Part shown: piece after piece, positions 1 to 64,000 of the stretch | How positions within the stretch are numbered: the first letter of the stretch is position 1 | Layout: each line of letters opens with the position of its first letter | Source: an uncultured bacterium | GTDB lineage: Bacteria > Fidelibacterota > Marinisomatia > Marinisomatales > JABMOV01 | Direction: 5' to 3' | Length of the DNA: 64,000 nucleotides | Assembly (NCBI GenBank): GCA_964654545.1 | Contig: CAZZIU010000002.1 | Span: 48,903-112,902 of the forward strand | The notes under the pieces: model-generated | Seen by the model: the letters and a program-made list of their open reading frames with translations, nothing else | What the model was told of the DNA's origin: nothing | Database searches by the model: none | Position numbers and translations under genes: made by a program

Positions 1-477
1 TTTGCCAAAATGCCCGGTGGGTATATTTTTGGAATTCTCTTTTTTCTGCTACTAACCCTTGCAGCATTAACATCTGCAATATCATTGTTGGAAGTGGTGG
101 TGGCTTATTTCGTGGATGAAAAAGGTTGGGGAAGACATAACGCGGTAATGGTGTTTGGCTTCGTCACTTTTTTGCTCGGGGTATTGAGCGCCCTCTCTTT
201 TAATGTCATGGCTGATTTCACAATTTTTGGAATGAACTTTTTTGACATTTCCGATTATCTGGCATCCAATATTCTACTTCCATTGGGCGGATTTTTCATT
301 GCTATTTTTGTGGGATGGGTCTGGGGAATTGATAAGGCAATTCTTGAATTAAAACATGGTGCAGAGTCGATCATTGAAAACAACCAGTGGTTTACCATAC
401 TATGGTCGATATTTTTGAAAATTATTTCACCCATACTCATATTCATTGTGTTACTTTACAAACTAGGTATCATTTAA
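1..477 (+). CDS. Sodium-dependent transporter, neurotransmitter:sodium symporter (SNF/NSS) family, C-terminal part; the 5' end lies outside the window
   Basis: The frame is open from base 1 (FAKMPGGYIFGILFFLLLTLAALTSAISLLEVVVAYF...). The hydrophobic TM pattern and the AALTS..SLLE segment are typical of NSS transporters. Confidence 0.75.
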   Translation, partial: FAKMPGGYIFGILFFLLLTLAALTSAISLLEVVVAYFVDEKGWGRHNAVMVFGFVTFLLGVLSALSFNVMADFTIFGMNFFDISDYLASNILLPLGGFFIAIFVGWVWGIDKAILELKHGAESIIENNQWFTILWSIFLKIISPILIFIVLLYKLGII

Positions 478-489
478 CCGGAGAAATTT

Positions 490-1293
490 ATGTGGATCGC
501 CCGTCTCTTACCAGAAGGCACAAGTCGTTACGCCTCTGCTGCTACACTATTTAAATCATTGGATTGGATAATGGATTATAGACCATTGGAATGGTTTACA
601 CCGTGGATCATATTTGCAGCAGGTGTAGGATGGAGGAAAGCCGTAGCAGATCGGTATTTTTTCTGGGATTTCTCAAACTGGGGTTTGGAAGTGGCCGTTG
701 CCCTGATTTTTGGAGTTGGTTTTGCATGGTTTCTAAAAAACAATGATACGTTACCAATAGATCGGCAATTGGAGAATCCATTGAGAGGATTTACTCTCTA
801 TTTAGGAATAGGAATCGTACTATTTCTCGTTGGATGGTTTGGAAACCCACTAACCGGACTAGCGGTTGGGTATCCGTATTTTCTCTCCATTCTTGCCATC
901 ATGGCGATATTTATGATCCCACTTGGGAAAGATGAAAAGGATTCCTACAAAATCCTTGATCATAAAAAACGAATTTCTTTTTCAGCTTTTTCATTTGGAT
1001 TATCCGTTCTTGTAGTTGCAATCGGATTTATGCAGGATGAACCGGTCATAAGCACAGCCGCAGCTGTTTATGCACTTTTTCCGTTGGCATCGCTCATCGC
1101 ACCTCATCCACGTCATGTGAGAAGGGCAAGACTGTATTCCGTATTTATATTTGGATTCTTTATTTCAATGCGAGCTCCCTGGTTGTTGATAATGATGTTT
1201 GTCCATTTTCATGGGATGCGGTTTTACAATTATTTTCGTCATGGAATTGTTTCTCCGACACTCATAATAGAAGCAAAAGAGGATCAGCGCTGA
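490..1293 (+). CDS. Polytopic integral membrane protein of unknown family (about 7 TM), first gene of the ferredoxin/GGR cassette
   Basis: GGAG lies upstream of the ATG. Multiple hydrophobic helices, and a His-rich C-terminus (HPRHVRRA...HFHGMRFYNYFRHG). I recognise no family motif. Confidence 0.6.
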   Translation: MWIARLLPEGTSRYASAATLFKSLDWIMDYRPLEWFTPWIIFAAGVGWRKAVADRYFFWDFSNWGLEVAVALIFGVGFAWFLKNNDTLPIDRQLENPLRGFTLYLGIGIVLFLVGWFGNPLTGLAVGYPYFLSILAIMAIFMIPLGKDEKDSYKILDHKKRISFSAFSFGLSVLVVAIGFMQDEPVISTAAAVYALFPLASLIAPHPRHVRRARLYSVFIFGFFISMRAPWLLIMMFVHFHGMRFYNYFRHGIVSPTLIIEAKEDQR

Positions 1294-1294
1294 C

Positions 1295-1471
1295 GTGATT
1301 GAAATTGAAAAAAATAAATGTGATTTCTGTGGCTGCTGTGTTGGGGTTTGTCCCCCTGATTGTATAGAGCTTAAAGAAGCAGAAATCTCCATTGACCATG
1401 CTATCTGCATTGATTGTGACCTGTGTGTGTATGTTTGTCCAATAGAAGTACTGCACCATGTGGAAAGATAA
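1295..1471 (+). CDS. 2x[4Fe-4S] ferredoxin, 58 aa (absent from the supplied ORF track)
   Basis: GTG 1295 to TAA 1469-1471 translates to VIEIEKNKCDFCGCCVGVCPPDCIELKEAEISIDHAICIDCDLCVYVCPIEVLHHVER, which has two CxxCxxCxxxCP motifs. There is a 1-nt gap to the upstream stop and a 14-nt overlap with the next ATG. Confidence 0.8.
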   Translation: MIEIEKNKCDFCGCCVGVCPPDCIELKEAEISIDHAICIDCDLCVYVCPIEVLHHVER

Positions 1472-2645
1472 TTCATACGACATCATTGTTGTTGGCGGTG
1501 GTCCTGCAGGATCAACGTTTGCATTGCATGCGGCGCAGGCTGGGTTGGCAGTCATCCTATTGGAGAAAGACCGGGATATCGGAATGCCTGTCCGTTGTGG
1601 AGAAGCAGTTAGCGACGCGGGATTACGAATATTTCACGAACCGCAGGAAAGGTGGATTCGATCCACTATAAATCAAATAAAATTGGTGGCACCGGATAAA
1701 ACCGAAATTGAATTTGGTTTAAAGGAACACGGATATATCCTTGATCGGAGAATTTTTGATTATGATTTGGCACAGTATGCCGGGAATGCGGGAGCCAAAA
1801 TTGTTACGAAAGCATACGTAAATGGACTGCTTTTTGATAATGATACCGTTTGCGGTGTCACCGGTGAGCACCTGAATGAGGCATTTTCTATAAAGGCAAA
1901 ATTGGTTGTTGGTGCGGATGGTGTTGAAAGCAGAATCGGACGATTCGCAGGCATCAGTACTTCCATCAAACTTAAAGATATGGAATCAGCGATTCAGAAA
2001 ACTGTATCGGGGATTAAGGTCAAGCCAAGCCGATTTGATTTCTATTTATCAAGTTTCTGGGCTCCCGGCGGATATTTGTGGGTATTCCCAAAAGGAAAAA
2101 ATATGGCAAATATCGGATTAGGAATCTCCGGCACCTATGCACGCCAGGGTATAGCAGCTCATACCTTTCTGGAAAGGTTTATTGAAGAATACTACCCCAG
2201 TGCATCGGTTCTTACTACGGTAGTAGGTGGTGTACCCGTCGCAAAAACATTAAAACAAATCACAGCAGATGGATTGGTATTGGTAGGGGATGCTGCGCGG
2301 ACAGTAAATCCGGTAACCGGTGGTGGAATTATCTCAGGTATGCGTAGTGGCCTGTTGGCTGCAGAGAATGCAATTGATGTAATTAAAGCCGGAAAACATC
2401 CATCCACAAATAACTTACGCGGGTATGAAAAATCCTGGCACAAGATTGGTGGGAAAAACCATGAAAGATTCTATCGCCTCAAAGAAGCAATATTTCGATT
2501 TACCGATAGTGATTTAAATCGGATTGCCGATGCTATTGTCAAAATACCGGAAGCCGATCGAAATCTATTCAAGTTGTTTTCCACCGCTGTGGCAAAAAAA
2601 CCATCTTTGTTGGTTGATGTTGCTCGCTTATTTACAGGAATTTAA
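1458..2645 (+). CDS. Geranylgeranyl reductase family FAD-dependent oxidoreductase
   Basis: N-terminal dinucleotide fold YDIIVVGGGPAGS, plus RCGEAVS, VVGADGVESR and PGGYLWVFPKG, all characteristic of GGR/BchP-type reductases. Confidence 0.85.
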   Translation: MWKDNSYDIIVVGGGPAGSTFALHAAQAGLAVILLEKDRDIGMPVRCGEAVSDAGLRIFHEPQERWIRSTINQIKLVAPDKTEIEFGLKEHGYILDRRIFDYDLAQYAGNAGAKIVTKAYVNGLLFDNDTVCGVTGEHLNEAFSIKAKLVVGADGVESRIGRFAGISTSIKLKDMESAIQKTVSGIKVKPSRFDFYLSSFWAPGGYLWVFPKGKNMANIGLGISGTYARQGIAAHTFLERFIEEYYPSASVLTTVVGGVPVAKTLKQITADGLVLVGDAARTVNPVTGGGIISGMRSGLLAAENAIDVIKAGKHPSTNNLRGYEKSWHKIGGKNHERFYRLKEAIFRFTDSDLNRIADAIVKIPEADRNLFKLFSTAVAKKPSLLVDVARLFTGI

Positions 2646-5467
2646 TGGAATTATCTAAATTATTACATGAAGTACAATTATCCACGTTTATTGCTTTCGA
2701 TTTTGAAACCACAGGTTTGGACCCGGAAAACGATCGAATCATAGAAATCGCGGCCATTCGATTTGAAAATGGCAAACCTGCAGATTCATTTGTTACACTG
2801 GTTAATCCAAAACAGGATATATCGCAATTCATCACAGAAATCACCAGTATTTCTAATGATATGGTGAAGAATTCCCCAATTGAAGATGATATAATAGAAG
2901 AATTTTATGATTTTTTAGGCAGCGATCCACTGGTTGCCCACAATATAAGTTTCGATATCTCTTTCCTGAAATCTTTATGGAGGCGACATCACAAAGAATT
3001 ACAACCGCATGAACTCTATGATACATTGCCTTTGGTAAGGTCATTAATGTTTGATAATCCTGCTTTTAACCTCGGTACATCCGCTGAAATGTTCGGTTTA
3101 GATGCAAAAGGATCTCACCGGGCAAAGAAAGATGCTGAAAATTGTGGATTCATATTCACCAAATTGGTAAATGAAGTACCAAGTCTATCAATGGAGACAC
3201 TATCTAAAATTGTCGAAGTGACGCAATATTATGATATGCCAAACAAGCCATTATTCGAACGAATGGCAAATATGGTTGCCCGTCAGGGAATCTCGAGCGG
3301 TTCTCTTGAGCCATCATCCGTGAAGCGGAATATGGAATCAAATATTTATCAACGAAACGGAAAGCATAATGCCAGTGATTTCAGTGCTGATAATGTGTTT
3401 GGCCAATCAGGATTTTTGTCCATATCCATGGAAAAATACGAAGAGCGACACGATCAAATTCGATTTGCTCAATTTGTAGAGGATCGGATAAACGGTGAAA
3501 AGTCCATAGGGGTCATAGAAGCAGGTACCGGTTTAGGGAAATCCATGGCCTATCTGTTCCCTGCATTAAAGAAATCCTCTGAATTCACTGATGATGGACC
3601 GGTCATCGTATCTTGTTATACAAAGCATTTGCAGGATCAACTGTTTTTCAAAGATTTACCTAAGCTTGCTGACTCGGCGGATATATCGGTTCAGGCGGTG
3701 GTATTGAAAGGCCGAAGAAATTATATCTGTAAAACTAGATTTTTCGCCTTGCTCGCTGATGCAAAACGAATGCTATCAGCAAATGAGGTGGAATCATTAC
3801 TGCCCATCCTGGTGTGGTTAGACTATACAAATACGGGAGACTTATCAGAATGTGGCGGTTTCTGGAGCGGAAAACCATCGCGTCTTGTATCCATGATCAG
3901 TAGTGAGCCAGGTTACTGTACTACATCACTATGTAAAAAACACGAAGGCTGCTATTTTGGAAAACTCCGACAAGCGGTTTTTAATGCTCAATTAATAATC
4001 GTGAATCATTCACTATTATTAACGGACATGGGGGCGCCGGGCTATTTGCCTGAATACAACACGGTCATTATTGATGAAGGGCATAATCTGGTAAGCGCCG
4101 CGTACCAGCAATTAACCATTGCCATGGACAAATACGTTGTACAGAATACATTGCGGGATGCAGACCCAACTCAGGCATTAAACTTTCGATGGACACATAC
4201 CATGGATTATTTAGCCTCTGTGAACAACGAAATGATGCGGCACAAAGACCATCTTTTCCAATTGGCTGAAAAATGCGCAACAACTGCAGATGCAATGTTT
4301 GGTTCCATGGCGGCAACATATGTTGATCGTTACAATCCAAATGATGCGTATACCAAAAAAGTCATTACAGACAATTTAATGGAAGAATACGGTCCGGTTT
4401 TTGGGGAAATCCATGCCTTCCTTGCTGAGATAAAAGCGTACCGCGAAGTATTTGACAAGATAAAGCAGATTGCCCTGAATCATGAATCTCCTGAGACAGA
4501 ATACCCGGAATTAAAACTAGCTCTGGAAAAAAACATTGAGCAGTTGGATACACTTGCCACTGTAATACAAAAGTTAACAGAACAACAGAACGGTGATTGG
4601 GTCTACTGGCAGGAAGGACGATTCTACCGTAAAGTTCCAATGCAACCCACATTGGAAATAAAATTAAATGCAGCACCAATAAACGTATCTGAAACATTGC
4701 GATCGGAATTTTTTGAACAATTGGATCATGCTGTCATTACTTCAGCGACACTGCAGGTGGATGATTCATTTAAATATTTTCAGGCCAGGGCCGGTTTAGA
4801 TGGAAGCATTCAAAGAAAAGTAAAAGCAACAACCTTCCGGAGTCCATTTTACTATCCTGATCAGGTAAAATATTATCAGTACAGTGGCGCTCAGACGATC
4901 ACCAATAACCCGGAGGCGATTGCATCGGTAATATATTCAAGCTATAAACGCCATGGGAAGCGTATAATGGCATTATTTACCGCTCATGCCATACTCAACG
5001 CGGTGTACCATGCATTACGCAGGAAACCGGGAGGAAAAGAGTTACCACTTTTTGCCCAGGGATTTGGTTCTTCAAGGTATGGCCTGATAAAAGGAATGTC
5101 ATCCGTCGAAAATGGAATTTTACTTGGTACCAATTCGTTTTGGGAAGGTGTTGACCTACCGGGGGACTTACTGGAAATATTAATTATAACAAAATTGCCA
5201 TTTGATGTACCCAGTGAACCAATCATTAAAGCGTATTCGGATATGATTAAGGAACAGGGCGGAAATAGTTTTCTTGAATATTCCATACCAGAGTGTGTCA
5301 TGAAATTCCGACAGGGATTTGGGCGATTGATTCGTACCACCACTGATGACGGTATTTTTATCGTACTGGATGAACGCATTATTACCAAACGTTACGGTCA
5401 ACATTTTCGTGATGCTATTCCTGTGCCATTTACCATATTTAGCCAAATCGAAGAATTAGAATATTAA
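2645..5467 (+). CDS. dinG: DinG-family ATP-dependent DNA helicase with N-terminal DEDDh (DnaQ-like) 3'-5' exonuclease domain and Fe-S cysteines
   Basis: Exo motifs AFDFETTGL, AHNISFDISFL and HRAKKDAENCG. Walker A AGTGLGKS and DEGH box IIDEGHNL. Cysteines C362 and C425-x4-C430-x5-C436. Confidence 0.85.
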   Translation: MELSKLLHEVQLSTFIAFDFETTGLDPENDRIIEIAAIRFENGKPADSFVTLVNPKQDISQFITEITSISNDMVKNSPIEDDIIEEFYDFLGSDPLVAHNISFDISFLKSLWRRHHKELQPHELYDTLPLVRSLMFDNPAFNLGTSAEMFGLDAKGSHRAKKDAENCGFIFTKLVNEVPSLSMETLSKIVEVTQYYDMPNKPLFERMANMVARQGISSGSLEPSSVKRNMESNIYQRNGKHNASDFSADNVFGQSGFLSISMEKYEERHDQIRFAQFVEDRINGEKSIGVIEAGTGLGKSMAYLFPALKKSSEFTDDGPVIVSCYTKHLQDQLFFKDLPKLADSADISVQAVVLKGRRNYICKTRFFALLADAKRMLSANEVESLLPILVWLDYTNTGDLSECGGFWSGKPSRLVSMISSEPGYCTTSLCKKHEGCYFGKLRQAVFNAQLIIVNHSLLLTDMGAPGYLPEYNTVIIDEGHNLVSAAYQQLTIAMDKYVVQNTLRDADPTQALNFRWTHTMDYLASVNNEMMRHKDHLFQLAEKCATTADAMFGSMAATYVDRYNPNDAYTKKVITDNLMEEYGPVFGEIHAFLAEIKAYREVFDKIKQIALNHESPETEYPELKLALEKNIEQLDTLATVIQKLTEQQNGDWVYWQEGRFYRKVPMQPTLEIKLNAAPINVSETLRSEFFEQLDHAVITSATLQVDDSFKYFQARAGLDGSIQRKVKATTFRSPFYYPDQVKYYQYSGAQTITNNPEAIASVIYSSYKRHGKRIMALFTAHAILNAVYHALRRKPGGKELPLFAQGFGSSRYGLIKGMSSVENGILLGTNSFWEGVDLPGDLLEILIITKLPFDVPSEPIIKAYSDMIKEQGGNSFLEYSIPECVMKFRQGFGRLIRTTTDDGIFIVLDERIITKRYGQHFRDAIPVPFTIFSQIEELEY

Positions 5468-5537
5468 ACCAGATTTTTCTTTAATTCTTTTATTTCAACA
5501 GCTTGTATTCTAAATCCCAGGTATCCTAATTTCGCCA

Positions 5538-8521
<2,984 letters not shown>

Positions 8522-8523
8522 AT

Positions 8524-8778
8524 CTAAGAGAGTGAATTAACGTGCTTCGTTAATTGCGCTTTTTTCCTGGCCGCGTTATTCTTATGTATCAGGTTTGCGC
8601 TGGCCATTTTATCCACAAAGCTTACCGCATCACGATAAGGTTGTTCAGCGTCTTTAGCTTTTTTAATATTTAGCACATTTTTTACTAGCGTGTTCATCCT
8701 GGATAAATTTTTAATATTTCGTTCCCTACGGGTTTTATCCTGGCGTTCGCGTTTAATTTGTTGCGGATGTCTATCCAT
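8524..8778 (-). CDS. rpsT: 30S ribosomal protein S20
   Basis: 84 aa and very basic. QIKRERQDKTRRERN...HKNNAARKKAQL matches the S20 pattern. Convergent with guaB, with a 2-nt gap. Confidence 0.9.
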   Translation of the reverse strand: MDRHPQQIKRERQDKTRRERNIKNLSRMNTLVKNVLNIKKAKDAEQPYRDAVSFVDKMASANLIHKNNAARKKAQLTKHVNSLS

Positions 8779-8959
8779 TCAAATAATATTCCTTCGTATT
8801 TAGCCGCGAAAATTATTTCACACTGATTTACAAATCAACGAATAATGCACGCTGTCCGTTAATATTATTGCAGGGGTTCACTTTTACAAAGTTTATATGA
8901 TTAATTGGTAGTGCAATCTCATATTTTATGGCAGGTAGCATTTCCGTACATTTTCTTGC

Positions 8960-11900
8960 GTGAACACTATGAAAAACCCTCTAATCATCTGTTACTTAAT
9001 AGGTATTGCTTCACTTCATGGGGAAATACTTTATGAACGAGGAAGTCTGCGAGAATTTGTTGGAGGAAATTCAACAACATCCGAATACGATAATTATGTA
9101 TCCCACGTTGTAGAGGGTATTGCCGACCCTGGCTACAATGACTATGGTCCTGACTGGCTGGATGTCCAATCAAACGGATTTGGGAATTATACAGAGATTC
9201 CTGAAAATTCTCCGATTTTAACTTATTGGCAGGTGATTTTTCAATCGATTGTGGTAGGTGACACCACCACTGCAGACCAATTGCTCTCTGATTCTCTGGA
9301 TATATTTCACTACAACCTGGTTGTTTTTACCGATACAACGACCAACCGCGAATACTTCATGGTGAGAGAACAGCTGGATATGTCTTTTGTTGATCAGAAT
9401 TTACCTGCCACACCCAACGATGACGTTACCGGTAGCTTTACCAATGGGTGGGGACTCTTTGTCTATAGTCCTAGTGCGACCCGATCGCAGGTGCTTTTTG
9501 AAGTTCCCCATCCCTGTGATGATTTCATATCTCCCTACATTGCCACAGAGGCGTTTTTGGTCACAGATGCAAGGGCAATATGTTATTCTGGTACGGGAAG
9601 GGAAGTAATCTGGACGAATGTAGAGTCCTATTCCAATAATAAATCTTTATCAGATCCGTCAAGAAATGCCAATACTGTCTTTCATGTATTTCATCAAGTT
9701 GTATCAGAAGCACTATTTATGGAAGCATTGCATTCGCCAATTGTATTCCAAATACACAGTTTCGACAATGACGCGCACGAAGGGCTTCATTCGATTGTAT
9801 TATCAGCGGGCGCATTACACCCGATAGCAAATAAGCCTATTCGAGATTTATCATCCGATCATCGCGATATTATAAATTTCACCGAAGAGATCACTATTTA
9901 TGCAAACACATTTGGCCCCCACGGCTTGGTTCGTGTGGATGGTTATTATGAAGTATTTTACGATGATAATTTTCAGTACTTTGGTGACTATGGAACGTAC
10001 CCTATTAAAAAGGCCACTGAATTAAAAGGATCATCCAGTAATGTTCAATTAAATCACATCCATGGTATGCACAACAGCCGCGATGTGTATGAACCATTTG
10101 TCCATGTTGAATGCGATGAAAAGCCGGAAATATTTGATGCCATCAATATGCCACTTGATACGTTGTATGCCGGTGAGTATCCCACTTCATACATGAATTT
10201 TTCCATATTACTGGAATATTATGAGCCATTTATAAACGCCCTTGATGCCTACCTAACTGATTGGGAGACAGTCACCGATATAACGAGCCCGGATTCCATT
10301 TCAATCTTTTATCCTGTGACATTACTCCCTGACAATTCAAATTTTCAATGGGCTCCGGTTGAGGATACAAATTTTGAATCTTACCGGATTTATTTTGATA
10401 CCTTGACAATTCAACCTAATTCTCCCTATTTCGACAGAAATCAATTTTCGTTTTTGGCCGATATGCGAACAAATCACATATCCATTCCAACTAATGTATT
10501 GCCTGATACGTGTTTTTTAAGCATTCGCGCAATTGACTATTTGGGAAATGAATCACCCCTTTCAGAATCAGTACCAAATTATTTTGCAAATCATGGATTA
10601 CCGGTTACTGTCGTTGAATATGTGGATACATTGCAAAGTTTTGGATCCTATGGAGATGAAGATGTGGAACCTGAAGGATGGTCTTTCGATTCGGCAGGTA
10701 CAGATCAGCTTTTGTTATCGCTATTCGGTAATACATGGAAAACCCAGTCCATTAATCCATATTCTATTGACAGTACCAGCGTCTGGATTGTAAATACAAA
10801 AATTGATTCGATTGGAGAAATACAAGGACTGGGATTTAGGGCAGGGAATGATATCCTATGGTATTCATTTCATGGTTTAGAAGAATTGGATATTGAAGAA
10901 TGGGTAACGGTTTACCAAGGTTATTTTCCTACCGGACTATGGAATACTATTTACCTGCCCATAGGTGATGACTGGATAGCCAGATTTGAATACGAACCGG
11001 AAATAGAAGAGATAATCTACGTCAATGATGCAGATGCAGTAATTCCAGGCTCAATTCAGTTCAGGTCAATAGTAGATCTCACACCGGATCAGTATATCCC
11101 GCCTGAAGTATCTATTCAATCCGATGTGGGACCTGTGAGACGAATTGGAAGTGAGCGGAATGTCGTTGTTGATTTCTCTGCCTCTATTCAGGATCCTGAC
11201 AGCTACATTTTTCAATATCTCTGGCATTTTGGTGATGGCTCAACCAGTCCTGATCCTGATCCCTCCCATACCTACTCGGTATTGGATGATCACACCTATT
11301 CTGTTGTATTGGAGGTGATTGATCAACAGGGAGAAATTGGCAGAGGATATGCTCATATATTAGTAGATGAAGGAGAATCATCTTTGCCGATTCGATTGAA
11401 TTTTGTTGGGGACATTATGTTGGCTCGTCGCTTGGAAGATGCAGGTGGCGTCATCCCAACTAATGGTGTGGATGCACTGTTTGAGCCCACAATTGAGTTA
11501 TTCGGTAATGCGGCTGATTTATCGATTGCCAATCTGGAATGTGTATTAACGGATAGAGGGTCACCACATCCAACAAAGTCAATTGTATACCGCGGTTCAC
11601 CTGAAAATGTGACTGGTCTGGAAAATGCCGGTATTGATATAGTGTCGCTGGCAAACAACCACATGTTAGATTACGGTGATGAGGGGCTATACCAGACCCA
11701 GACGTTGTTAACCAATGCCAATATCAATTTCAGTGGTGCGGGGGAAAATTCAGTGATGTCATATCGACCACTCATAGTGTCCAGAAAAGGAATATCATTG
11801 GCATTTTTAGCATCTAGCGATCGAACCGGTCAATACAATAATTATCAGCCCTATCTAAATGCGGGTCTAAATAAAACCGGATTTGCCTATATGACGCCCT

Positions 11901-13762
11901 ATTATATTCGTGAACAAATCAATCAGGTAAAAAACGATGTGGACCTCGTTATTATGGAATTCCATGCGGGGAGTGAATATTCGGTAGAACCTGGAGCCGG
12001 ATATGATAATTATGATCCATCGGTTGCATTTGCTGAACAACGACAGAGCCGGACAGCGTATTTTGGTGTCAATAATGAAGATGATCAGGATGAAGATTAT
12101 TCTTATAGAATAGATGTGCCTCACATGTGGGATAGGGAAATCCGGCAATTTGCACTTAATGAAGGGGCTGATTTGGTGGTCGTTCATCACCCCCATAAAA
12201 TCCAGGGAATGGAAGTTATCGATGGGAAATTAATTGCCCATTCTTTAGGTAATTTTATTTTCGATATGGATTATCCGGAAACCATGCCGTCAGTTATATT
12301 AAATGCCGAAGCTGAACCAGATAGTTTTATTGCCTTTTCCTTAAACCCGATTTTCATAGATCATTATATTCCAAACCCTGCCACAGGGGAATTGGGCAAC
12401 TATATTCTATACGATTTGGCCATGAAATCGTTCAATCTAAACACGTATTTGCATGTGGATCCCTTTAGTCAGGTGGCGCATATTGTTCTCGATCCGGCTT
12501 CAATCTCCCAGTATCATATTCCAAATCGAAGATCTTTTAGCATTGTTGATGGTTCATGTCGACCCATTTCTATCCATACAACTGGAGGAATTTCTTTAAT
12601 GAACACGGTCACGCCTGATGATGCCTGGGATATGCGGTTTGGTCGGGAATTATTATGGTATGGGAATTTTGAATCGGAAGGTTCAAATATGTGGAACACC
12701 AATAGTGATGATGAGAGCATAGTATGGGATGAATATCATGATGGTGAGCGGAGTCTGTTTCATCGTCGAACTCAAACTTCCGGTGATAATATTGTGACCA
12801 ATCTTCTGAATAGACTCCCACTTAAACCAGATATTCCAATAACCCTTTCGGGATGGATAAAAACCGACAATGGAAACAATGTAACAATTGAAATTAGATT
12901 TTATGAAACTCGATACTCTACCACTATAATATCAACTTTTGATTCGGGTGAATGGGTGACAGGGAATTCATCCTGGAAGTATTACTGGAATGACATTGAC
13001 GTCCCGGCAAACGCACAGTTTTTTGACATTCGTTGCAACAGCGGATTGCCAGATAGCGGAGAAGCAAATTCCTGGTTTGATGATATAAGCGTATTGCAGT
13101 GGGAAACCTGGTTACCGGTTTCTGGAGATATGATAATACCCTATCCCAACGATTATGTAGGAATGCAATTAAACTCAACGGCTGACAATGATACTGGTGT
13201 CGTAGAGTTCTATGAGTCTTATCTGGACAATCCACCAATTGTTATTCCCGAGTTCTCTGTAGAACAACGTGCGATCCAAGTACCATCTGTTGTCCAGTTT
13301 AACAATACCAGCGAGGGGCTACATGGCTGGTGGCAATGGGATTTTGGCGACGGTGTCACATCCATAAACAAGGAACCGGTTCATGAGTATACCAGTCCTG
13401 GGTTTTACGATGTCACATTATCCATCTTAGATCACAACGGGATTTATCAAACGACTACCCTTCCTAATTACATCGTCGCAATTTCAGATACCATCACGCA
13501 GGATGGTGATATAAATCTGGATGGTAATGTTAATGTTTTGGATATAATTACATGTGTTAATTTTATTCTGGGATACAACCAGATTAATCCTGATCAATTC
13601 ATAGCCACTGATTTGAATGTTGACTTCCAAATCAATATTTTTGATCTTTTATTGCTGGCAGATATCGTTATTACTGGAGATCGAATTGGTGACGAAGGCA
13701 TTCAAATATTAAATTCCGTATATGAAAATAATAAAACATATAATAATATAAATATAAAGTAA
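8960..13762 (+). CDS. Giant secreted multidomain protein: N-terminal unknown (possibly zinc-amidase-like) domain, PKD, CapA-like metallophosphatase domain, second PKD, C-terminal dockerin-like repeats
   Basis: Signal peptide MKNPLIICYLIGIASLHG (the ATG at 8969 may be the true start). PKD motifs WHFGDGSTS..HTYS and WDFGDGVTS..HEYTSPGFYDVTL. CapA motifs FVGDIML, NLECVLTD, LANNHMLDYG, HAGSEY, VVHHPHKIQG. Dockerin-like DINLDGNVNVLD and DLNVDFQINIFD. Confidence 0.8.
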   Translation: MNTMKNPLIICYLIGIASLHGEILYERGSLREFVGGNSTTSEYDNYVSHVVEGIADPGYNDYGPDWLDVQSNGFGNYTEIPENSPILTYWQVIFQSIVVGDTTTADQLLSDSLDIFHYNLVVFTDTTTNREYFMVREQLDMSFVDQNLPATPNDDVTGSFTNGWGLFVYSPSATRSQVLFEVPHPCDDFISPYIATEAFLVTDARAICYSGTGREVIWTNVESYSNNKSLSDPSRNANTVFHVFHQVVSEALFMEALHSPIVFQIHSFDNDAHEGLHSIVLSAGALHPIANKPIRDLSSDHRDIINFTEEITIYANTFGPHGLVRVDGYYEVFYDDNFQYFGDYGTYPIKKATELKGSSSNVQLNHIHGMHNSRDVYEPFVHVECDEKPEIFDAINMPLDTLYAGEYPTSYMNFSILLEYYEPFINALDAYLTDWETVTDITSPDSISIFYPVTLLPDNSNFQWAPVEDTNFESYRIYFDTLTIQPNSPYFDRNQFSFLADMRTNHISIPTNVLPDTCFLSIRAIDYLGNESPLSESVPNYFANHGLPVTVVEYVDTLQSFGSYGDEDVEPEGWSFDSAGTDQLLLSLFGNTWKTQSINPYSIDSTSVWIVNTKIDSIGEIQGLGFRAGNDILWYSFHGLEELDIEEWVTVYQGYFPTGLWNTIYLPIGDDWIARFEYEPEIEEIIYVNDADAVIPGSIQFRSIVDLTPDQYIPPEVSIQSDVGPVRRIGSERNVVVDFSASIQDPDSYIFQYLWHFGDGSTSPDPDPSHTYSVLDDHTYSVVLEVIDQQGEIGRGYAHILVDEGESSLPIRLNFVGDIMLARRLEDAGGVIPTNGVDALFEPTIELFGNAADLSIANLECVLTDRGSPHPTKSIVYRGSPENVTGLENAGIDIVSLANNHMLDYGDEGLYQTQTLLTNANINFSGAGENSVMSYRPLIVSRKGISLAFLASSDRTGQYNNYQPYLNAGLNKTGFAYMTPYYIREQINQVKNDVDLVIMEFHAGSEYSVEPGAGYDNYDPSVAFAEQRQSRTAYFGVNNEDDQDEDYSYRIDVPHMWDREIRQFALNEGADLVVVHHPHKIQGMEVIDGKLIAHSLGNFIFDMDYPETMPSVILNAEAEPDSFIAFSLNPIFIDHYIPNPATGELGNYILYDLAMKSFNLNTYLHVDPFSQVAHIVLDPASISQYHIPNRRSFSIVDGSCRPISIHTTGGISLMNTVTPDDAWDMRFGRELLWYGNFESEGSNMWNTNSDDESIVWDEYHDGERSLFHRRTQTSGDNIVTNLLNRLPLKPDIPITLSGWIKTDNGNNVTIEIRFYETRYSTTIISTFDSGEWVTGNSSWKYYWNDIDVPANAQFFDIRCNSGLPDSGEANSWFDDISVLQWETWLPVSGDMIIPYPNDYVGMQLNSTADNDTGVVEFYESYLDNPPIVIPEFSVEQRAIQVPSVVQFNNTSEGLHGWWQWDFGDGVTSINKEPVHEYTSPGFYDVTLSILDHNGIYQTTTLPNYIVAISDTITQDGDINLDGNVNVLDIITCVNFILGYNQINPDQFIATDLNVDFQINIFDLLLLADIVITGDRIGDEGIQILNSVYENNKTYNNINIK

Positions 13763-13805
13763 CACATTAGATGATGGATGAACCAATCTCCACCATCTTA
13801 CCAGT

Positions 13806-14330
13806 TTGTATCTTGTGCAATTGCGAAACATTCACGTGAATGAAATATACAGAATGGCAGTAAATAATAAATACCATCTAAACCCATGGTTTCACTGGCT
13901 GGATTCTATTGCATCTGTCGTGGACACCAGATCGTTCATCCATCAATATGAAACGAAATATGAGCTAAAGACCGGGTTGCAGTGTGGACTACAAATTGAT
14001 AGCCGTATCATTGGAATCATTGGTCTGGATATTCACCGTTTAAATCAATCTGGGTGTATTGGTTATTGGCTAGACAAAGAATATCAGGGTCATGGGTACA
14101 TGTCTAATGCCAATCGCAGCTTGTGTAATTATTACTATGAAAAACGTATATTTTACCGGCTTAAGATCCGTTGTACAATTCATAATACCCGTCGCAATGC
14201 TATACCGCAGCGCCGTGGCTTTTCTTTGTAGGGGGCACGATATTCTGCTGAATATATCAATGGTGCTATAACAGTATTAACGTTTATGCACGTTGAAAGA
14301 CTGATGATATCGCGGAAAAATAAATTGTAA
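13806..14330 (+). pseudogene. RimL/RimJ-like GNAT N-acetyltransferase interrupted by an in-frame TAG (14229-14231), with no in-frame ATG start
   Basis: IGYWLDKEYQGHGYMS and RNAIPQRRGFSL*GARYSAEYING align to E. coli RimL IGYWLDESHQGQG ... NGFILEGCLKQAEFLND. The stop replaces the conserved Glu (GAG to TAG). The only ATG (13771) is in another frame. Confidence 0.6.
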
Positions 14331-14463
14331 CCAAAATGGTAATTCTGTATCCATATAATCTTCTCTGGCAATGCTTAAGAACTGAACTTTCAATTTTAAA
14401 GGTTTAAAGCAATCCGGGATTACATCTAAATTCAAAAGTCCAATTTATGTAAAAGGAGGCAAA

Positions 14464-14790
14464 ATGGCGGAAAATTTGATTGAATTTACCGATGAAAATT
14501 TTGACACAGAGGTACTCAAGTCAGAAGTCCCTGTATTAGTTGATTTTTGGGCTGAGTGGTGCGGCCCATGCCATGCATTAGCACCAACAATAGCTGAAAT
14601 AGCTAATGATTATGATGGGCAGGTTAAGGTTGGAAAAGTGAATGTAGATACCAACCAGCAAACTGCCATGAAATTTGGTATACGCAGCATACCAAGCACA
14701 TTAATATTTAAAGATGGAAATGTGGCGAATCAGGTAGTAGGTGCTGTACCTAAAGATAGTATAACAAAACTATTAGATCAGGTAGTATAA
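14464..14790 (+). CDS. trxA: Thioredoxin
   Basis: WCGPC active site, 108 aa, and an AAGGAGG Shine-Dalgarno sequence upstream. Confidence 0.95.
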
Positions 14791-14798
14791 TTAACAAT

Positions 14799-15725
14799 AT
14801 GAATCGGAAAGTCATTATTATTGGTTCAGGACCCGCTGGATTAACAGCGGCGATTTATGCAGCCAGAGCAAACTTAAAACCACTTGTATTTGAGGGAAAT
14901 CAACCAGGTGGACAATTAACAATAACCACCGACGTGGAAAATTTTCCCGGATTCCCGGATGGAATCATGGGGCCGGAACTCATGGACAGACTTCGTGAAC
15001 AAGCCAAACGGTTTGGCGCCGAATGTGTCTTCAAATTTGTCACAAAAGTTGATTTTTCCAAGCGCCCTTTTTCTGTATGGGTAGGTGATGAACATTATAC
15101 CAGCGAGACCGTCATTATTTCAACCGGTGCATCAGCAAAAATGCTAAATCTTGAATCGGAAAAAGAATTAATGGGATACGGTGTCTCCGCTTGTGCAACC
15201 TGCGACGGATTTTTTTATAAAGATAAGAAAGTACTGGTTGTAGGTGGCGGTGATTCTGCTGTTGAAGAGGCTGTTTTCCTGACCAAATTTGCCAATGAAG
15301 TATGGATCGTTCATCGTCGTGATGAATTGCGTGCGTCAAAAATAATGCGCAAACGAGCGGAAGACAATCCAAAGATACATTTTCACTGGAATTCTGTCAT
15401 TGATGACATTCTTGGTAACAAAGAGACCGGAGTCACTGGTGTTCAATTAAAAGATACCGTAAAGGGAAGCGCAAAAGAAGAAAAGTGTGATGGTGTATTT
15501 ATGGCGATAGGACACACACCCAATACATCATTATTTGAAGGTATCATTGATATGGATCAAAAGGGATACTTGTTAACTCAAAACGGCAATTCGTATACGA
15601 ATATCCCAGGTGTTTTTGCTTGTGGTGATGTACAAGACCATGTGTACAGACAGGCAATAACTGCTGCCGGATCCGGATGTCAGGCGGCCATCGATGCAGA
15701 GCGCTTTTTAGAAAACCAGGAATGA
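14799..15725 (+). CDS. trxB: Thioredoxin-disulfide reductase
   Basis: GSGPAG, redox [16 protein letters not shown], and the C-terminal [13 protein letters not shown]. Confidence 0.95.
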
Positions 15726-15764
15726 TCTAAAGACTTCCGATTCATCAATTACAAGGAGTAACTG

Positions 15765-16460
15765 ATGAATCAGCAATCGAAGCTAATTTATGAATTAAAG
15801 GACCTGAAAAAGGTCTATGATAATCGATCGGTACTTCAAATCGGTCGTCTCCAGTTTCATCCCGGAACCATTTACGGTTTAATCGGTCCGGTAGGATCGG
15901 GAAAATCTACCTTATTGCGCATTCTGGCTGGGAATGAAAAACAAACTGAAGGCACGCTCACCTATGAAGGTGAAGAATTCAAGTCCGGCTGGTTTAAAAA
16001 AGTATCTGGAAATGAGAACATTTTCTTGTCTGCGGCAGAGCTTTTACCTGAGAACAAAAAGATTAGTCAACTGTATTCAGATTTCTTTCCGAAAAAACTG
16101 AGCAACATTCAAAGTAAGTATTTTTCAAAGGGTGTGCAAAAAGAGTTTTGGGATCAACCAATAAAGAGCCTTTCCCCCGGAGAAAAAGCATGGATATCGA
16201 TGATTTTAGCGGTAGAAGGTGATCCTAGAGTATTGCTAGTGGATGATTATGGTGCCCTGTTGGATACGGCACTTGAATACGAGTTCCGTCGTCGATTGAA
16301 AAAGATGAACAAAGAGTTAGGTACGACAATAATCCTGGCTGCCCCTACGGAACAACATATCAGAAAAATTGCTGCTGTTTTGGTTCATTTGGATAACGGA
16401 CATATTGCAAAAATTCGGCCGGGTGTCAGTAAGACAAACAGTAAATCTTATCGTAAATAA
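15765..16460 (+). CDS. ABC-type ATPase with degenerate catalytic motifs; no permease partner nearby
   Basis: Walker A GPVGSGKST. The signature is LSPGEKAW instead of LSGGQ. Walker B is LLVDDYG, so the catalytic Glu is replaced by Asp. Confidence 0.7.
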   Translation: MNQQSKLIYELKDLKKVYDNRSVLQIGRLQFHPGTIYGLIGPVGSGKSTLLRILAGNEKQTEGTLTYEGEEFKSGWFKKVSGNENIFLSAAELLPENKKISQLYSDFFPKKLSNIQSKYFSKGVQKEFWDQPIKSLSPGEKAWISMILAVEGDPRVLLVDDYGALLDTALEYEFRRRLKKMNKELGTTIILAAPTEQHIRKIAAVLVHLDNGHIAKIRPGVSKTNSKSYRK

Positions 16461-16475
16461 ATAAACCCTAGATTC

Positions 16476-17420
16476 ATGTCCACTGGATTTATTTCTTCGA
16501 ATACATTCTTGCAGCACGACCCGGGAATCCAGCACCCTGAAAATCCTAGTCGGTTACTCGCAATTCTTGGTGCAATTGACGATAGTGATTTGAAAGATAG
16601 AATAACTTTTATTGATACCAACGACAACTACAATGAAGATACGATAGCGCTTGTACACCCGAAGACCTATCAGGTGCGTTTTAAAGAAGCAGTTACGCTT
16701 GGTTTGCCATTTTTTGATTCCATGGATAATACCATTAATCACGCTACCTTTTCTGCAGCCACTTCTGCCGCGAATGCCATGACATCAGGAATTGATGCGT
16801 TATTCCAGAAAAGTTGTGATAATCTATTTGCTGCCGTACGACCTCCAGGGCATCATGCAGAAAAGGCTACGGCCATGGGATTTTGTTTCTTTAATAATGT
16901 GGCGATCGCTGCACGCTATGCTCAATCAAAATATAATGCGCATCGAATTGCGATAATTGATTTTGATGTCCACCATGGGAATGGAACCCAACACATATTT
17001 GAAAAGGATCCATCTGTATTATACATCAGTATTCATCGATCACCCTTTTTTCCGGGAACGGGCTCAGATAAAGAGATCGGCATTGGAGAAGGTAGAGGGT
17101 ACACACAGAATTTTCCGTTAAAAGCCAATACAGGTGATGATGTTTATCTTGATTTGGTAAGAAACCCAATTGCTGATAAAGTATTGGCATACCAGCCGGA
17201 TTTGATTATTTTATCTGCAGGTTTTGATGCCCATGTATTGGATCCTTTGGGCGGTATGCGCGTTACGACAGAAGCATATCGTGAAATGACATCATTTTTC
17301 AAAGGAATGGCACAAACTGCATGCGACGGGCGTCTTTTATCCGTTCTTGAAGGTGGATATTCATTACAGGGATTGGTTGAAAGTATTTCAGGCCATTTAT
17401 CTGTTTTGTTAGAGGAGTAA
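16476..17420 (+). CDS. Histone deacetylase / acetoin-utilisation (AcuC)-family deacetylase
   Basis: RPPGHHA, DFDVHHGNGTQ, SAGFDAH and EGGY motifs. Confidence 0.85.
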   Translation: MSTGFISSNTFLQHDPGIQHPENPSRLLAILGAIDDSDLKDRITFIDTNDNYNEDTIALVHPKTYQVRFKEAVTLGLPFFDSMDNTINHATFSAATSAANAMTSGIDALFQKSCDNLFAAVRPPGHHAEKATAMGFCFFNNVAIAARYAQSKYNAHRIAIIDFDVHHGNGTQHIFEKDPSVLYISIHRSPFFPGTGSDKEIGIGEGRGYTQNFPLKANTGDDVYLDLVRNPIADKVLAYQPDLIILSAGFDAHVLDPLGGMRVTTEAYREMTSFFKGMAQTACDGRLLSVLEGGYSLQGLVESISGHLSVLLEE

Positions 17421-17422
17421 GT

Positions 17423-18049
17423 ATGAAAAGAATTTATCGATCTCAAGATGATCGAGTTATTGCAGGTGTTTGTAGTGGTTTTGCTGATTATTTTCAGTTG
17501 GATTCAACGCTGATTCGAGTTGTATGGATATTTTTCACGCTATTTGGAGGCTCAGGTATCCTTGGATATATACTGGCTTCTGTAATCCTACCTGATGAAG
17601 GTGTGCAAATCAAATCCAAACCGCCTTCCACCACGAAAAACAAAAAGTCTCATTTTTGGGAAATAATTTTGCTGATCGTTGGAATCATTGTAATTCTACA
17701 GCACGATTATCTTTTCCGCACGATATTGTATTCTTTTTGGGGTACTAGTTTAAATGCCATATTTTCATTGGGACTGGTGATAATTGGTGTGATATTACTT
17801 TTTCAAAAAAGGAAAGACTTGATGGCATTTTTTGCAAAAGAAGATGCTCTACCATTGCACGCATCGGAGACAGATAAAAAAATCGCTGGTATTTGTGGAG
17901 GCATTGGTGAATCGGTGAACGTGGATGCCAATATTATACGACTTATCTGGGTATTTGGAACATTTATGACGGCTGGTACCGGCCTTTTAATTTATATAGC
18001 TTTGGCAATAATATTACCAAAACGAACCTACTCCGAGGTTGAAGAATAA
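17423..18049 (+). CDS. Membrane protein with two PspC domains
   Basis: Two copies of the PspC pattern: DRVIAGVCSGFADYFQLDSTLIRVVWIFF and DKKIAGICGGIGESVNVDANIIRLIWVF. Each copy is followed by TM helices. Confidence 0.85.
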   Translation: MKRIYRSQDDRVIAGVCSGFADYFQLDSTLIRVVWIFFTLFGGSGILGYILASVILPDEGVQIKSKPPSTTKNKKSHFWEIILLIVGIIVILQHDYLFRTILYSFWGTSLNAIFSLGLVIIGVILLFQKRKDLMAFFAKEDALPLHASETDKKIAGICGGIGESVNVDANIIRLIWVFGTFMTAGTGLLIYIALAIILPKRTYSEVEE

Positions 18050-19026
18050 TGGATCAAAAGCGATTTAACGATATATCGTCTCACTTCTCTGAAAAATCAA
18101 TAATAGTTATCGGCGATTTAATGGTGGATGCATACCTCTGGGGTGATGCTGAACGCATTTCGCCGGAAGCACCAGTACCAGTAGTATTTGTGAAAGAAAC
18201 CACCGAAAATCCTGGTGGTGCTGGTAATGTGATTACGAACTTGCGGGCTCTTGGTGCTAAAGTACATTCAATTGGGGTTGTTGGGGATGATCATGTCGGA
18301 AAAAAATTAATCCAGCTTCTTGATGCAATGGGTGTGGACACGGGTGGTATATTGATAAATGAAGCCATAACTACTGCGGTAAAAACCCGAGTAATTGCGC
18401 ACAGCCAGCAAGTCGTTAGAATAGATCAGGAATCGCGGGAAGAAATGTCAATCGAAGTTGGTACGCAATTAAAAAAAGTGCTTCTGGGTAAGATCGGGAG
18501 CTGTGATGCTGTTATTATTGAAGACTACAATAAAGGTTTGCTGACAAAAGATTTTATCATCACCATTATAGAAACCTGCCAATCTAAAAATATACCGGTG
18601 TATGTTGATCCCAAAAAACACAACGTAGACGCTTATAAGCACGTGAGATTGTTTAAACCCAACTATTCTGAATTTATTCAGTGCGTGCCAGATGGTGAAA
18701 ATGACTTTGTCAAATCCGGGAACGTATTGCGGAAATCTCTGGACGCAGAATTGCTAATGGTGACACGAGGAAAAGATGGTATCGCACTTTTTACACCTTC
18801 TGGTCTCGAAACAATTCCGACCAGGGCACGACGAGTACACGATGTATCCGGTGCAGGTGATTCAGTCATTAGCACATTTACTCTGGCTGACTTATGTGGT
18901 GCAACTCCTTTGGAAGCTGCGCAATTGGCAAATTACGCCGCAGGTAAAGTTTGTGAAGAAGTTGGTGTTGTTCCCATATCTCTCGATGCACTATCAGAAA
19001 TTATTAATTACCACACCTCACCGTAA
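18049..19026 (+). CDS. hldA: D-glycero-beta-D-manno-heptose-7-phosphate kinase (RfaE domain I type, PfkB family), monofunctional
   Basis: VIGDLMVDAYLWGDAERISPEAPVPVV, NPGGAGNV, and the C-terminal DVSGAGDS. Confidence 0.8.
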   Translation: MDQKRFNDISSHFSEKSIIVIGDLMVDAYLWGDAERISPEAPVPVVFVKETTENPGGAGNVITNLRALGAKVHSIGVVGDDHVGKKLIQLLDAMGVDTGGILINEAITTAVKTRVIAHSQQVVRIDQESREEMSIEVGTQLKKVLLGKIGSCDAVIIEDYNKGLLTKDFIITIIETCQSKNIPVYVDPKKHNVDAYKHVRLFKPNYSEFIQCVPDGENDFVKSGNVLRKSLDAELLMVTRGKDGIALFTPSGLETIPTRARRVHDVSGAGDSVISTFTLADLCGATPLEAAQLANYAAGKVCEEVGVVPISLDALSEIINYHTSP

Positions 19027-20667
19027 TTGTCTATTATAAAAGCAGGTAAGACTTATTTGGTAACTAGGTTATTTTTGTTTTTAATAGCAAGCTTTCCAGT
19101 TGGATTAATCGGCCAGGTAAACCCCAAATATGATCCCATGGATTGGGTTTTATTCCGACAGGCTGGTTCTATTGGTTCCATTACCCAGGGATTTTCGTAT
19201 ATCTATCTTGGTTCGTCCGATGGAGGAATATATCGATACAATATATTTCGGCAGGAGTGGGATGATCCATTAACGCAGGCTCAGGGATTACCCGATAATA
19301 CTATAGAATCTGTTCTATTTGATAAAAACTCAGGAACCCTGTGGGTGGCAACGCCAGGACACATTAGTTACACTTACAACCGCGAGGGGCATTGGTATAA
19401 CATTGCAAAAAGTGACCTTGGGCTGAATAAAAAGTTTACTGTTGAACGCATTGGATATTCAGATAACTACATTTGGATTGATGCAGGGACTCTGTATTAT
19501 CAGTTGGACAGGTCGACAGGAATATTACTCAATGCAATACCTCATCCTGACGAAACCAACATTCGATGGAATAGTGGGTTGGTGGAAAATTATGTTGAAT
19601 TTCCACCCGAATATCAGGATTATACTATTATGGATGGCTGGATATTCCAAGTGGATCGATTTTTAGATTATTATGGACGGACAGTTTTCGCAACGACATT
19701 TTTCTTGCAGGAAGACGGAACATTATGGGTGGGTACGAACAAAGGCTACGTACTTACAGCGGATCCAAGAATGAAAATTTTTAAACCGTTTAAGTTAGGG
19801 ATGGCAAACACAGATGTGACATCTATAATGGGCGAATCCAGCCTGTATTTATCCGGTAGGATTACTTCGACCAGCGTTGGAATTACCTATTTTGATCCCA
19901 ATCGAAATATTATTGACTGGTATGAACCGGAAGTTATTGTCAATCTACCTGATGTTTCGTTTACTTCATCATTGGAGACGCCAAACCATTATTGGTTCGG
20001 AGGCGATGGACAACTATCAATTTACAATAAAAAGGACGGATTCTGGAAAACGATATCAGCGGTGAATTGTAATAGCATTTATACAATGGTTTGGGATTCT
20101 GGAGAAGTGTGGATAGGCGGAAACGGAGGCATTGATCGGTTTAACGCTAGGACTGTCTCACGTTTTCACGCTGAAATTGAATCCTTGCTGCACTCTGTTA
20201 CCGTTTATGACATAGAAGTAAATGGTGACGAAATATGGTTTGCTACAAGTGAAGGTATAATTGTTTATAATAAAACAACTGATCAGCTAATGGACGGCAA
20301 TCAATGGGCAAAACAATTAAATGATGTTATTCTTATTTCCTGGAACATTGAAATGGTAGATTCCAGCATTCTTACAGCCAGTAATTCTGGTATACACAGT
20401 TGGGACAAGGCTACGCATCAAGTCGATTTAATTGTGGATCCTTCCCAATACCAAAACCAACCTGTTACAGCCTTTGAGGTCCTTGATTCTACTCTATTTG
20501 TTGGAACCCAAAACGGGCTCTACCGTATGGGATGGGATGGCACAGGCTACTATCACTACAATTATTCGTTTATTCATCACGTAAACGATATGTATATTAA
20601 CAATGACGATTGTTGGCTAGCTACAGACCAAGGCCTGGTCTGGTTCAACTGGAGAAAGGATTTATGA
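19027..20667 (+). CDS. Secreted beta-propeller protein (two-component-regulator-propeller-like repeats)
   Basis: Repeats of W..T..GL / WVGT..G type (LWVATPGH, LWVGTNKGY, VWIGGNGGI, IWFATSEGI, LFVGTQNGL). Signal-like TRLFLFLIASFPVGLIGQ. The start could be TTG 19027 or TTG 19057. Confidence 0.6.
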   Translation: MSIIKAGKTYLVTRLFLFLIASFPVGLIGQVNPKYDPMDWVLFRQAGSIGSITQGFSYIYLGSSDGGIYRYNIFRQEWDDPLTQAQGLPDNTIESVLFDKNSGTLWVATPGHISYTYNREGHWYNIAKSDLGLNKKFTVERIGYSDNYIWIDAGTLYYQLDRSTGILLNAIPHPDETNIRWNSGLVENYVEFPPEYQDYTIMDGWIFQVDRFLDYYGRTVFATTFFLQEDGTLWVGTNKGYVLTADPRMKIFKPFKLGMANTDVTSIMGESSLYLSGRITSTSVGITYFDPNRNIIDWYEPEVIVNLPDVSFTSSLETPNHYWFGGDGQLSIYNKKDGFWKTISAVNCNSIYTMVWDSGEVWIGGNGGIDRFNARTVSRFHAEIESLLHSVTVYDIEVNGDEIWFATSEGIIVYNKTTDQLMDGNQWAKQLNDVILISWNIEMVDSSILTASNSGIHSWDKATHQVDLIVDPSQYQNQPVTAFEVLDSTLFVGTQNGLYRMGWDGTGYYHYNYSFIHHVNDMYINNDDCWLATDQGLVWFNWRKDL

Positions 20668-21923
20668 TTACCATTTTGAAAAGATCTTTTTTGGTGGGAA
20701 TGCTGGTTGTATGCCAGCAGATGGGTTATGCTCAGCAAAGAAAAGATCTTCAGGTAATCAATAAGTTTGACATTCAGGTTGTTCCGTCGGCGGTATCATC
20801 AAATGATTCAATACGCATCATCACCCTCCTTGAGATTCCATATTCCAGTTTACAATTCATAAAAGACACCAGTGGTTTTAAGGCAGAATACGAAGCAACC
20901 ATTGTTATACAGGATGAAAATCATTATCAGTATGATCGAGTCATTTGGCAGGAATCGATTACGGTTGCTAACTATATTGAGACAATTGCTATTAAAAACT
21001 ATGTATCCCATGGGAAAGAAATTGTGGTTCCGCTTACAGATTTAAATATTGTTGCAGAGATTACTGATCTGGAGACCCACAATAATGGAATACGTACGAT
21101 TCCTTTTTCATTGGATTTTGATTCAACAACTCCATTTTTACTTGATCCAGTAATTCTTACTGGTAAACCAGGGGATTGGGGTTTTGGTCCGAATCTGTTT
21201 CCACTTTTTAATTCCTCTTACTCGGCTTTACCAGAATCATTATTTGTATTTATCACTGGATATATTAAGCCAGAAGCCTATGATCTGCGATTTTCACTTG
21301 AGTATGGGGATCAGGAAGTATGGGATTCAAATTTGCATTTAGAAAACGACAAAACATGGTTTAGTAAGACGGTATATATTCCTTCCGATTCCATTACTGG
21401 TATTCGCATGCAATTAAATACGGAAATACAACAAAGTGGTAGCAGTGATAAGAAAGCCATTGATGTAAAATTAAAACATCAAGGTGTATCGAGATTTGTT
21501 ACTGATATTGATGTTGCACTGGACCAAATGAGATATATTTTAAATAATGATGAAAAACAGCAGCTTAAACGCACGAATAGTCGAGAAAAAGAAAATTTGT
21601 TTTATCATTTCTGGCGAGATAGAGATCCGACACCAGCAACGATATTTAACGAATTAATGGAAGAATATTACCGGAGAGTGAATTTTTCAAATGAACATTT
21701 TTCTACCCTACAACCTGGTTGGCGAACCGACATGGGAATGATATATATCTATATGGGACCTCCTGATGATGTGGAAAGATTAACCATGCCTAACAGTAGA
21801 AATTCGTACGAGATATGGTACTATCATCGAATCAATGAGAGGTTCACTTTTATTGATCCAAATGGGTTTGGGGATTATCGGTTAAATGAACCATTTTTAG
21901 GCACACCAAATAGTGGCTGGTAA
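20664..21923 (+). CDS. GWxTD domain-containing protein
   Basis: The C-terminal region carries FWRDRDPTP...YYRRVNFSNEHF...PGWRTDMGMIYIYMGPPD...EIWYY. Signal peptide MITILKRSFLVGMLVVCQQMGYAQQ. ATGA overlap with the upstream gene; the ORF-track start at 20610 was trimmed. Confidence 0.75.
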   Translation: MITILKRSFLVGMLVVCQQMGYAQQRKDLQVINKFDIQVVPSAVSSNDSIRIITLLEIPYSSLQFIKDTSGFKAEYEATIVIQDENHYQYDRVIWQESITVANYIETIAIKNYVSHGKEIVVPLTDLNIVAEITDLETHNNGIRTIPFSLDFDSTTPFLLDPVILTGKPGDWGFGPNLFPLFNSSYSALPESLFVFITGYIKPEAYDLRFSLEYGDQEVWDSNLHLENDKTWFSKTVYIPSDSITGIRMQLNTEIQQSGSSDKKAIDVKLKHQGVSRFVTDIDVALDQMRYILNNDEKQQLKRTNSREKENLFYHFWRDRDPTPATIFNELMEEYYRRVNFSNEHFSTLQPGWRTDMGMIYIYMGPPDDVERLTMPNSRNSYEIWYYHRINERFTFIDPNGFGDYRLNEPFLGTPNSGW

Positions 21924-22719
21924 TTTGCTGGAATATTTTTCTTATAGTCGGCTGTCAACTTTCAAGCACTGTCCGGCACAATTCAAAATTCAATACATCG
22001 ATAACATAGAGCAAAGATACGAATCGATAGAAGCATTTACTGGTAAACGAATTCATGAAGTGATGGAGCATTTGTATACCAAAAGAATGGTAAAAAACCA
22101 GGTTCCATCACTGGATGAATTATTTGAATACCTATCCACTAATTGGAAATTAAAATGGCATTCAGGGGTTGCTATTATTAATCAAAGGAACACTTCCGGG
22201 ACCTATTATGCACTGGCTGAAAAATGTCTGGCCTGGTATTATCGAAATTATTATCCATTCAATGAATCGGTGGTTGGGATTGAATATCCATTTGAGATTA
22301 CATTTTCAGATAAATACAAGTTTATTGGATATATTGACCGGTTGGATCGATTGTCCGACAATTCTCTTGTAATTATTGATTACAAAACTGGCAGAAGGGT
22401 CATGAATGCGAATCAGGCTGAAAATGATTTGCAAATGACAATTTATCATCTGGCAATCCAGGAGAATTTCCCAGAGGCTAGTGAGATACGATTATCCTGG
22501 CAATACCTGCAAAAAGGTATGGTAGTTGTGACACAAAGAAATCCAAAAAAACTAGCTGGGCAAAAAGCAAAAATCCTCAAACAGGCAGCGGTTATTGAAA
22601 AATCGATGGTCGATGGCACATTCCCCGCCAAAGAAAGTATGCTATGTAATTGGTGCTTCTATTGGAATGAATGTCCTGCCAAAATTTCTAACAATCCATA
22701 TATAAAAGTTGATGCATGA
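21913..22719 (+). CDS. PD-(D/E)XK nuclease, Cas4/AddB-like with four-Cys Fe-S ligand set
   Basis: N-terminal FKHCP, GYIDRLD, IIDYKTGR (D-x-K), QMTIYHLA (QxxxY), and C-terminal CNWCFYWNEC. The start is GTG 21913 or TTG 21925. Confidence 0.8.
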   Translation: MAGNLLEYFSYSRLSTFKHCPAQFKIQYIDNIEQRYESIEAFTGKRIHEVMEHLYTKRMVKNQVPSLDELFEYLSTNWKLKWHSGVAIINQRNTSGTYYALAEKCLAWYYRNYYPFNESVVGIEYPFEITFSDKYKFIGYIDRLDRLSDNSLVIIDYKTGRRVMNANQAENDLQMTIYHLAIQENFPEASEIRLSWQYLQKGMVVVTQRNPKKLAGQKAKILKQAAVIEKSMVDGTFPAKESMLCNWCFYWNECPAKISNNPYIKVDA

Positions 22720-23240
22720 TAAAGTTAACAAGTGACGAAGTCGATGCCATACGACATGGACTAACAACCGAATTAATGACACAGGTACAAGAGCGCTACC
22801 GATCAACATTGAAAAAATTACGCGATCGTATTATCGGTAAGGGTGCCTTTGAATTGTTTATTGACGGGGCAGCAGATTTGCATACGAAACGAGCCGGTAT
22901 AGGCGGTGTGATATTCAGAGATGGCAATGAACTGTATACGTTTTCGGAATATCTTGATAACGCCACGAACAATGAAGCCGAATATCAGGCGCTGATAACC
23001 GGTGTGCGATCAGCATGGGATTTAAACATCAAAGTGATTAGAATTAAATCCGACAGTGAACTGATTGTAAAACAAATTAATGGTCAGTATAAAGTAAAAC
23101 ATCCCAATATGGTCCCACTATATAAACAGGCAATTTCATTGCTAAATAAGTTTGATTCCTGGAGTTTATCACATGTCCCGAGGGAAGAGAATAAAGTTGC
23201 AGATAAACTTAGTAAGGATGGTTTGAAAGCCAATGATTAA
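22716..23240 (+). CDS. RNase H type-1-like protein (RNase HI family) with a 45-aa N-terminal extension
   Basis: DEDD catalytic set: FIDGAA, NNEAEYQAL, KSDSELIV, ENKVADKLS. ATGA overlap upstream. Confidence 0.8.
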   Translation: MIKLTSDEVDAIRHGLTTELMTQVQERYRSTLKKLRDRIIGKGAFELFIDGAADLHTKRAGIGGVIFRDGNELYTFSEYLDNATNNEAEYQALITGVRSAWDLNIKVIRIKSDSELIVKQINGQYKVKHPNMVPLYKQAISLLNKFDSWSLSHVPREENKVADKLSKDGLKAND

Positions 23241-23992
23241 TGCTTGATATTGCATTCAAATCTGCCGGTTATGAAGAATCGGTACCCATACTTCGTGATA
23301 TCAATATTACAGTTCAACATGGTTCAATATTGGCGTTGGTAGGTGAATCTGGAAGCGGTAAATCAACATTGGGCTTAGCCATTGTAGGGCTGGTTCCATT
23401 TGTTTCTGGCACGATTAAATATTATGATGATTTTTATTCTCCACATTCGATTGAAAATCTTCGATCAAAGATTCAATACATATTTCAAGATCCATTCAGT
23501 GCATTAAATCCACGAATGACAATTGGACAATGCTACCGTGAAGTTTTGGAAAAGTATCTCAATGGTCCCGTGTTGGAAAGTGAGATCATTGAGGTATTAT
23601 CCATAGTTGAATTGGGCGATGAAGTGTTGTACAAATACCCGCATGAATTATCTGGTGGTCAATGCCAGAGGGCAAATATCGGAAGGGCATTGGCAATGAA
23701 ACCGGAAATCTTGATATGCGATGAAATAGTATCAGCGTTAGATGTATCAGTGCAGGCGAAAATTATCAATGTACTAGAGCACTTAAAAAAAATAAAAAAT
23801 CTTGGCATTCTATTTACCACCCACGATTTAAACATGGTGAAATCCTTTGCCGATGAAACAGTCATATTGCATGATGGAAAAATTGTTGAAAGAGGTGAAC
23901 CAAATGCCATTTTCAATTCTCCGCAACACCCATATACTGCACAATTGGTACAATCGGCATATGGTTTACTGGAAGATGATTTAGTGCAATGA
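23240..23992 (+). CDS. ABC transporter ATP-binding protein, oligopeptide/dipeptide (DppF/OppF)-like; no permease adjacent
   Basis: GESGSGKST, FQDPFSALNPRMT, LSGGQCQR, LICDEIVSALD, and C-terminal PQHPYT. Confidence 0.8.
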   Translation: MLDIAFKSAGYEESVPILRDINITVQHGSILALVGESGSGKSTLGLAIVGLVPFVSGTIKYYDDFYSPHSIENLRSKIQYIFQDPFSALNPRMTIGQCYREVLEKYLNGPVLESEIIEVLSIVELGDEVLYKYPHELSGGQCQRANIGRALAMKPEILICDEIVSALDVSVQAKIINVLEHLKKIKNLGILFTTHDLNMVKSFADETVILHDGKIVERGEPNAIFNSPQHPYTAQLVQSAYGLLEDDLVQ

Positions 23993-24047
23993 TATTAGAT
24001 AGAAATATATCTAACTTTAACATTGGCATTTGACTGAAAAACACTAA

Positions 24048-25076
24048 ATGGGATTTCGAAATACATTATCAAAATCAGTGAACTGGATTTCTGGTGATAT
24101 CGCTATTGATCTGGGGACTGCCAATACTCTTATTTGGTTAAGCGGTAAGGGAATTGTAATTAATGAACCGTCTATTGTGGCGCGCTCAGTCAATGATGGA
24201 AAAATTATCGCAGTTGGCAACGAGGCAAAAGCAATGATGGGTAAAACGCATCGTGAATTGGAAACAATTCGACCCTTGCAAGATGGAGTTATTGCCAATT
24301 TTAATATGACGGATGGAATGCTACAGGGATTCGTACGAAAAATAAATTTAAACAGACTGGCAAGGCCAAGGATTGTCATTTGTGTTCCTTCTGGGGTAAC
24401 TGAAGTAGAGCGCCGAGCCGTTAAGGATTCGGGAGAACGAGCCAACGCGAGGGAAGTATTTTTAATTGAGGAGCCGGTTGCCGCTGCCATTGGAATAGGT
24501 CTGGATATTGAACAGCCCATAGGAAATATCATCGTGGATATTGGAGGCGGTACAACCGAAATCGCTGTGATTGCACTGGACGGCGTCGTGACCAAGGAAA
24601 CTATTCGAATTGCAGGCGATGAAATGGATGAAGCCATTGTGCAATGGTTTAGGAACGAACACAAACTGGAGATTGGATTACCCACAGGAGAAGCGATTAA
24701 AAAATCAGTCGGTTCGGCCATGAGGATGAAAATTGAAACCATTGCAGTGAAAGGTCGTGATTTGGTTTCAGGAATACCAAAAACTATTGAAGTATCTTCA
24801 GATGAAATTCGTCAGGCGTTAAAAGATCCGGTTAATCAAATAGTCGAAGCTGTAAAGAGAGCACTTGAAAATACTCCACCAGAACTGGCAGCAGATATTT
24901 TAGATCGTGGAATAATAATGACAGGTGGAGGCAGTCTACTAAAGGGCATTGATCAGATTATTCGAGAAAGAACCAATGTACCAGTAAATGTGGCTGAAGA
25001 ACCTCTCCTTTCGGTTGTCCGCGGGACTGGAATGGTATTGGAAAATGTAAAACGGTACGAGGCCGTCCTAATGTAA
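24048..25076 (+). CDS. mreB: Rod shape-determining protein MreB
   Basis: DIAIDLGTANT, VICVPSGVTEVERRA and DIGGGTTEIAV, the actin-like ATPase motifs. Confidence 0.95.
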   Translation: MGFRNTLSKSVNWISGDIAIDLGTANTLIWLSGKGIVINEPSIVARSVNDGKIIAVGNEAKAMMGKTHRELETIRPLQDGVIANFNMTDGMLQGFVRKINLNRLARPRIVICVPSGVTEVERRAVKDSGERANAREVFLIEEPVAAAIGIGLDIEQPIGNIIVDIGGGTTEIAVIALDGVVTKETIRIAGDEMDEAIVQWFRNEHKLEIGLPTGEAIKKSVGSAMRMKIETIAVKGRDLVSGIPKTIEVSSDEIRQALKDPVNQIVEAVKRALENTPPELAADILDRGIIMTGGGSLLKGIDQIIRERTNVPVNVAEEPLLSVVRGTGMVLENVKRYEAVLM

Positions 25077-25084
25077 TTTTTCCA

Positions 25085-25867
25085 ATGCGTTCAATAGTCA
25101 ATGGCATAAGTCGAAACAAACATCATATTTCATTTTTTATAACCCTCGTTACCTCGGTTGTACTCTATTTATCAAACTCAGCACCGGAGATAATCTACCT
25201 AAGGGGCAAATTTCTTTCATTTTATTCCGTCATTTCCAGACCAATAAATCATATCCATCGCCTCTTATATATTGAAGAGGAAAACGCCCTTCTTCGGGAG
25301 AAAATTACAAAACTAAATCTGCAGGTTGAGTTGTATCAATTTGCCAGGGAAGAGAACATCAGACTTAAGGAGTTGTTGGATTTTAAAACGAACAATCCTC
25401 TGGAAATTGTTCCAGGAAATATTATTTCTACAGGAGTCAACACAGGTGTTCAGTCAGCCGTAATTGACTTAGGTAGAACGGATGGTATAAAAACCAATAG
25501 TCCCGTGTTAACGGAAAATGGAATTATTGGTAAAATTATTCTGGTTTCCGATCGGGAATCAATTATACAACTTTTAAACGATATAAATTTTCGTCTTGGC
25601 GTTCGAATTCAACCTGGTGGCGCAACTGGAATTATGCGCTATGTATTCGGAAGAACTTGTGAGGTTCATGAGGTACCTAAGAATGCTCAAATATCAGTTG
25701 GAGACGAGGTGATTACTTCTGGTTTTAGTGACATTTACCCACCGGATTTACCCGTTGGAATTGTAACGGGAGTATATGAGGAACGAGGTAGCCTTCAGAA
25801 AGTCATTACCATTCGTATTCACAATGATCTCAATTCCCTTCGTCATGTTTTTGTTATTAAGGAATAG
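25085..25867 (+). CDS. mreC: Rod shape-determining protein MreC
   Basis: N-terminal TM, coiled-coil LREKITKLNLQVELYQFAREEN, GIIGKII, VITSGFSDIYPPDLPVG, and its position after mreB. Confidence 0.85.
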   Translation: MRSIVNGISRNKHHISFFITLVTSVVLYLSNSAPEIIYLRGKFLSFYSVISRPINHIHRLLYIEEENALLREKITKLNLQVELYQFAREENIRLKELLDFKTNNPLEIVPGNIISTGVNTGVQSAVIDLGRTDGIKTNSPVLTENGIIGKIILVSDRESIIQLLNDINFRLGVRIQPGGATGIMRYVFGRTCEVHEVPKNAQISVGDEVITSGFSDIYPPDLPVGIVTGVYEERGSLQKVITIRIHNDLNSLRHVFVIKE

Positions 25868-26369
25868 GTTGGTGAATAATAATTCAAAACTAATTATAAG
25901 AGATTCTCTAATTGCAATTGGCGTATTGTTCTTTCAACTAATCGTGTCAAATTGGCTTACCATTAGAGGGATACGACCAGATTTTATGCTTATGTTTTTG
26001 GTGTATTTTACCATACGATGGGGTGGCTTTTACGGTATACTATTTGGATTTGTATTTGGAATCCTTGTGGACCTGGCAGGAACCGGCGGCACGTTTGGAT
26101 TAACTCCTATCGTGTACACAAGTCTTGGATATTTTGCTGGGTTTATTTCTACCAGAGTACAAAACGTTTCAACGACATACCTGGCATTAGCTAATTATCT
26201 TATCGTTGCTGGGGTATATTTCATCGACGCCTTTTTCCGATACCCGGTTTTATTTGACTCAAATCCTTACACTTTCGTAATGAAATGGGTTCTAACATCC
26301 GCTTACACACTTGGTTTTCTGGTGCTACTCCAATATATCGTCCCATTCGAAAGGGTGATTAGAGAATAA
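25845..26369 (+). CDS. mreD: Rod shape-determining protein MreD
   Basis: Small polytopic membrane protein between mreC and mrdA. The start is uncertain (ATG 25845 or GTG 25872); the ORF-track start at 25776 lies deep inside mreC. Confidence 0.7.
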   Translation: MFLLLRNRLVNNNSKLIIRDSLIAIGVLFFQLIVSNWLTIRGIRPDFMLMFLVYFTIRWGGFYGILFGFVFGILVDLAGTGGTFGLTPIVYTSLGYFAGFISTRVQNVSTTYLALANYLIVAGVYFIDAFFRYPVLFDSNPYTFVMKWVLTSAYTLGFLVLLQYIVPFERVIRE

Positions 26370-28135
26370 TGCTAAAGACCGATAATCAGGTCCCGAAGAG
26401 CAGGTTATATGCATTTCTCTTTCTTACCAGTCTGATAGTCCTGGTCTTAATTATTCGTTTTTTTCAAATCCAAATTTTACGATATGAGACTTTTTCTAAA
26501 AAATCCGATATTAATCGGATAAGGGCGATTGCACTGACAGCTCCACGTGGTTTGATTCTTGACCGTAATGGGAAAATACTTGTTGATAACTATCCAACTT
26601 TTATACTGAATGCAATTCCTGGTGAAATTGAAAATAAAAACGAAGCATTCATACGTATTAGTGAATGTACCGGATTGGATATAAATATTATTCTGGGAAA
26701 TTATAAAAAGTATTTTCGTTCACCCTTTGTACCGGTTCGTCTGGCAAAGGATTTAACGTTGCAGCAGATAAGTTTGCTGGAAGAGCATCGGCTCGATTTA
26801 TCCGGCATTCATTACGATCAATTTCCTGAACGTTATTTTCCCTCTAAAATTCGAGGATCTCATTTTTTGGGATATGTGAAAGAGGTTGACCGCCATATTT
26901 ATAGCAAATTAAATGAATCGGCGTCATATGAGTTGGGTGATTTGATCGGCTGGCAAGGTTTAGAAAAGCAATACGAGGAAAATTTACGGGGAACCAAGGG
27001 TGTGGAGTACCAGGAAGTGAATGCCTTTGGACAAGTGATAGGTGCAGTTGCTGGAAGACCGGAAAAAAGACCAATTCCTGGAAATGATTTAATTTTAACT
27101 ATCGACGTTGGTCTTCAAGAGCTACTGGAAAATACGATGGCAGATAAACGGGGAGTGGTTGTGATATCCGATGCGATAAATGGAGAAATTCTTGCATACG
27201 TAAGTGCTCCCGACTATCCTCCAGAACTGTTCACGGGAGTAACGCTCGAAGAGGAATGGAATAGAATTTTGACCAATCCGGACAGGCCACTTCTGGACAG
27301 GATTTCAAATGGTGTATATCCGCCAGGTTCTACCTTCAAAATGTTAACCTTATTGGCATTGGAAGAAACGGGTCACCTAGATCACGGATTCACCACGTTT
27401 TGTGACGGTGAATATAAATTTGGAGATCGTGTATTCCGTTGTTGGAATGAAATGGGGCATGGTAATGTGGACTTAAACCGCGCACTGTCTGAATCTTGTA
27501 ACATTTATTTTTATAAAATTGTACAGTCGCTAGATATCGACGAGTGGGCAGATATTGCCAAACAATTAGGGTTCGGCGAGGCAGTTGGGTTGGATTTACC
27601 AGCCGAGCAAAAAGGGATCGTTCCAACCCGCCAGTATATGAATAGACAATACGGAAAATATGGATGGTCGAAAGGTGCTATGCTAAACCTGGCGCTTGGC
27701 CAGGGAGATATTGAGGTAACCCCAATACAGTTGGTTCAGTATATAAATCTCCTGGCAAATAAAGGTACTACTAAAAGACTTCATCTAAATAGGAACCTGG
27801 AAAAAATTGATCAGATTACTGTTAATATTCATAAATCAAGCTTTGAGCTTATTGATCGACTCATGAGAGGTGTAATCTATAACGCGGGAGGGACTGGAAA
27901 ATCGGCGGACCCCGGTATCAATGGACTTATCATTGCAGGTAAAACAGGTACTGCACAAAATCCCCATGGCGACGATCATGCCTGGTTTGTGGGTTATGGG
28001 AAAAAAGGTAATAGGATTATGTCAGCGACTGTCCTAATAGAAAATGGAGGACATGGAAGCCAGGCTGCAGCACCAATAGCAAGGGAAGCGTTTCGATATC
28101 TATTCCAACCAACCAATTTGGTTGACATCAAATGA
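26369..28135 (+). CDS. mrdA: Penicillin-binding protein 2 (elongasome transpeptidase)
   Basis: N-terminal TM, PRGLILDRNG, active-site PPGSTFK, SESCN and KTGTAQ. Confidence 0.9.
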   Translation: MLKTDNQVPKSRLYAFLFLTSLIVLVLIIRFFQIQILRYETFSKKSDINRIRAIALTAPRGLILDRNGKILVDNYPTFILNAIPGEIENKNEAFIRISECTGLDINIILGNYKKYFRSPFVPVRLAKDLTLQQISLLEEHRLDLSGIHYDQFPERYFPSKIRGSHFLGYVKEVDRHIYSKLNESASYELGDLIGWQGLEKQYEENLRGTKGVEYQEVNAFGQVIGAVAGRPEKRPIPGNDLILTIDVGLQELLENTMADKRGVVVISDAINGEILAYVSAPDYPPELFTGVTLEEEWNRILTNPDRPLLDRISNGVYPPGSTFKMLTLLALEETGHLDHGFTTFCDGEYKFGDRVFRCWNEMGHGNVDLNRALSESCNIYFYKIVQSLDIDEWADIAKQLGFGEAVGLDLPAEQKGIVPTRQYMNRQYGKYGWSKGAMLNLALGQGDIEVTPIQLVQYINLLANKGTTKRLHLNRNLEKIDQITVNIHKSSFELIDRLMRGVIYNAGGTGKSADPGINGLIIAGKTGTAQNPHGDDHAWFVGYGKKGNRIMSATVLIENGGHGSQAAAPIAREAFRYLFQPTNLVDIK

Positions 28136-29346
28136 TCGCTTATTTTTTTAGAAGGTTAAAAGAATCATCATCTTCGCTGTTAGTACTGGCCTTTATCTTT
28201 ACAATTGTTGGCTTGATTACATTACGCAGTATTGCGCAACATCAGGAAGGAATGACATCCTTTGACCGACAAATCACATATTTGATTCCTGCAATTCTTG
28301 GTTTGTTTACTATCGTATTTATTCCAAAAGTTCTCATCCACAAATATGCCTATATTGCCTATGGCATTATACTGATCGCAATTCTACTTCCATTTTATGG
28401 TGCTGCGACAGCAGGTACACACAGATGGATTCATTTAGGATTTCTTACCATTCAACCGTCGGAATTTGCAAAGTGGATTACCATACTCGTATTAGCTCGT
28501 TATCTGTCTGATCATAAATTACAGGTCGAGAATCTAACGGTAGTCATTATACCTATTATTATGGTCGTGATACCTACGGTGATTGTACTAAAACAACCCG
28601 ACCTTGGAACTGCGGCCGTATTACTAACTCCGCTCATACCAATGTTGTATTGGGTGGGCGCTAAACCATATCATTTATTTTTGTTACTGGCGCCGATTTT
28701 TAGCGTATTGACGGCGTTTCATATGGTATCCTTTGTCATTTGGGTTATTATAATGGCGACGGTACTGTATCTGAATAGTTCTACAATTACCCGAGGTACA
28801 GCGACGTTTTTTTCCAATATATTTTTAGGGCTGTTAGCGCCTATCATTTGGAATTCATTACATCCTTATCAACAGAATAGAATACTCACTTTGTTTAATC
28901 CGGAATTGGATCCACTTGGTGCCGCATATCAAATAATTCAGAGTCAGACAGCGATAGGATCTGGCGGATTGCTGGGTAAAGGCTGGGGACAGGGTACACA
29001 AACTCATCTAAAATTTTTGCCCGTACAAGAATCAGATTTCATCATGTCGGTGATTGGAGAAGAATTTGGCTTTCTGGTAGTAATGGTGATATTGGTTCTA
29101 TTTGTGGTTTTTATAGGTAGAATTATTTTTAAAGCATTTGAATGCAATGATAGATTTTCAGGCTTGGTTCTGGTTGGAATTGGGTCAGTATTTTTAGCAC
29201 ACGTATTTGTAAATACAGCTATGACAATTGGGTTGATACCTGTAAAAGGGTTACCATTGCCTTTCATCTCTTATGGTGGTTCGTTCCTAGTGTCATGTTA
29301 CATGATGTTGGGTATAGTATTAAATTTATCATTGAAGACGGATTGA
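28132..29346 (+). CDS. rodA: SEDS peptidoglycan polymerase RodA
   Basis: IQPSEFAK, QPDLGTA, TDFIMSVIGEEFGF and GLPLPFISYGGS. Confidence 0.9.
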   Translation: MIAYFFRRLKESSSSLLVLAFIFTIVGLITLRSIAQHQEGMTSFDRQITYLIPAILGLFTIVFIPKVLIHKYAYIAYGIILIAILLPFYGAATAGTHRWIHLGFLTIQPSEFAKWITILVLARYLSDHKLQVENLTVVIIPIIMVVIPTVIVLKQPDLGTAAVLLTPLIPMLYWVGAKPYHLFLLLAPIFSVLTAFHMVSFVIWVIIMATVLYLNSSTITRGTATFFSNIFLGLLAPIIWNSLHPYQQNRILTLFNPELDPLGAAYQIIQSQTAIGSGGLLGKGWGQGTQTHLKFLPVQESDFIMSVIGEEFGFLVVMVILVLFVVFIGRIIFKAFECNDRFSGLVLVGIGSVFLAHVFVNTAMTIGLIPVKGLPLPFISYGGSFLVSCYMMLGIVLNLSLKTD

Positions 29347-29464
29347 TCGATCATATTAGAGTTTTAAAACGGATTACTACCTATCGCCTTATGTATTGTA
29401 GTTCCGAAGACTGATCGGTAAATTTTGCCCAATAAAATCGCTATAATTTGACCAAAAGGCGCTT

Positions 29465-30283
29465 ATGAAACACATCCGAATTTTTACAGTTATCACAATA
29501 TTTTTGACAATGATCTCCGCGGGGTTTGCCCAAAATGATGTAAATCGAGAGCTTAAACGATTGAATGCAAAAATAAACCGTGAAAAAGTGAGGGTTGATT
29601 CACTGGATACACAGATACGATTGTTATTACCTGATTTACGGAATACTCTGCAAGCAGCAGTCGCTGCGAAAGCTCAAACAGATTCTGTAACGGTATTGCT
29701 CATTAATAGAATCAACACTCTTCAGAATAAAATACGAATGCTAGAGGACAAGGCGGCCTATACCGACAGTACAAATTTTGAAATACTGGCGCAACTGGTC
29801 ATGATTGAAAATAAAATTGTCACATTAACCAATAGTTTTACAGAAATATACTCATTGAAATCTGAAGTTGCAGACATCTCTGACAATAAAAAGATCAGTC
29901 CGGCTCAGTATAAAAAACAGTATATAAATAATTTGACCAATTACCAAAACGGGACGTACGAGGATGCGATAGTCGGATTTACTGAACTGGTATTGAGTGA
30001 CCCTATGAACGAATTAGCAGATAATGCTCAATATTGGTTAGCAGAATGTTATTATTCTCAAAAAAATTATAAAAGAGCTATTATCGAGTTTGAAAAGGTA
30101 TTCACCTTTCCAGGCACCGATAAGGATGATGATGCACAATTAAAACTAGGTCTTTGCTATCAGAGTATGGGTGATATTGATAAAGCCAGAGATGAATATC
30201 AACGGTTGCTAGACTATTTTCCTGGCAGCGAATATTTTGAAAAAGCTAAAGAAACTTTACGAAAACTAAACGTGGAAAATTAA
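29465..30283 (+). CDS. cpoB: YbgF/CpoB-like periplasmic coiled-coil + TPR protein
   Basis: Signal peptide, a long coiled-coil, then Y..A........Y..AI..F...........A.NAQYWLAECYYSQKNYKRAI...F and DDAQLKLGLCY, as in the CpoB C-terminal TPR domain. Confidence 0.65.
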   Translation: MKHIRIFTVITIFLTMISAGFAQNDVNRELKRLNAKINREKVRVDSLDTQIRLLLPDLRNTLQAAVAAKAQTDSVTVLLINRINTLQNKIRMLEDKAAYTDSTNFEILAQLVMIENKIVTLTNSFTEIYSLKSEVADISDNKKISPAQYKKQYINNLTNYQNGTYEDAIVGFTELVLSDPMNELADNAQYWLAECYYSQKNYKRAIIEFEKVFTFPGTDKDDDAQLKLGLCYQSMGDIDKARDEYQRLLDYFPGSEYFEKAKETLRKLNVEN

Positions 30284-30287
30284 AAAT

Positions 30288-31115
30288 ATGCCTCAGAAAA
30301 TATTCTATTTAACTACCGAAATCACTCCATTTGCAAATACAGGGACATTAGGGGATTATTCCGCAAAAGTCCCATTACTACTTCAGGAAAAAGGCCATGA
30401 CATTCGTACAACTATTCCAAAATACGGTTATGTGAGTGAACGGAAATATATTCTTAGAGAAGTCATTCGATTAAGAAGTATACCATTTGAATTCGATGGA
30501 AAAGAAGTAACAGTTTCGGCAAAAAGTGCATTTATACCAAAAACGAGAGTACAGGTATATTTTTTAGAAGATCCAGACCGATTTAAACCCTTAACAAACC
30601 TGGTCTATAAATCAAAAAATGGACGTATTATTTCAGATATAGACGAAAGATTCGCTTTTTTCAATAAAGCTTCACTTGCAATCTTACCCCATTTATTCTG
30701 GAGTCCGGATTTGGTCATTTGCAATGGATGGCAATCCGCTTTTGTTCCGATTATATTTAAACAAGTATATCAGGGAGAAGATTTTTACAAAAACCTGAAA
30801 ACGATATTAATCATTCATTCTGTAGATGAATACACCGATGTGGACCGAAGTGCAATTGAAAAATGCGGTGTAGAAATTCCAGCAACTATGAAAGGCAAGA
30901 AACTCAATTCCTACGAAGTCGCTGCTGAATTTGCTGATAAAATTATTGTATATAATTATCCAGGCGAAGACAATATGGGTAAGCTAAAAGCATTACCTGC
31001 TTTCAAAAAGCATAGTGAAAAAGTGACAGTTTTTGAGTGGGACGATATTGAGACGCCGGATTACGCCGCAATTGCTTCCAACTTAGATGACGAATTGCGG
31101 AACATTACCGAATAG
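30288..31115 (+). CDS. Short glycogen/starch-synthase N-terminal-domain-like protein (no C-terminal GT-B half)
   Basis: IFYLTTEITPFANTGTLGDYSAKVPLLLQEKGHDIRTTIPKYG parallels GlgA EVAPFAKTGGLADV, but the KTGGL lysine and glycine are replaced. Only 275 aa. Confidence 0.6.
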   Translation: MPQKIFYLTTEITPFANTGTLGDYSAKVPLLLQEKGHDIRTTIPKYGYVSERKYILREVIRLRSIPFEFDGKEVTVSAKSAFIPKTRVQVYFLEDPDRFKPLTNLVYKSKNGRIISDIDERFAFFNKASLAILPHLFWSPDLVICNGWQSAFVPIIFKQVYQGEDFYKNLKTILIIHSVDEYTDVDRSAIEKCGVEIPATMKGKKLNSYEVAAEFADKIIVYNYPGEDNMGKLKALPAFKKHSEKVTVFEWDDIETPDYAAIASNLDDELRNITE

Positions 31116-31151
31116 CCAGTAGTTCTAATTTTTCAACATACACAGGTAAAC

Positions 31152-32387
31152 ATGAAAAACATTTCGGTAGTGATCACGGCTCTGTTTCTGTTCCTCAGTC
31201 AGGGTTGCGAAGAAAAACCAATCATTTACAAAGACTTAAATCCTCCATTTGTCTCTGATTCGCTTATAATAAATTCGATTTACGGGTTTTCCTATCAAAT
31301 CCCACCGTTAATGGGTGACTATAAAAAACTTTATTTAGGGAATTACCAGGATTATCAAAATCCATTCATTTTGTTTGCGGTGAGTCGAATTACAGGTAGC
31401 AATGTAGCCATGGAATCGTTACTGGACTCTAACATTATCATTGATAATGTTTCGTTTAGAATATCAAGTGCCGACAGTGAAATTGTCAGCAGTTCGGAAT
31501 ACAGTTTATTTTATTTCCCGAATAGCAGTGATTCACTTTTCCACGAATATGAAACCAATTACCTTGATGGTTTGGATATTACTGTAAATAATGAAAAGAT
31601 ATTTTTGAGCGATACAATGCTGGTAGCACAAATAGACACTACATATAATTCTGATTCTACAACCACCATTACGCAAGACAGGTTTCTAGAATTTGATATC
31701 CCCATGAGTGTATTTGAGATATTTGCAGATACATCTTCCTCAACGACACAAAATCGTTCTTTTATGTTATCCGGACCTGATGATTATAATGGATTGACCA
31801 CGTTTTACAGTCGTCAATCATTAACCAATATACCCGTGTTTAAGGTGAATTATACCGTAAGTGACACAGATACAAGCATCTCCCGATCTGTTTCTTTCCC
31901 ACTTTCCCGAGATGTAACCTATTTGATTCCGCCTGATTTATCAAACGATGACACATTATTTGCTTCAGTTGGTCGGGCGAAAGGGCTTCATTCAATTCTC
32001 CAGATTAATTACGATTTCTCCCTTCTTGGAGAACAGATTGTTGTTAAAGAAGCAAAGCTAAATATGTTTGCAATAGATACGGTAAACGAGAATTACAAAA
32101 TATTGTTTTATGCACTTGAAGATTCAGTCACATCAGTTGAATCAAGACCAACAGAAGATCCATACGAAAATTTGTACTCTGCTTATTATCAACAATCCAG
32201 CATGAAGAACGGGATGATCACTTTCGATATGAAGTTAGTTTTCCAGGATATTGTAATGGGAAACATAAAAAATTATGGTTTCAAATTATTGGGAAATTCT
32301 GAAAACCCATTTGATATTTTGCATCTTGGTCTACCGGGAGATACTGGCTTTGAACCATATGTGGAGGTCCATTATGTTTCGGATTAG
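31152..32387 (+). CDS. Lipoprotein of unknown function (possibly DUF4270-like)
   Basis: Lipobox LFLSQGC, with Ser/Thr/Asn-rich beta-type sequence. The DUF4270 guess rests only on my recollection that Bacteroidota place such a gene after the short GlgA-like gene. Confidence 0.45.
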   Translation: MKNISVVITALFLFLSQGCEEKPIIYKDLNPPFVSDSLIINSIYGFSYQIPPLMGDYKKLYLGNYQDYQNPFILFAVSRITGSNVAMESLLDSNIIIDNVSFRISSADSEIVSSSEYSLFYFPNSSDSLFHEYETNYLDGLDITVNNEKIFLSDTMLVAQIDTTYNSDSTTTITQDRFLEFDIPMSVFEIFADTSSSTTQNRSFMLSGPDDYNGLTTFYSRQSLTNIPVFKVNYTVSDTDTSISRSVSFPLSRDVTYLIPPDLSNDDTLFASVGRAKGLHSILQINYDFSLLGEQIVVKEAKLNMFAIDTVNENYKILFYALEDSVTSVESRPTEDPYENLYSAYYQQSSMKNGMITFDMKLVFQDIVMGNIKNYGFKLLGNSENPFDILHLGLPGDTGFEPYVEVHYVSD

Positions 32388-33633
32388 TGTTTTTGTGTTA
32401 TTCTTTTTTGCGATTGGTATTTCCCAAACTCTAATGAATTCTTACGGTATTGGTACTGTCAATCAAAATTCCAGTACTGCGGCGTTAGGGAATGGGTCAA
32501 ATAGTATAACACCAAGTTTTGCAAATGGAGTTTCGCTTTCCAATGCTGCAACATGGAAAAATCTGGATTACACATATCTCCATATTGATTACAGCGGTGG
32601 TCAGACCATATTTGGTGAAAATAATATTGGTCAATTTTCAGGTTTACATCGGGCCCAATTAATTGTCCCGATAAAATCAAAGCACGCATTCGGGTTGTCA
32701 TTGTATCCATATGCATCCAAACAGGCCGATCTCATGACACCATCCGATTCTATGACAGTACCGATTGGAAATAAATCAGAAGGTGGGGTCAATGCATTAA
32801 GCACATCCGTCGGTATTGAACTTTCGGAAAATGAATCTTTGGGCTTGTCTTATGCCATATTGTTTGGTTCATCCAGATTAATAAAATCGATGACAATCGA
32901 TGAATCATCCTATGTGCAAACCACCAGAATGAGTCACAATGCTGGACTTCTGGACATGAGCATTACATCAGACCGATTTATATACAACGATCGACCCATT
33001 ATATTGTATGGACGTATTGGGTTTGCGATTCAACCAATGGATGTTCGGATTTATAAATACCATCTTTTTGAAGATATCGATGGATCAGGTAGTCATAATT
33101 CTTCTACCGTTTCTTCCCAGGCAGATTTTCCCAATCCGGGATCGGTACCACCACCTGAGTATAACGTGGTGAAGAAAGCCTATTCTCCATTTTCCATTTC
33201 AGCTGGTCTAAATTATCCTCTTAAAAAATCTTGGAATATTGTTAGCGAATTTGAATTGTTAAACAATAATTATTCGTCAGATTATACTCTGTTTGCGCCT
33301 CTTCAAGATGCTGTTGTTTCGCAAACAAAGCTACAAATTGGGATCAATCGATTCCATCGATCCATTCTGAGAAATATGAGTGATCGATTGTCAATTAGAA
33401 GTGGCATCTATAGTCATCGATATTTGTTGGATAATACTGCAAAAGGGATAATGGAAAATGGCATTGCACTGGGGTTTGGTTATATATTTGGGATTACAAA
33501 AAATCAATTGGATATCTCATATCAAATGGGGGTTCGATCAGGTTTAACCAATAGTGAGAATGAAAAATTTTCTAAATTTTCAATGGGAATCAGCATTGGC
33601 GATATTTGGTTCGTAAAAAGGAGAGAGTTATAA
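32374..33633 (+). CDS. Putative outer-membrane beta-barrel protein
   Basis: GGAGG lies 6 nt upstream of ATG 32374. Signal peptide MFRISVFVLFFFAIGISQ, and alternating hydrophobic beta-strand patterns throughout. The ORF-track start at 32275 was trimmed. Confidence 0.5.
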   Translation: MFRISVFVLFFFAIGISQTLMNSYGIGTVNQNSSTAALGNGSNSITPSFANGVSLSNAATWKNLDYTYLHIDYSGGQTIFGENNIGQFSGLHRAQLIVPIKSKHAFGLSLYPYASKQADLMTPSDSMTVPIGNKSEGGVNALSTSVGIELSENESLGLSYAILFGSSRLIKSMTIDESSYVQTTRMSHNAGLLDMSITSDRFIYNDRPIILYGRIGFAIQPMDVRIYKYHLFEDIDGSGSHNSSTVSSQADFPNPGSVPPPEYNVVKKAYSPFSISAGLNYPLKKSWNIVSEFELLNNNYSSDYTLFAPLQDAVVSQTKLQIGINRFHRSILRNMSDRLSIRSGIYSHRYLLDNTAKGIMENGIALGFGYIFGITKNQLDISYQMGVRSGLTNSENEKFSKFSMGISIGDIWFVKRREL

Positions 33634-34911
33634 ATGAACGTATCACAGCTTAAATTAATTGGATTAGTGATTATTGTTTTGGTCATCAGTATGTGTGTCC
33701 CACCATCTGAAGATCCCAATGCAGTAAGTGCAGCTGAACAGGCCAAACTTGATTCATTACGTGAATTGAGGTGTCCTCGATTAATGAGCTCTGCCGCGGA
33801 ATATTACCGCAATCAGGATTGGAAGCAAACTGTAAATATTTACAGTCAAATACTTGACTTAGGATGTGACCAATGGAATCCAATTTATGCCCCGCCGGAA
33901 GAAATTTACCTGTATTATGCCATCGCATATGAATTTCTTGGAAAATTTGATAGTTCTGAATATATCTTACTTAAAGGTACAAAGATTTTACCCGATAATT
34001 CAGATTTGATAAAACGATTGGCCTACTCATACAAACGACAAAGCAAGCTCGATGATGAAATCATTGAACGCGAACGTTTAATGGATTTAACCCCGGGAGA
34101 GACTGAAAATCTAATGGAGTTAGTGCGAGCATACGGCGATAAAGAGGACTGTGACAGACAAATTGATATATTGCGCAAGGTTTTGGAGGTTGAGCCGGAT
34201 AATCAAATTGCAAAAGGCGAACTTGTTGTAGCCTATGAAAACTGTAATAGGGATATTTTGGAAATTTATGCGGAACGCTGTGAGAGTTCTCCAGAGAATA
34301 TTTCCTATTGCATAGATTATGCAGATAAATTGATCGAAGCAGACCGTCCTGAAGAAGCTGTGCAAATATTAAATAGTGTGATACTACAAGATAATTCTTC
34401 CAAAATTGCCTTTCGAAAACTTGCACGCGCATACGAATTAACGGATGACTTAGCCAAGGCTTCAAAAGCGTATGAAGATTTATTCGCCATTGATCCACGG
34501 GATGTTTCTGTGGCCTTAAGGGTATCAGAAGTAAATGCGCTTGCAGATGACTACGGTCGTGCGATTCGTTGGGCTGAAAAAGCTGTTCAGATCTCCAATG
34601 GTTCCGGTGATGCATTGGGTCAAAAAGGGCAGGTTTACTACAAAGCACTCAGTTATTGTCGTACCGCAGACGTGACGGATGATGACAGAATTATTGCATC
34701 ATTGGCATACAAATATTTCTCAGAAGCTGAGGCAAAAGGAAACCGTAAATATCGTGGTTCCATGAGCTGGTTGGAAGAAAATGACATGCTTTATTCAAAA
34801 GCCAACTGGTTTATGCTTGATACGGAAAAAAAGAAAAAAGGTTGGGTAAAGCCTGGCTCATCCTGTTATAGTTGGATAACGGAGAAACTGGAGAAAGATC
34901 CAAGCTGGTAA
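33634..34911 (+). CDS. TPR-repeat lipoprotein
   Basis: Lipobox-like VISMC, and repeated A..Y..A...D/P TPR-type helices ([26 protein letters not shown] and others). Confidence 0.65.
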
Positions 34912-34924
34912 AATTGGTATTATT

Positions 34925-36229
34925 ATGAGTTTGTCAATTCTTAAAAATGCTGATCCTGAGTTATATGGTGTTTTAATGCGGGAGTTATCACGTGAGCACG
35001 ATACGCTGGAGTTAATCGCGTCGGAAAATTTTGTAAGCTACGCTGTAATGGAAATGGCTGGTGGAGTCATGACCAACAAGTACGCGGAAGGATACCCAGG
35101 AAAACGGTATTATGGAGGCTGTGAATTCGTTGATGAAGCGGAAAATCTAGCACGAGATAGAGCCAAAAAACTTTTCAATGCAGAATACGCGAATGTTCAA
35201 CCTCATTCAGGTTCACAAGCAAATATGGCAGCCTTAATGACGTTTGCAAATGTAGGGGATACCATTATGGGGTTGGACCTGGCTCACGGTGGACATCTGA
35301 CACATGGGAGTCCGGTGAATTTTTCAGGGCAGCTGTATAATATTGTATCCTATCAGGTTTCTGAGTCTTCTGGTCGGGTCGATCTTGACGACGTTCGTGA
35401 GAAGGCAAAAAAATGCAATCCAAAAGTAATTATATGTGGCGGGAGTGCGTATCCAAGATATATTGAATTCGAAGGATTCAGAAGTATTGCTGATGAAGTG
35501 GGAGCATTTCTTATGGCAGATATAGCCCATCCTTCTGGTTTGGTTGCTACGGGCCTGCATCCATCGCCTATGCCATATTGTGATGTCGTTACAACAACAA
35601 CCCATAAAACATTACGAGGTCCGCGTGGGGGCATGATAATGATGGGCAAAGACCGTGATAATCCCTGGGGTAAAGTCGCTCCAAAATCTGGTCGCACCAA
35701 ACAGATATCTGAATTAATTGATTCCACCGTGATGCCAGGGATTCAAGGTGGACCGCTCATGCATATTATAGCAGCAAAAGCAGTTGCATTTGGCGAAGCG
35801 TTACAACCTGAATTTAAACAGTATACACAAAAAATTATTGATAATGCCCAGGAATTGGCAAAATCGTTTTTGGAAAATGATTATACATTAATTTCCGGTG
35901 GTACGGATACCCATTTGGTGTTGATTGATTTGAGTAATAAAGATATCACAGGAAAAATGGCTGAAAAAGCGCTTGAATCTGCCGGAATAACGGTTAATAA
36001 AAATATGGTTCCTTTTGATAAGCGGAGTCCATTTATTACCAGCGGAATACGCGTAGGGACACCGGCGATAACAACTCGAGGAATGGGTCGCGATGAAATG
36101 CGGCTCATCGTTCAGATGATCGATGATGTGATTACTTCTCCGGAAGATAGAATGGTAATAGATCGAGTCAGGGGAGAGGTTATTGAGTTATGTTCCTCAT
36201 TCCCATTGTACGAAAACTTACACGGATAA
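34925..36229 (+). CDS. glyA: Serine hydroxymethyltransferase
   Basis: [21 protein letters not shown], and the PLP site [14 protein letters not shown]. Confidence 0.97.
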
Positions 36230-36235
36230 ACATCC

Positions 36236-37147
36236 ATGGCTAATGCATTACCAAAATATTGGTATTGTCTCATATGCGCAACACTTTTCGTTGGTTGCAC
36301 TCCCACATCCTATATAACCAATAAATTGAATGATACTTTCCAGTATGCGGGATTGGTGTATCAATCTGAAAATGATCCGATTCTTGTGAGGGAAGCGTTT
36401 CCCTTTAATTTAAAAACACTTGATATTCTCATTGCATCCAATCCGGATAATATTGATCTTCTTCGTACCGCTACTTCCTCCTATACAATGTATGCGTATG
36501 GCTTCATTTTGGAAGATGCAAAACGGACTAGTTTTGTGGATTATCAGAAGGGGAAAAAGGGTTTTACCAGAGCACAAAATCTATTTTTACGTGCAAGAGA
36601 TTATGGCATCCGCGCATTGGAATTAAAATATCCTGAATTAGAAAATTTGATAACAAAAAATCAGATGCCAAGCACAATGACATTTGAAAATGGAGATGTG
36701 GAATTGTTGTATTGGACCGCCGCCGCTATGGCTGGGACTATCATTTCCAGTTCAGCAAACCCCCAATTCCTCATTCAAATGCCCACCGTTGGATGGCTGT
36801 TTCAGAAAGCGCTTGAAACCGATTCAGATTGGAACAATGGTGCTTTGTATACAGCCATGATTTCTTATTCCATTTCGCGACCGGATGCGGGAGTTGATGC
36901 AGAGGATATTGCACGCAGTTATTTTGACAAGGCTGTCGTGATTTCAAATGGTAACGATTGCAGTCCTTTCGTTGCTTTAGCAGAAGCTGTTTCAGTCAAA
37001 AATCAAAATAGGGAAGAATTCGAAAAATTATTATCGCAAGCACTAAATATTGATGTAAATAAAAATTTGGATATACGCCTTGCAAATATCTTAGCCCAGG
37101 ATCATGCAAAATGGTTATTAGAAATTTCAGATGAGTTGTTTTACTAA
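36236..37147 (+). CDS. TatT-like TPR lipoprotein of a TPR-protein-associated TRAP transporter (TPAT)
   Basis: Lipobox LFVGC, an all-helical sequence, and the C-terminal REEFEKLLSQAL...LANILAQDHAKWLL. It sits immediately upstream of a DctP-type SBP, sharing 1 nt with it. Confidence 0.6.
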   Translation: MANALPKYWYCLICATLFVGCTPTSYITNKLNDTFQYAGLVYQSENDPILVREAFPFNLKTLDILIASNPDNIDLLRTATSSYTMYAYGFILEDAKRTSFVDYQKGKKGFTRAQNLFLRARDYGIRALELKYPELENLITKNQMPSTMTFENGDVELLYWTAAAMAGTIISSSANPQFLIQMPTVGWLFQKALETDSDWNNGALYTAMISYSISRPDAGVDAEDIARSYFDKAVVISNGNDCSPFVALAEAVSVKNQNREEFEKLLSQALNIDVNKNLDIRLANILAQDHAKWLLEISDELFY

Positions 37148-38142
37148 TGAGAAAACAAATACTTACGATAGTCCTAGTTTTGTTGTTTTGCGTACCCCTT
37201 AATGCAAAAAAAGTCATTATTAAAATGGCGACACTTGCACCGGAAGGCACCGAATGGCATGGAATGTTGGTCGATATGGGGCAACAATGGAAAGCAGCAA
37301 CCGATGGAGAAGTCATCTTGAAAATATATCCAAATGGAGTTGTTGGTGATGAACGTGATATGATTCGGAAAATGCGTATTGGTCAAATACAGGCTGCAGC
37401 AATAACCAGTGAAGGAATGTCGGAATTAAATCCTGATGTTAACGTATTTATTACACCCTTATTATTTGATAATTATGATGATGTGGATTATATCCGCGAT
37501 CAAATTGGTCCAGAATTAGAAGCTGGAATTGAAAAGAACGGATTTAAATTATTGTATTGGGCAGATGTAGGTTGGGCCTACTGGTTCGCTACCAAACCCA
37601 TTCTCACACCGGAAGATTTGAAACCCATGAAAATTTTTACCTGGGCAGGGGATTTTAAAGCCAATGCCTTGTGGAGTGAGGCGGGATATAATTCGGTACC
37701 TTTGGCATCTATTGATGTCCTATCCGGATTACAAACAGGTTTAATTAATGCTATTGGTACGAATCCATTGGTGGCTCTATCCATGCAGTGGTTCGGTGTT
37801 GCAGATCATATGTCAAATGTTAAATGGGGTTTGCTGACGGCGGGATTGGTGGTGGATAACAGAACCTGGAATAAAATTAAACCGGAGCATCAGAAAGCAA
37901 TGATGGAGATTGCCAAAAAATTTGGTAGGGAACATCAAGAGTTCAATCGCCATAAGGACGAAGAGGCGATAGCGGCAATGGAACAATATGGGCTTCAGAT
38001 TCATGAAGTCAGTCCGAAGGATAAAGCAGAGTGGAAAAGATTACTTAGAGAATGGTATCCAATAATTCGTGGGAATTTTATTCCTGTAGAGATATTTGAT
38101 AAAGTTACACGATTAATGGACGAACGCAATTCCACCCCTTGA
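37147..38142 (+). CDS. TRAP transporter substrate-binding protein (DctP family)
   Basis: Signal peptide, KMATLAPEGTEWH, and a length and pattern typical of DctP-type SBPs. Confidence 0.85.
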   Translation: MRKQILTIVLVLLFCVPLNAKKVIIKMATLAPEGTEWHGMLVDMGQQWKAATDGEVILKIYPNGVVGDERDMIRKMRIGQIQAAAITSEGMSELNPDVNVFITPLLFDNYDDVDYIRDQIGPELEAGIEKNGFKLLYWADVGWAYWFATKPILTPEDLKPMKIFTWAGDFKANALWSEAGYNSVPLASIDVLSGLQTGLINAIGTNPLVALSMQWFGVADHMSNVKWGLLTAGLVVDNRTWNKIKPEHQKAMMEIAKKFGREHQEFNRHKDEEAIAAMEQYGLQIHEVSPKDKAEWKRLLREWYPIIRGNFIPVEIFDKVTRLMDERNSTP

Positions 38143-38146
38143 TTTC

Positions 38147-39937
38147 GTGTTTTACCGTTCTTACAAAGCAGTAGAAGATGGATTGACAATAATCGTCTTT
38201 CTGAGTCTGGTTCTCATACCCGCATCAGAAACTATTTCCAGGTTGTTCAGGTTTTCACTGATTCCAGCATCGCCTATACTCGTTCAGCATTTAACACTAT
38301 GGATTGGGTTTATTGGCGCAATCCTAGCCAGTCGAAAAGGTAAACTGCTGGCCTTGACCACCCACACCATTTTCCAACCAGATGAAAAATTTAATGTTGG
38401 TCATTGGATTGCTCAATTGGTGTCAATTGTTATTGTTTCAGCCCTTGCGTATGGTGCCTTTGAATTATTTCGCATTGAATTCCAGTACCCCATAAACATT
38501 GCCCCACATATTCCGCGATGGTTTGCCATTCTTATAATGCCTATTGGATTTACAGTCATAGCCATTCAAATGGCATTCATGAGCGGAAAATCATGGCGGT
38601 ATCCTATTTCTTTGGTGCTGGCGGGGGCATTATGGTTTTTACTGAATAGATTTGATATGCTGCATGAATATTCGGTTTTCGTTTGGCTGGGATTTGCCAT
38701 TATTGGTACTGCTATGTTGTTCGGAGCCCCAATTTTTATCGGACTTGGAGGACTGGCTGTACTTTTCTTTTGGTTTGATTATGTACCCGTGTCCTCCATA
38801 TCAGCGGAAACATATCGAATTGTCGTTTCACCTTCGTTACCGACGATACCATTGTTTACATTGGCAGGATATCTCTTAGCGGATAGTAAGGCTTCAGAAA
38901 GAATGATGTTGGTCGTGAGATCTTTGTTTGGATGGCTGCCGGGTGGAACTCCTATTATGGTCGTCGTGTTAAGCGGATTTTTTACTGCGCTCACAGGTGG
39001 CTCTGGCGTGACCATCTTAGCCTTAGGCGGATTATTGTACCCGATGCTTCGAAAAGAAGGGTATTCTGAGATGTTTACAATTGGACTTATAACTGTTTCG
39101 GGGTCGGTTGGGCTCCTGTTCCCGCCGAGTCTACCCGCAATTGTATATGGAGTTACTGCAGGTGTTTCTGTAAAAGATGTCTTTTTGGGAGGATTGATAC
39201 CGGGTATTCTGCTGTTGGTACTTATATCCGGCTGGGCCGTCTATCAGGAAAAAGAACAGCGTGTAAAGCGGCAACCGTTTCAATTCGCAACAGTATGGAG
39301 TGCGTTTGTAAAAGCCAAGTGGGAAGCAATTATTCCGGCACTTGTTCTTCTTGGAATTTTCAGTGGTTTCATGACCCTGGTTGAAACTGCAGCACTGACA
39401 GTTTTATATATTTTAATTATCGAAGTGTATGTATACAAAGATTTACAATGGAAAAGTATCCCCGCCATCATTATTGAATGCTCAGCACTAATCGGGGGAG
39501 TATTGATTATTCTGGGTGTGGCGATGGGGTTAACCAGTTATTTGGTAGATGCCCAGATTCCTTATATACTGTCAACCTGGGTGAAATCAGTAATTACATC
39601 AAAATACATATTTTTACTGGCGTTAAATATTCTGCTTCTGGTCGTAGGATGTTTAATGGATATTTTTTCTGCGATTATTGTCATTGTACCATTGATTGCA
39701 CCACTGGGAATTCATTTTGGAATCCACCCGGTGCATTTAGCTGTCATTTTCATCGCCAATTTAGAATTGGGATTTTTAACACCTCCAGTTGGGATGAATC
39801 TGTTTCTATCTGCTTACCGATTCAATAAATCTATGCCAGAATTGTACCGTGCAACGGGACCATTCTATATAGTTCGAATTGTAGCCGTATTATTGATTAC
39901 CTACATACCTATAATCACGTTATGGATGCTTAATTAA
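38147..39937 (+). CDS. TRAP transporter fused small/large permease (DctQ-DctM)
   Basis: 596-aa polytopic protein with a GTG start. A DctQ-like N-terminus is followed by the DctM-like GGSGVTILALGG and LELGFLTPPVGMNLF. Confidence 0.85.
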   Translation: MFYRSYKAVEDGLTIIVFLSLVLIPASETISRLFRFSLIPASPILVQHLTLWIGFIGAILASRKGKLLALTTHTIFQPDEKFNVGHWIAQLVSIVIVSALAYGAFELFRIEFQYPINIAPHIPRWFAILIMPIGFTVIAIQMAFMSGKSWRYPISLVLAGALWFLLNRFDMLHEYSVFVWLGFAIIGTAMLFGAPIFIGLGGLAVLFFWFDYVPVSSISAETYRIVVSPSLPTIPLFTLAGYLLADSKASERMMLVVRSLFGWLPGGTPIMVVVLSGFFTALTGGSGVTILALGGLLYPMLRKEGYSEMFTIGLITVSGSVGLLFPPSLPAIVYGVTAGVSVKDVFLGGLIPGILLLVLISGWAVYQEKEQRVKRQPFQFATVWSAFVKAKWEAIIPALVLLGIFSGFMTLVETAALTVLYILIIEVYVYKDLQWKSIPAIIIECSALIGGVLIILGVAMGLTSYLVDAQIPYILSTWVKSVITSKYIFLLALNILLLVVGCLMDIFSAIIVIVPLIAPLGIHFGIHPVHLAVIFIANLELGFLTPPVGMNLFLSAYRFNKSMPELYRATGPFYIVRIVAVLLITYIPIITLWMLN

Positions 39938-40095
39938 ACATTTCGTGGGAACAATCACACATAACAATCATTTCTTGATTGATCGACGAGCTAGGGATAT
40001 ATTCGCCGACTGAAAATGAGGAGTAGTTAATCGAATAATTGTTATCATTTGGGAAACCAATTCCCAATCGAATTACTAACATTGGAGAAATTTCT

Positions 40096-41430
40096 ATGAA
40101 GCGAATTATAAATTTATTCGCACTACTGCTCATTACGTCAGGTTCTACATTGTATCCGCAGAGTGAAGCTGGAGCAATCTTTCTACTCATAGCGCCCGGT
40201 GCTCGTGCCGGTGGAATGGGTGAAGCACAGGTGGCTTTAGCAGATGATGCCTACGCCAGCTATTGGAATCCTGCCGGATTAGGTTTTTTGAAAGGAACCG
40301 AATTTGGAATGATGCACGTCAACTGGTTACCAAATCTTGCTGATGATATATATTACGAATTTTTTGCAGGCAGACATTATATACCTATGCTTGGTACCGT
40401 TGGTGGGCATTTAATTTTTTTAAATTTAGGTGAGCAGCTCAGAACAGGAGAATTTGGTGAAGATTTAGGTACATTTACGTCGTACATGATGGCTATAACT
40501 GGGTCCTACAGTACTTTGCTTTCTCACAAGTCATCCATTGGATTAAATGCTAAAGTTTCCTATCAACACCTGGCAGAGCAGGGAGCCGGTGCAGAAAAGG
40601 GAAAAGGAACGTCGATAGATTTTGGGTTTGATATTGGATATTTAAACAAAGAATTTTTGACTGAACGATTAACCCTGGGTCTTACTGTGTCAAATATTGG
40701 TCCGAAAGTTGATTTTATTGATCCTGCACAGGGGGATCCACAACCAACCAATCTCACCCTCGGTTTGAACTACCGCTTAATTGACTCTGAGTTCAATAAA
40801 GTAAATGTAGTGTATGATTTGAACAAGATGCTTGTGGCTGCTTATCCCGATATGGATTGGGATGGTGATTATAAAATTGGCGGATATACGGAAGACGGTG
40901 TGTACAACGGTGCCGGTGATTACAATAAATCCGGTCAAATGGAAGTTGCCCATAAGGATCCCATTTATTATGCAATATTTACATCTTGGATTGATGACTG
41001 GTTACTGGGCGGAGATATTGATAAAAGCAGTGCTACCAGTGAAGCGGACAGAGAAATCGGTGGGTGGACTTGGGTTTCCGGAGAAGGCGGCGATGATGTA
41101 TTGGTAAAAACGGATAGCATAAGCCCTGGTGATCCAGGTTGGGGAAAATACAATAGTGATGGTGAATTAGAGGTAGGATCAGGCAAAAAGCGCACAATCA
41201 TGAATGAAATTGATAAACTGGTGCATAATCTTGGTTTTGAATATTGGTATTCCAGTTATTTTGCGATTCGTGGTGGAATTATTTACGATAAAATTGGAAA
41301 AATTTCTAATCCAACTTTTGGTGTAGGGTTACGTTTTGCCGAGTACGGTTTTGATTTTGGGTATATTTCAGGAAAACCTGGTCACCCTTTAACAAATACC
41401 ATGCGATTTTCTCTAAACTGGGTATTTTAA
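40096..41430 (+). CDS. PorV/PorQ-family-like outer-membrane beta-barrel (T9SS-associated family)
   Basis: Signal peptide, then GARAGGMGEAQVALADDAYASYWNPAGLGF, the N-terminal signature I associate with PorV/PorQ barrels. It ends ...RFSLNWVF. An acidic Gly/Asp-rich insert of about 115 aa lies roughly at 40843-41190. Confidence 0.6.
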   Translation: MKRIINLFALLLITSGSTLYPQSEAGAIFLLIAPGARAGGMGEAQVALADDAYASYWNPAGLGFLKGTEFGMMHVNWLPNLADDIYYEFFAGRHYIPMLGTVGGHLIFLNLGEQLRTGEFGEDLGTFTSYMMAITGSYSTLLSHKSSIGLNAKVSYQHLAEQGAGAEKGKGTSIDFGFDIGYLNKEFLTERLTLGLTVSNIGPKVDFIDPAQGDPQPTNLTLGLNYRLIDSEFNKVNVVYDLNKMLVAAYPDMDWDGDYKIGGYTEDGVYNGAGDYNKSGQMEVAHKDPIYYAIFTSWIDDWLLGGDIDKSSATSEADREIGGWTWVSGEGGDDVLVKTDSISPGDPGWGKYNSDGELEVGSGKKRTIMNEIDKLVHNLGFEYWYSSYFAIRGGIIYDKIGKISNPTFGVGLRFAEYGFDFGYISGKPGHPLTNTMRFSLNWVF

Positions 41431-41450
41431 ACTTTTAATTCTAATCCTCG

Positions 41451-44279
41451 ATGCTATTTAGCAGACTACCGGGTAGATTGTTTACTACCTATGTATTTAC
41501 TTATCTATCGATTGGGTATTCACAGATAATTGGTCAAAAAACCATCGCCGCCATACGTGTATCATTTATAGAAGATGTGATACAGAGTACAACTGGCAAT
41601 GGGTTGTTTCTTCTAGACGGTGACAATCAATTTTGTGGTGATTATACGATTGATCCTGTACCACATGATCGCGATTATTTTCGTTCTCAGCTTGTCGCTG
41701 TGGATTCCTATTTTAATCAGGTTTCATATCAACAACTATCTTTCGATCTTGATAATTCTGTAGTATTCCCCAAGGGTAACACAGATAGTTACCAACTTCC
41801 ACACACAATGGATTATTACCATCCCTATGGTGAGGATAACATTTCCGATCAACGACTGGCAGAATTATTCAGGGATGCTGTTGAAGCGTCGTATGATGAA
41901 GACCAGATTGATTTTTCAGCTTTTGATATTGTTGTTGTATTCCATGCTGGGGTGGGACAGGATTTTGCGTTACCATTTTTGGATCCAACTCCAGAGGATA
42001 TACCCTCGACTTTTATTGACAACGTGATGATTCAGGAAAATCTAGGCGCATCTGGTATACAGGTTGGTGGTGTTGAAATAACCGAAGGCATCCTCTTGCC
42101 GGAGACACAAAATCATCTTCTTTTTGAAGATTTAAGAGATGCGTTTGGGACTGAATTCAGTGCCTGCGAATATCAATTTGGACTTACCGGTACCTTCTCA
42201 TTAATGATGGGATTTTTACTGGGATTACCACCTTTATGGGATATCGAAACGGGACAAAGCGGTATAGGCGTTTTTGGTTTGATGGATCAAGGATCCAACA
42301 ATGGCAGGGGACTGATTCCTGCTCCTCCCAATTCTTGGACGCGCATTTTTGCTGGGTGGGAGACGGCCCTGCCGTCTAATATAGATGGAAGTTATACAGA
42401 TGTAATAATACGAAGTAAAGGCAGTACCAGAGTTGCTCAGGTTGATGAGGATGAATACTTTTTGATTGAAAACCGAAACAATACACTACGTGAAAGTGTA
42501 TCAATCGATTCGTTACGATATTTGTACTATTTACAAAACGATAATTATCCTCCCTATGTCCAAATTTTGTTTGATTCCACAAACGTTGACCGAGATACAA
42601 ACGGCGTTGTAACGCACATTCCAAATTATGATATAGGATTGCCAAACTCCGGTTTGCTTATCTGGCATATAGATGCATCCAGAATTCAACAGGGAATTGG
42701 AGATTACTCAATAAATAGTAACCCAAATGCAAGAGGTGTGGATCTAGAAGAAGCGGATGGTGCAAAAGATATTGGATTTCCATCAATTTTTCCTTTTAAC
42801 GACCCCTCTGCCGGATATTTTGCAGACATGTGGTACAAAGGGAATCAGGAGTATTACCGTTTTAATCCATATTTAAAGCGCGAAAAACTGGTATTTGGGC
42901 CCTTTACCATGCCTAACACCAGAAACAATGAGAATGTGGCAACCCATATCTCCATTGATTCAATTGGCGTTGTAAGTGATACCATGTATTTTATTGTGCG
43001 GAATGAATTTTTACAGACCGGATTTCCCATTGCTAATCTCCGTATGCACTTAGGATGGGATATTGATGGAGATGGTACAACCGAGTATATTGTTGGAAAA
43101 GATTCATTGTCTATAACAACAGATCTATTCGAAGGAGGATTATTTTTTCATGCAATTCGTGCAGATTCATTTCAAGTATTATTAACGAATTTTGAAACCG
43201 ACAATGATATTGCAATTGTTGAAATTTTTGAAGATTCGATTATGGTTTCCGTATTTAACTCGTCAGAAAATCAAGTAGAACTAGAATGGCAACAAACAGG
43301 GTTTGTGGGTAGTGATTTTAATATCTCAGGATTTCCCGACACTAACTTGGTAACGATTAAAACAAACACACAACGCTGTGTGTTTGGGCCAGACAGTGTT
43401 GCTTGTGTCGGAATTTCGGATACAAATGAAATGGCTTCTCTTAGAAGTGAGATCACCGTGGGAGGAACAACCACCGTAACCAATGTAACAGCAGCAGGAA
43501 TTGGTCGTGTAACCATAGATGAATTTGAGATTAACAATCTTGGGAGAATTCAGCAAGTTGCTATGGTGGATTTGGATATATCACAGGATGCTGAATTATT
43601 GGTGCTATCTGAAACAGGTGTTCTACATGCGCTTCATGAAAACACCACTTTTGTCAGTGGTTTTCCTTTTTCTGAAAATAATATTGAACGATTTTTGGTC
43701 CAGAATCTTTTTGCTGACGGCCACCCAGAAATTGTGCTACAAAACACGGATAAGGATTTATTTATATACAATTGGAAAGGCAAACTTCAATACCGCTTGG
43801 GAAATCCCACAGATGGTAAGTTGGTACAACTTGGTGCTTATCGCAATAAGAATGCAATCTTTACATCCGATGCTATTTGGACTTTTGATGATACCACATC
43901 CAGCTCAAACGCCTGGCCGTTGATCCATGCAGACCCGGCACAAACAAACATATTCAAACTGAATTACCAAAGTCCATTTGAAAATACATCGAGTATTCTG
44001 GATAACCGCAAAACATATGCGTATCCAAACCCTGCAGAAAATGGTTATGTAAAGATTCGGTGTACGGTGAATGATGCCGATAAAATAACATGTGAGATTT
44101 TTGATTTTGCAGGATATTTTGTAAGACGATTTACCAATAATCAGCCTGTGAATCTAAATCCCAATGAATTTTACTGGGATGTGAGTGGGGTGGAGCCAGG
44201 CGTGTATTTTGCAACAGTAAGGGCTACCAATGGGGTGACCTCTAAAAGCAAAATATTAAAAATCGGCGTACTCCAGTAA
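41451..44279 (+). CDS. T9SS-sorted M6 (immune-inhibitor-A)-like protein with a degenerate active site, FG-GAP-like repeats and a C-terminal sorting domain
   Basis: VVVFHAGVGQD and GTFSLMMGFLLGLPPLWD...GLMDQGSNNG...WTRIFAGW align to M6 G..AHEFGHDLGLPDLYD, with HExxH replaced by LMxxF. DIDGDGTTEYIVG is present. The C-terminal YAYPNPAENGYVKIRC...GVYFATVRATNG...KILKIGVLQ is a Por_Secre_tail-type CTD. Confidence 0.7.
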   Translation: MLFSRLPGRLFTTYVFTYLSIGYSQIIGQKTIAAIRVSFIEDVIQSTTGNGLFLLDGDNQFCGDYTIDPVPHDRDYFRSQLVAVDSYFNQVSYQQLSFDLDNSVVFPKGNTDSYQLPHTMDYYHPYGEDNISDQRLAELFRDAVEASYDEDQIDFSAFDIVVVFHAGVGQDFALPFLDPTPEDIPSTFIDNVMIQENLGASGIQVGGVEITEGILLPETQNHLLFEDLRDAFGTEFSACEYQFGLTGTFSLMMGFLLGLPPLWDIETGQSGIGVFGLMDQGSNNGRGLIPAPPNSWTRIFAGWETALPSNIDGSYTDVIIRSKGSTRVAQVDEDEYFLIENRNNTLRESVSIDSLRYLYYLQNDNYPPYVQILFDSTNVDRDTNGVVTHIPNYDIGLPNSGLLIWHIDASRIQQGIGDYSINSNPNARGVDLEEADGAKDIGFPSIFPFNDPSAGYFADMWYKGNQEYYRFNPYLKREKLVFGPFTMPNTRNNENVATHISIDSIGVVSDTMYFIVRNEFLQTGFPIANLRMHLGWDIDGDGTTEYIVGKDSLSITTDLFEGGLFFHAIRADSFQVLLTNFETDNDIAIVEIFEDSIMVSVFNSSENQVELEWQQTGFVGSDFNISGFPDTNLVTIKTNTQRCVFGPDSVACVGISDTNEMASLRSEITVGGTTTVTNVTAAGIGRVTIDEFEINNLGRIQQVAMVDLDISQDAELLVLSETGVLHALHENTTFVSGFPFSENNIERFLVQNLFADGHPEIVLQNTDKDLFIYNWKGKLQYRLGNPTDGKLVQLGAYRNKNAIFTSDAIWTFDDTTSSSNAWPLIHADPAQTNIFKLNYQSPFENTSSILDNRKTYAYPNPAENGYVKIRCTVNDADKITCEIFDFAGYFVRRFTNNQPVNLNPNEFYWDVSGVEPGVYFATVRATNGVTSKSKILKIGVLQ

Positions 44280-44294
44280 CTTGAAGAAACCACA

Positions 44295-47243
44295 ATGAAA
44301 TTTTCGCTGTTTTTCGTTGTTTCTGCATTTACGTTAGGATTTGGCCAAATCCAATACAACCATAATGAATTACACTGGCATACTTTTGAAACGGATCATT
44401 TTTACATCCATTATCATGATGAAACCGAATGGACAGCACGTGAAGGAGCTATTGTAGCAGAAACGATTTATCCTAAGATAACATCATTGTATGATCTTGA
44501 ACCTGCAACCAAAACTCACCTGGTTTTCATTGATACTGACGATTTTTCGAATGGTGCTGCATATTATTATGACAATAAAATTTTTATTTGGGCATCACCA
44601 CTGGATTATGCCCTGAGAGGAAGTCATCGCTGGCTGCAAAATGTAATTACCCACGAGTTCACCCATATTGTGTCTATTCAAAAGGCAATGAAGGCTGGTG
44701 TTAAAATTCCAGGTGCTTACTTACAGATCATGGGGTATGAACAGTACAAACGCAAAGATGTGCTATATGGATTTCCAAACAAGCTCATTAGTTACCCTTT
44801 GCCAGGAGCAATTGTACCCCCCTGGCTGGCAGAGGGCGTTTCGCAATATATGTACGATGGTGCGGACTGGGATATTTGGGATAGCCATCGTGATATGATA
44901 CTTCGCGACCGTGTATTGCATGACAATTTATTGTCATTTGATGCCATGAATACATTTGGTAAAAGCGGAATTGGGAACGAATCTGTGTACAATTCGGGAT
45001 ATGCCCTGAGCAGGTATATTGCCGTAAAGTATGGTTCGGATAGTTTTAGAAAAATTATGGAAGCCATGTCGAATCCATTTCAATTTTCTATCAACTCGGC
45101 TCTTAAGAAATCTATTGGAATTTCCGGTGACGAATTATACCGTGATTTTAAGACGACTCTTGAAGCCCGTTATGAGATACTCACCACCTCTGCAAAAGAA
45201 AACAATGTAAAAGGCAAAATTATTGTCGGTGAGGGAACAACCAATATTTTTCCTGTCTGGCACCCTGATGGAAAATCATTTGCCTATTTATCCAATAAAA
45301 GGAATGATTATTTCGGTCAAACCGAACTATATGTATTTAACGTAGCAGACAGTTCGGAAAAATTAATCGCAAGCGGTGTTTCAAGTGCTCCCTGCTGGCA
45401 TCCCGATGGGAAACATTTATATTATAGTCGACGACCTGAGCGCCCCAACAAGCATGGATCGCGCTTCTTCGATATATTTGAGTACAACATGGTGACGGAG
45501 GAAGAAACAAGATTAACAAAGGATACACGTGGCTTTGCCCCGGTGTACATTTCTAAGGATTCTACCATAGCATTTCTCGGAACTTGGGATGGGGGACAGA
45601 ACATTCATTTATTGGACTTGTCAGATTATCAGCTGTACCAATTGACTGATTTTGAGGATCATCGTATGATCCATTCTCTAGCATACGATGAAGGAAACAA
45701 CCGCTTGTTATTCGACTACACCAATCACCATTTTAGGAACATTGGTTACTATTCATTTGAGGATACAACTCTGGGTGATTTTGTTGCAGAACCCATGTGG
45801 GATGAACGAGATATCACCATTTCCAATGGGAAGGTTTTCTATTCTGACGATAGAACAGGTATCTATAATTTATATACAATTGCAGAAGATCAGCAGTCGC
45901 AGGGATTTATCACAAACGTACTTGGTGGGGCATTTATGCCAAGTATTTCCAATGAAGGAAAAATATTATATTCGCATTACCAGAACGGTAGCTATAATAT
46001 TGCATTATTAGATTCAATTAAAGTAATAGATGAGATAAAAGTAGGGTATTCGCCCAGCTATTATTTACGTAATGAATCGTTATCGTTACCCATTACAGAA
46101 CTCGACACAACTCCGGCAATTTCCTACACGGATCAATTTGCTAACATGTTTATCATGCCAAAACTCATGTTTGATTATGGAACGATAAAACCAGGATTTT
46201 ATTTTTACTCAAGTGAAATTATCAACCGACTAAATATTTTTGGCGGTGCATCTGTCAATGAGATTAAGGACCTTGATTTATTTTTCTTGTTTGAGTTTAA
46301 TCAATTTTATCCAACCTTATTTTTGGAAATGTTTTATATTACCAGAAATCTAAAAGAAGCAAATACGTATAGTGATGCATATCCGCTTGATGATAGAATA
46401 CGGTATAGACTTACCTATTTCAGGGGTGGATTACGATTTCCGATTTTAGGTCGGCATAGTCTGGAAGTATCATCGACTTGGCAGGTCTATCGTGCATTCA
46501 TCGATGAATCGATTCCTGAGGAAGGTATTCTGCAGGGATTTGCATACGATTATTACAAGGGATGGGTGAGCAGTCTGCACTGGAATACAGAAGCAATTAA
46601 ACGGCGCTACGATTCGGATATTCTTCCTTCAAAGGGATTTTTCCTGGATGCGACTCTAAGTTTGGAAAAAAATAATTTTATTGAGGGTCTGAATCTGTCC
46701 GATGCAGGAACAATCGTTCCAGAATTCCGTAAGCACAATGACTTAATTCGTTTCGAGGGAGAAGGAAGTTATCATTGGGAAATTCCAAAAACAAATCGCT
46801 GGACTCTTTCTTTTAAATCAATTGCCGGATGGATGAATAATACAGAAGCAGATTCATTTTTCAATTTTTTCGGCGGTGGAATGATAGGTCTTCGTGGATA
46901 CCCCTTTTATAGTATTGAAGGTAATCGAATGGCAATTGGATCGTTAGCATTCCGCATACCACTAGTTCGCCAGGAGCATATTAAGCTGGGATGGTTTACG
47001 CTACAAAATTCCGCAATTGGTTTGATCGTCCAGGGAGGCGATGCCTGGAGCGATTCATTTGCAATGAAAACTTCTTTAGGATTTCAATGGCGGTTTAATG
47101 GGTATTCCTTTTATAATTTCCCGACTGGAATTGGACTAGAGATTCATCAAGGTCAGTCCAAAATAACAAATAGTGTCAATGATGAGGTTTTTACATATGG
47201 AAAAGACAACCAGTACTATATCACCATATTATTTGGTTTTTAA
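44295..47243 (+). CDS. Fusion protein: zincin (Peptidase_MA-like) domain + TolB-like PD40 beta-propeller + C-terminal Omp85-family beta-barrel
   Basis: Signal peptide. HEFTH at 44652-44666 with the downstream WLAEGVSQY. PD40 repeats PVWHPDGKSFAYLS and PCWHPDGKHLYYS. Omp85 motifs FFGGGMIGLRGYP (LRGY at 46890-46901) and IVQGGDAW, with a terminal ...ITILFGF. Confidence 0.75.
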   Translation: MKFSLFFVVSAFTLGFGQIQYNHNELHWHTFETDHFYIHYHDETEWTAREGAIVAETIYPKITSLYDLEPATKTHLVFIDTDDFSNGAAYYYDNKIFIWASPLDYALRGSHRWLQNVITHEFTHIVSIQKAMKAGVKIPGAYLQIMGYEQYKRKDVLYGFPNKLISYPLPGAIVPPWLAEGVSQYMYDGADWDIWDSHRDMILRDRVLHDNLLSFDAMNTFGKSGIGNESVYNSGYALSRYIAVKYGSDSFRKIMEAMSNPFQFSINSALKKSIGISGDELYRDFKTTLEARYEILTTSAKENNVKGKIIVGEGTTNIFPVWHPDGKSFAYLSNKRNDYFGQTELYVFNVADSSEKLIASGVSSAPCWHPDGKHLYYSRRPERPNKHGSRFFDIFEYNMVTEEETRLTKDTRGFAPVYISKDSTIAFLGTWDGGQNIHLLDLSDYQLYQLTDFEDHRMIHSLAYDEGNNRLLFDYTNHHFRNIGYYSFEDTTLGDFVAEPMWDERDITISNGKVFYSDDRTGIYNLYTIAEDQQSQGFITNVLGGAFMPSISNEGKILYSHYQNGSYNIALLDSIKVIDEIKVGYSPSYYLRNESLSLPITELDTTPAISYTDQFANMFIMPKLMFDYGTIKPGFYFYSSEIINRLNIFGGASVNEIKDLDLFFLFEFNQFYPTLFLEMFYITRNLKEANTYSDAYPLDDRIRYRLTYFRGGLRFPILGRHSLEVSSTWQVYRAFIDESIPEEGILQGFAYDYYKGWVSSLHWNTEAIKRRYDSDILPSKGFFLDATLSLEKNNFIEGLNLSDAGTIVPEFRKHNDLIRFEGEGSYHWEIPKTNRWTLSFKSIAGWMNNTEADSFFNFFGGGMIGLRGYPFYSIEGNRMAIGSLAFRIPLVRQEHIKLGWFTLQNSAIGLIVQGGDAWSDSFAMKTSLGFQWRFNGYSFYNFPTGIGLEIHQGQSKITNSVNDEVFTYGKDNQYYITILFGF

Positions 47244-48174
47244 ATTATTATTTATTTCAATTGTTAGTTTACAAGTGACATTATTTGCCGGTTCTCCGCT
47301 GGATACATATAATCCGCGATTTGTACATCAACAGCAAAAATTTGATTTTACTCAAAATATGAGTATTGTGTCTGATTTATCAATGGATAGAGTGGACTCA
47401 ATCAAAATCTATCCAGGGCGTCCATTAATTATGTCTTTATTACTTCCAGGGGCGGGTCAGTTTTATAACCATGATTCGTGGCTTAAAATTGGCGCATTTG
47501 CCGGGGTAGAATTAACAAGTGTAATGGCGTATTTTAACTTTATTGATAAAGCAAATCAGCTCCAGAGCGAATACGAATCTTTTGCAGACTTGCATTGGTC
47601 AATTGAAGATTGGGTAATAAACACAAGTGAGGTAATGAATCGTTATCCTGACCTTTACTCTGATGTAAGAATTGACGGTACCCATTCGTTACTGCTGCAC
47701 CTTCCGGAAAACATGATTGAAGAGCACGGAGAATTTGTTTCCTCTGATATTCTTGATAGTCTACCTGAGTGGGGTTACAATACAGATTTGGGTGTAACTG
47801 TAGTGCGTGATAGAGACTTTTATGAGAATATAGGCAAGTATGATCAGTTTGTCGGAGGATGGGATGATTTTGACCCGAATAATATTTTGGCCAAAGAAAA
47901 AGATGTGGGTGATTCTACCGAGGTAATAATTGTTACATCTAGGAAAAACAAATATTTGAATACGAGATATGATAGTAATCAGAAATTAAAGATGGCCAAT
48001 TACGCTATAACAGCTCTGCTTTTTAATCACGTCTGGAGTGCAATTGACGCAGTATTGGTTGCCAATAAAAATAAGCAAAAGGAAAGCAATGGTGTTAAAA
48101 CTGATGTTGGGTTGCTATACGACGGCAGAACAAAATACGGAATTGGCGGTGTTTCCGTTTCGGTTAAATTTTAG
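47233..48174 (+). CDS. DUF5683-like membrane/periplasmic protein
   Basis: SLLLPGAGQFYN followed by a TM helix, the motif I associate with DUF5683. The start is ambiguous: TTG 47233 gives the signal-like MVFKLLFISIVSLQVTLFA, and ATG 47197 or 47173 are also possible. Confidence 0.5.
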   Translation: MVFKLLFISIVSLQVTLFAGSPLDTYNPRFVHQQQKFDFTQNMSIVSDLSMDRVDSIKIYPGRPLIMSLLLPGAGQFYNHDSWLKIGAFAGVELTSVMAYFNFIDKANQLQSEYESFADLHWSIEDWVINTSEVMNRYPDLYSDVRIDGTHSLLLHLPENMIEEHGEFVSSDILDSLPEWGYNTDLGVTVVRDRDFYENIGKYDQFVGGWDDFDPNNILAKEKDVGDSTEVIIVTSRKNKYLNTRYDSNQKLKMANYAITALLFNHVWSAIDAVLVANKNKQKESNGVKTDVGLLYDGRTKYGIGGVSVSVKF

Positions 48175-48183
48175 AGGGATGAT

Positions 48184-48951
48184 TTGAAAAAAATAAGATA
48201 TATAGTTGCTGGTTTAATTCTACTGGGTTTGATAGGGTGTTCGGGAAATAAATCAAAAGAAGACACCGATATTCAGGCCCGCTTTGAAAAAGGTATGAAA
48301 TATTTTGACAAGGAAAAATATCTTCGCGCCCAGGAGGAATTTAATTACGTATCCCTGAGTGGTTCTCATACAGATTATGGTGATGATGCTTCCTTTTATT
48401 TGGCTGAATCCTATTTTTACAATAAAGAATATATTCTTGCTAGAGCCGAATATGATCGGCTTATACGACGGATGAGTTTTACGCCATATCTGGAACAGGC
48501 GCGATGGCGAATTTGTGAATGTTATGTCAAGGAATCACCTAAATACTATCATGACCAAACCAGTACGGATAAGGCGCTGGCCAAGTTGCAGGAATTCATT
48601 GATGATTTCCCACAATCAGATTATGGTGAAGAAGCGGAAAATACATTGGTGGAGTTAAGGTATAAACTGGGTAAAAAAGCATACGAGACTGGAATTTTAT
48701 ATATCAAATTAGGTGCTTACGATTCTGCAATACTGGCCTTTGAACAAGTTCTTGAAAAATATTATGATACACCTTTTGTAGAGATGGCTCATACTGAAAT
48801 AATACACAGCTATTGTCTGGCATTGGATATTGACAAGGCCGAAGTCTATTACGATGAGGTAAAAGCCACGATTCAGGATGACGCGTTGCAATCTGATATT
48901 GCAGGATACATGGAAAAAGCCAGAAAAAAAATTGCCAAGCAAGAGAATTAA
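48184..48951 (+). CDS. bamD: Outer membrane protein assembly factor BamD
   Basis: Lipobox LLGLIGC and TPR-like helices: FEKGMKYFDKEKYLRAQEEF, ASFYLAESYFYNKEYILARAEYDRLI, ALAKLQEFIDDFPQSDY. Confidence 0.8.
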   Translation: MKKIRYIVAGLILLGLIGCSGNKSKEDTDIQARFEKGMKYFDKEKYLRAQEEFNYVSLSGSHTDYGDDASFYLAESYFYNKEYILARAEYDRLIRRMSFTPYLEQARWRICECYVKESPKYYHDQTSTDKALAKLQEFIDDFPQSDYGEEAENTLVELRYKLGKKAYETGILYIKLGAYDSAILAFEQVLEKYYDTPFVEMAHTEIIHSYCLALDIDKAEVYYDEVKATIQDDALQSDIAGYMEKARKKIAKQEN

Positions 48952-49538
48952 TGAAAATATGTTTGTTTGGCGGTACGTTTGATCCCCCGCATATTGGTCA
49001 TTTGCTGGTAGCGCAGACTATTTGTGAGGCGGAAGAATTTGACAAGATTGTATTTGTACCAGCTTACAAAGCTCCTCATAAGATAAAAAACCAGACTTCC
49101 GATATAGAGCGGCGCTTAGAAATGCTTGAATTAGCAATTCTAGATAATCCAAAATTTGAAATATCAGATATTGAAATCAAAAGAAAAGGTGTATCCTATT
49201 CGCTGGAAACGATTCAGCAATACAAGCGTCAGAATGGCGTTGTGAAGGATAATCTATATTTTCTACTCGGTAGTGATTCGCTAAAAGAATTCCATACCTG
49301 GCATGAACCGGATCAAATCTTGGCAGAATGCCACGTTATTGTTGCTTTGCGACCGGGATTTGACCCCACCACTGTTCACAGGGAAATTTTATCAAAGGTA
49401 CAGGTTGCGAACATACCGCGCTTTGATGTGGCCTCAACTATCATTAGAAAGCGATGGGTTGAAGGGAAGACAATTCGATATATGGTAACACTCCCAGTAT
49501 GGGAATATATTAATAAACATAATTTGTACCAGTTATGA
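48951..49538 (+). CDS. nadD: Nicotinate-nucleotide adenylyltransferase
   Basis: GGTFDPPHIGH, GSDSL..F..W, and ISSTxIR-like VASTIIRKR. Confidence 0.9.
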   Translation: MKICLFGGTFDPPHIGHLLVAQTICEAEEFDKIVFVPAYKAPHKIKNQTSDIERRLEMLELAILDNPKFEISDIEIKRKGVSYSLETIQQYKRQNGVVKDNLYFLLGSDSLKEFHTWHEPDQILAECHVIVALRPGFDPTTVHREILSKVQVANIPRFDVASTIIRKRWVEGKTIRYMVTLPVWEYINKHNLYQL

Positions 49539-50458
49539 TAACATCTACTGGATTTCTGATATTAGGTACAATTCTACTCTATTTTGGAGCAGAATGGGTT
49601 GTTAAAAGCGGTGTACATATTGCCGAAGAATTTAATATATCTCCGATTGTCATTGGTCTTACAGTAGTTGCATTTGGTACCTCTTTACCTGAATTGGTTG
49701 TGAGTATGGATGCCGCATTATCCGGCGCTGAAACAATTGCAGTTGGCAATGTAATCGGATCTAATATTGCAAATGTTGGGTTGGTATTGGGTATTAGCTC
49801 ATTAATTTTTCCTCTCACCATAAAATATGGAGAAATAAAACGCGATCTGCTTTATTATGTATTTATTTGCCTGATTTTTATCGCAATGATATCTGATGGA
49901 ATCATTACCCGTTTAGAGGGTTCACTTTTAACAATTGGTATAATTGGTTACACCAGTTATTCTATCAAGCGCCCTCCGGAAATTGTGGATGAGCGTGAAG
50001 AACATTTTAAATCCATGCATAGGGCAATAGTGGCATTAGTAGTAGGTGTTGGCATGTTGTGGTTGGGGGCCGAATTTTTTGTTTTTGGTGCTGTAAAGAT
50101 GGCACGATTACTTGGTGTTGGTGAAATTGTGATCGGTATGTCCATTGTGGCGTTAGGGACATCTCTACCAGAGTTTGCAACTTCCTTTGTTGCTGCACTT
50201 CGAAAACAAAGTTCCATATCCATTGGAAATATTATCGGCTCAAATTTATTTAATATTCTATCCGTTTTGGGATTCACGGCATTGGTTAAGCCTCTTCGCG
50301 CACCCACAGAAATTTTATCACTCGAGGTTCCCTACATGTTTATGTATGGTTTGGTGCTGTTCCCGCTGGCGTGGATTAAGCAACCAGTTCCACGGTGGAT
50401 TTCTACATTGCTATTTCTTGGATATGTAGGATTTATCGCGTTACTCTTTACAAGATAA
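49535..50458 (+). CDS. Calcium/sodium antiporter (CaCA family, YrbG-like)
   Basis: Two alpha-repeats: GTSLPELVVS...GNVIGSNIANVGLVLG and GTSLPEFATS...GNIIGSNLFNIL. Confidence 0.85.
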   Translation: MITSTGFLILGTILLYFGAEWVVKSGVHIAEEFNISPIVIGLTVVAFGTSLPELVVSMDAALSGAETIAVGNVIGSNIANVGLVLGISSLIFPLTIKYGEIKRDLLYYVFICLIFIAMISDGIITRLEGSLLTIGIIGYTSYSIKRPPEIVDEREEHFKSMHRAIVALVVGVGMLWLGAEFFVFGAVKMARLLGVGEIVIGMSIVALGTSLPEFATSFVAALRKQSSISIGNIIGSNLFNILSVLGFTALVKPLRAPTEILSLEVPYMFMYGLVLFPLAWIKQPVPRWISTLLFLGYVGFIALLFTR

Positions 50459-50504
50459 GTTGAAACTTGTTTACAACATAAGACCAAGCATGATAGATTA
50501 AATT

Positions 50505-51155
50505 ATGATTCAATTTGAAAATGTCAGCTTCTCATATCCTCGAGGCGGAGGAGTCGAGAATATTAATCTTTCTATCACACCAGGTGAATTTGCATTTTTA
50601 ATTGGTCCAACCGGGTCAGGTAAAACAACATTAATGAAGCTGATTTATTGTGACCTTTACCCCGATTCCGGCACACTGCATGTAAACGGCAAAAAAACAA
50701 CCAAGTTAAAGAAAAGACATGTAGCCAAATTTCGAAAGGAAATTGGGTATATTTTTCAAAATTATTATCTCATGCCTGATAGGAATCTCTTTCAAAATAT
50801 TGCTCTTGCGTTGCATATTTTAGGTGTCGATAAAAATGACGTTGAAACACGTGTGTTAGACGCATTGGATGCTGTTGGCCTGGCAGATAAGGAATCACAT
50901 TTCCCCCATGAACTATCGGGGGGAGAACAGCAGCGCGCCTGCATTGCAAGGGCGTTGGTGAAAGACCCTGATATTTTGCTGGCTGATGAACCGACAGGAA
51001 ATTTGGATCCCATCACCTCATTTGATTTAATCAAATTATTGGAAAAAATTAACGGTGAGGGCACCACGATTTTAATGGCTTCCCATAACTACAGTCTTAT
51101 AAAAGGGCGTGGTAATCGTATATATGAAATGCAGCAAGGACAGTTACAGATATAA
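50505..51155 (+). CDS. ftsE: Cell division ATP-binding protein FtsE
   Basis: GPTGSGKTT, LSGGEQQR and LLADEPTGNLD. 216 aa, followed by ftsX. Confidence 0.9.
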   Translation: MIQFENVSFSYPRGGGVENINLSITPGEFAFLIGPTGSGKTTLMKLIYCDLYPDSGTLHVNGKKTTKLKKRHVAKFRKEIGYIFQNYYLMPDRNLFQNIALALHILGVDKNDVETRVLDALDAVGLADKESHFPHELSGGEQQRACIARALVKDPDILLADEPTGNLDPITSFDLIKLLEKINGEGTTILMASHNYSLIKGRGNRIYEMQQGQLQI

Positions 51156-52018
51156 TGACTAAATATGCATTTCTATTGGCTGAAGGGATCAAAAACCTTT
51201 GGCGACATAAGTTAACAGCCTTTGCATCTATCGTGAGTATCACTATATGTCTGCTATTTATAGGTGGGTTTATTATTATCGGGCAAAACACCCATTTCGT
51301 CATCGAGTATTTTAGAGCCAAATACAAGATTGAAGTATTTTTTAGTGAGGAAAAATCCAATGAGCAGGCAAAAGAATTAGTAAATAAAATTAAGGAAATG
51401 GAGAATGTTCGTTCCGTTACTTTCATTTCCAAGGAAGACGCAACAGTAATCTTTAAACAACAGTATGGCGAAGATGTCCATTCCATGTTGGGCTATAACC
51501 CATTTCCTGCCAGCTGTGTAGTAAATGTGGAACCTAATGTACAGGGTGAGTTGATAATTAATGGGCTGATTCAAAATATTCAGCAATTAGGCGGCGTATC
51601 GGAGGTTCATCATCAAGGCCGACTGATAGCAAGAATTGAAAGATTGTACAATCTGATATTATCCTGGGGATTTTATGCTGCTCTTGGACTGATTTTACTG
51701 GCAGTGGTGATTGTATCAAATACAATTCGTTTAACCGTATACGCAAAGAAAGAATTGATCGAAATTTTACGAGCAATCGGGGCATCCAATGGATTTATAC
51801 GGGCGCCCTTTGTAATGGAGGCTATATTTCAGAGTGTTATTGCCTCAATATTAGCCGGTGCTATGATTTATGGTACAATCAATATCAGCATGTCGTATTT
51901 GCCACAATTGGTACGATCCTCCCTGCATGTAGATACGATGGTAATTACAATTATTACCGGATTGGGATTTATGATTGCTCTTCTGGGAAGTTTTCGGGCA
52001 ATTTCAAAATTTTTGTAA
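51155..52018 (+). CDS. ftsX: Cell division permease-like protein FtsX
   Basis: N-terminal TM, a periplasmic domain (FISKEDA...FKQQYG) and three C-terminal TM helices. TAATG junction with ftsE. Confidence 0.85.
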   Translation: MTKYAFLLAEGIKNLWRHKLTAFASIVSITICLLFIGGFIIIGQNTHFVIEYFRAKYKIEVFFSEEKSNEQAKELVNKIKEMENVRSVTFISKEDATVIFKQQYGEDVHSMLGYNPFPASCVVNVEPNVQGELIINGLIQNIQQLGGVSEVHHQGRLIARIERLYNLILSWGFYAALGLILLAVVIVSNTIRLTVYAKKELIEILRAIGASNGFIRAPFVMEAIFQSVIASILAGAMIYGTINISMSYLPQLVRSSLHVDTMVITIITGLGFMIALLGSFRAISKFL

Positions 52019-52019
52019 C

Positions 52020-52043
52020 CATTTGATTTGAAATTATCAAATG
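52020..52043. promoter_or_regulatory. Perfect 8-bp inverted repeat CATTTGAT-N8-ATCAAATG abutting a TTGACT-N16-TATAAC promoter-like pair upstream of hrcA
   Basis: Read directly from the sequence: 52020-52027 is the reverse complement of 52036-52043. TTGACT is at 52044-52049 and TATAAC at 52066-52071. The repeat does not match the CIRCE consensus. Confidence 0.3.
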
Positions 52044-52080
52044 TTGACTGGGAAGAAACGAGGCATATAACTTTCAGATT

Positions 52081-53103
52081 ATGTATGAAACACCACACGA
52101 TAAATTAACAGATCGCGATCGAAAAATCCTACAATCTGCCATTGAGGAGTATATTGATAACATCCAACCTGTGGGTTCACAATTTTTGAAAAAAGCGTAT
52201 GATTTTGATTGCAGTTCAGCAACCATTAGGAATACGTTTGTAAAATTAGAAGCACTGGGATTGCTAATGCATCCCTTTACGTCTGCGGGACGTGTACCCA
52301 CCGATGCAGGATATCGTTTTTATGTTGATGAAATTCTTCCGAACGATGATCCAATGATTGACACCATGGAAAAAAACACAATGGAAGAATTGAAGCGATT
52401 TACAACCCAAATTGATCGCTTACTGCAGGCAACAGTTACCGTCCTTTCAAATGCAAGCAGTTTGTTCAGTGTTGCATTGTTGTATGATGTTCGAAAAAGT
52501 ATATTAACAAATCTCGAGCTGGTGGAATTATCATCAGAGCGAGTCATGATGATTATAGAACTGAATTCGGGATTAATTCGATCAATGGTATTGGACCTTC
52601 AGGTTTCACTCAATAGAAGCCAATTACAAAATATATCAGAAATGTTGCTGGAAATGCTGCGTGGTTTATCGCTTGAAGATATTCGAAAAACATTTGGCGA
52701 ACGGGTACGAGAGAAAGATATTGTCAATCATGAAATTGTTCAAATCCTGCTTAAAAATCCTATTTCCTATTTTAATGTAGATTATGCAAGTCAGGTTTTC
52801 ACATCATCATTTTCGCCACTGTTACAATATCCTGAGATTCAGGACGTTAAAACTATATCAGAATTAATGCCTGGACTTCAAACAGATTATATCAAGACTT
52901 ATTTTCAAAAAAATCCGAATAATGTGATAATTGGTTCTGAGAATACGGATAGTCGATTCCAGGAACTGTCTATAATTCGAAAAGATTTTAAATTGGATAC
53001 GGTTCACGGCCAACTGGCAATCATTGGACCGACCCGGATGCCTTACAGAAAAGTGAGGAATACACTGAATAAATTTGCGGAGTTGTTACCAAATGTCATC
53101 TGA
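52081..53103 (+). CDS. hrcA: Heat-inducible transcription repressor HrcA
   Basis: N-terminal winged helix LTDRDRKILQSAIEEYIDNIQPVGSQFL, then HPFTSAGRVPTDAGYRFYVD. Confidence 0.9.
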   Translation: MYETPHDKLTDRDRKILQSAIEEYIDNIQPVGSQFLKKAYDFDCSSATIRNTFVKLEALGLLMHPFTSAGRVPTDAGYRFYVDEILPNDDPMIDTMEKNTMEELKRFTTQIDRLLQATVTVLSNASSLFSVALLYDVRKSILTNLELVELSSERVMMIIELNSGLIRSMVLDLQVSLNRSQLQNISEMLLEMLRGLSLEDIRKTFGERVREKDIVNHEIVQILLKNPISYFNVDYASQVFTSSFSPLLQYPEIQDVKTISELMPGLQTDYIKTYFQKNPNNVIIGSENTDSRFQELSIIRKDFKLDTVHGQLAIIGPTRMPYRKVRNTLNKFAELLPNVI

Positions 53104-53635
53104 AACAAAGAAAAAGCCAACCAAAACATCATCTCAGACAAAGAAAACGGCTCAAAAGTCGAAGTCTTTAAAAGAAAATGCTGTCATCACTCAACTAAAG
53201 AAAGATTTATCTGATTTTGAGGAGAAACATTTAAGACTTAAAGCGGAATTTGAAAATTTTAGACGGCGCAAAGAAAAAGAGATTTCAAAATTATTGGAAT
53301 ACGAAGGATTGGAGATATTTACCCAATTACTACCGCTTTTTGATGACCTTGCCAGAATGAATGATGCATTTGAATCCACGAGCAAAGATGTAGATGATTC
53401 TTTGAAAAAAGGTTTACAAATGATCAATACGAAGGTAGAGAAATTCCTTTCTGAATTTAAATTGGAAGCATTTGGTAAGCCGGGAGAAAATTTAGATGCA
53501 GAATTACATGATGCCTTAATGATTCGTTCTGAAAAAGGAAAAGGCGACGATGAAATTCTGGAAGTGTTTGAAAAAGGATATCGGTACAAAGATCGAGTGA
53601 TACGGCATGCAAAGGTAGTGGTAAATAAATCGTGA
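53093..53635 (+). CDS. grpE: Nucleotide exchange factor GrpE
   Basis: LRLKAEFENFRRRKEKE, plus the C-terminal GYRYKDRVIRHAKVVV. Start ATG 53093, trimmed from 53075. Confidence 0.9.
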   Translation: MSSETKKKPTKTSSQTKKTAQKSKSLKENAVITQLKKDLSDFEEKHLRLKAEFENFRRRKEKEISKLLEYEGLEIFTQLLPLFDDLARMNDAFESTSKDVDDSLKKGLQMINTKVEKFLSEFKLEAFGKPGENLDAELHDALMIRSEKGKGDDEILEVFEKGYRYKDRVIRHAKVVVNKS

Positions 53636-54756
53636 GAGATTATTATGAAATTTTAGGTGTTTCAAGGGATGCTTCTCCAGATGAGGTTAAAAAGGCATAT
53701 CGTAAAATTGCCATGAAATATCATCCGGATAGAAATCCTGGGGACACAGAAGCTGAAAAAAACTTTAAAGAAGCGGCTGAGGCCTATTCCATTCTAAACG
53801 ACGCCAACAAAAGATCCCAATACGATCAATTTGGGCATGCTGGTGTAGGAATGGGGGATCAAAGTGGATTCTCGGGCGGCGGAATTCACATGTCCATGGA
53901 AGATATTTTCCGTCAGTTCGGTGATATTTTTGGCGGACGAAGCCCCTTTGACGATATATTCGGTGGTGGAGGTGGGAGTTCAAGAGGATACTCCCGCAAA
54001 GCAAAAGATTTACGTATTACTTTGGAACTTGAACCAATTGACATACTAAACGGGGTTGAAAAAACCGTAAACATTAATCGGTTTGAAACCTGTGATACTT
54101 GCGAAGGAACGGGCGCAAAGCCCGGGAGTACTCCATCACGATGTAAGCATTGTGGAGGAAGCGGACAAGTCAGGCAAATATCTCGCACATTTTTTGGACA
54201 ATCTGTTGTGGTAACAGATTGCCCCATTTGCCACGGCGATGGAGAAGTAATCGAATCCCCTTGTTCTGATTGTGGTGGGAAAGGTATCCAGCGTAAGAAA
54301 GTTGCCATAAAAATAAATGTTCCAAAAGGAGTAGCTTCTGGAAACTATATGACCCTCGAAGGTCAGGGGAATAAAGGTGGCAAGGGTGTGTATGCTGGAG
54401 ATCTGGTGGTGTTTTTTGAAGAAAAACAACATACATACTTTGTTCGCGATGAGCAGGATATTCATTTAACGGTTCATTTAACCATTACAGAATGTGCGTT
54501 GGGAACAACAATAGAAGTGCCAACAATCGAAGGAAAAGCCAGTTTAAAGGTTCCAGCAGGAATTCAGTCCGGTCAGCGCTTACGGATGCGGGGAAAAGGA
54601 TACCCGAAACTACGTTCATCCGCACGTGGAGACCAGTATGTTCGGGTTCAAATTGATACACCCAAATCGCTTTCCAAAAAGGAAAAAGAGCTATTGATTG
54701 AACTGGGAAAAAATGTAAACGGAAAGGTGCATTCGTTCACCAAGGGAACGCTGTAG
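53632..54756 (+). CDS. dnaJ: Molecular chaperone DnaJ
   Basis: J domain DYYEILGV...KYHPDRNP, a G/F region, and four CxxCxGxG repeats (CDTCEGTG, CKHCGGSG, CPICHGDG, CSDCGGKG). Confidence 0.95.
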   Translation: MRDYYEILGVSRDASPDEVKKAYRKIAMKYHPDRNPGDTEAEKNFKEAAEAYSILNDANKRSQYDQFGHAGVGMGDQSGFSGGGIHMSMEDIFRQFGDIFGGRSPFDDIFGGGGGSSRGYSRKAKDLRITLELEPIDILNGVEKTVNINRFETCDTCEGTGAKPGSTPSRCKHCGGSGQVRQISRTFFGQSVVVTDCPICHGDGEVIESPCSDCGGKGIQRKKVAIKINVPKGVASGNYMTLEGQGNKGGKGVYAGDLVVFFEEKQHTYFVRDEQDIHLTVHLTITECALGTTIEVPTIEGKASLKVPAGIQSGQRLRMRGKGYPKLRSSARGDQYVRVQIDTPKSLSKKEKELLIELGKNVNGKVHSFTKGTL

Positions 54757-55142
54757 TGGTATTTACCGAAAAGGAAAAATTTGTATTATTATTCATTGCG
54801 GGCTTTGCTGTTGTTGGGATTGTCGTCGGTTTGGTACGAAATGTCTGGTTTACGGACCCTCCAATTGACCTGGTGACGCCAGTAAAAATGAATACGGCGA
54901 ATCAAACTACCGAAATTGAGGGAGAAATTTCTGCCATTCAACAGTCAGAAATTATTAATATTAACATTGCCAATATTGATGAATTGACATTGCTACCAAA
55001 TATCGGACCGGTTACAGCAGAAAGAATTCTTCAGTATCGGGATGACTATGGTTATTTTAAATCATTGGAAGATCTAATGAAAGTAAAGGGAATTGGTCCC
55101 AAAACACTGGAAAAGATAAAATCAAAGATTACAATTGATTAG
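54756..55142 (+). CDS. comEA: ComEA-family helix-hairpin-helix DNA-binding protein
   Basis: N-terminal TM, then INIANIDELTLLPNIGPVTAERILQYRDDYGYFKSLEDLMKVKGIGPKTLEKIK. Confidence 0.8.
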   Translation: MVFTEKEKFVLLFIAGFAVVGIVVGLVRNVWFTDPPIDLVTPVKMNTANQTTEIEGEISAIQQSEIININIANIDELTLLPNIGPVTAERILQYRDDYGYFKSLEDLMKVKGIGPKTLEKIKSKITID

Positions 55143-55150
55143 GATATAGA

Positions 55151-55912
55151 ATGGACGAAAAAAAGAGGCATCGTATTTCCGATTTACTGGAATTTTTAAT
55201 TGTACTGTCACTGGTATTCCTTTTTATCGTGTTAACGGTTCCCATAGCCATCTGGGAAGAAGAAGCACAGGCCGAAAAAGAAGCAAGATTCCGCATGAAG
55301 ACCATGAACGGAGTTCAGCAGTTTTATAAGACTTTAACCGGGCAATACGAAAACGATGATTTTTGGGCAATAAAAGTTGTGAATGCAGTGCGAGATTCTG
55401 TTGTTGCAGATTCTATGTTTGTCGGTGAACAATTGGTCCTACTCGATGATAAAGAATTCGTTGTGGAAATTCCTGATAAATTTAATGTTGACGTGGACAC
55501 CACGTTTGGATTCCAGCGGACAAGAAGAGATACGATGAATGACACGACGGTTACCTATCTTTCTTATGTTATGAAAAATACCGGTGAAATTGATTATGAC
55601 TTGATTGATACTTCATATACCCCTATCAAAAAGTTGAGCGAAATTGAACAAGATTCTCTCTTTATACGGATTTTAAAGCAGGAACCGGTACAACGGGTTG
55701 AATTAACAACCTATTACGATACATACGCACCGGACTCAAGTTTTATGTATTGCCCTGTGACGATACAACAATTTATAACTTCGATCGAAGAGGACCAATT
55801 TAGAATTGATTGTCCCATTGCTGATGTAGTCAAAGAACCACGTTATCTCATATTTTCATTTTCAGCCTCAAATCATGGATACATGAAAGATGGTGTCACA
55901 AGCTGGGATTAA
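55151..55912 (+). CDS. Membrane-anchored hypothetical protein with a pilin-like N-terminal helix
   Basis: RISDLLEFLIVLSLVFLFIVLTVPIAIW followed by an amphipathic helix. I recognise no domain. Confidence 0.5.
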   Translation: MDEKKRHRISDLLEFLIVLSLVFLFIVLTVPIAIWEEEAQAEKEARFRMKTMNGVQQFYKTLTGQYENDDFWAIKVVNAVRDSVVADSMFVGEQLVLLDDKEFVVEIPDKFNVDVDTTFGFQRTRRDTMNDTTVTYLSYVMKNTGEIDYDLIDTSYTPIKKLSEIEQDSLFIRILKQEPVQRVELTTYYDTYAPDSSFMYCPVTIQQFITSIEEDQFRIDCPIADVVKEPRYLIFSFSASNHGYMKDGVTSWD

Positions 55913-55923
55913 ATGATTAGCTT

Positions 55924-57534
55924 GTGATTACATTTGTTTTATCAAACGATTATATTTACGGATGTAAGTGGTATAAAGATGAGTCAACTTTTCAAGTAAG
56001 AAGTTCATTTTACCACCCTTTTAATTCCCCTCTACTTAACCAAATATCCGACGAGACACAATTAAATCATTTGATTGATGGCTCGCTCCGACTTTGCTCA
56101 CAAACAATGGATATTTCTGGTGAACCTATCAGTGTTATTCTTGATTCAACATTAACGTTTGAAGATATCCTGCAAACCGATTCCGACTTACCCGTTCATA
56201 TCCCTCGCCAATACATTGATTGGTACAAAGAAACGATTCTGTGTGATTACAGTGATGATTTTGAATATAGTATTTCTGAAAAACATCGAAATATCAATGA
56301 ATTTCGTGTCACATATTTCCCACGGCTTCTACCTGATATTATAAAAATGTCAGTGCGGGAATTAGGCGGTAAGCCTTTTGAGCTAAAATCAATTGGATCG
56401 ATGTTTATCAATCGCAGTGCCAGTGGGAATTCAATGATCGTAAGGGATGATGTTCATGGATACACAATATATGGTGATACGGATAACGGTTCGTTTATTT
56501 CTAATCTTAGATTTTTAAAGGGAGAACCTAAATTTTCAGAGTGGACTGGGAATACGGACATTCGCAGCTTGCTGTTCACCGAACAATATGATGGTGCGGA
56601 TATTGAGGTGCACTTTATAGGTTCATTTACGGACAATAAAAAAGCCCATTGGGCCAGCTGGGACTATTTTATTGAAGATGTATCTACGAATAAGTCTGAT
56701 TGGGAAAACCTGCAAACCGATTTGAATGAAGAGCAATTATCCATTTTAACTGAATGTATTTCGGAATATTCTGATCCCGATTCTAATCTATTTGACCATG
56801 CAATTCGAGTTTCAGCAAAAGATGAGGTTGATGGGGATCGTGATGACAAAATCTATCATGAAAATATACCGGAAATTAAGGGGCGCAAAACACCGTCACC
56901 GTTTTTGACATTTCTCTTTATTGTAGTTGGTTTAAGCTATATCTATATTAATCGCGCACCTTTAATTGAGTTGGGCTCCCAGTTAATTCAACCGGATAGT
57001 GAGACTGTTGCACCCCTAACTGTAGATCCGCGTATTCACACAATTGCGAATACCAGTGAATCTCAATTGAACTTTATCAATCTTCAAATTGGGTATGATT
57101 TATCTACGTTACGCTTTATGGTTACTGAAGAAAATGCTGCTGAAATCCATTGGGAAAAAAAACCTGAAGATATTAAAAACAGGTTTAGTTATTTGGGGTC
57201 AAATATTACAATGGATGGTCTTAAAGTTCAGCTATCCTTACCATTAATTAAGGGTCAAAAATTATTTCAAAACAACAAACCGGTTGAATCCTGGTTACAG
57301 TACACTTATCGATATTTCCCCACAGGTGAGATTCATGTATTTAAACCAATTTCTTTTGCTGATACGTATTACCACCCCATCACGATTCAGTTGAATGATA
57401 TATCCACAATAATCAATTTTATCAAGTGGCTAAGAAATGGACCAACCAACTCATTGCTGAGGAAATCGATTGTAATGACAGATTCCAATCATGATTTAAC
57501 CGCAACTTTTTATATTTCACTCTTTAATATATAA
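55924..57534 (+). CDS. Hypothetical bitopic protein (cytoplasmic N-domain, one TM near residue 335, periplasmic C-domain)
   Basis: GTG start and a central TM FLTFLFIVVGLSYIYI. I recognise no motif. The topology resembles PilM-PilN/O-type assembly proteins, but only by architecture. Confidence 0.5.
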   Translation: MITFVLSNDYIYGCKWYKDESTFQVRSSFYHPFNSPLLNQISDETQLNHLIDGSLRLCSQTMDISGEPISVILDSTLTFEDILQTDSDLPVHIPRQYIDWYKETILCDYSDDFEYSISEKHRNINEFRVTYFPRLLPDIIKMSVRELGGKPFELKSIGSMFINRSASGNSMIVRDDVHGYTIYGDTDNGSFISNLRFLKGEPKFSEWTGNTDIRSLLFTEQYDGADIEVHFIGSFTDNKKAHWASWDYFIEDVSTNKSDWENLQTDLNEEQLSILTECISEYSDPDSNLFDHAIRVSAKDEVDGDRDDKIYHENIPEIKGRKTPSPFLTFLFIVVGLSYIYINRAPLIELGSQLIQPDSETVAPLTVDPRIHTIANTSESQLNFINLQIGYDLSTLRFMVTEENAAEIHWEKKPEDIKNRFSYLGSNITMDGLKVQLSLPLIKGQKLFQNNKPVESWLQYTYRYFPTGEIHVFKPISFADTYYHPITIQLNDISTIINFIKWLRNGPTNSLLRKSIVMTDSNHDLTATFYISLFNI

Positions 57535-57539
57535 TTACG

Positions 57540-58064
57540 ATGAAAATCCTTGCCGGTAAATACAAAGGGCAAGCCATACACACAGTAAAACGCGCTACGT
57601 ATCGCCCAACACAGTCGAGAATACGGAAGAGCCTTTTTGATAGTTTAGGGAATATACAGGGAAAAACTTTTTTGGATACATACGCTGGGAGTGGAATTAT
57701 TGGCTTTGAAGCGGTCAGTCGTGACGTTGGTAACCTTACATTAATTGAAGAAAATAAGAAAACCGTTCAACTATTAAAGCGAAATGCTGAACTATTTTCT
57801 TCAGAGGATATAAGGATAATTAGGGGTGATGTGATGAAATTGTTACCGGAGAAAGATTCGTATGATATTATATTTTCTGACCCCCCATATCTATATTTAA
57901 AAGATGAACATTATAGTGAACATTTGATAAATAATTGCGTTGATAGTCTATCAGATAAAGGAATATATATATTGGAGATAGCGAAGAAATTTGCCCAATT
58001 TCCAGCTGACCGAAGGAAAGATTTTGGTGATACAACCTTACTGTTTTGGAGAAAACCTTCATGA
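57540..58064 (+). CDS. rsmD: 16S rRNA (guanine966-N2)-methyltransferase RsmD
   Basis: RPTQSRIRKSLF, LDTYAGSG and FSDPPY. Confidence 0.85.
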   Translation: MKILAGKYKGQAIHTVKRATYRPTQSRIRKSLFDSLGNIQGKTFLDTYAGSGIIGFEAVSRDVGNLTLIEENKKTVQLLKRNAELFSSEDIRIIRGDVMKLLPEKDSYDIIFSDPPYLYLKDEHYSEHLINNCVDSLSDKGIYILEIAKKFAQFPADRRKDFGDTTLLFWRKPS

Positions 58065-58540
58065 AAATAGTCATTTATCCCGGAACATTTGACCCGATTC
58101 ATCGGGGTCACATTGATATTGCTGAACGAGCATCTAGACTGTTCGACAAGTTGATTTTCCTTGTTGCCGAAAATCTACAAAAATCAGCATTATTTACAAC
58201 GAGTGAACGAAAAGAAATGATAACGGAAGCTACCAGACACTTATCGAACATAGAGGTAAAATCAACACCTGATCTGGTTGTCAATGTTGCAAAAGAAGAA
58301 AAAGCGATAGCCCTGATTCGTGGATTAAGGCATGTAAGCGATTTTGAATTTGAATTTCAAATGGCCATGATGAATTATCACTTAAACTCAGATGTAACAA
58401 CCATTCTCATGATGCCGGATGAAAAATACATTCATTTAAACTCCACAGTCGTGAAAGATGTGTCCAAATTAAAGGGTGATATATCGGCCTATGTGCCTGA
58501 TATTGTAAAACGTTATCTGAAATTGAAATATAATCATTAG
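58061..58540 (+). CDS. coaD: Phosphopantetheine adenylyltransferase
   Basis: YPGTFDPIHRGHIDI, RGLR..SDFEFE and SSTVVKD-like STVVKDV. ATGA overlap with rsmD; start trimmed from 58046. Confidence 0.95.
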   Translation: MKIVIYPGTFDPIHRGHIDIAERASRLFDKLIFLVAENLQKSALFTTSERKEMITEATRHLSNIEVKSTPDLVVNVAKEEKAIALIRGLRHVSDFEFEFQMAMMNYHLNSDVTTILMMPDEKYIHLNSTVVKDVSKLKGDISAYVPDIVKRYLKLKYNH

Positions 58541-58593
58541 AATTTCATAAATTCGTCGTCCCTTTTTAATCATTTTATAGAGAATATATCAAA

Positions 58594-58851
58594 ATGCCAA
58601 CATACGAATATCTATGCACGGAATGTGGGATTACATTTGATGTATTCCAGGCAATGTCCGATTCGGTATTGGATCGCTGTCCAAAATGTGGGGGTAAAGT
58701 GCGCCGGTTAGTGAGCGGTGGGTCCGGCCTAATATTTAAAGGATCAGGGTTCTATGTAACGGACTATAAGAATAAATCAGTTAAAGAAATATCAGAACCT
58801 GTGTCCAAGAAGCCATCAAAATCATCAACTTCAGAAATTTCAAAGGAATAA
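58594..58851 (+). CDS. FmdB-family zinc-ribbon protein
   Basis: [12 protein letters not shown]...CPKCGG..RRL...G.GFY. Confidence 0.8.
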
Positions 58852-58853
58852 AC

Positions 58854-60149
58854 ATGTCAATTTATCAGTTTATTAATGTACCTGAAAGCGGGAAAAAAAT
58901 TACAGCCACTAACGGGAAATTATCTGTTCCGGATAATCCAATCATTCCATTTATTGAAGGTGATGGTATAGGGCCGGATATTTGGCATGCCGCTGTACGA
59001 GTGTTTGATGCTGCGGTTGAAAAAGCCTATAACGGAAAAAAGAAAATATCCTGGATGGAGGTGTATGCTGGAGAAAAAGCACTGGAAAAAACCAATAGCT
59101 GGCTTCCAGATGAAACTCTGGATGTGATTCGGGAATATTTAATTGCAATCAAAGGTCCTTTGACTACTCCTGTAGGTGGTGGTATTCGCTCTCTAAACGT
59201 CGCCCTTCGACAAAAACTGGATTTATATGCCTGTGTTCGACCCGTTCGCTGGTTCAGTGGTGTTCCCTCACCAGTGAAGGAACCGGGACTGGTGGACATG
59301 ATTATTTACAGGGAAAATACTGAAGACATTTATGCAGGTATTGAATGGATGGATGGAAGTCCCGAAGTTGAAAAAGTAAAATCATTTCTTCTTACAGAAA
59401 TGAATGTAAAAAACATTCGATTCCCCAACACTGCATCCATAGGCGTAAAACCTGTATCTGTCGAGGGCACTGAACGATTAATCAGATCCGCAATTGATTT
59501 TGCATTGGACCATCATCGGAAATCAGTGACGATTGTCCACAAAGGCAATATTATGAAGTTTACAGAAGGTGCCTTTAAAACATGGGGATATGCCCTCGCT
59601 GAAAGAGAATATGGAGACAAGGTTTTCACCTGGGCGCAATACGATCGGATTAAGGCTGAAAAAGGTGAAGAGGAAGCTAGCAAGGCGCAAAAATCAGCAT
59701 TGGATAGCGGAAAACTATTGGTTAAGGATTTTATAGCCGATGCTTTCTTGCAACAGATTCTTCTGCGACCGGCGGAATACGACGTGGTTGCAACATTGAA
59801 TCTAAATGGTGACTATATTTCTGATGCGCTGGCAGCAATTGTGGGTGGTATTGGAATTGCTCCAGGAGCAAATATTAATTACATCTCAGGGCACGCCATA
59901 TTTGAGGCAACTCATGGCACTGCACCCAAGTATGCTGGACAAGACAAAGTAAATCCAAGCTCAATTATTTTAAGCGGAGTGATGATGCTGGAGCATCTTG
60001 GATGGCAGGAAGCCGCTGATAATATTGTCCATGGAATCGAAGGATCCATCATAAATAAAAGGGTCACATATGATTTTCACCGTCTCATGGATGGTGCAAC
60101 AAAATTGAAATGTTCCGAATTTGGAACAGAAATAATTTCTAATATGTAG
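58854..60149 (+). CDS. icd: NADP-dependent isocitrate dehydrogenase
   Basis: [37 protein letters not shown] and HGTAPKYAG. Confidence 0.95.
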
Positions 60150-60201
60150 CATTCCTTTTCGCCGAGTAGTAGTTTATTCGGATAATCGGATTTTACGAAT
60201 T

Positions 60202-61188
60202 ATGTTTATAGATTATACAGTCATTGAATGTCGAGCCGGAAAAGGCGGAGCCGGAATGGTTTCCTTCAGACGGGAAAAATTCGTTCCCAAAGGAGGGCCG
60301 AATGGTGGTGATGGAGGAAAAGGCGGCGATATTGTCATAAAGGTAGATACGAATCTCCACACCCTGCACGATTTGCGTTACAATCGCATATACAAAGCTG
60401 CCAATGGTGGAAGTGGTGGTACAAATCAAAAATCCGGAAAAAATGGCACGGATATCCATATTCTCGTTCCACCTGGGACACTTATTAAAAATAAAGAAAC
60501 TGGTGAAGTCATTGCCGATTTAACAAGCACTCAAGATTCCATTATACTATGCCATGGCGGCAAAGGTGGGAATGGAAACCAACATTACAAGACGTCCACG
60601 AACCAGACCCCCCGATATGCACAATCGGGCCTTCCCGGCGAGAATGGAATATTTGAATTGGAGTTGAAAGTATTGGCAGATGTTGGTTTGGTCGGGCTTC
60701 CAAATGCTGGTAAATCTACATTTCTGTCCACAGTATCCGCTGCCCGACCAAAGGTGGCTGATTATCCGTTCACAACACTTGAACCATACCTCGGGATCGT
60801 AAATATATCGGAATTTAGATCATTGGTTATGGCGGATATTCCTGGGTTAATTGAAGGTGCCAGTGATGGCAAAGGATTGGGTATTACTTTTCTACGCCAT
60901 GTAGAACGGTCGAAGGTGTTGGCTTTCGTAATTGACATCAATGAAGAAGACCCGGAAAAAGTCTACCAGACGTTATTGAATGAATTATTTCATCACAATG
61001 CAGCTTTGTTGGATAAACCGAGATGTATAATACGTTCCAAAATTGATACAATTAGTGAAGAAATTGATGATCATTGGAATTCTGTTTCTTTTAAATATGT
61101 ATCCATGTCTTCGGTTACCGGTGAAGGTGTGAAAGATGTATTATTATTTATAGATAGATTAATTAATGAATCCCGAGATCACCACTGA
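60202..61188 (+). CDS. obg: GTPase Obg/CgtA
   Basis: MFIDY...AGKGGAGMVSFRREKFVPKGGPNGGDGGKGG, G1 GLPNAGKST and DIPGLIEGAS. Confidence 0.95.
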   Translation: MFIDYTVIECRAGKGGAGMVSFRREKFVPKGGPNGGDGGKGGDIVIKVDTNLHTLHDLRYNRIYKAANGGSGGTNQKSGKNGTDIHILVPPGTLIKNKETGEVIADLTSTQDSIILCHGGKGGNGNQHYKTSTNQTPRYAQSGLPGENGIFELELKVLADVGLVGLPNAGKSTFLSTVSAARPKVADYPFTTLEPYLGIVNISEFRSLVMADIPGLIEGASDGKGLGITFLRHVERSKVLAFVIDINEEDPEKVYQTLLNELFHHNAALLDKPRCIIRSKIDTISEEIDDHWNSVSFKYVSMSSVTGEGVKDVLLFIDRLINESRDHH

Positions 61189-62260
61189 TATACTGAATTT
61201 GCTCCATGTGCCAGGAATTGGGCCCCAACGTGTTCGCACGCTTTTATCGTATTATAAAGATACCCGGAGCATCTGGGATGAGTCTGAGACCGGTTTATGC
61301 CAGATTGAAGGCATCAATATTTCTATTGCAAGGTCAATTTTGGATTTCACAGATTTTGATTTTGGAAAGCGTCAGGTTGAGATTGCCCAAAAAAATAATT
61401 GCAATATTGTTTCCAGTTTTGACAATCATTATCCTGAATTATTAAAAAGAATTTATGACCCACCTGTGCTATTGTTTACAAAGGGGAATGGTCTCAAAAA
61501 AGAACAAGATTGTATTGCCATTGTTGGAACCAGAAACATGACAGAATACGGACGACGGGTCACTTCCGATTTATCTTCATCCTTATCACGATCTGGTTTA
61601 ATCATTGTCAGCGGATTAGCACGCGGAGTGGATACAATTGCTCATAACGAAACTCTCATCGCGGATGGAAAGACTATTGCAGTCCTGGGTTGCGGTTTAG
61701 ATCGTGTTTATCCATCCGAAAACAGGAAATTATACAGCGAAATTGAAGATAGGGGAACCCTGGTTTCCGAATTCCCATTTGGAACGAAACCGGATGCAGT
61801 GAATTTTCCTCAAAGAAATCGCATCATCAGTGGTTTGAGTCATGCCGTAATAGTGGTTGAAGCAGGTAATAAATCGGGCGCCATGTTAACAGCCCTAAAT
61901 GCAATTGACCAGAACAGGGACGTGTATGCCGTTCCTGGAAGAATCTATGATGACAAAAGTATTGGCACCAATCGATTAATCAGACATGGCGCAATCCCAG
62001 TACAAAACGCCGAGGAAATTGTAACGATTCTGCAACCACGGTTATTTAAACCAAATCAACCCAAGCAAGAACGAATTAACCTGGAATTGAATCCAATGCA
62101 GGCAAAAATCGTCGCCCAATTACAAAATGATGCTGTTCATATTGATCAACTGGCAAAAATTCTCAACATTGAAATCACAAAGCTATTAAGTGAATTGCTG
62201 CAATTGGAATTGATTGGAGCAGTACGACAATTGGCAGGCAAAATGTTTATAGCAAATTAA
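61166..62260 (+). CDS. dprA: DNA-processing protein DprA
   Basis: IVGTRNMTEYG, VSGLARGVDTIAH, FPQRNRIISGLS and GAMLTA. Confidence 0.9.
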   Translation: MNPEITTDILNLLHVPGIGPQRVRTLLSYYKDTRSIWDESETGLCQIEGINISIARSILDFTDFDFGKRQVEIAQKNNCNIVSSFDNHYPELLKRIYDPPVLLFTKGNGLKKEQDCIAIVGTRNMTEYGRRVTSDLSSSLSRSGLIIVSGLARGVDTIAHNETLIADGKTIAVLGCGLDRVYPSENRKLYSEIEDRGTLVSEFPFGTKPDAVNFPQRNRIISGLSHAVIVVEAGNKSGAMLTALNAIDQNRDVYAVPGRIYDDKSIGTNRLIRHGAIPVQNAEEIVTILQPRLFKPNQPKQERINLELNPMQAKIVAQLQNDAVHIDQLAKILNIEITKLLSELLQLELIGAVRQLAGKMFIAN

Positions 62261-62345
62261 TGCTGAATTGATATTGGAGAGGGAGGGCTCCGATTGTAAT
62301 TTCGCCCGTCATTTTTCGAGAAGAAACCTAAAAAACAACATTTAT

Positions 62346-62435
62346 GGAGAGGTGGCCGAGCTGGCTGAAGGCGCTCGCCTGCTAAGTGAGTAACTGGGGA
62401 GACCTGGTTCGAGGGTTCGAATCCCTCCCTCTCCG
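62346..62435 (+). tRNA. tRNA-Ser (anticodon GCU), class II with a long variable arm
   Basis: Acceptor GGAGAGG/CCTCTCC, anticodon stem CTCGC/GTGAG with loop CTGCTAA, a variable arm of about 20 nt, T arm GAGGG-TTCGAAT-CCCTC and discriminator G. CCA is not encoded. Confidence 0.9.
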
Positions 62436-62522
62436 CAAATTTTATTTATAGAATTATAATCTAGACTGCTGTGAAGTTGTTAGATATTAATATGTTCAAT
62501 TCAGGACGGTAACCAAATCGTA

Positions 62523-62918
62523 CTACTGAAAAACTTCCTTTAATCTCTCAATCATATTCGTTTCAGATGTAAATACAATTCCATCTGCTTCTATAACCTG
62601 TTCAAGTTTAGGTACTAATTTTTCTCGTAAATGATCGCTGGAAAAATGATCTTTCAATAGAGCGGCACACTGTACTGCATGATCCATCTTTTGAAATTCA
62701 TCCATCTCCATTATGTGCTGTCCTGCGTCGCGTAAAACATCCAATGCGCGGTGCTGTTTATAATCAGGAAATAGCTCCAGTAGTGTATCTGCCCACACTT
62801 CTCGTTCTTCAAACTCAATTCTACCATCTGCCAATTGCAAACAAACTATGACATGGGTTACCAATTCTAACGGTGAATAATCTAGTATCGTTTTGGGGAC
62901 GTCTTCTTTTTTAAACAT
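62523..62918 (-). CDS. Hypothetical protein, possibly TerB-like
   Basis: All-helical, with two ADG-I-x-x-E-like segments (LADGRIEFEERE and EADGIVFTSE). Weak recognition only. Confidence 0.4.
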   Translation of the reverse strand: MFKKEDVPKTILDYSPLELVTHVIVCLQLADGRIEFEEREVWADTLLELFPDYKQHRALDVLRDAGQHIMEMDEFQKMDHAVQCAALLKDHFSSDHLREKLVPKLEQVIEADGIVFTSETNMIERLKEVFQ

Positions 62919-62920
62919 AG

Positions 62921-63211
62921 TTAGCTCGATTTCTCCTTAATTGTTGTCCATTCTTCAGGGGTATAGGTTTTCATACTCAATGCATGGATTTCATTTTGCA
63001 TAAGGTCATTTACAATTTCATATATTTTGCGATGACGATCAATCAAGTCCATGCCATTAAATGCATTTGAAACAATTATGGTATTTAAATGAGCTCCGCC
63101 AGTGTACGCATCATGGTGTTGGTGTCCTTTTGCGAAATCTTCAACTTCAAAATGATCCAGCGCTAATGAGGCCTCTAACCTGGTCCGCAACTCATCAAAT
63201 ATTGAACTCAT
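62921..63211 (-). CDS. BolA family protein
   Basis: FEVEDFAKGHQHH...HLNTIIVSNAFNGMDLIDRHRKIY...IHALSMKTYTPEEW. Confidence 0.8.
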   Translation of the reverse strand: MSSIFDELRTRLEASLALDHFEVEDFAKGHQHHDAYTGGAHLNTIIVSNAFNGMDLIDRHRKIYEIVNDLMQNEIHALSMKTYTPEEWTTIKEKSS

Positions 63212-63253
63212 CTAATTAATCCTTTTGATTGATATGATCCCTAAATTACAACC

Positions 63254-63643
63254 ATGACGAAAGAAGATCATCTATTTAGAATCACTCCTGAAGATAAACA
63301 GCGATATGAAAAACAAATTGCGAATATTGATATGTCGAAAAAGAAACAGGTATTGCATAGGATTCCAGAGAAGGTTTCCTATTTGATGCAAGATGTAGAT
63401 TTACATCCCATTCAGAAAGAACTTATTGAAGATATTTCCCGATTGTATACTGTATTAAAAAACGTACCTAATCTGGATGAAAATATCCAAAAACGTATAT
63501 TATTTGCTTTAGAGTATTTTGTTAAGTCAGACGATGAAATACCGGATACGGTGCCTACAGTCGGTTATCTGGATGATGCCGTGTTGGTGCGCTGGATAGC
63601 AGAGCAAATATTAGAAGAATATTCGCATATTTTTGAAGCGTGA
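63254..63643 (+). CDS. DUF1232 (YkvA-like) domain protein
   Basis: DDEIPDTVPTVGYLDDAVLVRWI matches the D.IPD.IP.IG.LDD signature. Confidence 0.65.
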   Translation: MTKEDHLFRITPEDKQRYEKQIANIDMSKKKQVLHRIPEKVSYLMQDVDLHPIQKELIEDISRLYTVLKNVPNLDENIQKRILFALEYFVKSDDEIPDTVPTVGYLDDAVLVRWIAEQILEEYSHIFEA

Positions 63644-63648
63644 TTGCT

Positions 63649-63849
63649 TCAGGGGGATTGAAGTTCCTCTTCAGAAAACTGCCATTGGCAGGAGGGACAC
63701 CACCACGGTTTGCCAAAATAGTTGGTGTTTTTATCAACCATCTCTAATGATTGGCCACATTTTGGACAGTCGCGGTTTGCATCGGGATCAGGCCAGGAAA
63801 ATTGCGGTTTGAAAGTCAGTGCTGGATCGGGAACTGTGTGTTTTTTCAT
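63649..63849 (-). CDS. Small zinc-ribbon protein
   Basis: CPKCG...CPSC pair. Start trimmed to the MKKH ATG at 63849. Confidence 0.45.
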   Translation of the reverse strand: MKKHTVPDPALTFKPQFSWPDPDANRDCPKCGQSLEMVDKNTNYFGKPWWCPSCQWQFSEEELQSP

Positions 63850-63923
63850 GCACAAATTTAATTGCAAACAATGACACGATTCCATAATGTCTTTATAGAA
63901 ATAAATATAACCAAGGATTGTAA

Positions 63924-64000
63924 ATGAGTATTATTATAGCCGTTGATGCCATGGGTGGCGATGATGGTCCTACGCCAATCGTTCAGGGCGCGATCATTGC
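63924..64000 (+). CDS. plsX: Phosphate acyltransferase PlsX, N-terminal fragment (runs off the window)
   Basis: MSIIIAVDAMGGDDGPTPIVQGAII matches the PlsX N-terminus (AVDAMGGD). Confidence 0.85.
   Translation, partial: MSIIIAVDAMGGDDGPTPIVQGAII

What the first reader, a model, noticed from the sequence alone, without database searches (positions are those of the whole stretch)
490..2645. Membrane protein / ferredoxin / geranylgeranyl-reductase cassette: a possible dedicated isoprenoid-saturation module in an FCB-type bacterium
Seen in sequence: three co-directional genes joined by a 1-nt gap and a 14-nt overlap. The first is a roughly 7-TM protein of no family I can name, with a His-rich tail (HPRH...HFHGMRFYNYFRHG). 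The second is the ferredoxin. The third is a 395-aa protein with GGR hallmarks (VVGGGPAGS, RCGEAVS, PGGYLWVFPKG). Established: this reductase family includes archaeal digeranylgeranylglycerophospholipid reductases, and in Methanosarcina a neighbouring ferredoxin has been reported as the electron donor. It also includes bacterial BchP/ChlP and menaquinone side-chain reductases. Archaeal-type ether-lipid genes have been discussed for FCB-group bacteria. Inference: this is a ferredoxin-dependent polyprenyl-chain reductase working with an uncharacterised membrane partner. The substrate (lipid, quinone or polyprenol) cannot be told from this window.
Basis: partly seen in the sequence, partly recalled or inferred. 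Interest (0 to 1): 0.55.

Follow-up and report, generated by a model that had tools for sequence, protein, structure and literature searches.

The report
Motif-less UbiA relic with ferredoxin–GGR pair
In this marine Marinimicrobia genome, a ferredoxin and an archaeal-type enzyme that saturates isoprenoid chains sit next to a membrane protein that turns out to be a decayed prenyltransferase: it has lost its catalytic motifs but is still kept by selection.

Summary
The three genes are real and lie exactly as described. The reductase (1458-2645) is a genuine geranylgeranyl-reductase family member. It scores closest to archaeal lipid reductases, not to BchP/ChlP or MenJ. The 58-aa protein (1295-1471) is a 2x[4Fe-4S] ferredoxin, and this same ferredoxin sits directly upstream of the reductase in 83 of 87 loci from several FCB phyla.

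The "unnameable" membrane protein (490-1293) can now be named: it is a degenerate UbiA-superfamily prenyltransferase.
- Profile searches link it to Pfam-positive UbiA proteins (hhalign probability 99.8%).
- Basal Marinimicrobia, KSB1 and other MAGs carry a canonical UbiA in the same slot, with both Asp-rich motifs. Its nearest solved relative is archaeal DGGGP synthase.
- On a reductase tree, motif 1 is lost first and motif 2 next. The crown clade that includes this window also holds short forms missing about 65 residues. A sister clade lost the gene altogether.
- The relic is still under purifying selection (dN/dS 0.08-0.35).

Best reading: an ancestral FCB prenyltransferase-ferredoxin-reductase cassette in which ferredoxin-to-reductase remains the catalytic core, and the UbiA relic survives as a probably non-catalytic membrane partner. 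The substrate is unknown, and no lipid genes occur elsewhere in the window. This is a new variant of a known kind, of moderate interest.

The parts
490..1293 (+). Degenerate UbiA-superfamily membrane protein (267 aa). It lacks both Asp-rich motifs and about 65 residues found in canonical relatives (motif 1 and the segment after it, by my reading two helices).
   Evidence: No Pfam or NCBIfam hit. A profile of it and 6 relatives finds 193 proteins, including Pfam-positive UbiA members. hhalign against the canonical subgroup gives probability 99.8% and E 1.5e-27. It is the positional orthologue of UbiA-positive proteins in L008, L045 and L049. dN/dS is 0.08-0.35. AF2 model: pLDDT 93.6.
742..783 (+). 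Junction of the deletion (residues 85-98, NNDTLPIDRQLENP). Canonical relatives carry NQxxDxxxDxxNxK and roughly the next 50 residues here.
   Evidence: The hhalign gap falls between query residues 93 and 94 and spans template columns about 86-150. Motif columns are shown.
916..951 (+). Former second Asp-rich loop, now IPLGKDEKDSYK. Canonical relatives have T(T)xPDxxGDxxxxKxTF. This stretch is not conserved among the degenerate forms.
   Evidence: Alignment columns. The AF2 model places a beta-hairpin at residues 145-155.
1219..1263 (+). C-terminal family signature RFYNYFRHGIVSPTL (consensus YYxxRFxxxYPTF), shared by canonical and degenerate members.
   Evidence: Y246 and P256 are conserved in both groups.
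1295..1471 (+). 2x[4Fe-4S] ferredoxin (58 aa, GTG start). Its start lies 1 nt after the stop of the UbiA relic, and its end overlaps the reductase start by 14 nt.
   Evidence: PF00037 34.7 bits (cut-off 21.1) and PF13237 30.2 bits (cut-off 25.5). An orthologous ORF lies directly upstream of the reductase in 83 of 87 loci.
1319..1354 (+). First cluster motif, CDFCGCCVGVCP (C9, C12, C15, C19-P20).
   Evidence: Read directly from the translation. Conserved in all aligned orthologues.
1406..1441 (+). Second cluster motif, CIDCDLCVYVCP (C38, C41, C44, C48-P49).
   Evidence: Read directly from the translation. Conserved in all aligned orthologues.
1458..2645 (+). FAD-dependent geranylgeranyl reductase family protein (395 aa), archaeal-type.
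   Evidence: TIGR02032 212.1 bits (cut-off 158.8) and PF22578 80.3 bits (cut-off 27). Best PDB match is 3oz2, the T. acidophilum reductase, at 236.8 bits. There are 3367 homologues at E<=1e-20.
1488..1514 (+). FAD-binding Rossmann motif VVGGGPAGS (residues 11-19).
   Evidence: Translation. G13-G18 are invariant in alignment A2.
1593..1613 (+). RCGEAVS, with Cys47 aligned to the RCGE cysteine of Thermoplasma GGR.
   Evidence: Residue-by-residue alignment to 3oz2. R46-A50 are invariant in A2.
2064..2096 (+). PGGYLWVFPKG, the PxxYxWxFP motif of the GGR catalytic cavity.
   Evidence: Aligned to APAGYIWVFPKG of 3oz2. Invariant in A2. The motif is named in PMC10821996.

Best explanation
This is the Marinimicrobia version of a three-gene cassette that is widespread in FCB-group bacteria: a UbiA-family prenyltransferase, a small 2x[4Fe-4S] ferredoxin, and an archaeal-type geranylgeranyl reductase.

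The working part here is the ferredoxin-reductase pair. Reduced ferredoxin passes electrons to the FAD of the reductase, which hydrogenates C=C bonds of a membrane polyprenyl chain. This step is inferred from family membership and from the Methanosarcina precedent.

The first gene descends from a prenyltransferase whose nearest solved relative is archaeal DGGGP synthase. In this lineage it has lost both Asp-rich Mg-diphosphate-binding motifs and about 65 residues (shown). It most likely no longer transfers prenyl groups (inferred). Purifying selection still keeps it as an 8-helix membrane protein (shown).

Its most likely present role is as a non-catalytic membrane partner. It may hold or present the prenyl lipid, or dock the ferredoxin-reductase pair at the membrane. 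This last step is speculative. The substrate (ether lipid, quinone or polyprenol) cannot be told from this window.
For: Homology and decay of the UbiA relic:
- The profile search gave 193 hits. The distant ones pass the Pfam UbiA threshold: P0275 86 bits, P0263 77.6, P0227 65.9 and P0157 39.9, against a cut-off of 34.2.
- hhalign of the degenerate against the canonical subgroup gives probability 99.8% and E 1.5e-27 over 248 columns, with one gap of about 65 residues over motif 1.
- Canonical members carry NQxxDxxxDxxNxK and TxPDxxGDxxxxKxTF. The window protein has neither.
- UbiA-positive proteins occupy the same slot between the SNF transporter and the ferredoxin in L008, L045 and L049.
- The reductase tree shows an ordered series from m1+m2+ to m1-m2+ to m1-m2-. 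Short forms of 256-281 aa are confined to the crown clade, beside 310-319 aa forms. A sister clade has an empty slot, and one KSB1 locus (L073) lost the motifs independently.
- 118 degenerate sequences keep the non-catalytic conserved positions of the canonical family. These are W39, G45, G115, Y130, D184, P196, F197, R212, Y216, Y246 and P256. No new conserved polar or charged residues appear.
- dN/dS of the relic is 0.08-0.35, so it is not a pseudogene.

Cassette:
- A ferredoxin ORF lies directly upstream of the reductase in 83 of 87 loci, and a UbiA-like ORF upstream of that in 71 of 87.
- The trio is kept in different surroundings. In Marinimicrobia it is SNF...DinG. In KSB1-type loci it is PurF...PgsA-like/FtsY.
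- The canonical subgroup's best PDB match is DGGGP synthase 6m31, E 4.8e-15.

Reductase: family scores and conserved motifs.

Precedent: M. acetivorans GGR needs a ferredoxin to fully reduce archaeal lipid in E. coli. I know this only from the title of Isobe et al. 2014, as cited in PMC7852524.
Against: - Foldseek with two AF2 models of the window protein (pLDDT 81.5 and 93.6) found no UbiA-fold structure in the PDB, best E 0.74-0.85. Homology therefore rests on sequence profiles, intermediates and synteny, not on fold.
- The ferredoxin-reductase pair exists without any UbiA-like neighbour in Kryptonia, Bacteroidetes, Ignavibacteria and one Marinimicrobia clade. The pair need not have a UbiA-like gene next to it, and the relic could simply be on its way out.
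- The relic evolves faster than the reductase, at 51-58% against 79-86% amino-acid identity in the same genome pairs.
- Within Marinimicrobia the whole neighbourhood is syntenic, unrelated genes included. Co-occurrence inside the phylum is therefore weak evidence.
- No physical interaction, activity or substrate has been tested.
- No other isoprenoid-lipid gene was found among the window ORFs I scanned.
Confidence: 0.6

Rival explanations
1. The three genes still form a complete biosynthetic unit. The motif-less UbiA homologue remains an active prenyltransferase, or another lipid-modifying enzyme, using non-canonical residues. The ferredoxin-reductase pair then saturates its product.
For: The gene is under purifying selection. 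It is translationally packed against the ferredoxin. The window's close subgroup has a conserved basic cluster (R208, H209, R212, R214, R228, R244, R250) that could in principle bind a phosphate group.
Against: Motif 1 is deleted outright, and the motif 2 loop is not conserved among degenerate forms. Both motifs are invariant in the canonical relatives. From general knowledge of UbiA enzymes, they bind the Mg-diphosphate of the prenyl donor. Across 118 degenerate sequences no new conserved acidic or basic positions appear. The basic cluster is conserved only in the 7 closest sequences.
Confidence: 0.12
2. The adjacency is only historical. The UbiA relic now does something unrelated in the membrane, or is slowly being lost. 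The ferredoxin-reductase pair works alone, as it does in lineages without the gene.
For: The ferredoxin-reductase pair occurs without a UbiA-like gene in 15 full loci; a 16th (L015) is cut at its 5' end. The relic evolves faster than the reductase. The whole Marinimicrobia neighbourhood is syntenic, and tight spacing extends to the unrelated SNF and DinG genes.
Against: The relic has persisted through deep divergence, down to 33% identity, with invariant positions and dN/dS well below 1. It has never moved away from the ferredoxin-reductase pair in any of 71 loci.
Confidence: 0.22
3. The module serves archaeal-type ether-lipid synthesis. The reductase saturates di-O-geranylgeranylglyceryl phospholipids made by a separate GGGPS and a canonical DGGGPS elsewhere in the genome.
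For: The reductase scores best against archaeal DGGGPL reductase models and 3oz2. The ancestral cassette's UbiA is nearest to DGGGP synthase 6m31. A PgsA-like CDP-alcohol phosphatidyltransferase follows the reductase in KSB1-type loci. Coleman et al. 2019 report GGGPS and DGGGPS orthologues in all 12 FCB phyla surveyed, including Marinimicrobia (PMC6431249). Cloacimonetes enzymes made unsaturated archaeol-PG in E. coli, and those MAGs encode Euryarchaeota-like GGRs (PMC7852524).
Against: The reductase is far below the equivalog cut-offs (247 against 780, 187 against 580). No GGGPS, G1PDH, CarS or canonical UbiA was found among the window ORFs scanned. G1PDH was reported only in Fibrobacteres and Cloacimonetes. 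The only cultured Fidelibacterota strain is described with ordinary fatty acids, and ether lipids were not examined (PMC11652737). GGRs are described as promiscuous (PMC10821996).
Confidence: 0.3
4. The reductase saturates another polyprenyl compound, such as a menaquinone side chain (MenJ-like role), a polyprenol or dolichol-like carrier, or free GGPP or phytyl precursors (BchP/ChlP-like role).
For: GGR-family enzymes act on many polyprenyl substrates (PMC10821996). The protein passes only the superfamily-level model TIGR02032. The pair persists where the prenyltransferase is degenerate or gone, as expected if the substrate comes from elsewhere.
Against: Scores against BchP-ChlP (139 against a cut-off of 343), ChlP (76 against 505) and MenJ (64 against 700) are lower than against the archaeal lipid reductase models. 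The same ranking holds for FCB relatives. No quinone or pigment genes are nearby.
Confidence: 0.25

Closest known systems
Methanosarcina acetivorans GGR with its cognate ferredoxin (Isobe et al. 2014, J Bacteriol 196:417; known to me only through its title as cited in PMC7852524)
   Same: A GGR-family flavoenzyme paired with a small ferredoxin. By the paper's title, both are required for full reduction of archaeal lipid in E. coli. Here a ferredoxin is conserved directly upstream of the reductase in 83 of 87 FCB loci.
   Different: This one is bacterial (Marinimicrobia). I could not compare the ferredoxin sequences because that paper is not held. Activity and substrate are untested. The cassette here also carries a UbiA-derived gene.
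Thermoplasma acidophilum digeranylgeranylglycerophospholipid reductase (PDB 3oz2)
   Same: It is the best solved relative: 236.8 bits, aligned over residues 6-362. It shares the GxGxxG motif, the RCGE cysteine, the PxxYxWxFPKG motif and the GDAA...GGG motifs.
   Different: The window protein falls well below NCBIfam's equivalog cut-off for that family (247 against 780). Whether the Thermoplasma enzyme uses a ferredoxin was not examined here.
Archaeal DGGGP synthase (M. jannaschii, PDB 6m31), within the UbiA superfamily (PF01040)
   Same: Canonical members of the cassette's membrane-protein family pass the Pfam UbiA threshold. Their profile matches 6m31 best, at E 4.8e-15, ahead of AfUbiA 4tq3 and chlorophyll synthase. 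The window protein is homologous to them.
   Different: Even the canonical FCB members are far below every NCBIfam UbiA-subfamily cut-off, at most 62 bits against 269. They also carry a distinctive C-terminal YYxxRFxxxYPTF tail. The window protein lacks both Asp-rich motifs and about 65 residues, and Foldseek does not recover the fold.
Ca. Cloacimonetes GGGPS-DGGGPS locus and GGRs (Villanueva et al. 2021, PMC7852524)
   Same: FCB-group bacteria with archaeal-type isoprenoid lipid genes, including GGRs said to be closely related to Euryarchaeota.
   Different: There GGGPS is co-localised with DGGGPS, and the paper text I read does not describe where the GGRs lie. Here the arrangement is UbiA-like, ferredoxin, GGR, with no GGGPS recognised among the ORFs I listed in 15 canonical loci. 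Whether the cassette's UbiA is the same orthologue as their DGGGPS was not tested.

Membership tests
Geranylgeranyl reductase family (TIGR02032 / PF22578) | Scores above the curated family thresholds | tested here: met
   TIGR02032 212.1 bits against 158.8. PF22578 GGR_cat 80.3 bits against 27.
Geranylgeranyl reductase family (TIGR02032 / PF22578) | N-terminal FAD-binding GxGxxG, the RCGE cysteine (Cys47 of T. acidophilum GGR) and the PxxYxWxFP cavity motif | tested here: met
   VVGGGPAGS, PVRCGEAVS and PGGYLWVFPKG align residue for residue with 3oz2. They are invariant in 10 relatives.
Geranylgeranyl reductase family (TIGR02032 / PF22578) | Hydrogenation of polyprenyl C=C bonds | not testable with these tools
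   Needs an enzyme assay or heterologous expression.
Archaeal digeranylgeranylglycerophospholipid reductase (NF041160, NF041080) | Score above the equivalog cut-off | tested here: not met
   247.1 against 780 and 186.8 against 580. These are the best-scoring named models, but the protein is not a member by NCBI's criterion.
BchP/ChlP (TIGR02023, TIGR02028) | Score above the family cut-off | tested here: not met
   139.4 against 343.3 and 76.2 against 505.3.
Menaquinone reductase MenJ (NF045655) | Score above the equivalog cut-off | tested here: not met
   64 against 700.
2x[4Fe-4S] ferredoxin (PF00037 / PF13237) | Two CxxCxxCxxxCP motifs in a small protein, and score above threshold | tested here: met
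   C9/C12/C15/C19-P20 and C38/C41/C44/C48-P49. PF00037 34.7 against 21.1 and PF13237 30.2 against 25.5.
GGR-cognate ferredoxin (Methanosarcina type) | Encoded next to the reductase and co-conserved with it | tested here: met
   Directly upstream in 83 of 87 loci across Marinimicrobia, KSB1, Kryptonia, Bacteroidetes and Ignavibacteria. The sequences are orthologous.
GGR-cognate ferredoxin (Methanosarcina type) | Donates electrons to the reductase | not testable with these tools
   Needs biochemistry.
UbiA prenyltransferase superfamily (PF01040) | Score above the Pfam gathering threshold | tested here: not met
   No Pfam hit for window 490-1293 at E<=0.01. Relatives in the same syntenic slot do pass: P0157 39.9 bits, L083 81.1 and L087 73.2, against 34.2.
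UbiA prenyltransferase superfamily (PF01040) | Common descent with bona fide members | tested here: met
   hhalign probability 99.8%, E 1.5e-27. HMMER profile hits to Pfam-positive UbiA proteins. Positional orthology. Graded intermediates.
UbiA prenyltransferase superfamily (PF01040) | First Asp-rich motif (N[DQ]xxDxxxD) in the loop after TM2 | tested here: not met
   The region is deleted in the window protein.
UbiA prenyltransferase superfamily (PF01040) | Second Asp-rich motif (DxxxD / DxxGD) in the loop after TM6 | tested here: not met
   Replaced by IPLGKDEKDSYK, which is not conserved among degenerate forms.
UbiA prenyltransferase superfamily (PF01040) | UbiA fold recognisable by structure comparison | tested here: inconclusive
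   Two AF2 models (pLDDT 81.5 and 93.6) gave no Foldseek PDB match better than E 0.74. All-helical membrane bundles with two helices removed may escape Foldseek. I could not superpose coordinates myself.

The most novel reading that the evidence does not exclude
The 267-aa protein is a UbiA-superfamily pseudoenzyme. In this reading it is a former DGGGPS-like prenyltransferase that lost catalysis but was kept across the abundant ocean clade SAR406/Marinimicrobia. It would serve as the membrane subunit of a ferredoxin:polyprenyl-lipid reductase complex, using the old prenyl-binding cavity to hand lipid chains to the reductase. The graded series from canonical to motif-less to truncated or absent would then record, step by step, how an archaeal-type lipid cassette inherited by FCB bacteria was dismantled or repurposed.
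Probability: 0.3. Interest if true: 0.7.

Novelty: new variant of a known kind. Interest (0 to 1): 0.55.

Why it matters
- Whether FCB-group bacteria really make archaeal-type isoprenoid lipids is an open question in the lipid-divide debate. This cassette adds a conserved prenyltransferase-ferredoxin-reductase unit to the known GGGPS/DGGGPS genes, and none of the papers I searched or read describes it.
- In one of the most abundant deep-ocean phyla, the prenyltransferase of that unit has been catalytically disarmed while the saturation pair is kept. That gives concrete candidates for experiments: canonical against degenerate forms, with and without the ferredoxin.
- It cautions against scoring 'UbiA/DGGGPS present' from homology alone.
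- If the relic is a working non-catalytic subunit, it would be an unusual pseudoenzyme in the UbiA superfamily. My one literature search found no report of one.
- It also assigns about 190 representative clusters of previously unassigned membrane proteins to a known superfamily.

Tried and rejected
- Pfam and NCBIfam on the membrane protein gave no hit.
- The word-indexed homologue search found only 7 relatives and gave no functional lead. The exhaustive profile search was needed.
- Foldseek against the PDB, with both a shallow-MSA and a deep-MSA AF2 model, gave no meaningful match and no UbiA structure. Structure therefore gave no support either way.
- Sigma-70 promoter and terminator scans of 1-9000 were no better than shuffles, 23 against 24.6 and 6 against 7.9. 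FCB promoters are not covered by that tool, so the operon boundaries are undefined.
- Rfam found only tRNA-Ser in the window.
- A Pfam scan of 45 window ORFs found no GGGPS/PcrB, canonical UbiA, G1PDH, CarS or quinone genes. A few long ORFs were not scanned: 8960-13762, 41451-44279 and 44295-47243.
- I tested whether the unrecognised 265-aa ORF in the slot of L088 is a further-decayed relic. hhalign probability was 5%, so it is not claimed.
- I tried to recover the 159-kb source contig through exact-protein look-up. Only a 1.5-kb ENA contig was returned for the membrane protein, and nothing for the reductase. The rest of the genome could not be searched.
- Isobe et al. 2014 (PMC3911245) is not held.
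- A literature search for UbiA pseudoenzymes returned nothing.
- I considered a gain of compensating basic residues (R208, H209, R228). I rejected it as a general feature because those residues are conserved only in the 7 closest sequences, not across 118 degenerate ones.
HMM score ranking was used instead.


Full report
**Observation.** There is a 1-nt gap and a 14-nt overlap, and every quoted peptide is present. Tight spacing is not peculiar to the trio. The SNF-family transporter upstream ends 12 nt before 490. The DnaQ-exonuclease/DinG-helicase gene downstream starts on the last base of the reductase gene. Consensus promoter and terminator scans are no better than chance, and Rfam finds only a distant tRNA. 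Spacing and signals therefore do not delimit an operon.

**Organism.** Close homologues of both the membrane protein and the reductase are named Marinimicrobia, Neomarinimicrobiota, Fidelibacterota or 'FCB group bacterium'. The 'FCB-type bacterium' guess is right.

**Reductase.**
- It passes the curated thresholds for the geranylgeranyl reductase family: TIGR02032 212.1 bits against 158.8, and PF22578 80.3 against 27.
- Among named subfamilies it scores best against archaeal digeranylgeranylglycerophospholipid reductase models (247 and 187 bits). BchP-ChlP (139), ChlP (76) and MenJ (64) follow. It is below the cut-off of every one of these.
- The same ranking holds for relatives from KSB1, Kryptonia and a second Marinimicrobia clade.
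- Its best solved relative is Thermoplasma acidophilum GGR (3oz2, 236.8 bits). The GxGxxG motif, the RCGE cysteine and PxxYxWxFPKG align residue for residue and are invariant in ten relatives.
- It is therefore a GGR-family enzyme of archaeal type, not a BchP/ChlP or MenJ orthologue. This rests on HMM scores rather than on a tree, because I had no reference sequences offline.

**Ferredoxin.**
- The 58-aa protein has two CxxCxxCxxxCP motifs and passes PF00037 and PF13237.
- I scanned GTDB species genomes with a reductase alignment and found 354 relatives. The best 80 were fetched with flanks.
- Adding the loci fetched earlier, a ferredoxin ORF of this type lies immediately upstream of the reductase in 83 of 87 loci.
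- The ferredoxins are clearly orthologous across Marinimicrobia, KSB1, Kryptonia, Bacteroidetes and Ignavibacteria, with consensus MIxIxxxxCDFCGxCVxVCPxDCIELxEAxIxI...CxDCxxCVxVCP.
- This two-gene module is the conserved core. The precedent is the Methanosarcina acetivorans reductase, which needs a ferredoxin to fully reduce archaeal lipid in E. coli. I know this only from the title of Isobe et al. 2014, as cited in PMC7852524. The paper itself is not held.

**Membrane protein: what it is.** This is the main new result.
- Pfam and NCBIfam find nothing, and the word-indexed search finds only seven relatives.
- A profile of those seven, searched exhaustively against 1.84 billion representatives, finds 193 proteins.
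- The weaker hits are proteins of 285-351 aa that pass the Pfam UbiA gathering score of 34.2: P0275 86 bits, P0263 77.6, P0227 65.9 and P0157 39.9.
- In an alignment of 98 full-length members, these carry the two UbiA hallmarks, NQxxDxxxDxxNxK and T(T)xPDxxGDxxxxKxTF. The window protein has a gap where the first should be, and the unrelated, unconserved IPLGKDEKDSYK where the second should be.
- All members share a distinctive C-terminal YYxxRFxxxYPTF signature.
- Profile-profile comparison of the degenerate group with 16 canonical members gives probability 99.8% and E 1.5e-27 over 248 columns. There is a single gap of about 65 residues covering motif 1 and the segment after it, which I read as two helices.
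- P0157, which is UbiA-positive with motif 2 intact, occupies the very same slot in another contig. The order there is AlaRS-GcvP-RidA-DAGK-DUF5683-SNF-UbiA-ferredoxin-GGR-DinG-HAL-IMPDH. Its ferredoxin was not called by the gene caller but is present.
- L045 and L049 have fully canonical 347-aa UbiA proteins in that slot.
- The window protein is therefore the positional orthologue of a UbiA prenyltransferase.

**Membrane protein: how it decayed.** I mapped the state of the UbiA-like gene onto a neighbour-joining tree of the linked reductases.
- Basal Marinimicrobia (L045, L049) have both motifs.
- L008, L051 and L053 keep only motif 2.
- L052, L044, L047, L048 and L050 have neither motif but are still about 294-333 aa long.
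- The large crown clade that includes the window has neither motif. Its members are either 256-281 aa or 310-319 aa.
- A separate Marinimicrobia clade (L059, L060, L062, L064, L066, L072) has SNF, ferredoxin, GGR and DinG with the slot empty.
- One KSB1 locus (L073) lost both motifs independently.
- The relic is not a pseudogene. Nei-Gojobori dN/dS for unsaturated pairs is 0.08-0.35, compared with 0.04-0.17 for the reductase and 0.08-0.21 for canonical UbiA pairs.
- It does diverge faster than the reductase: 51-58% against 79-86% identity in the same genome pairs. Canonical UbiA keeps pace with the reductase.
- Across 118 degenerate and 38 canonical sequences, the positions conserved in the degenerate group are mostly ones also conserved in the canonical group: W39, G45, G115, Y130, D184, P196, F197, R212, Y216, Y246 and P256. 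No new conserved charged positions appear. I see no sign of a replacement active site.

**Structure.**
- AF2 with the 7-sequence alignment gave pLDDT 81.5. With a 56-sequence alignment it gave 93.6 and pTM 0.89, showing eight long helices and a short hairpin where motif 2 used to be.
- Foldseek against the PDB returned nothing better than E 0.74 for either model, and no UbiA structure.
- I treat this as inconclusive rather than contrary. The query is an all-helical bundle missing two helices, and I could not superpose coordinates. Even so, the fold is not independently confirmed.

**The cassette beyond Marinimicrobia.**
- Sixteen loci carry a canonical UbiA directly upstream of the ferredoxin-reductase pair. 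They come from KSB1, from several unclassified MAGs, from MAGs labelled Deferribacteres or Cytophagia, and from some Marinimicrobia.
- Their surroundings differ from the window's. PurF lies upstream. Downstream there is often a PgsA-like CDP-alcohol phosphatidyltransferase (PF01066 114-121 bits; TIGR00560 96-110 against a cut-off of 109), followed by FtsY and a MiaB-like gene.
- Conservation of the trio in different contexts is the real evidence that the three genes belong together. Inside Marinimicrobia the entire neighbourhood is syntenic, so co-occurrence there proves little.
- In Kryptonia, Bacteroidetes and Ignavibacteria the ferredoxin-reductase pair stands without a UbiA-like neighbour. 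It is flanked by a large upstream ORF that I did not identify, and by DUF7033 and EamA proteins.
- The canonical subgroup's profile matches M. jannaschii DGGGP synthase best among solved structures (6m31, E 4.8e-15). AfUbiA 4tq3 and chlorophyll synthase come next.
- All NCBIfam UbiA-subfamily scores are far below their cut-offs, at most 62 against 269.
- Public sources call these proteins only 'UbiA family prenyltransferase' or '4-hydroxybenzoate polyprenyltransferase'. This looks like an uncharacterised UbiA subfamily nearest to DGGGPS.

**Mechanism.**
- Shown: family membership of the reductase and ferredoxin; their co-conservation; homology, motif loss, truncation and continued selection of the UbiA relic.
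- Inferred from the families: reduced ferredoxin donates electrons to the reductase's FAD, which hydrogenates polyprenyl double bonds. Loss of both Asp-rich motifs abolishes prenyl-diphosphate activation.
- Speculative: the relic persists as a non-catalytic membrane partner that binds or presents the lipid, or docks the soluble pair.
- The substrate is open. The archaeal-lipid reading gains support from the reductase's affinities, from the DGGPS-like ancestry of the relic, and from the PgsA neighbour in KSB1. Literature also reports GGGPS and DGGGPS orthologues in all twelve FCB phyla surveyed, Marinimicrobia included (PMC6431249). Cloacimonetes are reported to have Euryarchaeota-like GGRs (PMC7852524).
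- Against it: G1PDH was reported only in Fibrobacteres and Cloacimonetes. No lipid genes were found among the 45 window ORFs I scanned. The one cultured Fidelibacterota strain is described only by ordinary fatty acids (PMC11652737). GGRs are described as promiscuous (PMC10821996).

**Comparison and novelty.**
- The ferredoxin-reductase pair is a new bacterial member of a known kind.
- The UbiA-ferredoxin-GGR cassette is a gene arrangement that none of the papers I searched or read describes. In Cloacimonetes it is GGGPS that sits next to DGGGPS.
- A UbiA homologue that has shed both catalytic motifs and yet stays under selection next to its old partners is, as far as my searches show, unreported.
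- I rate it a new variant of a known kind, with interest 0.55. The evolutionary series is clear and bears on whether FCB 'archaeal lipid genes' are functional. The present function of the relic and the substrate both remain inference.

Noticed in passing
window 2645-5467 (+): A 940-aa DnaQ-type exonuclease fused to a DinG helicase (NF005981, 585 bits, below its 789 cut-off). Its start overlaps the last base of the reductase gene. It follows the reductase in nearly all Marinimicrobia loci, although it has no obvious link to lipid chemistry.
   Followed up: partly
L069:6197-6829, L071:2732-3334, L077:6181-6744 (also L070, L073): In KSB1-type loci a PgsA-like CDP-alcohol phosphatidyltransferase (PF01066; TIGR00560 96-110 bits) lies directly downstream of the reductase. 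A head-group enzyme thus sits next to the prenyltransferase-ferredoxin-reductase trio.
   Followed up: partly
L081:1447-4791: In an unclassified bacterial MAG, the ferredoxin-reductase pair is preceded by a radical SAM/SPASM protein (352 aa) and two ORFs of about 380 aa that I did not scan. There is no UbiA-like gene. Radical SAM enzymes make archaeal tetraethers, so this neighbour may deserve a look.
   Followed up: no
L076:6177-8461 (also L078, L079, L085, L086): In Kryptonia and Bacteroidetes loci the reductase is followed by a conserved 469-aa DUF7033 protein. In L076, L079 and L086 an EamA transporter comes after it. Function is unknown.
   Followed up: no
L059, L060, L062, L064, L066, L072 (about 4618-4808): One Marinimicrobia clade has SNF, ferredoxin, GGR and DinG with only about 190 nt where the UbiA-like gene should be. 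This is complete loss of the relic with the pair retained.
   Followed up: partly
L073:3807-4808: A KSB1 MAG carries a full-length (333 aa) UbiA-like protein whose two Asp-rich motifs are both degenerate (LNQVMERKSSETKSK and EAVENSPSDDSQGK). Its close relative L077 is canonical. This looks like an independent loss of the catalytic motifs.
   Followed up: no
L088:3954-4751: A 265-aa hydrophobic ORF fills the slot between SNF and the ferredoxin. It shows no significant similarity to the UbiA-like family (hhalign 5%). It may be a remnant beyond recognition or an unrelated insertion.
   Followed up: yes
L035, L061, L065, L068-L071, L088 (record titles): MAGs labelled Parcubacteria, Deferribacteres, Cytophagia or Lentisphaeria carry reductase loci that group with Marinimicrobia or KSB1 in gene order and in the reductase tree. 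Their taxonomic labels are probably unreliable.
   Followed up: no
L003:2204-3115, L008:3287-4186, L045:1075-2001: A DAGK_cat/YegS-type lipid kinase (Pfam-supported in L003 and L008; judged by position and length in L045) lies three genes upstream of the UbiA-like gene in several Marinimicrobia. The window starts too late to show whether it is present here.
   Followed up: no
window 1-64000: Almost every ORF of 120 aa or more is on the + strand, and cumulative GC skew rises steadily across all 64 kb. This suggests a single replichore with strong co-orientation of genes.
   Followed up: no
window 8960-13762 (+): A 1600-aa ORF with a signal-like N-terminus. By eye it has PKD-like repeats and a dockerin-like C-terminus. 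It was not scanned against any library.
   Followed up: no
window 31152-33633, 55151-57534: Four sizeable ORFs (411, 452, 253 and 536 aa) have no Pfam family at E<=1e-5.
   Followed up: no
window 19027-20667, 40039-41430: Type IX secretion components are present: a PorZ-like beta-propeller protein and PorV. This fits an FCB-group organism.
   Followed up: no

What the first reader, a model, noticed from the sequence alone, without database searches (positions are those of the whole stretch)
40096..48951. Contiguous outer-membrane gene cluster: PorV-like barrel, pseudo-M6 T9SS cargo, protease-propeller-Omp85 fusion, DUF5683-like protein, BamD
Five consecutive + strand genes, all predicted envelope proteins, follow the largest intergenic gap in the window (158 nt, 39938-40095). 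They are separated from each other by no more than 20 nt or by overlaps. The PorV/PorQ-like barrel carries an unusual acidic Gly/Asp-rich insert of about 115 aa. PorV-family proteins are known to shuttle T9SS cargo, and the next gene is a CTD-bearing cargo. BamD, the essential partner of Omp85/BamA, closes the block next to an atypical Omp85 protein. Taken together, this may be a functional surface-assembly or processing unit rather than coincidence. This is my best candidate for an undescribed system in the window, but the link is inferred from adjacency only.
Basis: inference. Interest (0 to 1): 0.55.

Follow-up and report, generated by a model that had tools for sequence, protein, structure and literature searches.

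The report
Conserved secretion-linked outer-membrane gene module
Four of the five flagged genes (a PorV barrel, a dead M6 protease with a type IX secretion tag, a zinc-peptidase/propeller/Omp85-barrel fusion and a DUF5683-like protein) form a gene module kept together in at least five bacterial phyla and apparently undescribed, while the fifth gene, BamD, is only a neighbour.

Summary
The five genes exist and their domain calls are essentially right. The window comes from a Marinimicrobia (Fidelibacterota) genome.

Comparison of 86 loci holding a relative of the fusion protein splits the block in two. The order porV, inactive-M6 cargo, peptidase-propeller-Omp85 fusion, DUF5683-like is kept in Marinimicrobia, KSB1, Calditrichota, Ignavibacteriales and Gemmatimonadota, although the flanking genes differ. 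In Gemmatimonadota it directly follows porU, the type IX secretion (T9SS) sortase. In another lineage sprA, the translocon gene, lies 4 kb away.

BamD follows the module in 45 of 45 Marinimicrobia-type loci, together with nadD. It follows in 0 of 21 loci elsewhere, so its adjacency is phylum-level synteny.

The fusion belongs to the 'WD40-like Omp85' class named in 2014. It has an intact HExxH...E zinc site, a TolB-like propeller, and a modelled 16-strand barrel with the Omp85 L6 RGY motif. It has no POTRA domain, which is where BamD binds BamA.

My best reading is a T9SS-associated outer-membrane module, an extension of the porU/porV attachment locus outside Bacteroidota. How it works is inferred, not shown. 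The individual parts are known families, but I found no paper on the module. Interest is moderate to high.

The parts
40096..41430 (+). g1, a PorV-family outer-membrane barrel (444 aa) with a signal peptide. A GGAG Shine-Dalgarno sequence lies about 8 nt upstream of the ATG.
   Evidence: NF033709 scores 239.6 bits (cutoff 90). The PorV equivalog NF033710 scores 181 bits (cutoff 250), far above PorQ at 49 bits. The best match among solved structures is F. johnsoniae PorV, 6h3i_F, E=1.9e-23. Orthologues lie in the same position in 56 of 59 loci with enough upstream sequence.
40861..41220 (+). Acidic Gly/Asp-rich loop insert of g1 (about residues 256-375), containing DxDxDG-like motifs.
   Evidence: Composition and charge are. 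In alignment A4 the KSB1, Calditrichota and other orthologues have about 25 residues here, while Marinimicrobia have a much longer insert (about 100 to over 300 residues). F. johnsoniae PorV has a shorter Asp/Gly-rich stretch at the same place.
41451..44279 (+). g2, a T9SS cargo-type protein (942 aa). It has a signal peptide, a catalytically dead M6-like domain (aa 27-517), a beta-propeller/FG-GAP-like region, and a type A C-terminal sorting domain (CTD).
   Evidence: NF052323 ('T9SS-dependent M6-like inactivated metalloprotease') scores 384 bits, below its cutoff of 600. The KSB1 and 'Cytophagia' MAG orthologues score 621 and 618 bits.
42204..42218 (+). Degenerate active-site position of g2. 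The sequence is MMGFL followed by LGLPP, where active M6 enzymes have HExxH before LGLPD.
   Evidence: None of 14 orthologues from five lineages has an HExxH motif. The sequence was read directly. The canonical M6 motif is from my own knowledge of the family.
44022..44261 (+). Type A C-terminal sorting domain (CTD) of g2, aa 858-937.
   Evidence: PF18962 scores 37.9 bits (cutoff 27) and TIGR04183 scores 32.9 bits (cutoff 23). The CTDs of orthologues also weakly match the C-terminal ends of the PorU and PorZ models.
44295..47243 (+). g3, a 'WD40-like Omp85' fusion (982 aa). It has a signal peptide, a gluzincin-type peptidase (to about aa 302), a TolB-like propeller (308-572), a 45-aa linker and a 16-strand barrel (619-982).
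   Evidence: The AlphaFold2 model has mean pLDDT 83.8 and pTM 0.83. The best fold matches to solved structures are TolB. The family has 399 clusters at 50% identity with E<1e-30. Heinz & Lithgow 2014 named the class.
44652..44666 (+). HEFTH zinc-binding motif of g3 (H120, E121, H124). The probable third ligand is E180, within PPWLAEG at 44832-44834.
   Evidence: H120, E121, H124 and E180 are invariant in 36 full-length representatives that share 24-57% identity with g3.
46875..46901 (+). Omp85 L6-loop motif GGMIGLRGY of g3 (aa 861-869), between modelled barrel strands 11 and 12.
   Evidence: G861, G865, G868 and Y869 are invariant. hhalign aligns FFGGGMIGLRGY with FYAGGSSTVRGF of E. coli BamA.
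47173..48174 (+). g4, a DUF5683-like exported protein. Possible starts are GTG 47173, ATG 47182, ATG 47197 and TTG 47233, and all of them overlap the end of g3. The invariant motif FYENIGKYDQFVGGWDD lies at 47818-47868. The protein ends in a beta hairpin with a terminal aromatic residue.
   Evidence: PF18935 scores 29.6 bits (cutoff 26.7). The alignment is A3. The AlphaFold2 model has pLDDT 73 and has no fold match among solved structures. A homologue follows the g3 homologue in 71 of 74 loci. The Gemmatimonadota homologue matches at hhalign probability 99.5%.
48184..48951 (+). g5, the lipoprotein BamD. It is a real BamD, but it is a neighbour and not a conserved member of the module.
   Evidence: TIGR03302 scores 128 bits (cutoff 81). 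The lipobox is LIGC. BamD is adjacent in 45 of 45 Marinimicrobia-type loci and 0 of 21 others.

Best explanation
[quoted passage not shown] It is an extension of the porU/porV 'attachment complex' locus that occurs in FCB phyla outside Bacteroidota. BamD (g5) is the ordinary housekeeping BamD and lies next to the module only in Marinimicrobia.

Shown here:
- The four genes stay together across at least five phyla while their flanks change.
- The module abuts porU in Gemmatimonadota, and sprA lies 4 kb away in another lineage.
- g2 carries a T9SS type A sorting domain, and its protease site is dead in every orthologue examined.
- g3 keeps an intact HExxH...E zinc site, a TolB-like propeller, and an Omp85-type 16-strand barrel without POTRA.

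Inferred mechanism:
- PorV (g1) receives the sorting domain of the dead M6 protein (g2) from the translocon and holds it on the cell surface without cleavage. PorV and PorQ hold PorU and PorZ this way in Porphyromonas. This would give a surface pseudo-protease/propeller that binds substrates rather than cutting them.
- The Omp85-type barrel of g3 sits beside the FadL-like PorV barrel, as BamA sits beside FadL-like BamG in the Flavobacterium BAM complex.
- The propeller-gated zinc peptidase of g3 faces the periplasm, as Omp85 N-terminal domains do. There it trims or clears T9SS cargo, stalled intermediates or sorting-domain remnants.
- g4 is exported and docks on g3, possibly through its C-terminal aromatic-ended beta hairpin, which resembles an OMP beta-signal.
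For: Gene order.
- tblastn of the window's proteins against 86 loci holding a g3 relative gives, outside Marinimicrobia-type loci, g1 in 12 of 15, g2 in 15 of 18, g4 in 18 of 21 and BamD in 0 of 21. In Marinimicrobia-type loci all are present, together with nadD (45 of 45).
- The flanks differ between lineages. They are SHMT and TRAP transporter genes upstream with bamD, nadD and ftsEX downstream in Marinimicrobia. They are accBC and gcvHP upstream with rmlD downstream in KSB1 and Calditrichota. They are porU upstream in Gemmatimonadota, and lptFG with sprA downstream in L085.

Link to T9SS.
- The gene upstream of porV in L083 is PorU (NF033707, 558 bits, cutoff 420), and L088 has the same arrangement.
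- The KSB1 PorV orthologue passes the canonical PorV cutoff (256.4 bits, cutoff 250), and its M6-like neighbour passes the NF052323 cutoff (621 bits, cutoff 600).
- g1's best match among solved structures is F. johnsoniae PorV.
- g2 has a type A CTD, and none of 14 orthologues has HExxH.

g3.
- H120, E121, H124 and E180 are invariant.
- The AlphaFold2 model (pLDDT 83.8) shows 16 long strands with the RGY loop between strands 11 and 12.
- The family profile hits the Omp85 proteins 9ccg (E=0.0016), TamA (0.012) and BamA (0.13).
- PF01103 is on record for distant homologues.
- hhalign aligns the L6 motif to that of BamA.

g4.
- Its family follows g3 even at 26-28% g3 identity.
- All members examined have a signal peptide and an aromatic C-terminus.

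Published background.
- PorQ, PorU, PorV and PorZ form the attachment complexes (PMC12365241, abstract).
- PorV is the carrier of type A substrates (PMC10994853).
- BamG is a FadL-family barrel bound to BamA (PMC12611786).
Against: - No physical interaction, expression or phenotype data exist for any of these proteins. Every mechanistic step rests on gene order and analogy.
- The side of the membrane on which the g3 peptidase sits was not determined. It is assumed from Omp85 topology.
- A periplasmic peptidase fits poorly with sorting-domain cleavage, which occurs at the cell surface in Porphyromonas.
- Some g3 relatives have none of the partner genes. They are L079, L082, a second Gemmatimonadaceae protein in L084, and a Bdellovibrionota protein in L089. 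The fusion protein can therefore work without PorV.
- In the window protein itself, g1 and g2 score below NCBI's equivalog cutoffs (181 bits against 250, and 384 against 600).
- KSB1 and Calditrichota share upstream flanks, so they are not fully independent samples.
- I could not check whether this genome has another porV, a porU, or a canonical bamA elsewhere.
Confidence: 0.6

Rival explanations
1. The module is a specialised outer-membrane-protein assembly and quality-control machine, a BAM/TAM-like device. In g3 a BamA-like barrel, a BamB/TolB-like propeller and a BepA-like zinc protease would be fused in one chain. It would insert or proof-read large T9SS barrels such as SprA or PorV. In Marinimicrobia it might cooperate with the adjacent BamD.
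For: - g3 has an Omp85 barrel with the L6 motif.
- Heinz & Lithgow described the class as reminiscent of a BamA-BamB fusion.
- sprA and lptFG lie next to the module in L085.
- BamD is adjacent throughout Marinimicrobia.
- g4 ends in a beta-signal-like hairpin.
- Bacteroidota BAM includes a FadL-like barrel, BamG, so pairing an Omp85 barrel with a PorV-like barrel has a precedent (PMC12611786).
Against: - g3 has no POTRA domain, which in known Omp85 insertases receives substrates and binds BamD.
- BamD adjacency is 0 of 21 outside Marinimicrobia.
- The strictly conserved partner with a T9SS sorting domain (g2), and porU upstream in Gemmatimonadota, point to cargo handling rather than barrel insertion.
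- g1 is PorV-type, not BamG-type. Its only match among solved structures is PorV.
Confidence: 0.2
2. g3 is a type Vd-like self-exporter. Its Omp85 barrel would translocate its own peptidase-propeller to the cell surface. There it would act as the protease partner of the dead M6 protein, degrading extracellular protein for nutrition, with PorV only delivering g2.
For: - Omp85 proteins with non-POTRA N-terminal enzymes exist. Heinz & Lithgow list patatin-like PlpD and 'Metallo' classes and raise surface export as one possibility.
- Marinimicrobia are protein degraders (my own knowledge).
- An active and an inactive metalloprotease are encoded side by side.
Against: - The abstract of PMC11116518 calls PlpD the prototype of this Omp85 family.
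- g3 lacks even the single POTRA domain that PlpD has.
- A folded six- or seven-bladed propeller is a poor passenger for a 16-strand barrel.
Confidence: 0.1
3. There is no shared function. The five genes are neighbours only through inherited synteny in a genome where almost everything is co-oriented and tightly packed.
For: - Every gene in the window is on the + strand.
- Synteny in Marinimicrobia extends over more than 17 kb of unrelated housekeeping genes: SHMT, TRAP transporter genes, nadD, ftsEX, hrcA, grpE and dnaJ.
- This explanation does account for BamD.
Against: g1 to g4 stay together in KSB1, Calditrichota, Ignavibacteriales, Gemmatimonadota and unnamed lineages while the flanks are replaced.
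Confidence: 0.05

Closest known systems
T9SS attachment complex PorU-PorV-PorZ-PorQ of Porphyromonas gingivalis, and the porU-porV gene pair of Bacteroidota
   Same: - There is a PorV-family barrel encoded next to large proteins that carry a T9SS sorting domain.
- In Gemmatimonadota the module directly follows a bona fide porU.
- The sorting domain of the M6-like protein weakly resembles those of PorU and PorZ. From my own knowledge, those two domains are retained rather than cleaved.
   Different: - The partner here is a dead M6 metalloprotease with an FG-GAP-type propeller. It is neither the C25 sortase nor PorZ.
- An Omp85-family peptidase fusion and one or two DUF5683-like proteins are added. 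As far as I could find, neither has a described role in T9SS.
'WD40-like Omp85' subfamily (Heinz & Lithgow 2014, PMC4104836)
   Same: - The architecture is the same: a TolB-like propeller fused to a BamA-like barrel, with an aminopeptidase-like N-terminal region.
- Their list includes a Caldithrix abyssi protein, H1XQ58. C. abyssi carries a g3 homologue in locus L071.
   Different: - In the passages and supplementary tables I read, that paper classifies the architecture only. It gives no gene context and no link to PorV or T9SS, and its functional idea is a BamA-BamB-like platform.
- I did not verify that H1XQ58 is the L071 protein.
NCBIfam NF052323, 'T9SS-dependent M6-like inactivated metalloprotease'
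   Same: - g2 matches the N-terminal half of the model (E=1.5e-114), lacks HExxH and has the type A sorting domain.
- Orthologues in the same module position in KSB1 pass the curated cutoff.
   Different: - The window protein scores 384 bits against a cutoff of 600, so by NCBI's rule it is a relative and not an equivalog.
- The model says nothing that I could read about neighbouring genes.
Bacteroidota BAM complex BamA-BamD-BamG-BamH (Liu et al. 2025, PMC12611786)
   Same: It pairs an Omp85 barrel with a FadL-family 14-strand barrel and with large surface-exposed partners. That paper reports BamG and BamH as conserved across most FCB phyla.
   Different: - g1 is PorV-type, not BamG.
- g3 lacks POTRA domains and carries a peptidase.
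- BamD is not conserved with the module.
- The resemblance is architectural only.
TamA-TamB and the BepA-BAM partnership
   Same: - In both TamA-TamB and this module an Omp85 protein is encoded next to a partner with C-terminal beta strands (g3-g4).
- In both BepA-BAM and this module a periplasmic HExxH zinc protease is associated with an Omp85 machine.
   Different: - g4 is about 300 aa and unrelated to TamB.
- The g3 peptidase is M1/MA-like, not M48, and is covalently fused to the barrel.
- These comparisons come from my own knowledge and were not tested here.

Membership tests
PorV/PorQ family (NF033709) and canonical PorV (NF033710) | The HMM score is above the curated cutoff. | tested here: met
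   The family model scores 239.6 bits (cutoff 90). The PorV equivalog model is NOT met by the window protein (181 bits, cutoff 250). The 120-aa insert splits the match into two stretches. The model is met by the KSB1 orthologue in the same module position (256.4 bits). PorQ scores only 49 bits.
PorV/PorQ family (NF033709) and canonical PorV (NF033710) | The gene is adjacent to porU, as in Bacteroidota. | tested here: inconclusive
   This is not the case in the window or in other Marinimicrobia loci, where TRAP transporter genes lie upstream. It is the case for the orthologous module in Gemmatimonadota, loci L083 and L088. The porU gene of this genome was not located.
PorV/PorQ family (NF033709) and canonical PorV (NF033710) | The protein is a 14-strand FadL-type barrel that binds cargo sorting domains. 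| not tested
Binding cannot be tested with these tools.
T9SS type A cargo | A C-terminal sorting domain is present at the extreme C-terminus, and the protein has a signal peptide. | tested here: met
   TIGR04183 scores 32.9 bits (cutoff 23) and PF18962 scores 37.9 bits (cutoff 27), at aa 858-937 of 942. The N-terminus is hydrophobic.
NF052323, T9SS-dependent M6-like inactivated metalloprotease | The score reaches the equivalog cutoff of 600 bits. | tested here: not met
   g2 scores 384 bits, on the N-terminal half only. Orthologues in L059 and L058 score 621 and 618 bits. g2 is therefore a diverged relative of this family.
NF052323, T9SS-dependent M6-like inactivated metalloprotease | The HExxH catalytic motif is lost. 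| tested here: met
   g2 and 13 orthologues have no HExxH. g2 reads MMGFL-LGLPP at the motif position.
Omp85 superfamily | The protein has a 16-stranded C-terminal beta barrel. | tested here: met
   The AlphaFold2 model has 16 long strands between residues 619 and 980, with pLDDT mostly 80-95. I counted strands from the secondary-structure string, not from coordinates.
Omp85 superfamily | A conserved (V/I)RG(F/Y) motif lies in loop L6. | tested here: met
   LRGY lies at residues 866-869, between modelled strands 11 and 12. G861, G865, G868 and Y869 are invariant. hhalign aligns the motif to VRGF of E. coli BamA (E=0.0019, probability only 14%).
Omp85 superfamily | The sequence matches the PF01103 model or solved Omp85 proteins. 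| tested here: inconclusive
   The window protein has no PF01103 hit even at E up to 10. The family profile hits 9ccg (0.0016), TamA (0.012) and BamA (0.13). PF01103 is on record for many distant homologues.
Omp85 superfamily | [quoted passage not shown] | tested here: not met
   Only a 45-residue linker with one short helix separates the propeller from the barrel. No POTRA Pfam hit was found. Heinz & Lithgow accept non-POTRA classes within the superfamily.
WD40-like Omp85 subfamily (Heinz & Lithgow 2014) | A TolB-like propeller lies N-terminal to a BamA-like barrel, with an aminopeptidase-like N-terminal region. | tested here: met
   TolB is the top fold match among solved structures and the top profile match (E=1e-22). 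The barrel evidence is given above. Peptidase_MA_2 is matched and a WLAEG-type third ligand is present.
Gluzincin (clan MA) metallopeptidase, active | An HExxH motif and a downstream Glu ligand are conserved. | tested here: met
   H120, E121, H124 and E180 are invariant in 36 representatives sharing 24-57% identity with g3. The Peptidase_MA_2 score of 29 bits is below the gathering score of 32.4. Catalysis itself cannot be tested with these tools.
BamD (TIGR03302) | The HMM score is above the cutoff, and the protein is a lipoprotein with TPR repeats. | tested here: met
   TIGR03302 scores 128.2 bits (cutoff 81.4) and YfiO scores 66 bits. The lipobox is LIGC.
Membership of BamD in the conserved module | BamD co-occurs with g1 to g4 outside one phylum. 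| tested here: not met
   BamD is adjacent in 0 of 21 loci outside Marinimicrobia-type loci.
DUF5683 (PF18935) | The HMM score is above the gathering score. | tested here: met
   g4 scores 29.6 bits (cutoff 26.7), but only profile positions 5-58 of 151 are matched. g4 shares the PGxGQxYN helical hairpin and otherwise forms its own family.

The most novel reading that the evidence does not exclude
The four proteins form a physical outer-membrane complex that is a previously unrecognised part of type IX secretion outside Bacteroidota. In it, an Omp85-family barrel with its own active zinc peptidase works beside PorV and a PorV-anchored pseudo-protease to process or attach cargo. This would be the first functional link between the Omp85 superfamily and T9SS cargo handling. 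It might also be an older form of the attachment complex than the PorU/PorZ system studied in Porphyromonas.
Probability: 0.3. Interest if true: 0.75.

Novelty: new variant of a known kind. Interest (0 to 1): 0.6.

Why it matters
Type IX secretion has been worked out almost entirely in Bacteroidota. How cargo is processed and attached in the other FCB phyla is unknown. These include Marinimicrobia, one of the most abundant deep-ocean lineages and a suspected protein degrader.

A four-gene module that follows porV across at least five phyla gives three concrete, testable candidate components. They are a conserved pseudo-protease, an Omp85-peptidase fusion and a DUF5683-like protein. It also gives a first functional context to two orphan families, WD40-like Omp85 and DUF5683-like proteins. 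An Omp85 barrel without POTRA that carries an enzyme also bears on what Omp85 barrels can do besides inserting proteins.

The result also shows that gene adjacency within one phylum, here BamD, can mislead.

Tried and rejected
- BamG instead of PorV. Because Bacteroidota BAM contains a FadL-like barrel (PMC12611786), I tested whether g1 is a BamG next to BamD. Its only match among solved structures is PorV, and PorV-family models score far higher than any other family. Rejected.
- Pfam on the g3 C-terminal part alone, at E up to 10, found nothing.
- The fold search with the whole g3 model was dominated by the propeller and gave no barrel hits in the top 50.
- The g4 model has no fold match among solved structures (best E=0.8).
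- Looking up the window's own g3 protein returned no contig.
- A 1946-aa apparent fusion of the M6-like protein with the g3-like protein (P0442) looked like Rosetta-stone evidence. Its middle is Arg/Pro/Gly-rich out-of-frame sequence, so it is a frameshift or gene-call artefact. Rejected.
- The 313-aa gene upstream of the Bdellovibrionota g3 homologue is not related to g4 (hhalign probability 0.1%).
- The consensus promoter and terminator scans were at or below the shuffled expectation and did not define operon ends.
- No T9SS core gene, bamA or porU was found among the window ORFs I scanned. Not every ORF in the window was scanned.
- Six literature searches found no paper on this gene cluster or on the function of DUF5683. 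The library lacks most subscription journals.


Full report
**What is in the sequence**

The region holds five consecutive + strand ORFs.
- g1: 40096-41430.
- g2: 41451-44279.
- g3: 44295-47243.
- g4: 47173-48174. Alternative starts at 47182, 47197 and TTG 47233 all overlap the end of g3.
- g5: 48184-48951.

The spacings are 20 nt, 15 nt, an overlap, and 9 nt. Three points in the observation do not hold or carry no weight.
- The 158-nt gap upstream is not the largest in the window. Gaps of 438, 394 and 313 nt exist elsewhere, and no RNA gene was found in them.
- Every plausible gene in the window is on the + strand.
- The tight packing continues past g5. nadD overlaps bamD by 1 nt and the Ca/Na antiporter gene overlaps nadD by 4 nt. 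Spacing therefore does not define the block.

**Domain calls**

- g1 is a PorV/PorQ-family protein (239.6 bits, cutoff 90). It is much closer to PorV (181 bits) than to PorQ (49 bits). Its only match among solved structures is F. johnsoniae PorV (E=1.9e-23).
- g2 matches NCBI's 'T9SS-dependent M6-like inactivated metalloprotease' over its N-terminal half (384 bits, below the 600-bit cutoff). It has no HExxH: MMGFL-LGLPP stands where active M6 enzymes carry HExxH-LGLPD. It ends in a type A T9SS sorting domain.
- g3 has an HEFTH motif, a weak Peptidase_MA_2 match and PD40/TolB repeats.
- g4 passes the DUF5683 gathering score on a short stretch.
- g5 is a bona fide BamD lipoprotein.
- The acidic insert in g1 is real: about residues 256-375, 17% Gly, 13% Asp, net charge -13. 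Alignment with orthologues shows it is one loop that is expanded only in Marinimicrobia and varies widely in length there. It is about 25 residues in other phyla.

**The fusion protein g3**

Its relatives identify the organism as Marinimicrobia (Neomarinimicrobiota/Fidelibacterota). The family is large, with 399 clusters at 50% identity and E<1e-30.

In 36 full-length representatives sharing 24-57% identity with g3, H120, E121, H124 and E180 are invariant. E180 lies in a WLAEG context like the third zinc ligand of M1 enzymes. The peptidase is therefore predicted to be active.

An AlphaFold2 model (pLDDT 83.8, pTM 0.83) gives four parts:
- a helical peptidase domain;
- a propeller whose best fold matches are TolB;
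- a 45-residue linker;
- 16 long strands, with a loop between strands 11 and 12 that carries the invariant GGxxGLRGY.

The family profile hits solved Omp85 proteins in this region: 9ccg at 0.0016, TamA at 0.012 and BamA at 0.13. Many distant homologues have PF01103 on record. hhalign places FFGGGMIGLRGY on FYAGGSSTVRGF of E. coli BamA, the L6 motif. There is no POTRA domain.

This architecture was already classified as 'WD40-like Omp85' by Heinz & Lithgow in 2014. Their table lists a Caldithrix abyssi protein with BamA, TolB and aminopeptidase fold assignments. They gave no gene context.

**The decisive comparison**

A scan of species-representative genomes with the g3 family alignment returned 80 loci. 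Six more came from look-ups of distant homologues. I searched all of them with the window's proteins and with distant family members.

In Marinimicrobia-type loci the whole neighbourhood is conserved: SHMT, TRAP transporter genes, g1 to g5, nadD, the antiporter gene, ftsEX and hrcA. Conservation inside the phylum therefore says nothing specific about the five genes.

Outside that phylum the flanks are replaced but the core stays. PorV is present in 12 of 15 loci, the M6-like CTD protein in 15 of 18, the DUF5683-like gene in 18 of 21, and BamD in 0 of 21. These loci include KSB1, Calditrichota (including Caldithrix abyssi), Ignavibacteriales, Gemmatimonadota and several unnamed lineages. Most of them carry two tandem DUF5683-like genes where Marinimicrobia has one. 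The Gemmatimonadota copy is clearly homologous to g4 (hhalign probability 99.5%, E=2e-23).

**The link to type IX secretion**

- In two Gemmatimonadota loci the module directly follows a gene that passes NCBI's PorU sortase cutoff (558 bits, cutoff 420). The order there is porU, porV, M6-like CTD protein, WD40-Omp85, two DUF5683-like genes, and then a further CTD-bearing metalloprotease.
- In another lineage sprA, the translocon gene, starts 4 kb downstream.
- In KSB1 the module's PorV passes the canonical PorV cutoff and its neighbour passes the M6i cutoff.

The PorV here is therefore best seen as the ordinary T9SS PorV, and the module as an extension of the porU/porV attachment locus. Partner-less relatives of g3 also exist: L079, L082, L084 and a Bdellovibrionota protein. 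The fusion protein as such is not restricted to this context.

**How it most likely works (inference)**

In Porphyromonas, PorV and PorQ hold PorU and PorZ at the surface through their sorting domains (PMC12365241). PorV is the carrier of type A substrates (PMC10994853). By analogy, I propose the following.
- PorV holds the dead M6/propeller protein on the cell surface as a binding subunit, not a cutting one.
- The Omp85-type barrel of g3 lies next to the FadL-like PorV barrel, as BamA lies next to BamG in Flavobacterium (PMC12611786).
- The propeller-gated zinc peptidase of g3 faces the periplasm, where it trims or clears cargo or stalled intermediates.
- The g4 family has a signal peptide, a strictly conserved FYENIGKYDQFVGGWDD motif, and a C-terminal hairpin that always ends in an aromatic residue, like an OMP beta-signal. 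It may dock on the g3 barrel.

None of these steps is shown. The membrane side of the peptidase is assumed from Omp85 topology.

**Rival explanations**

- A BAM/TAM-like assembly and quality-control device is the main rival. It is favoured by the Omp85 barrel and the nearby sprA and lptFG. It is weakened by the absence of POTRA, by the lack of conserved BamD, and by the strict presence of a CTD-bearing partner.
- A type Vd-like self-exporter is possible but has a poor precedent.
- Pure synteny explains BamD but not g1 to g4.

**Novelty**

Each part is a known family. The conserved association of the four, and its tie to porU, porV and sprA, did not appear in any paper I could search. That library lacks most subscription journals. 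NCBI curators have a model for the M6-like protein and for related 'PorU2' and 'PorV2' proteins, so parts of this may be known to them.

I rate it a new variant of a known kind of system, with moderate to high interest.

Noticed in passing
window 8960-13762: A 1600-aa ORF combines a PGA_cap (capsule-synthesis/metallophosphatase-like) domain, PKD domains and a C-terminal dockerin type I domain. This is an unusual combination for a Marinimicrobia surface protein. A 438-nt stretch without an ORF of at least 150 aa precedes it.
   Followed up: no
window 19027-21923: A 546-aa protein has a match to the PorZ N-terminal beta-propeller (36.6 bits, cutoff 27) and Reg_prop repeats but no detected sorting domain. 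It overlaps a downstream GWxTD-domain protein. It may be another T9SS-related pair, about 20 kb upstream of the module.
   Followed up: partly
window 1-64000: All ORFs of at least 150 aa that are not obvious shadows lie on the + strand, and GC skew is positive throughout. This is an extreme strand bias over 64 kb.
   Followed up: no
window 47818-47868; loci L059 13036-14725 and L088 11126-12678: The g4 family carries a nearly invariant motif, FYENIGKYDQFVGGWDD. Outside Marinimicrobia it is present as two tandem paralogues. All copies examined end in an aromatic residue after an alternating beta-signal-like pattern.
   Followed up: partly
locus L063 8675-9934: In one KSB1 locus a second PorV-family gene (419 aa) is inserted between the M6-like gene and the g3-like gene.
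   Followed up: no
loci L083 12730-14373 and L088 12682-14316: In Gemmatimonadota the module is followed by a further CTD-bearing protein with an MXAN_6640-type HExxH metalloprotease domain and a FlgD_ig domain. It may be a cargo or a further component.
   Followed up: no
protein P0442 (cluster of P0404): A 1946-aa gene call joins the M6-like protein and the g3-like protein through an Arg/Pro/Gly-rich stretch. It looks like a frameshift or assembly artefact in a high-GC genome, not a real fusion.
   Followed up: yes
window 21913-22719: A 268-aa ORF has weak Cas4/AddB-type PD-(D/E)XK nuclease matches. No CRISPR array or cas genes were noticed nearby.
   Followed up: no
window 55151-57534: Two ORFs, of 253 aa and 536 aa, have no NCBIfam match, and the 536-aa ORF also has no Pfam match. 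A 394-nt gap precedes them.
   Followed up: no
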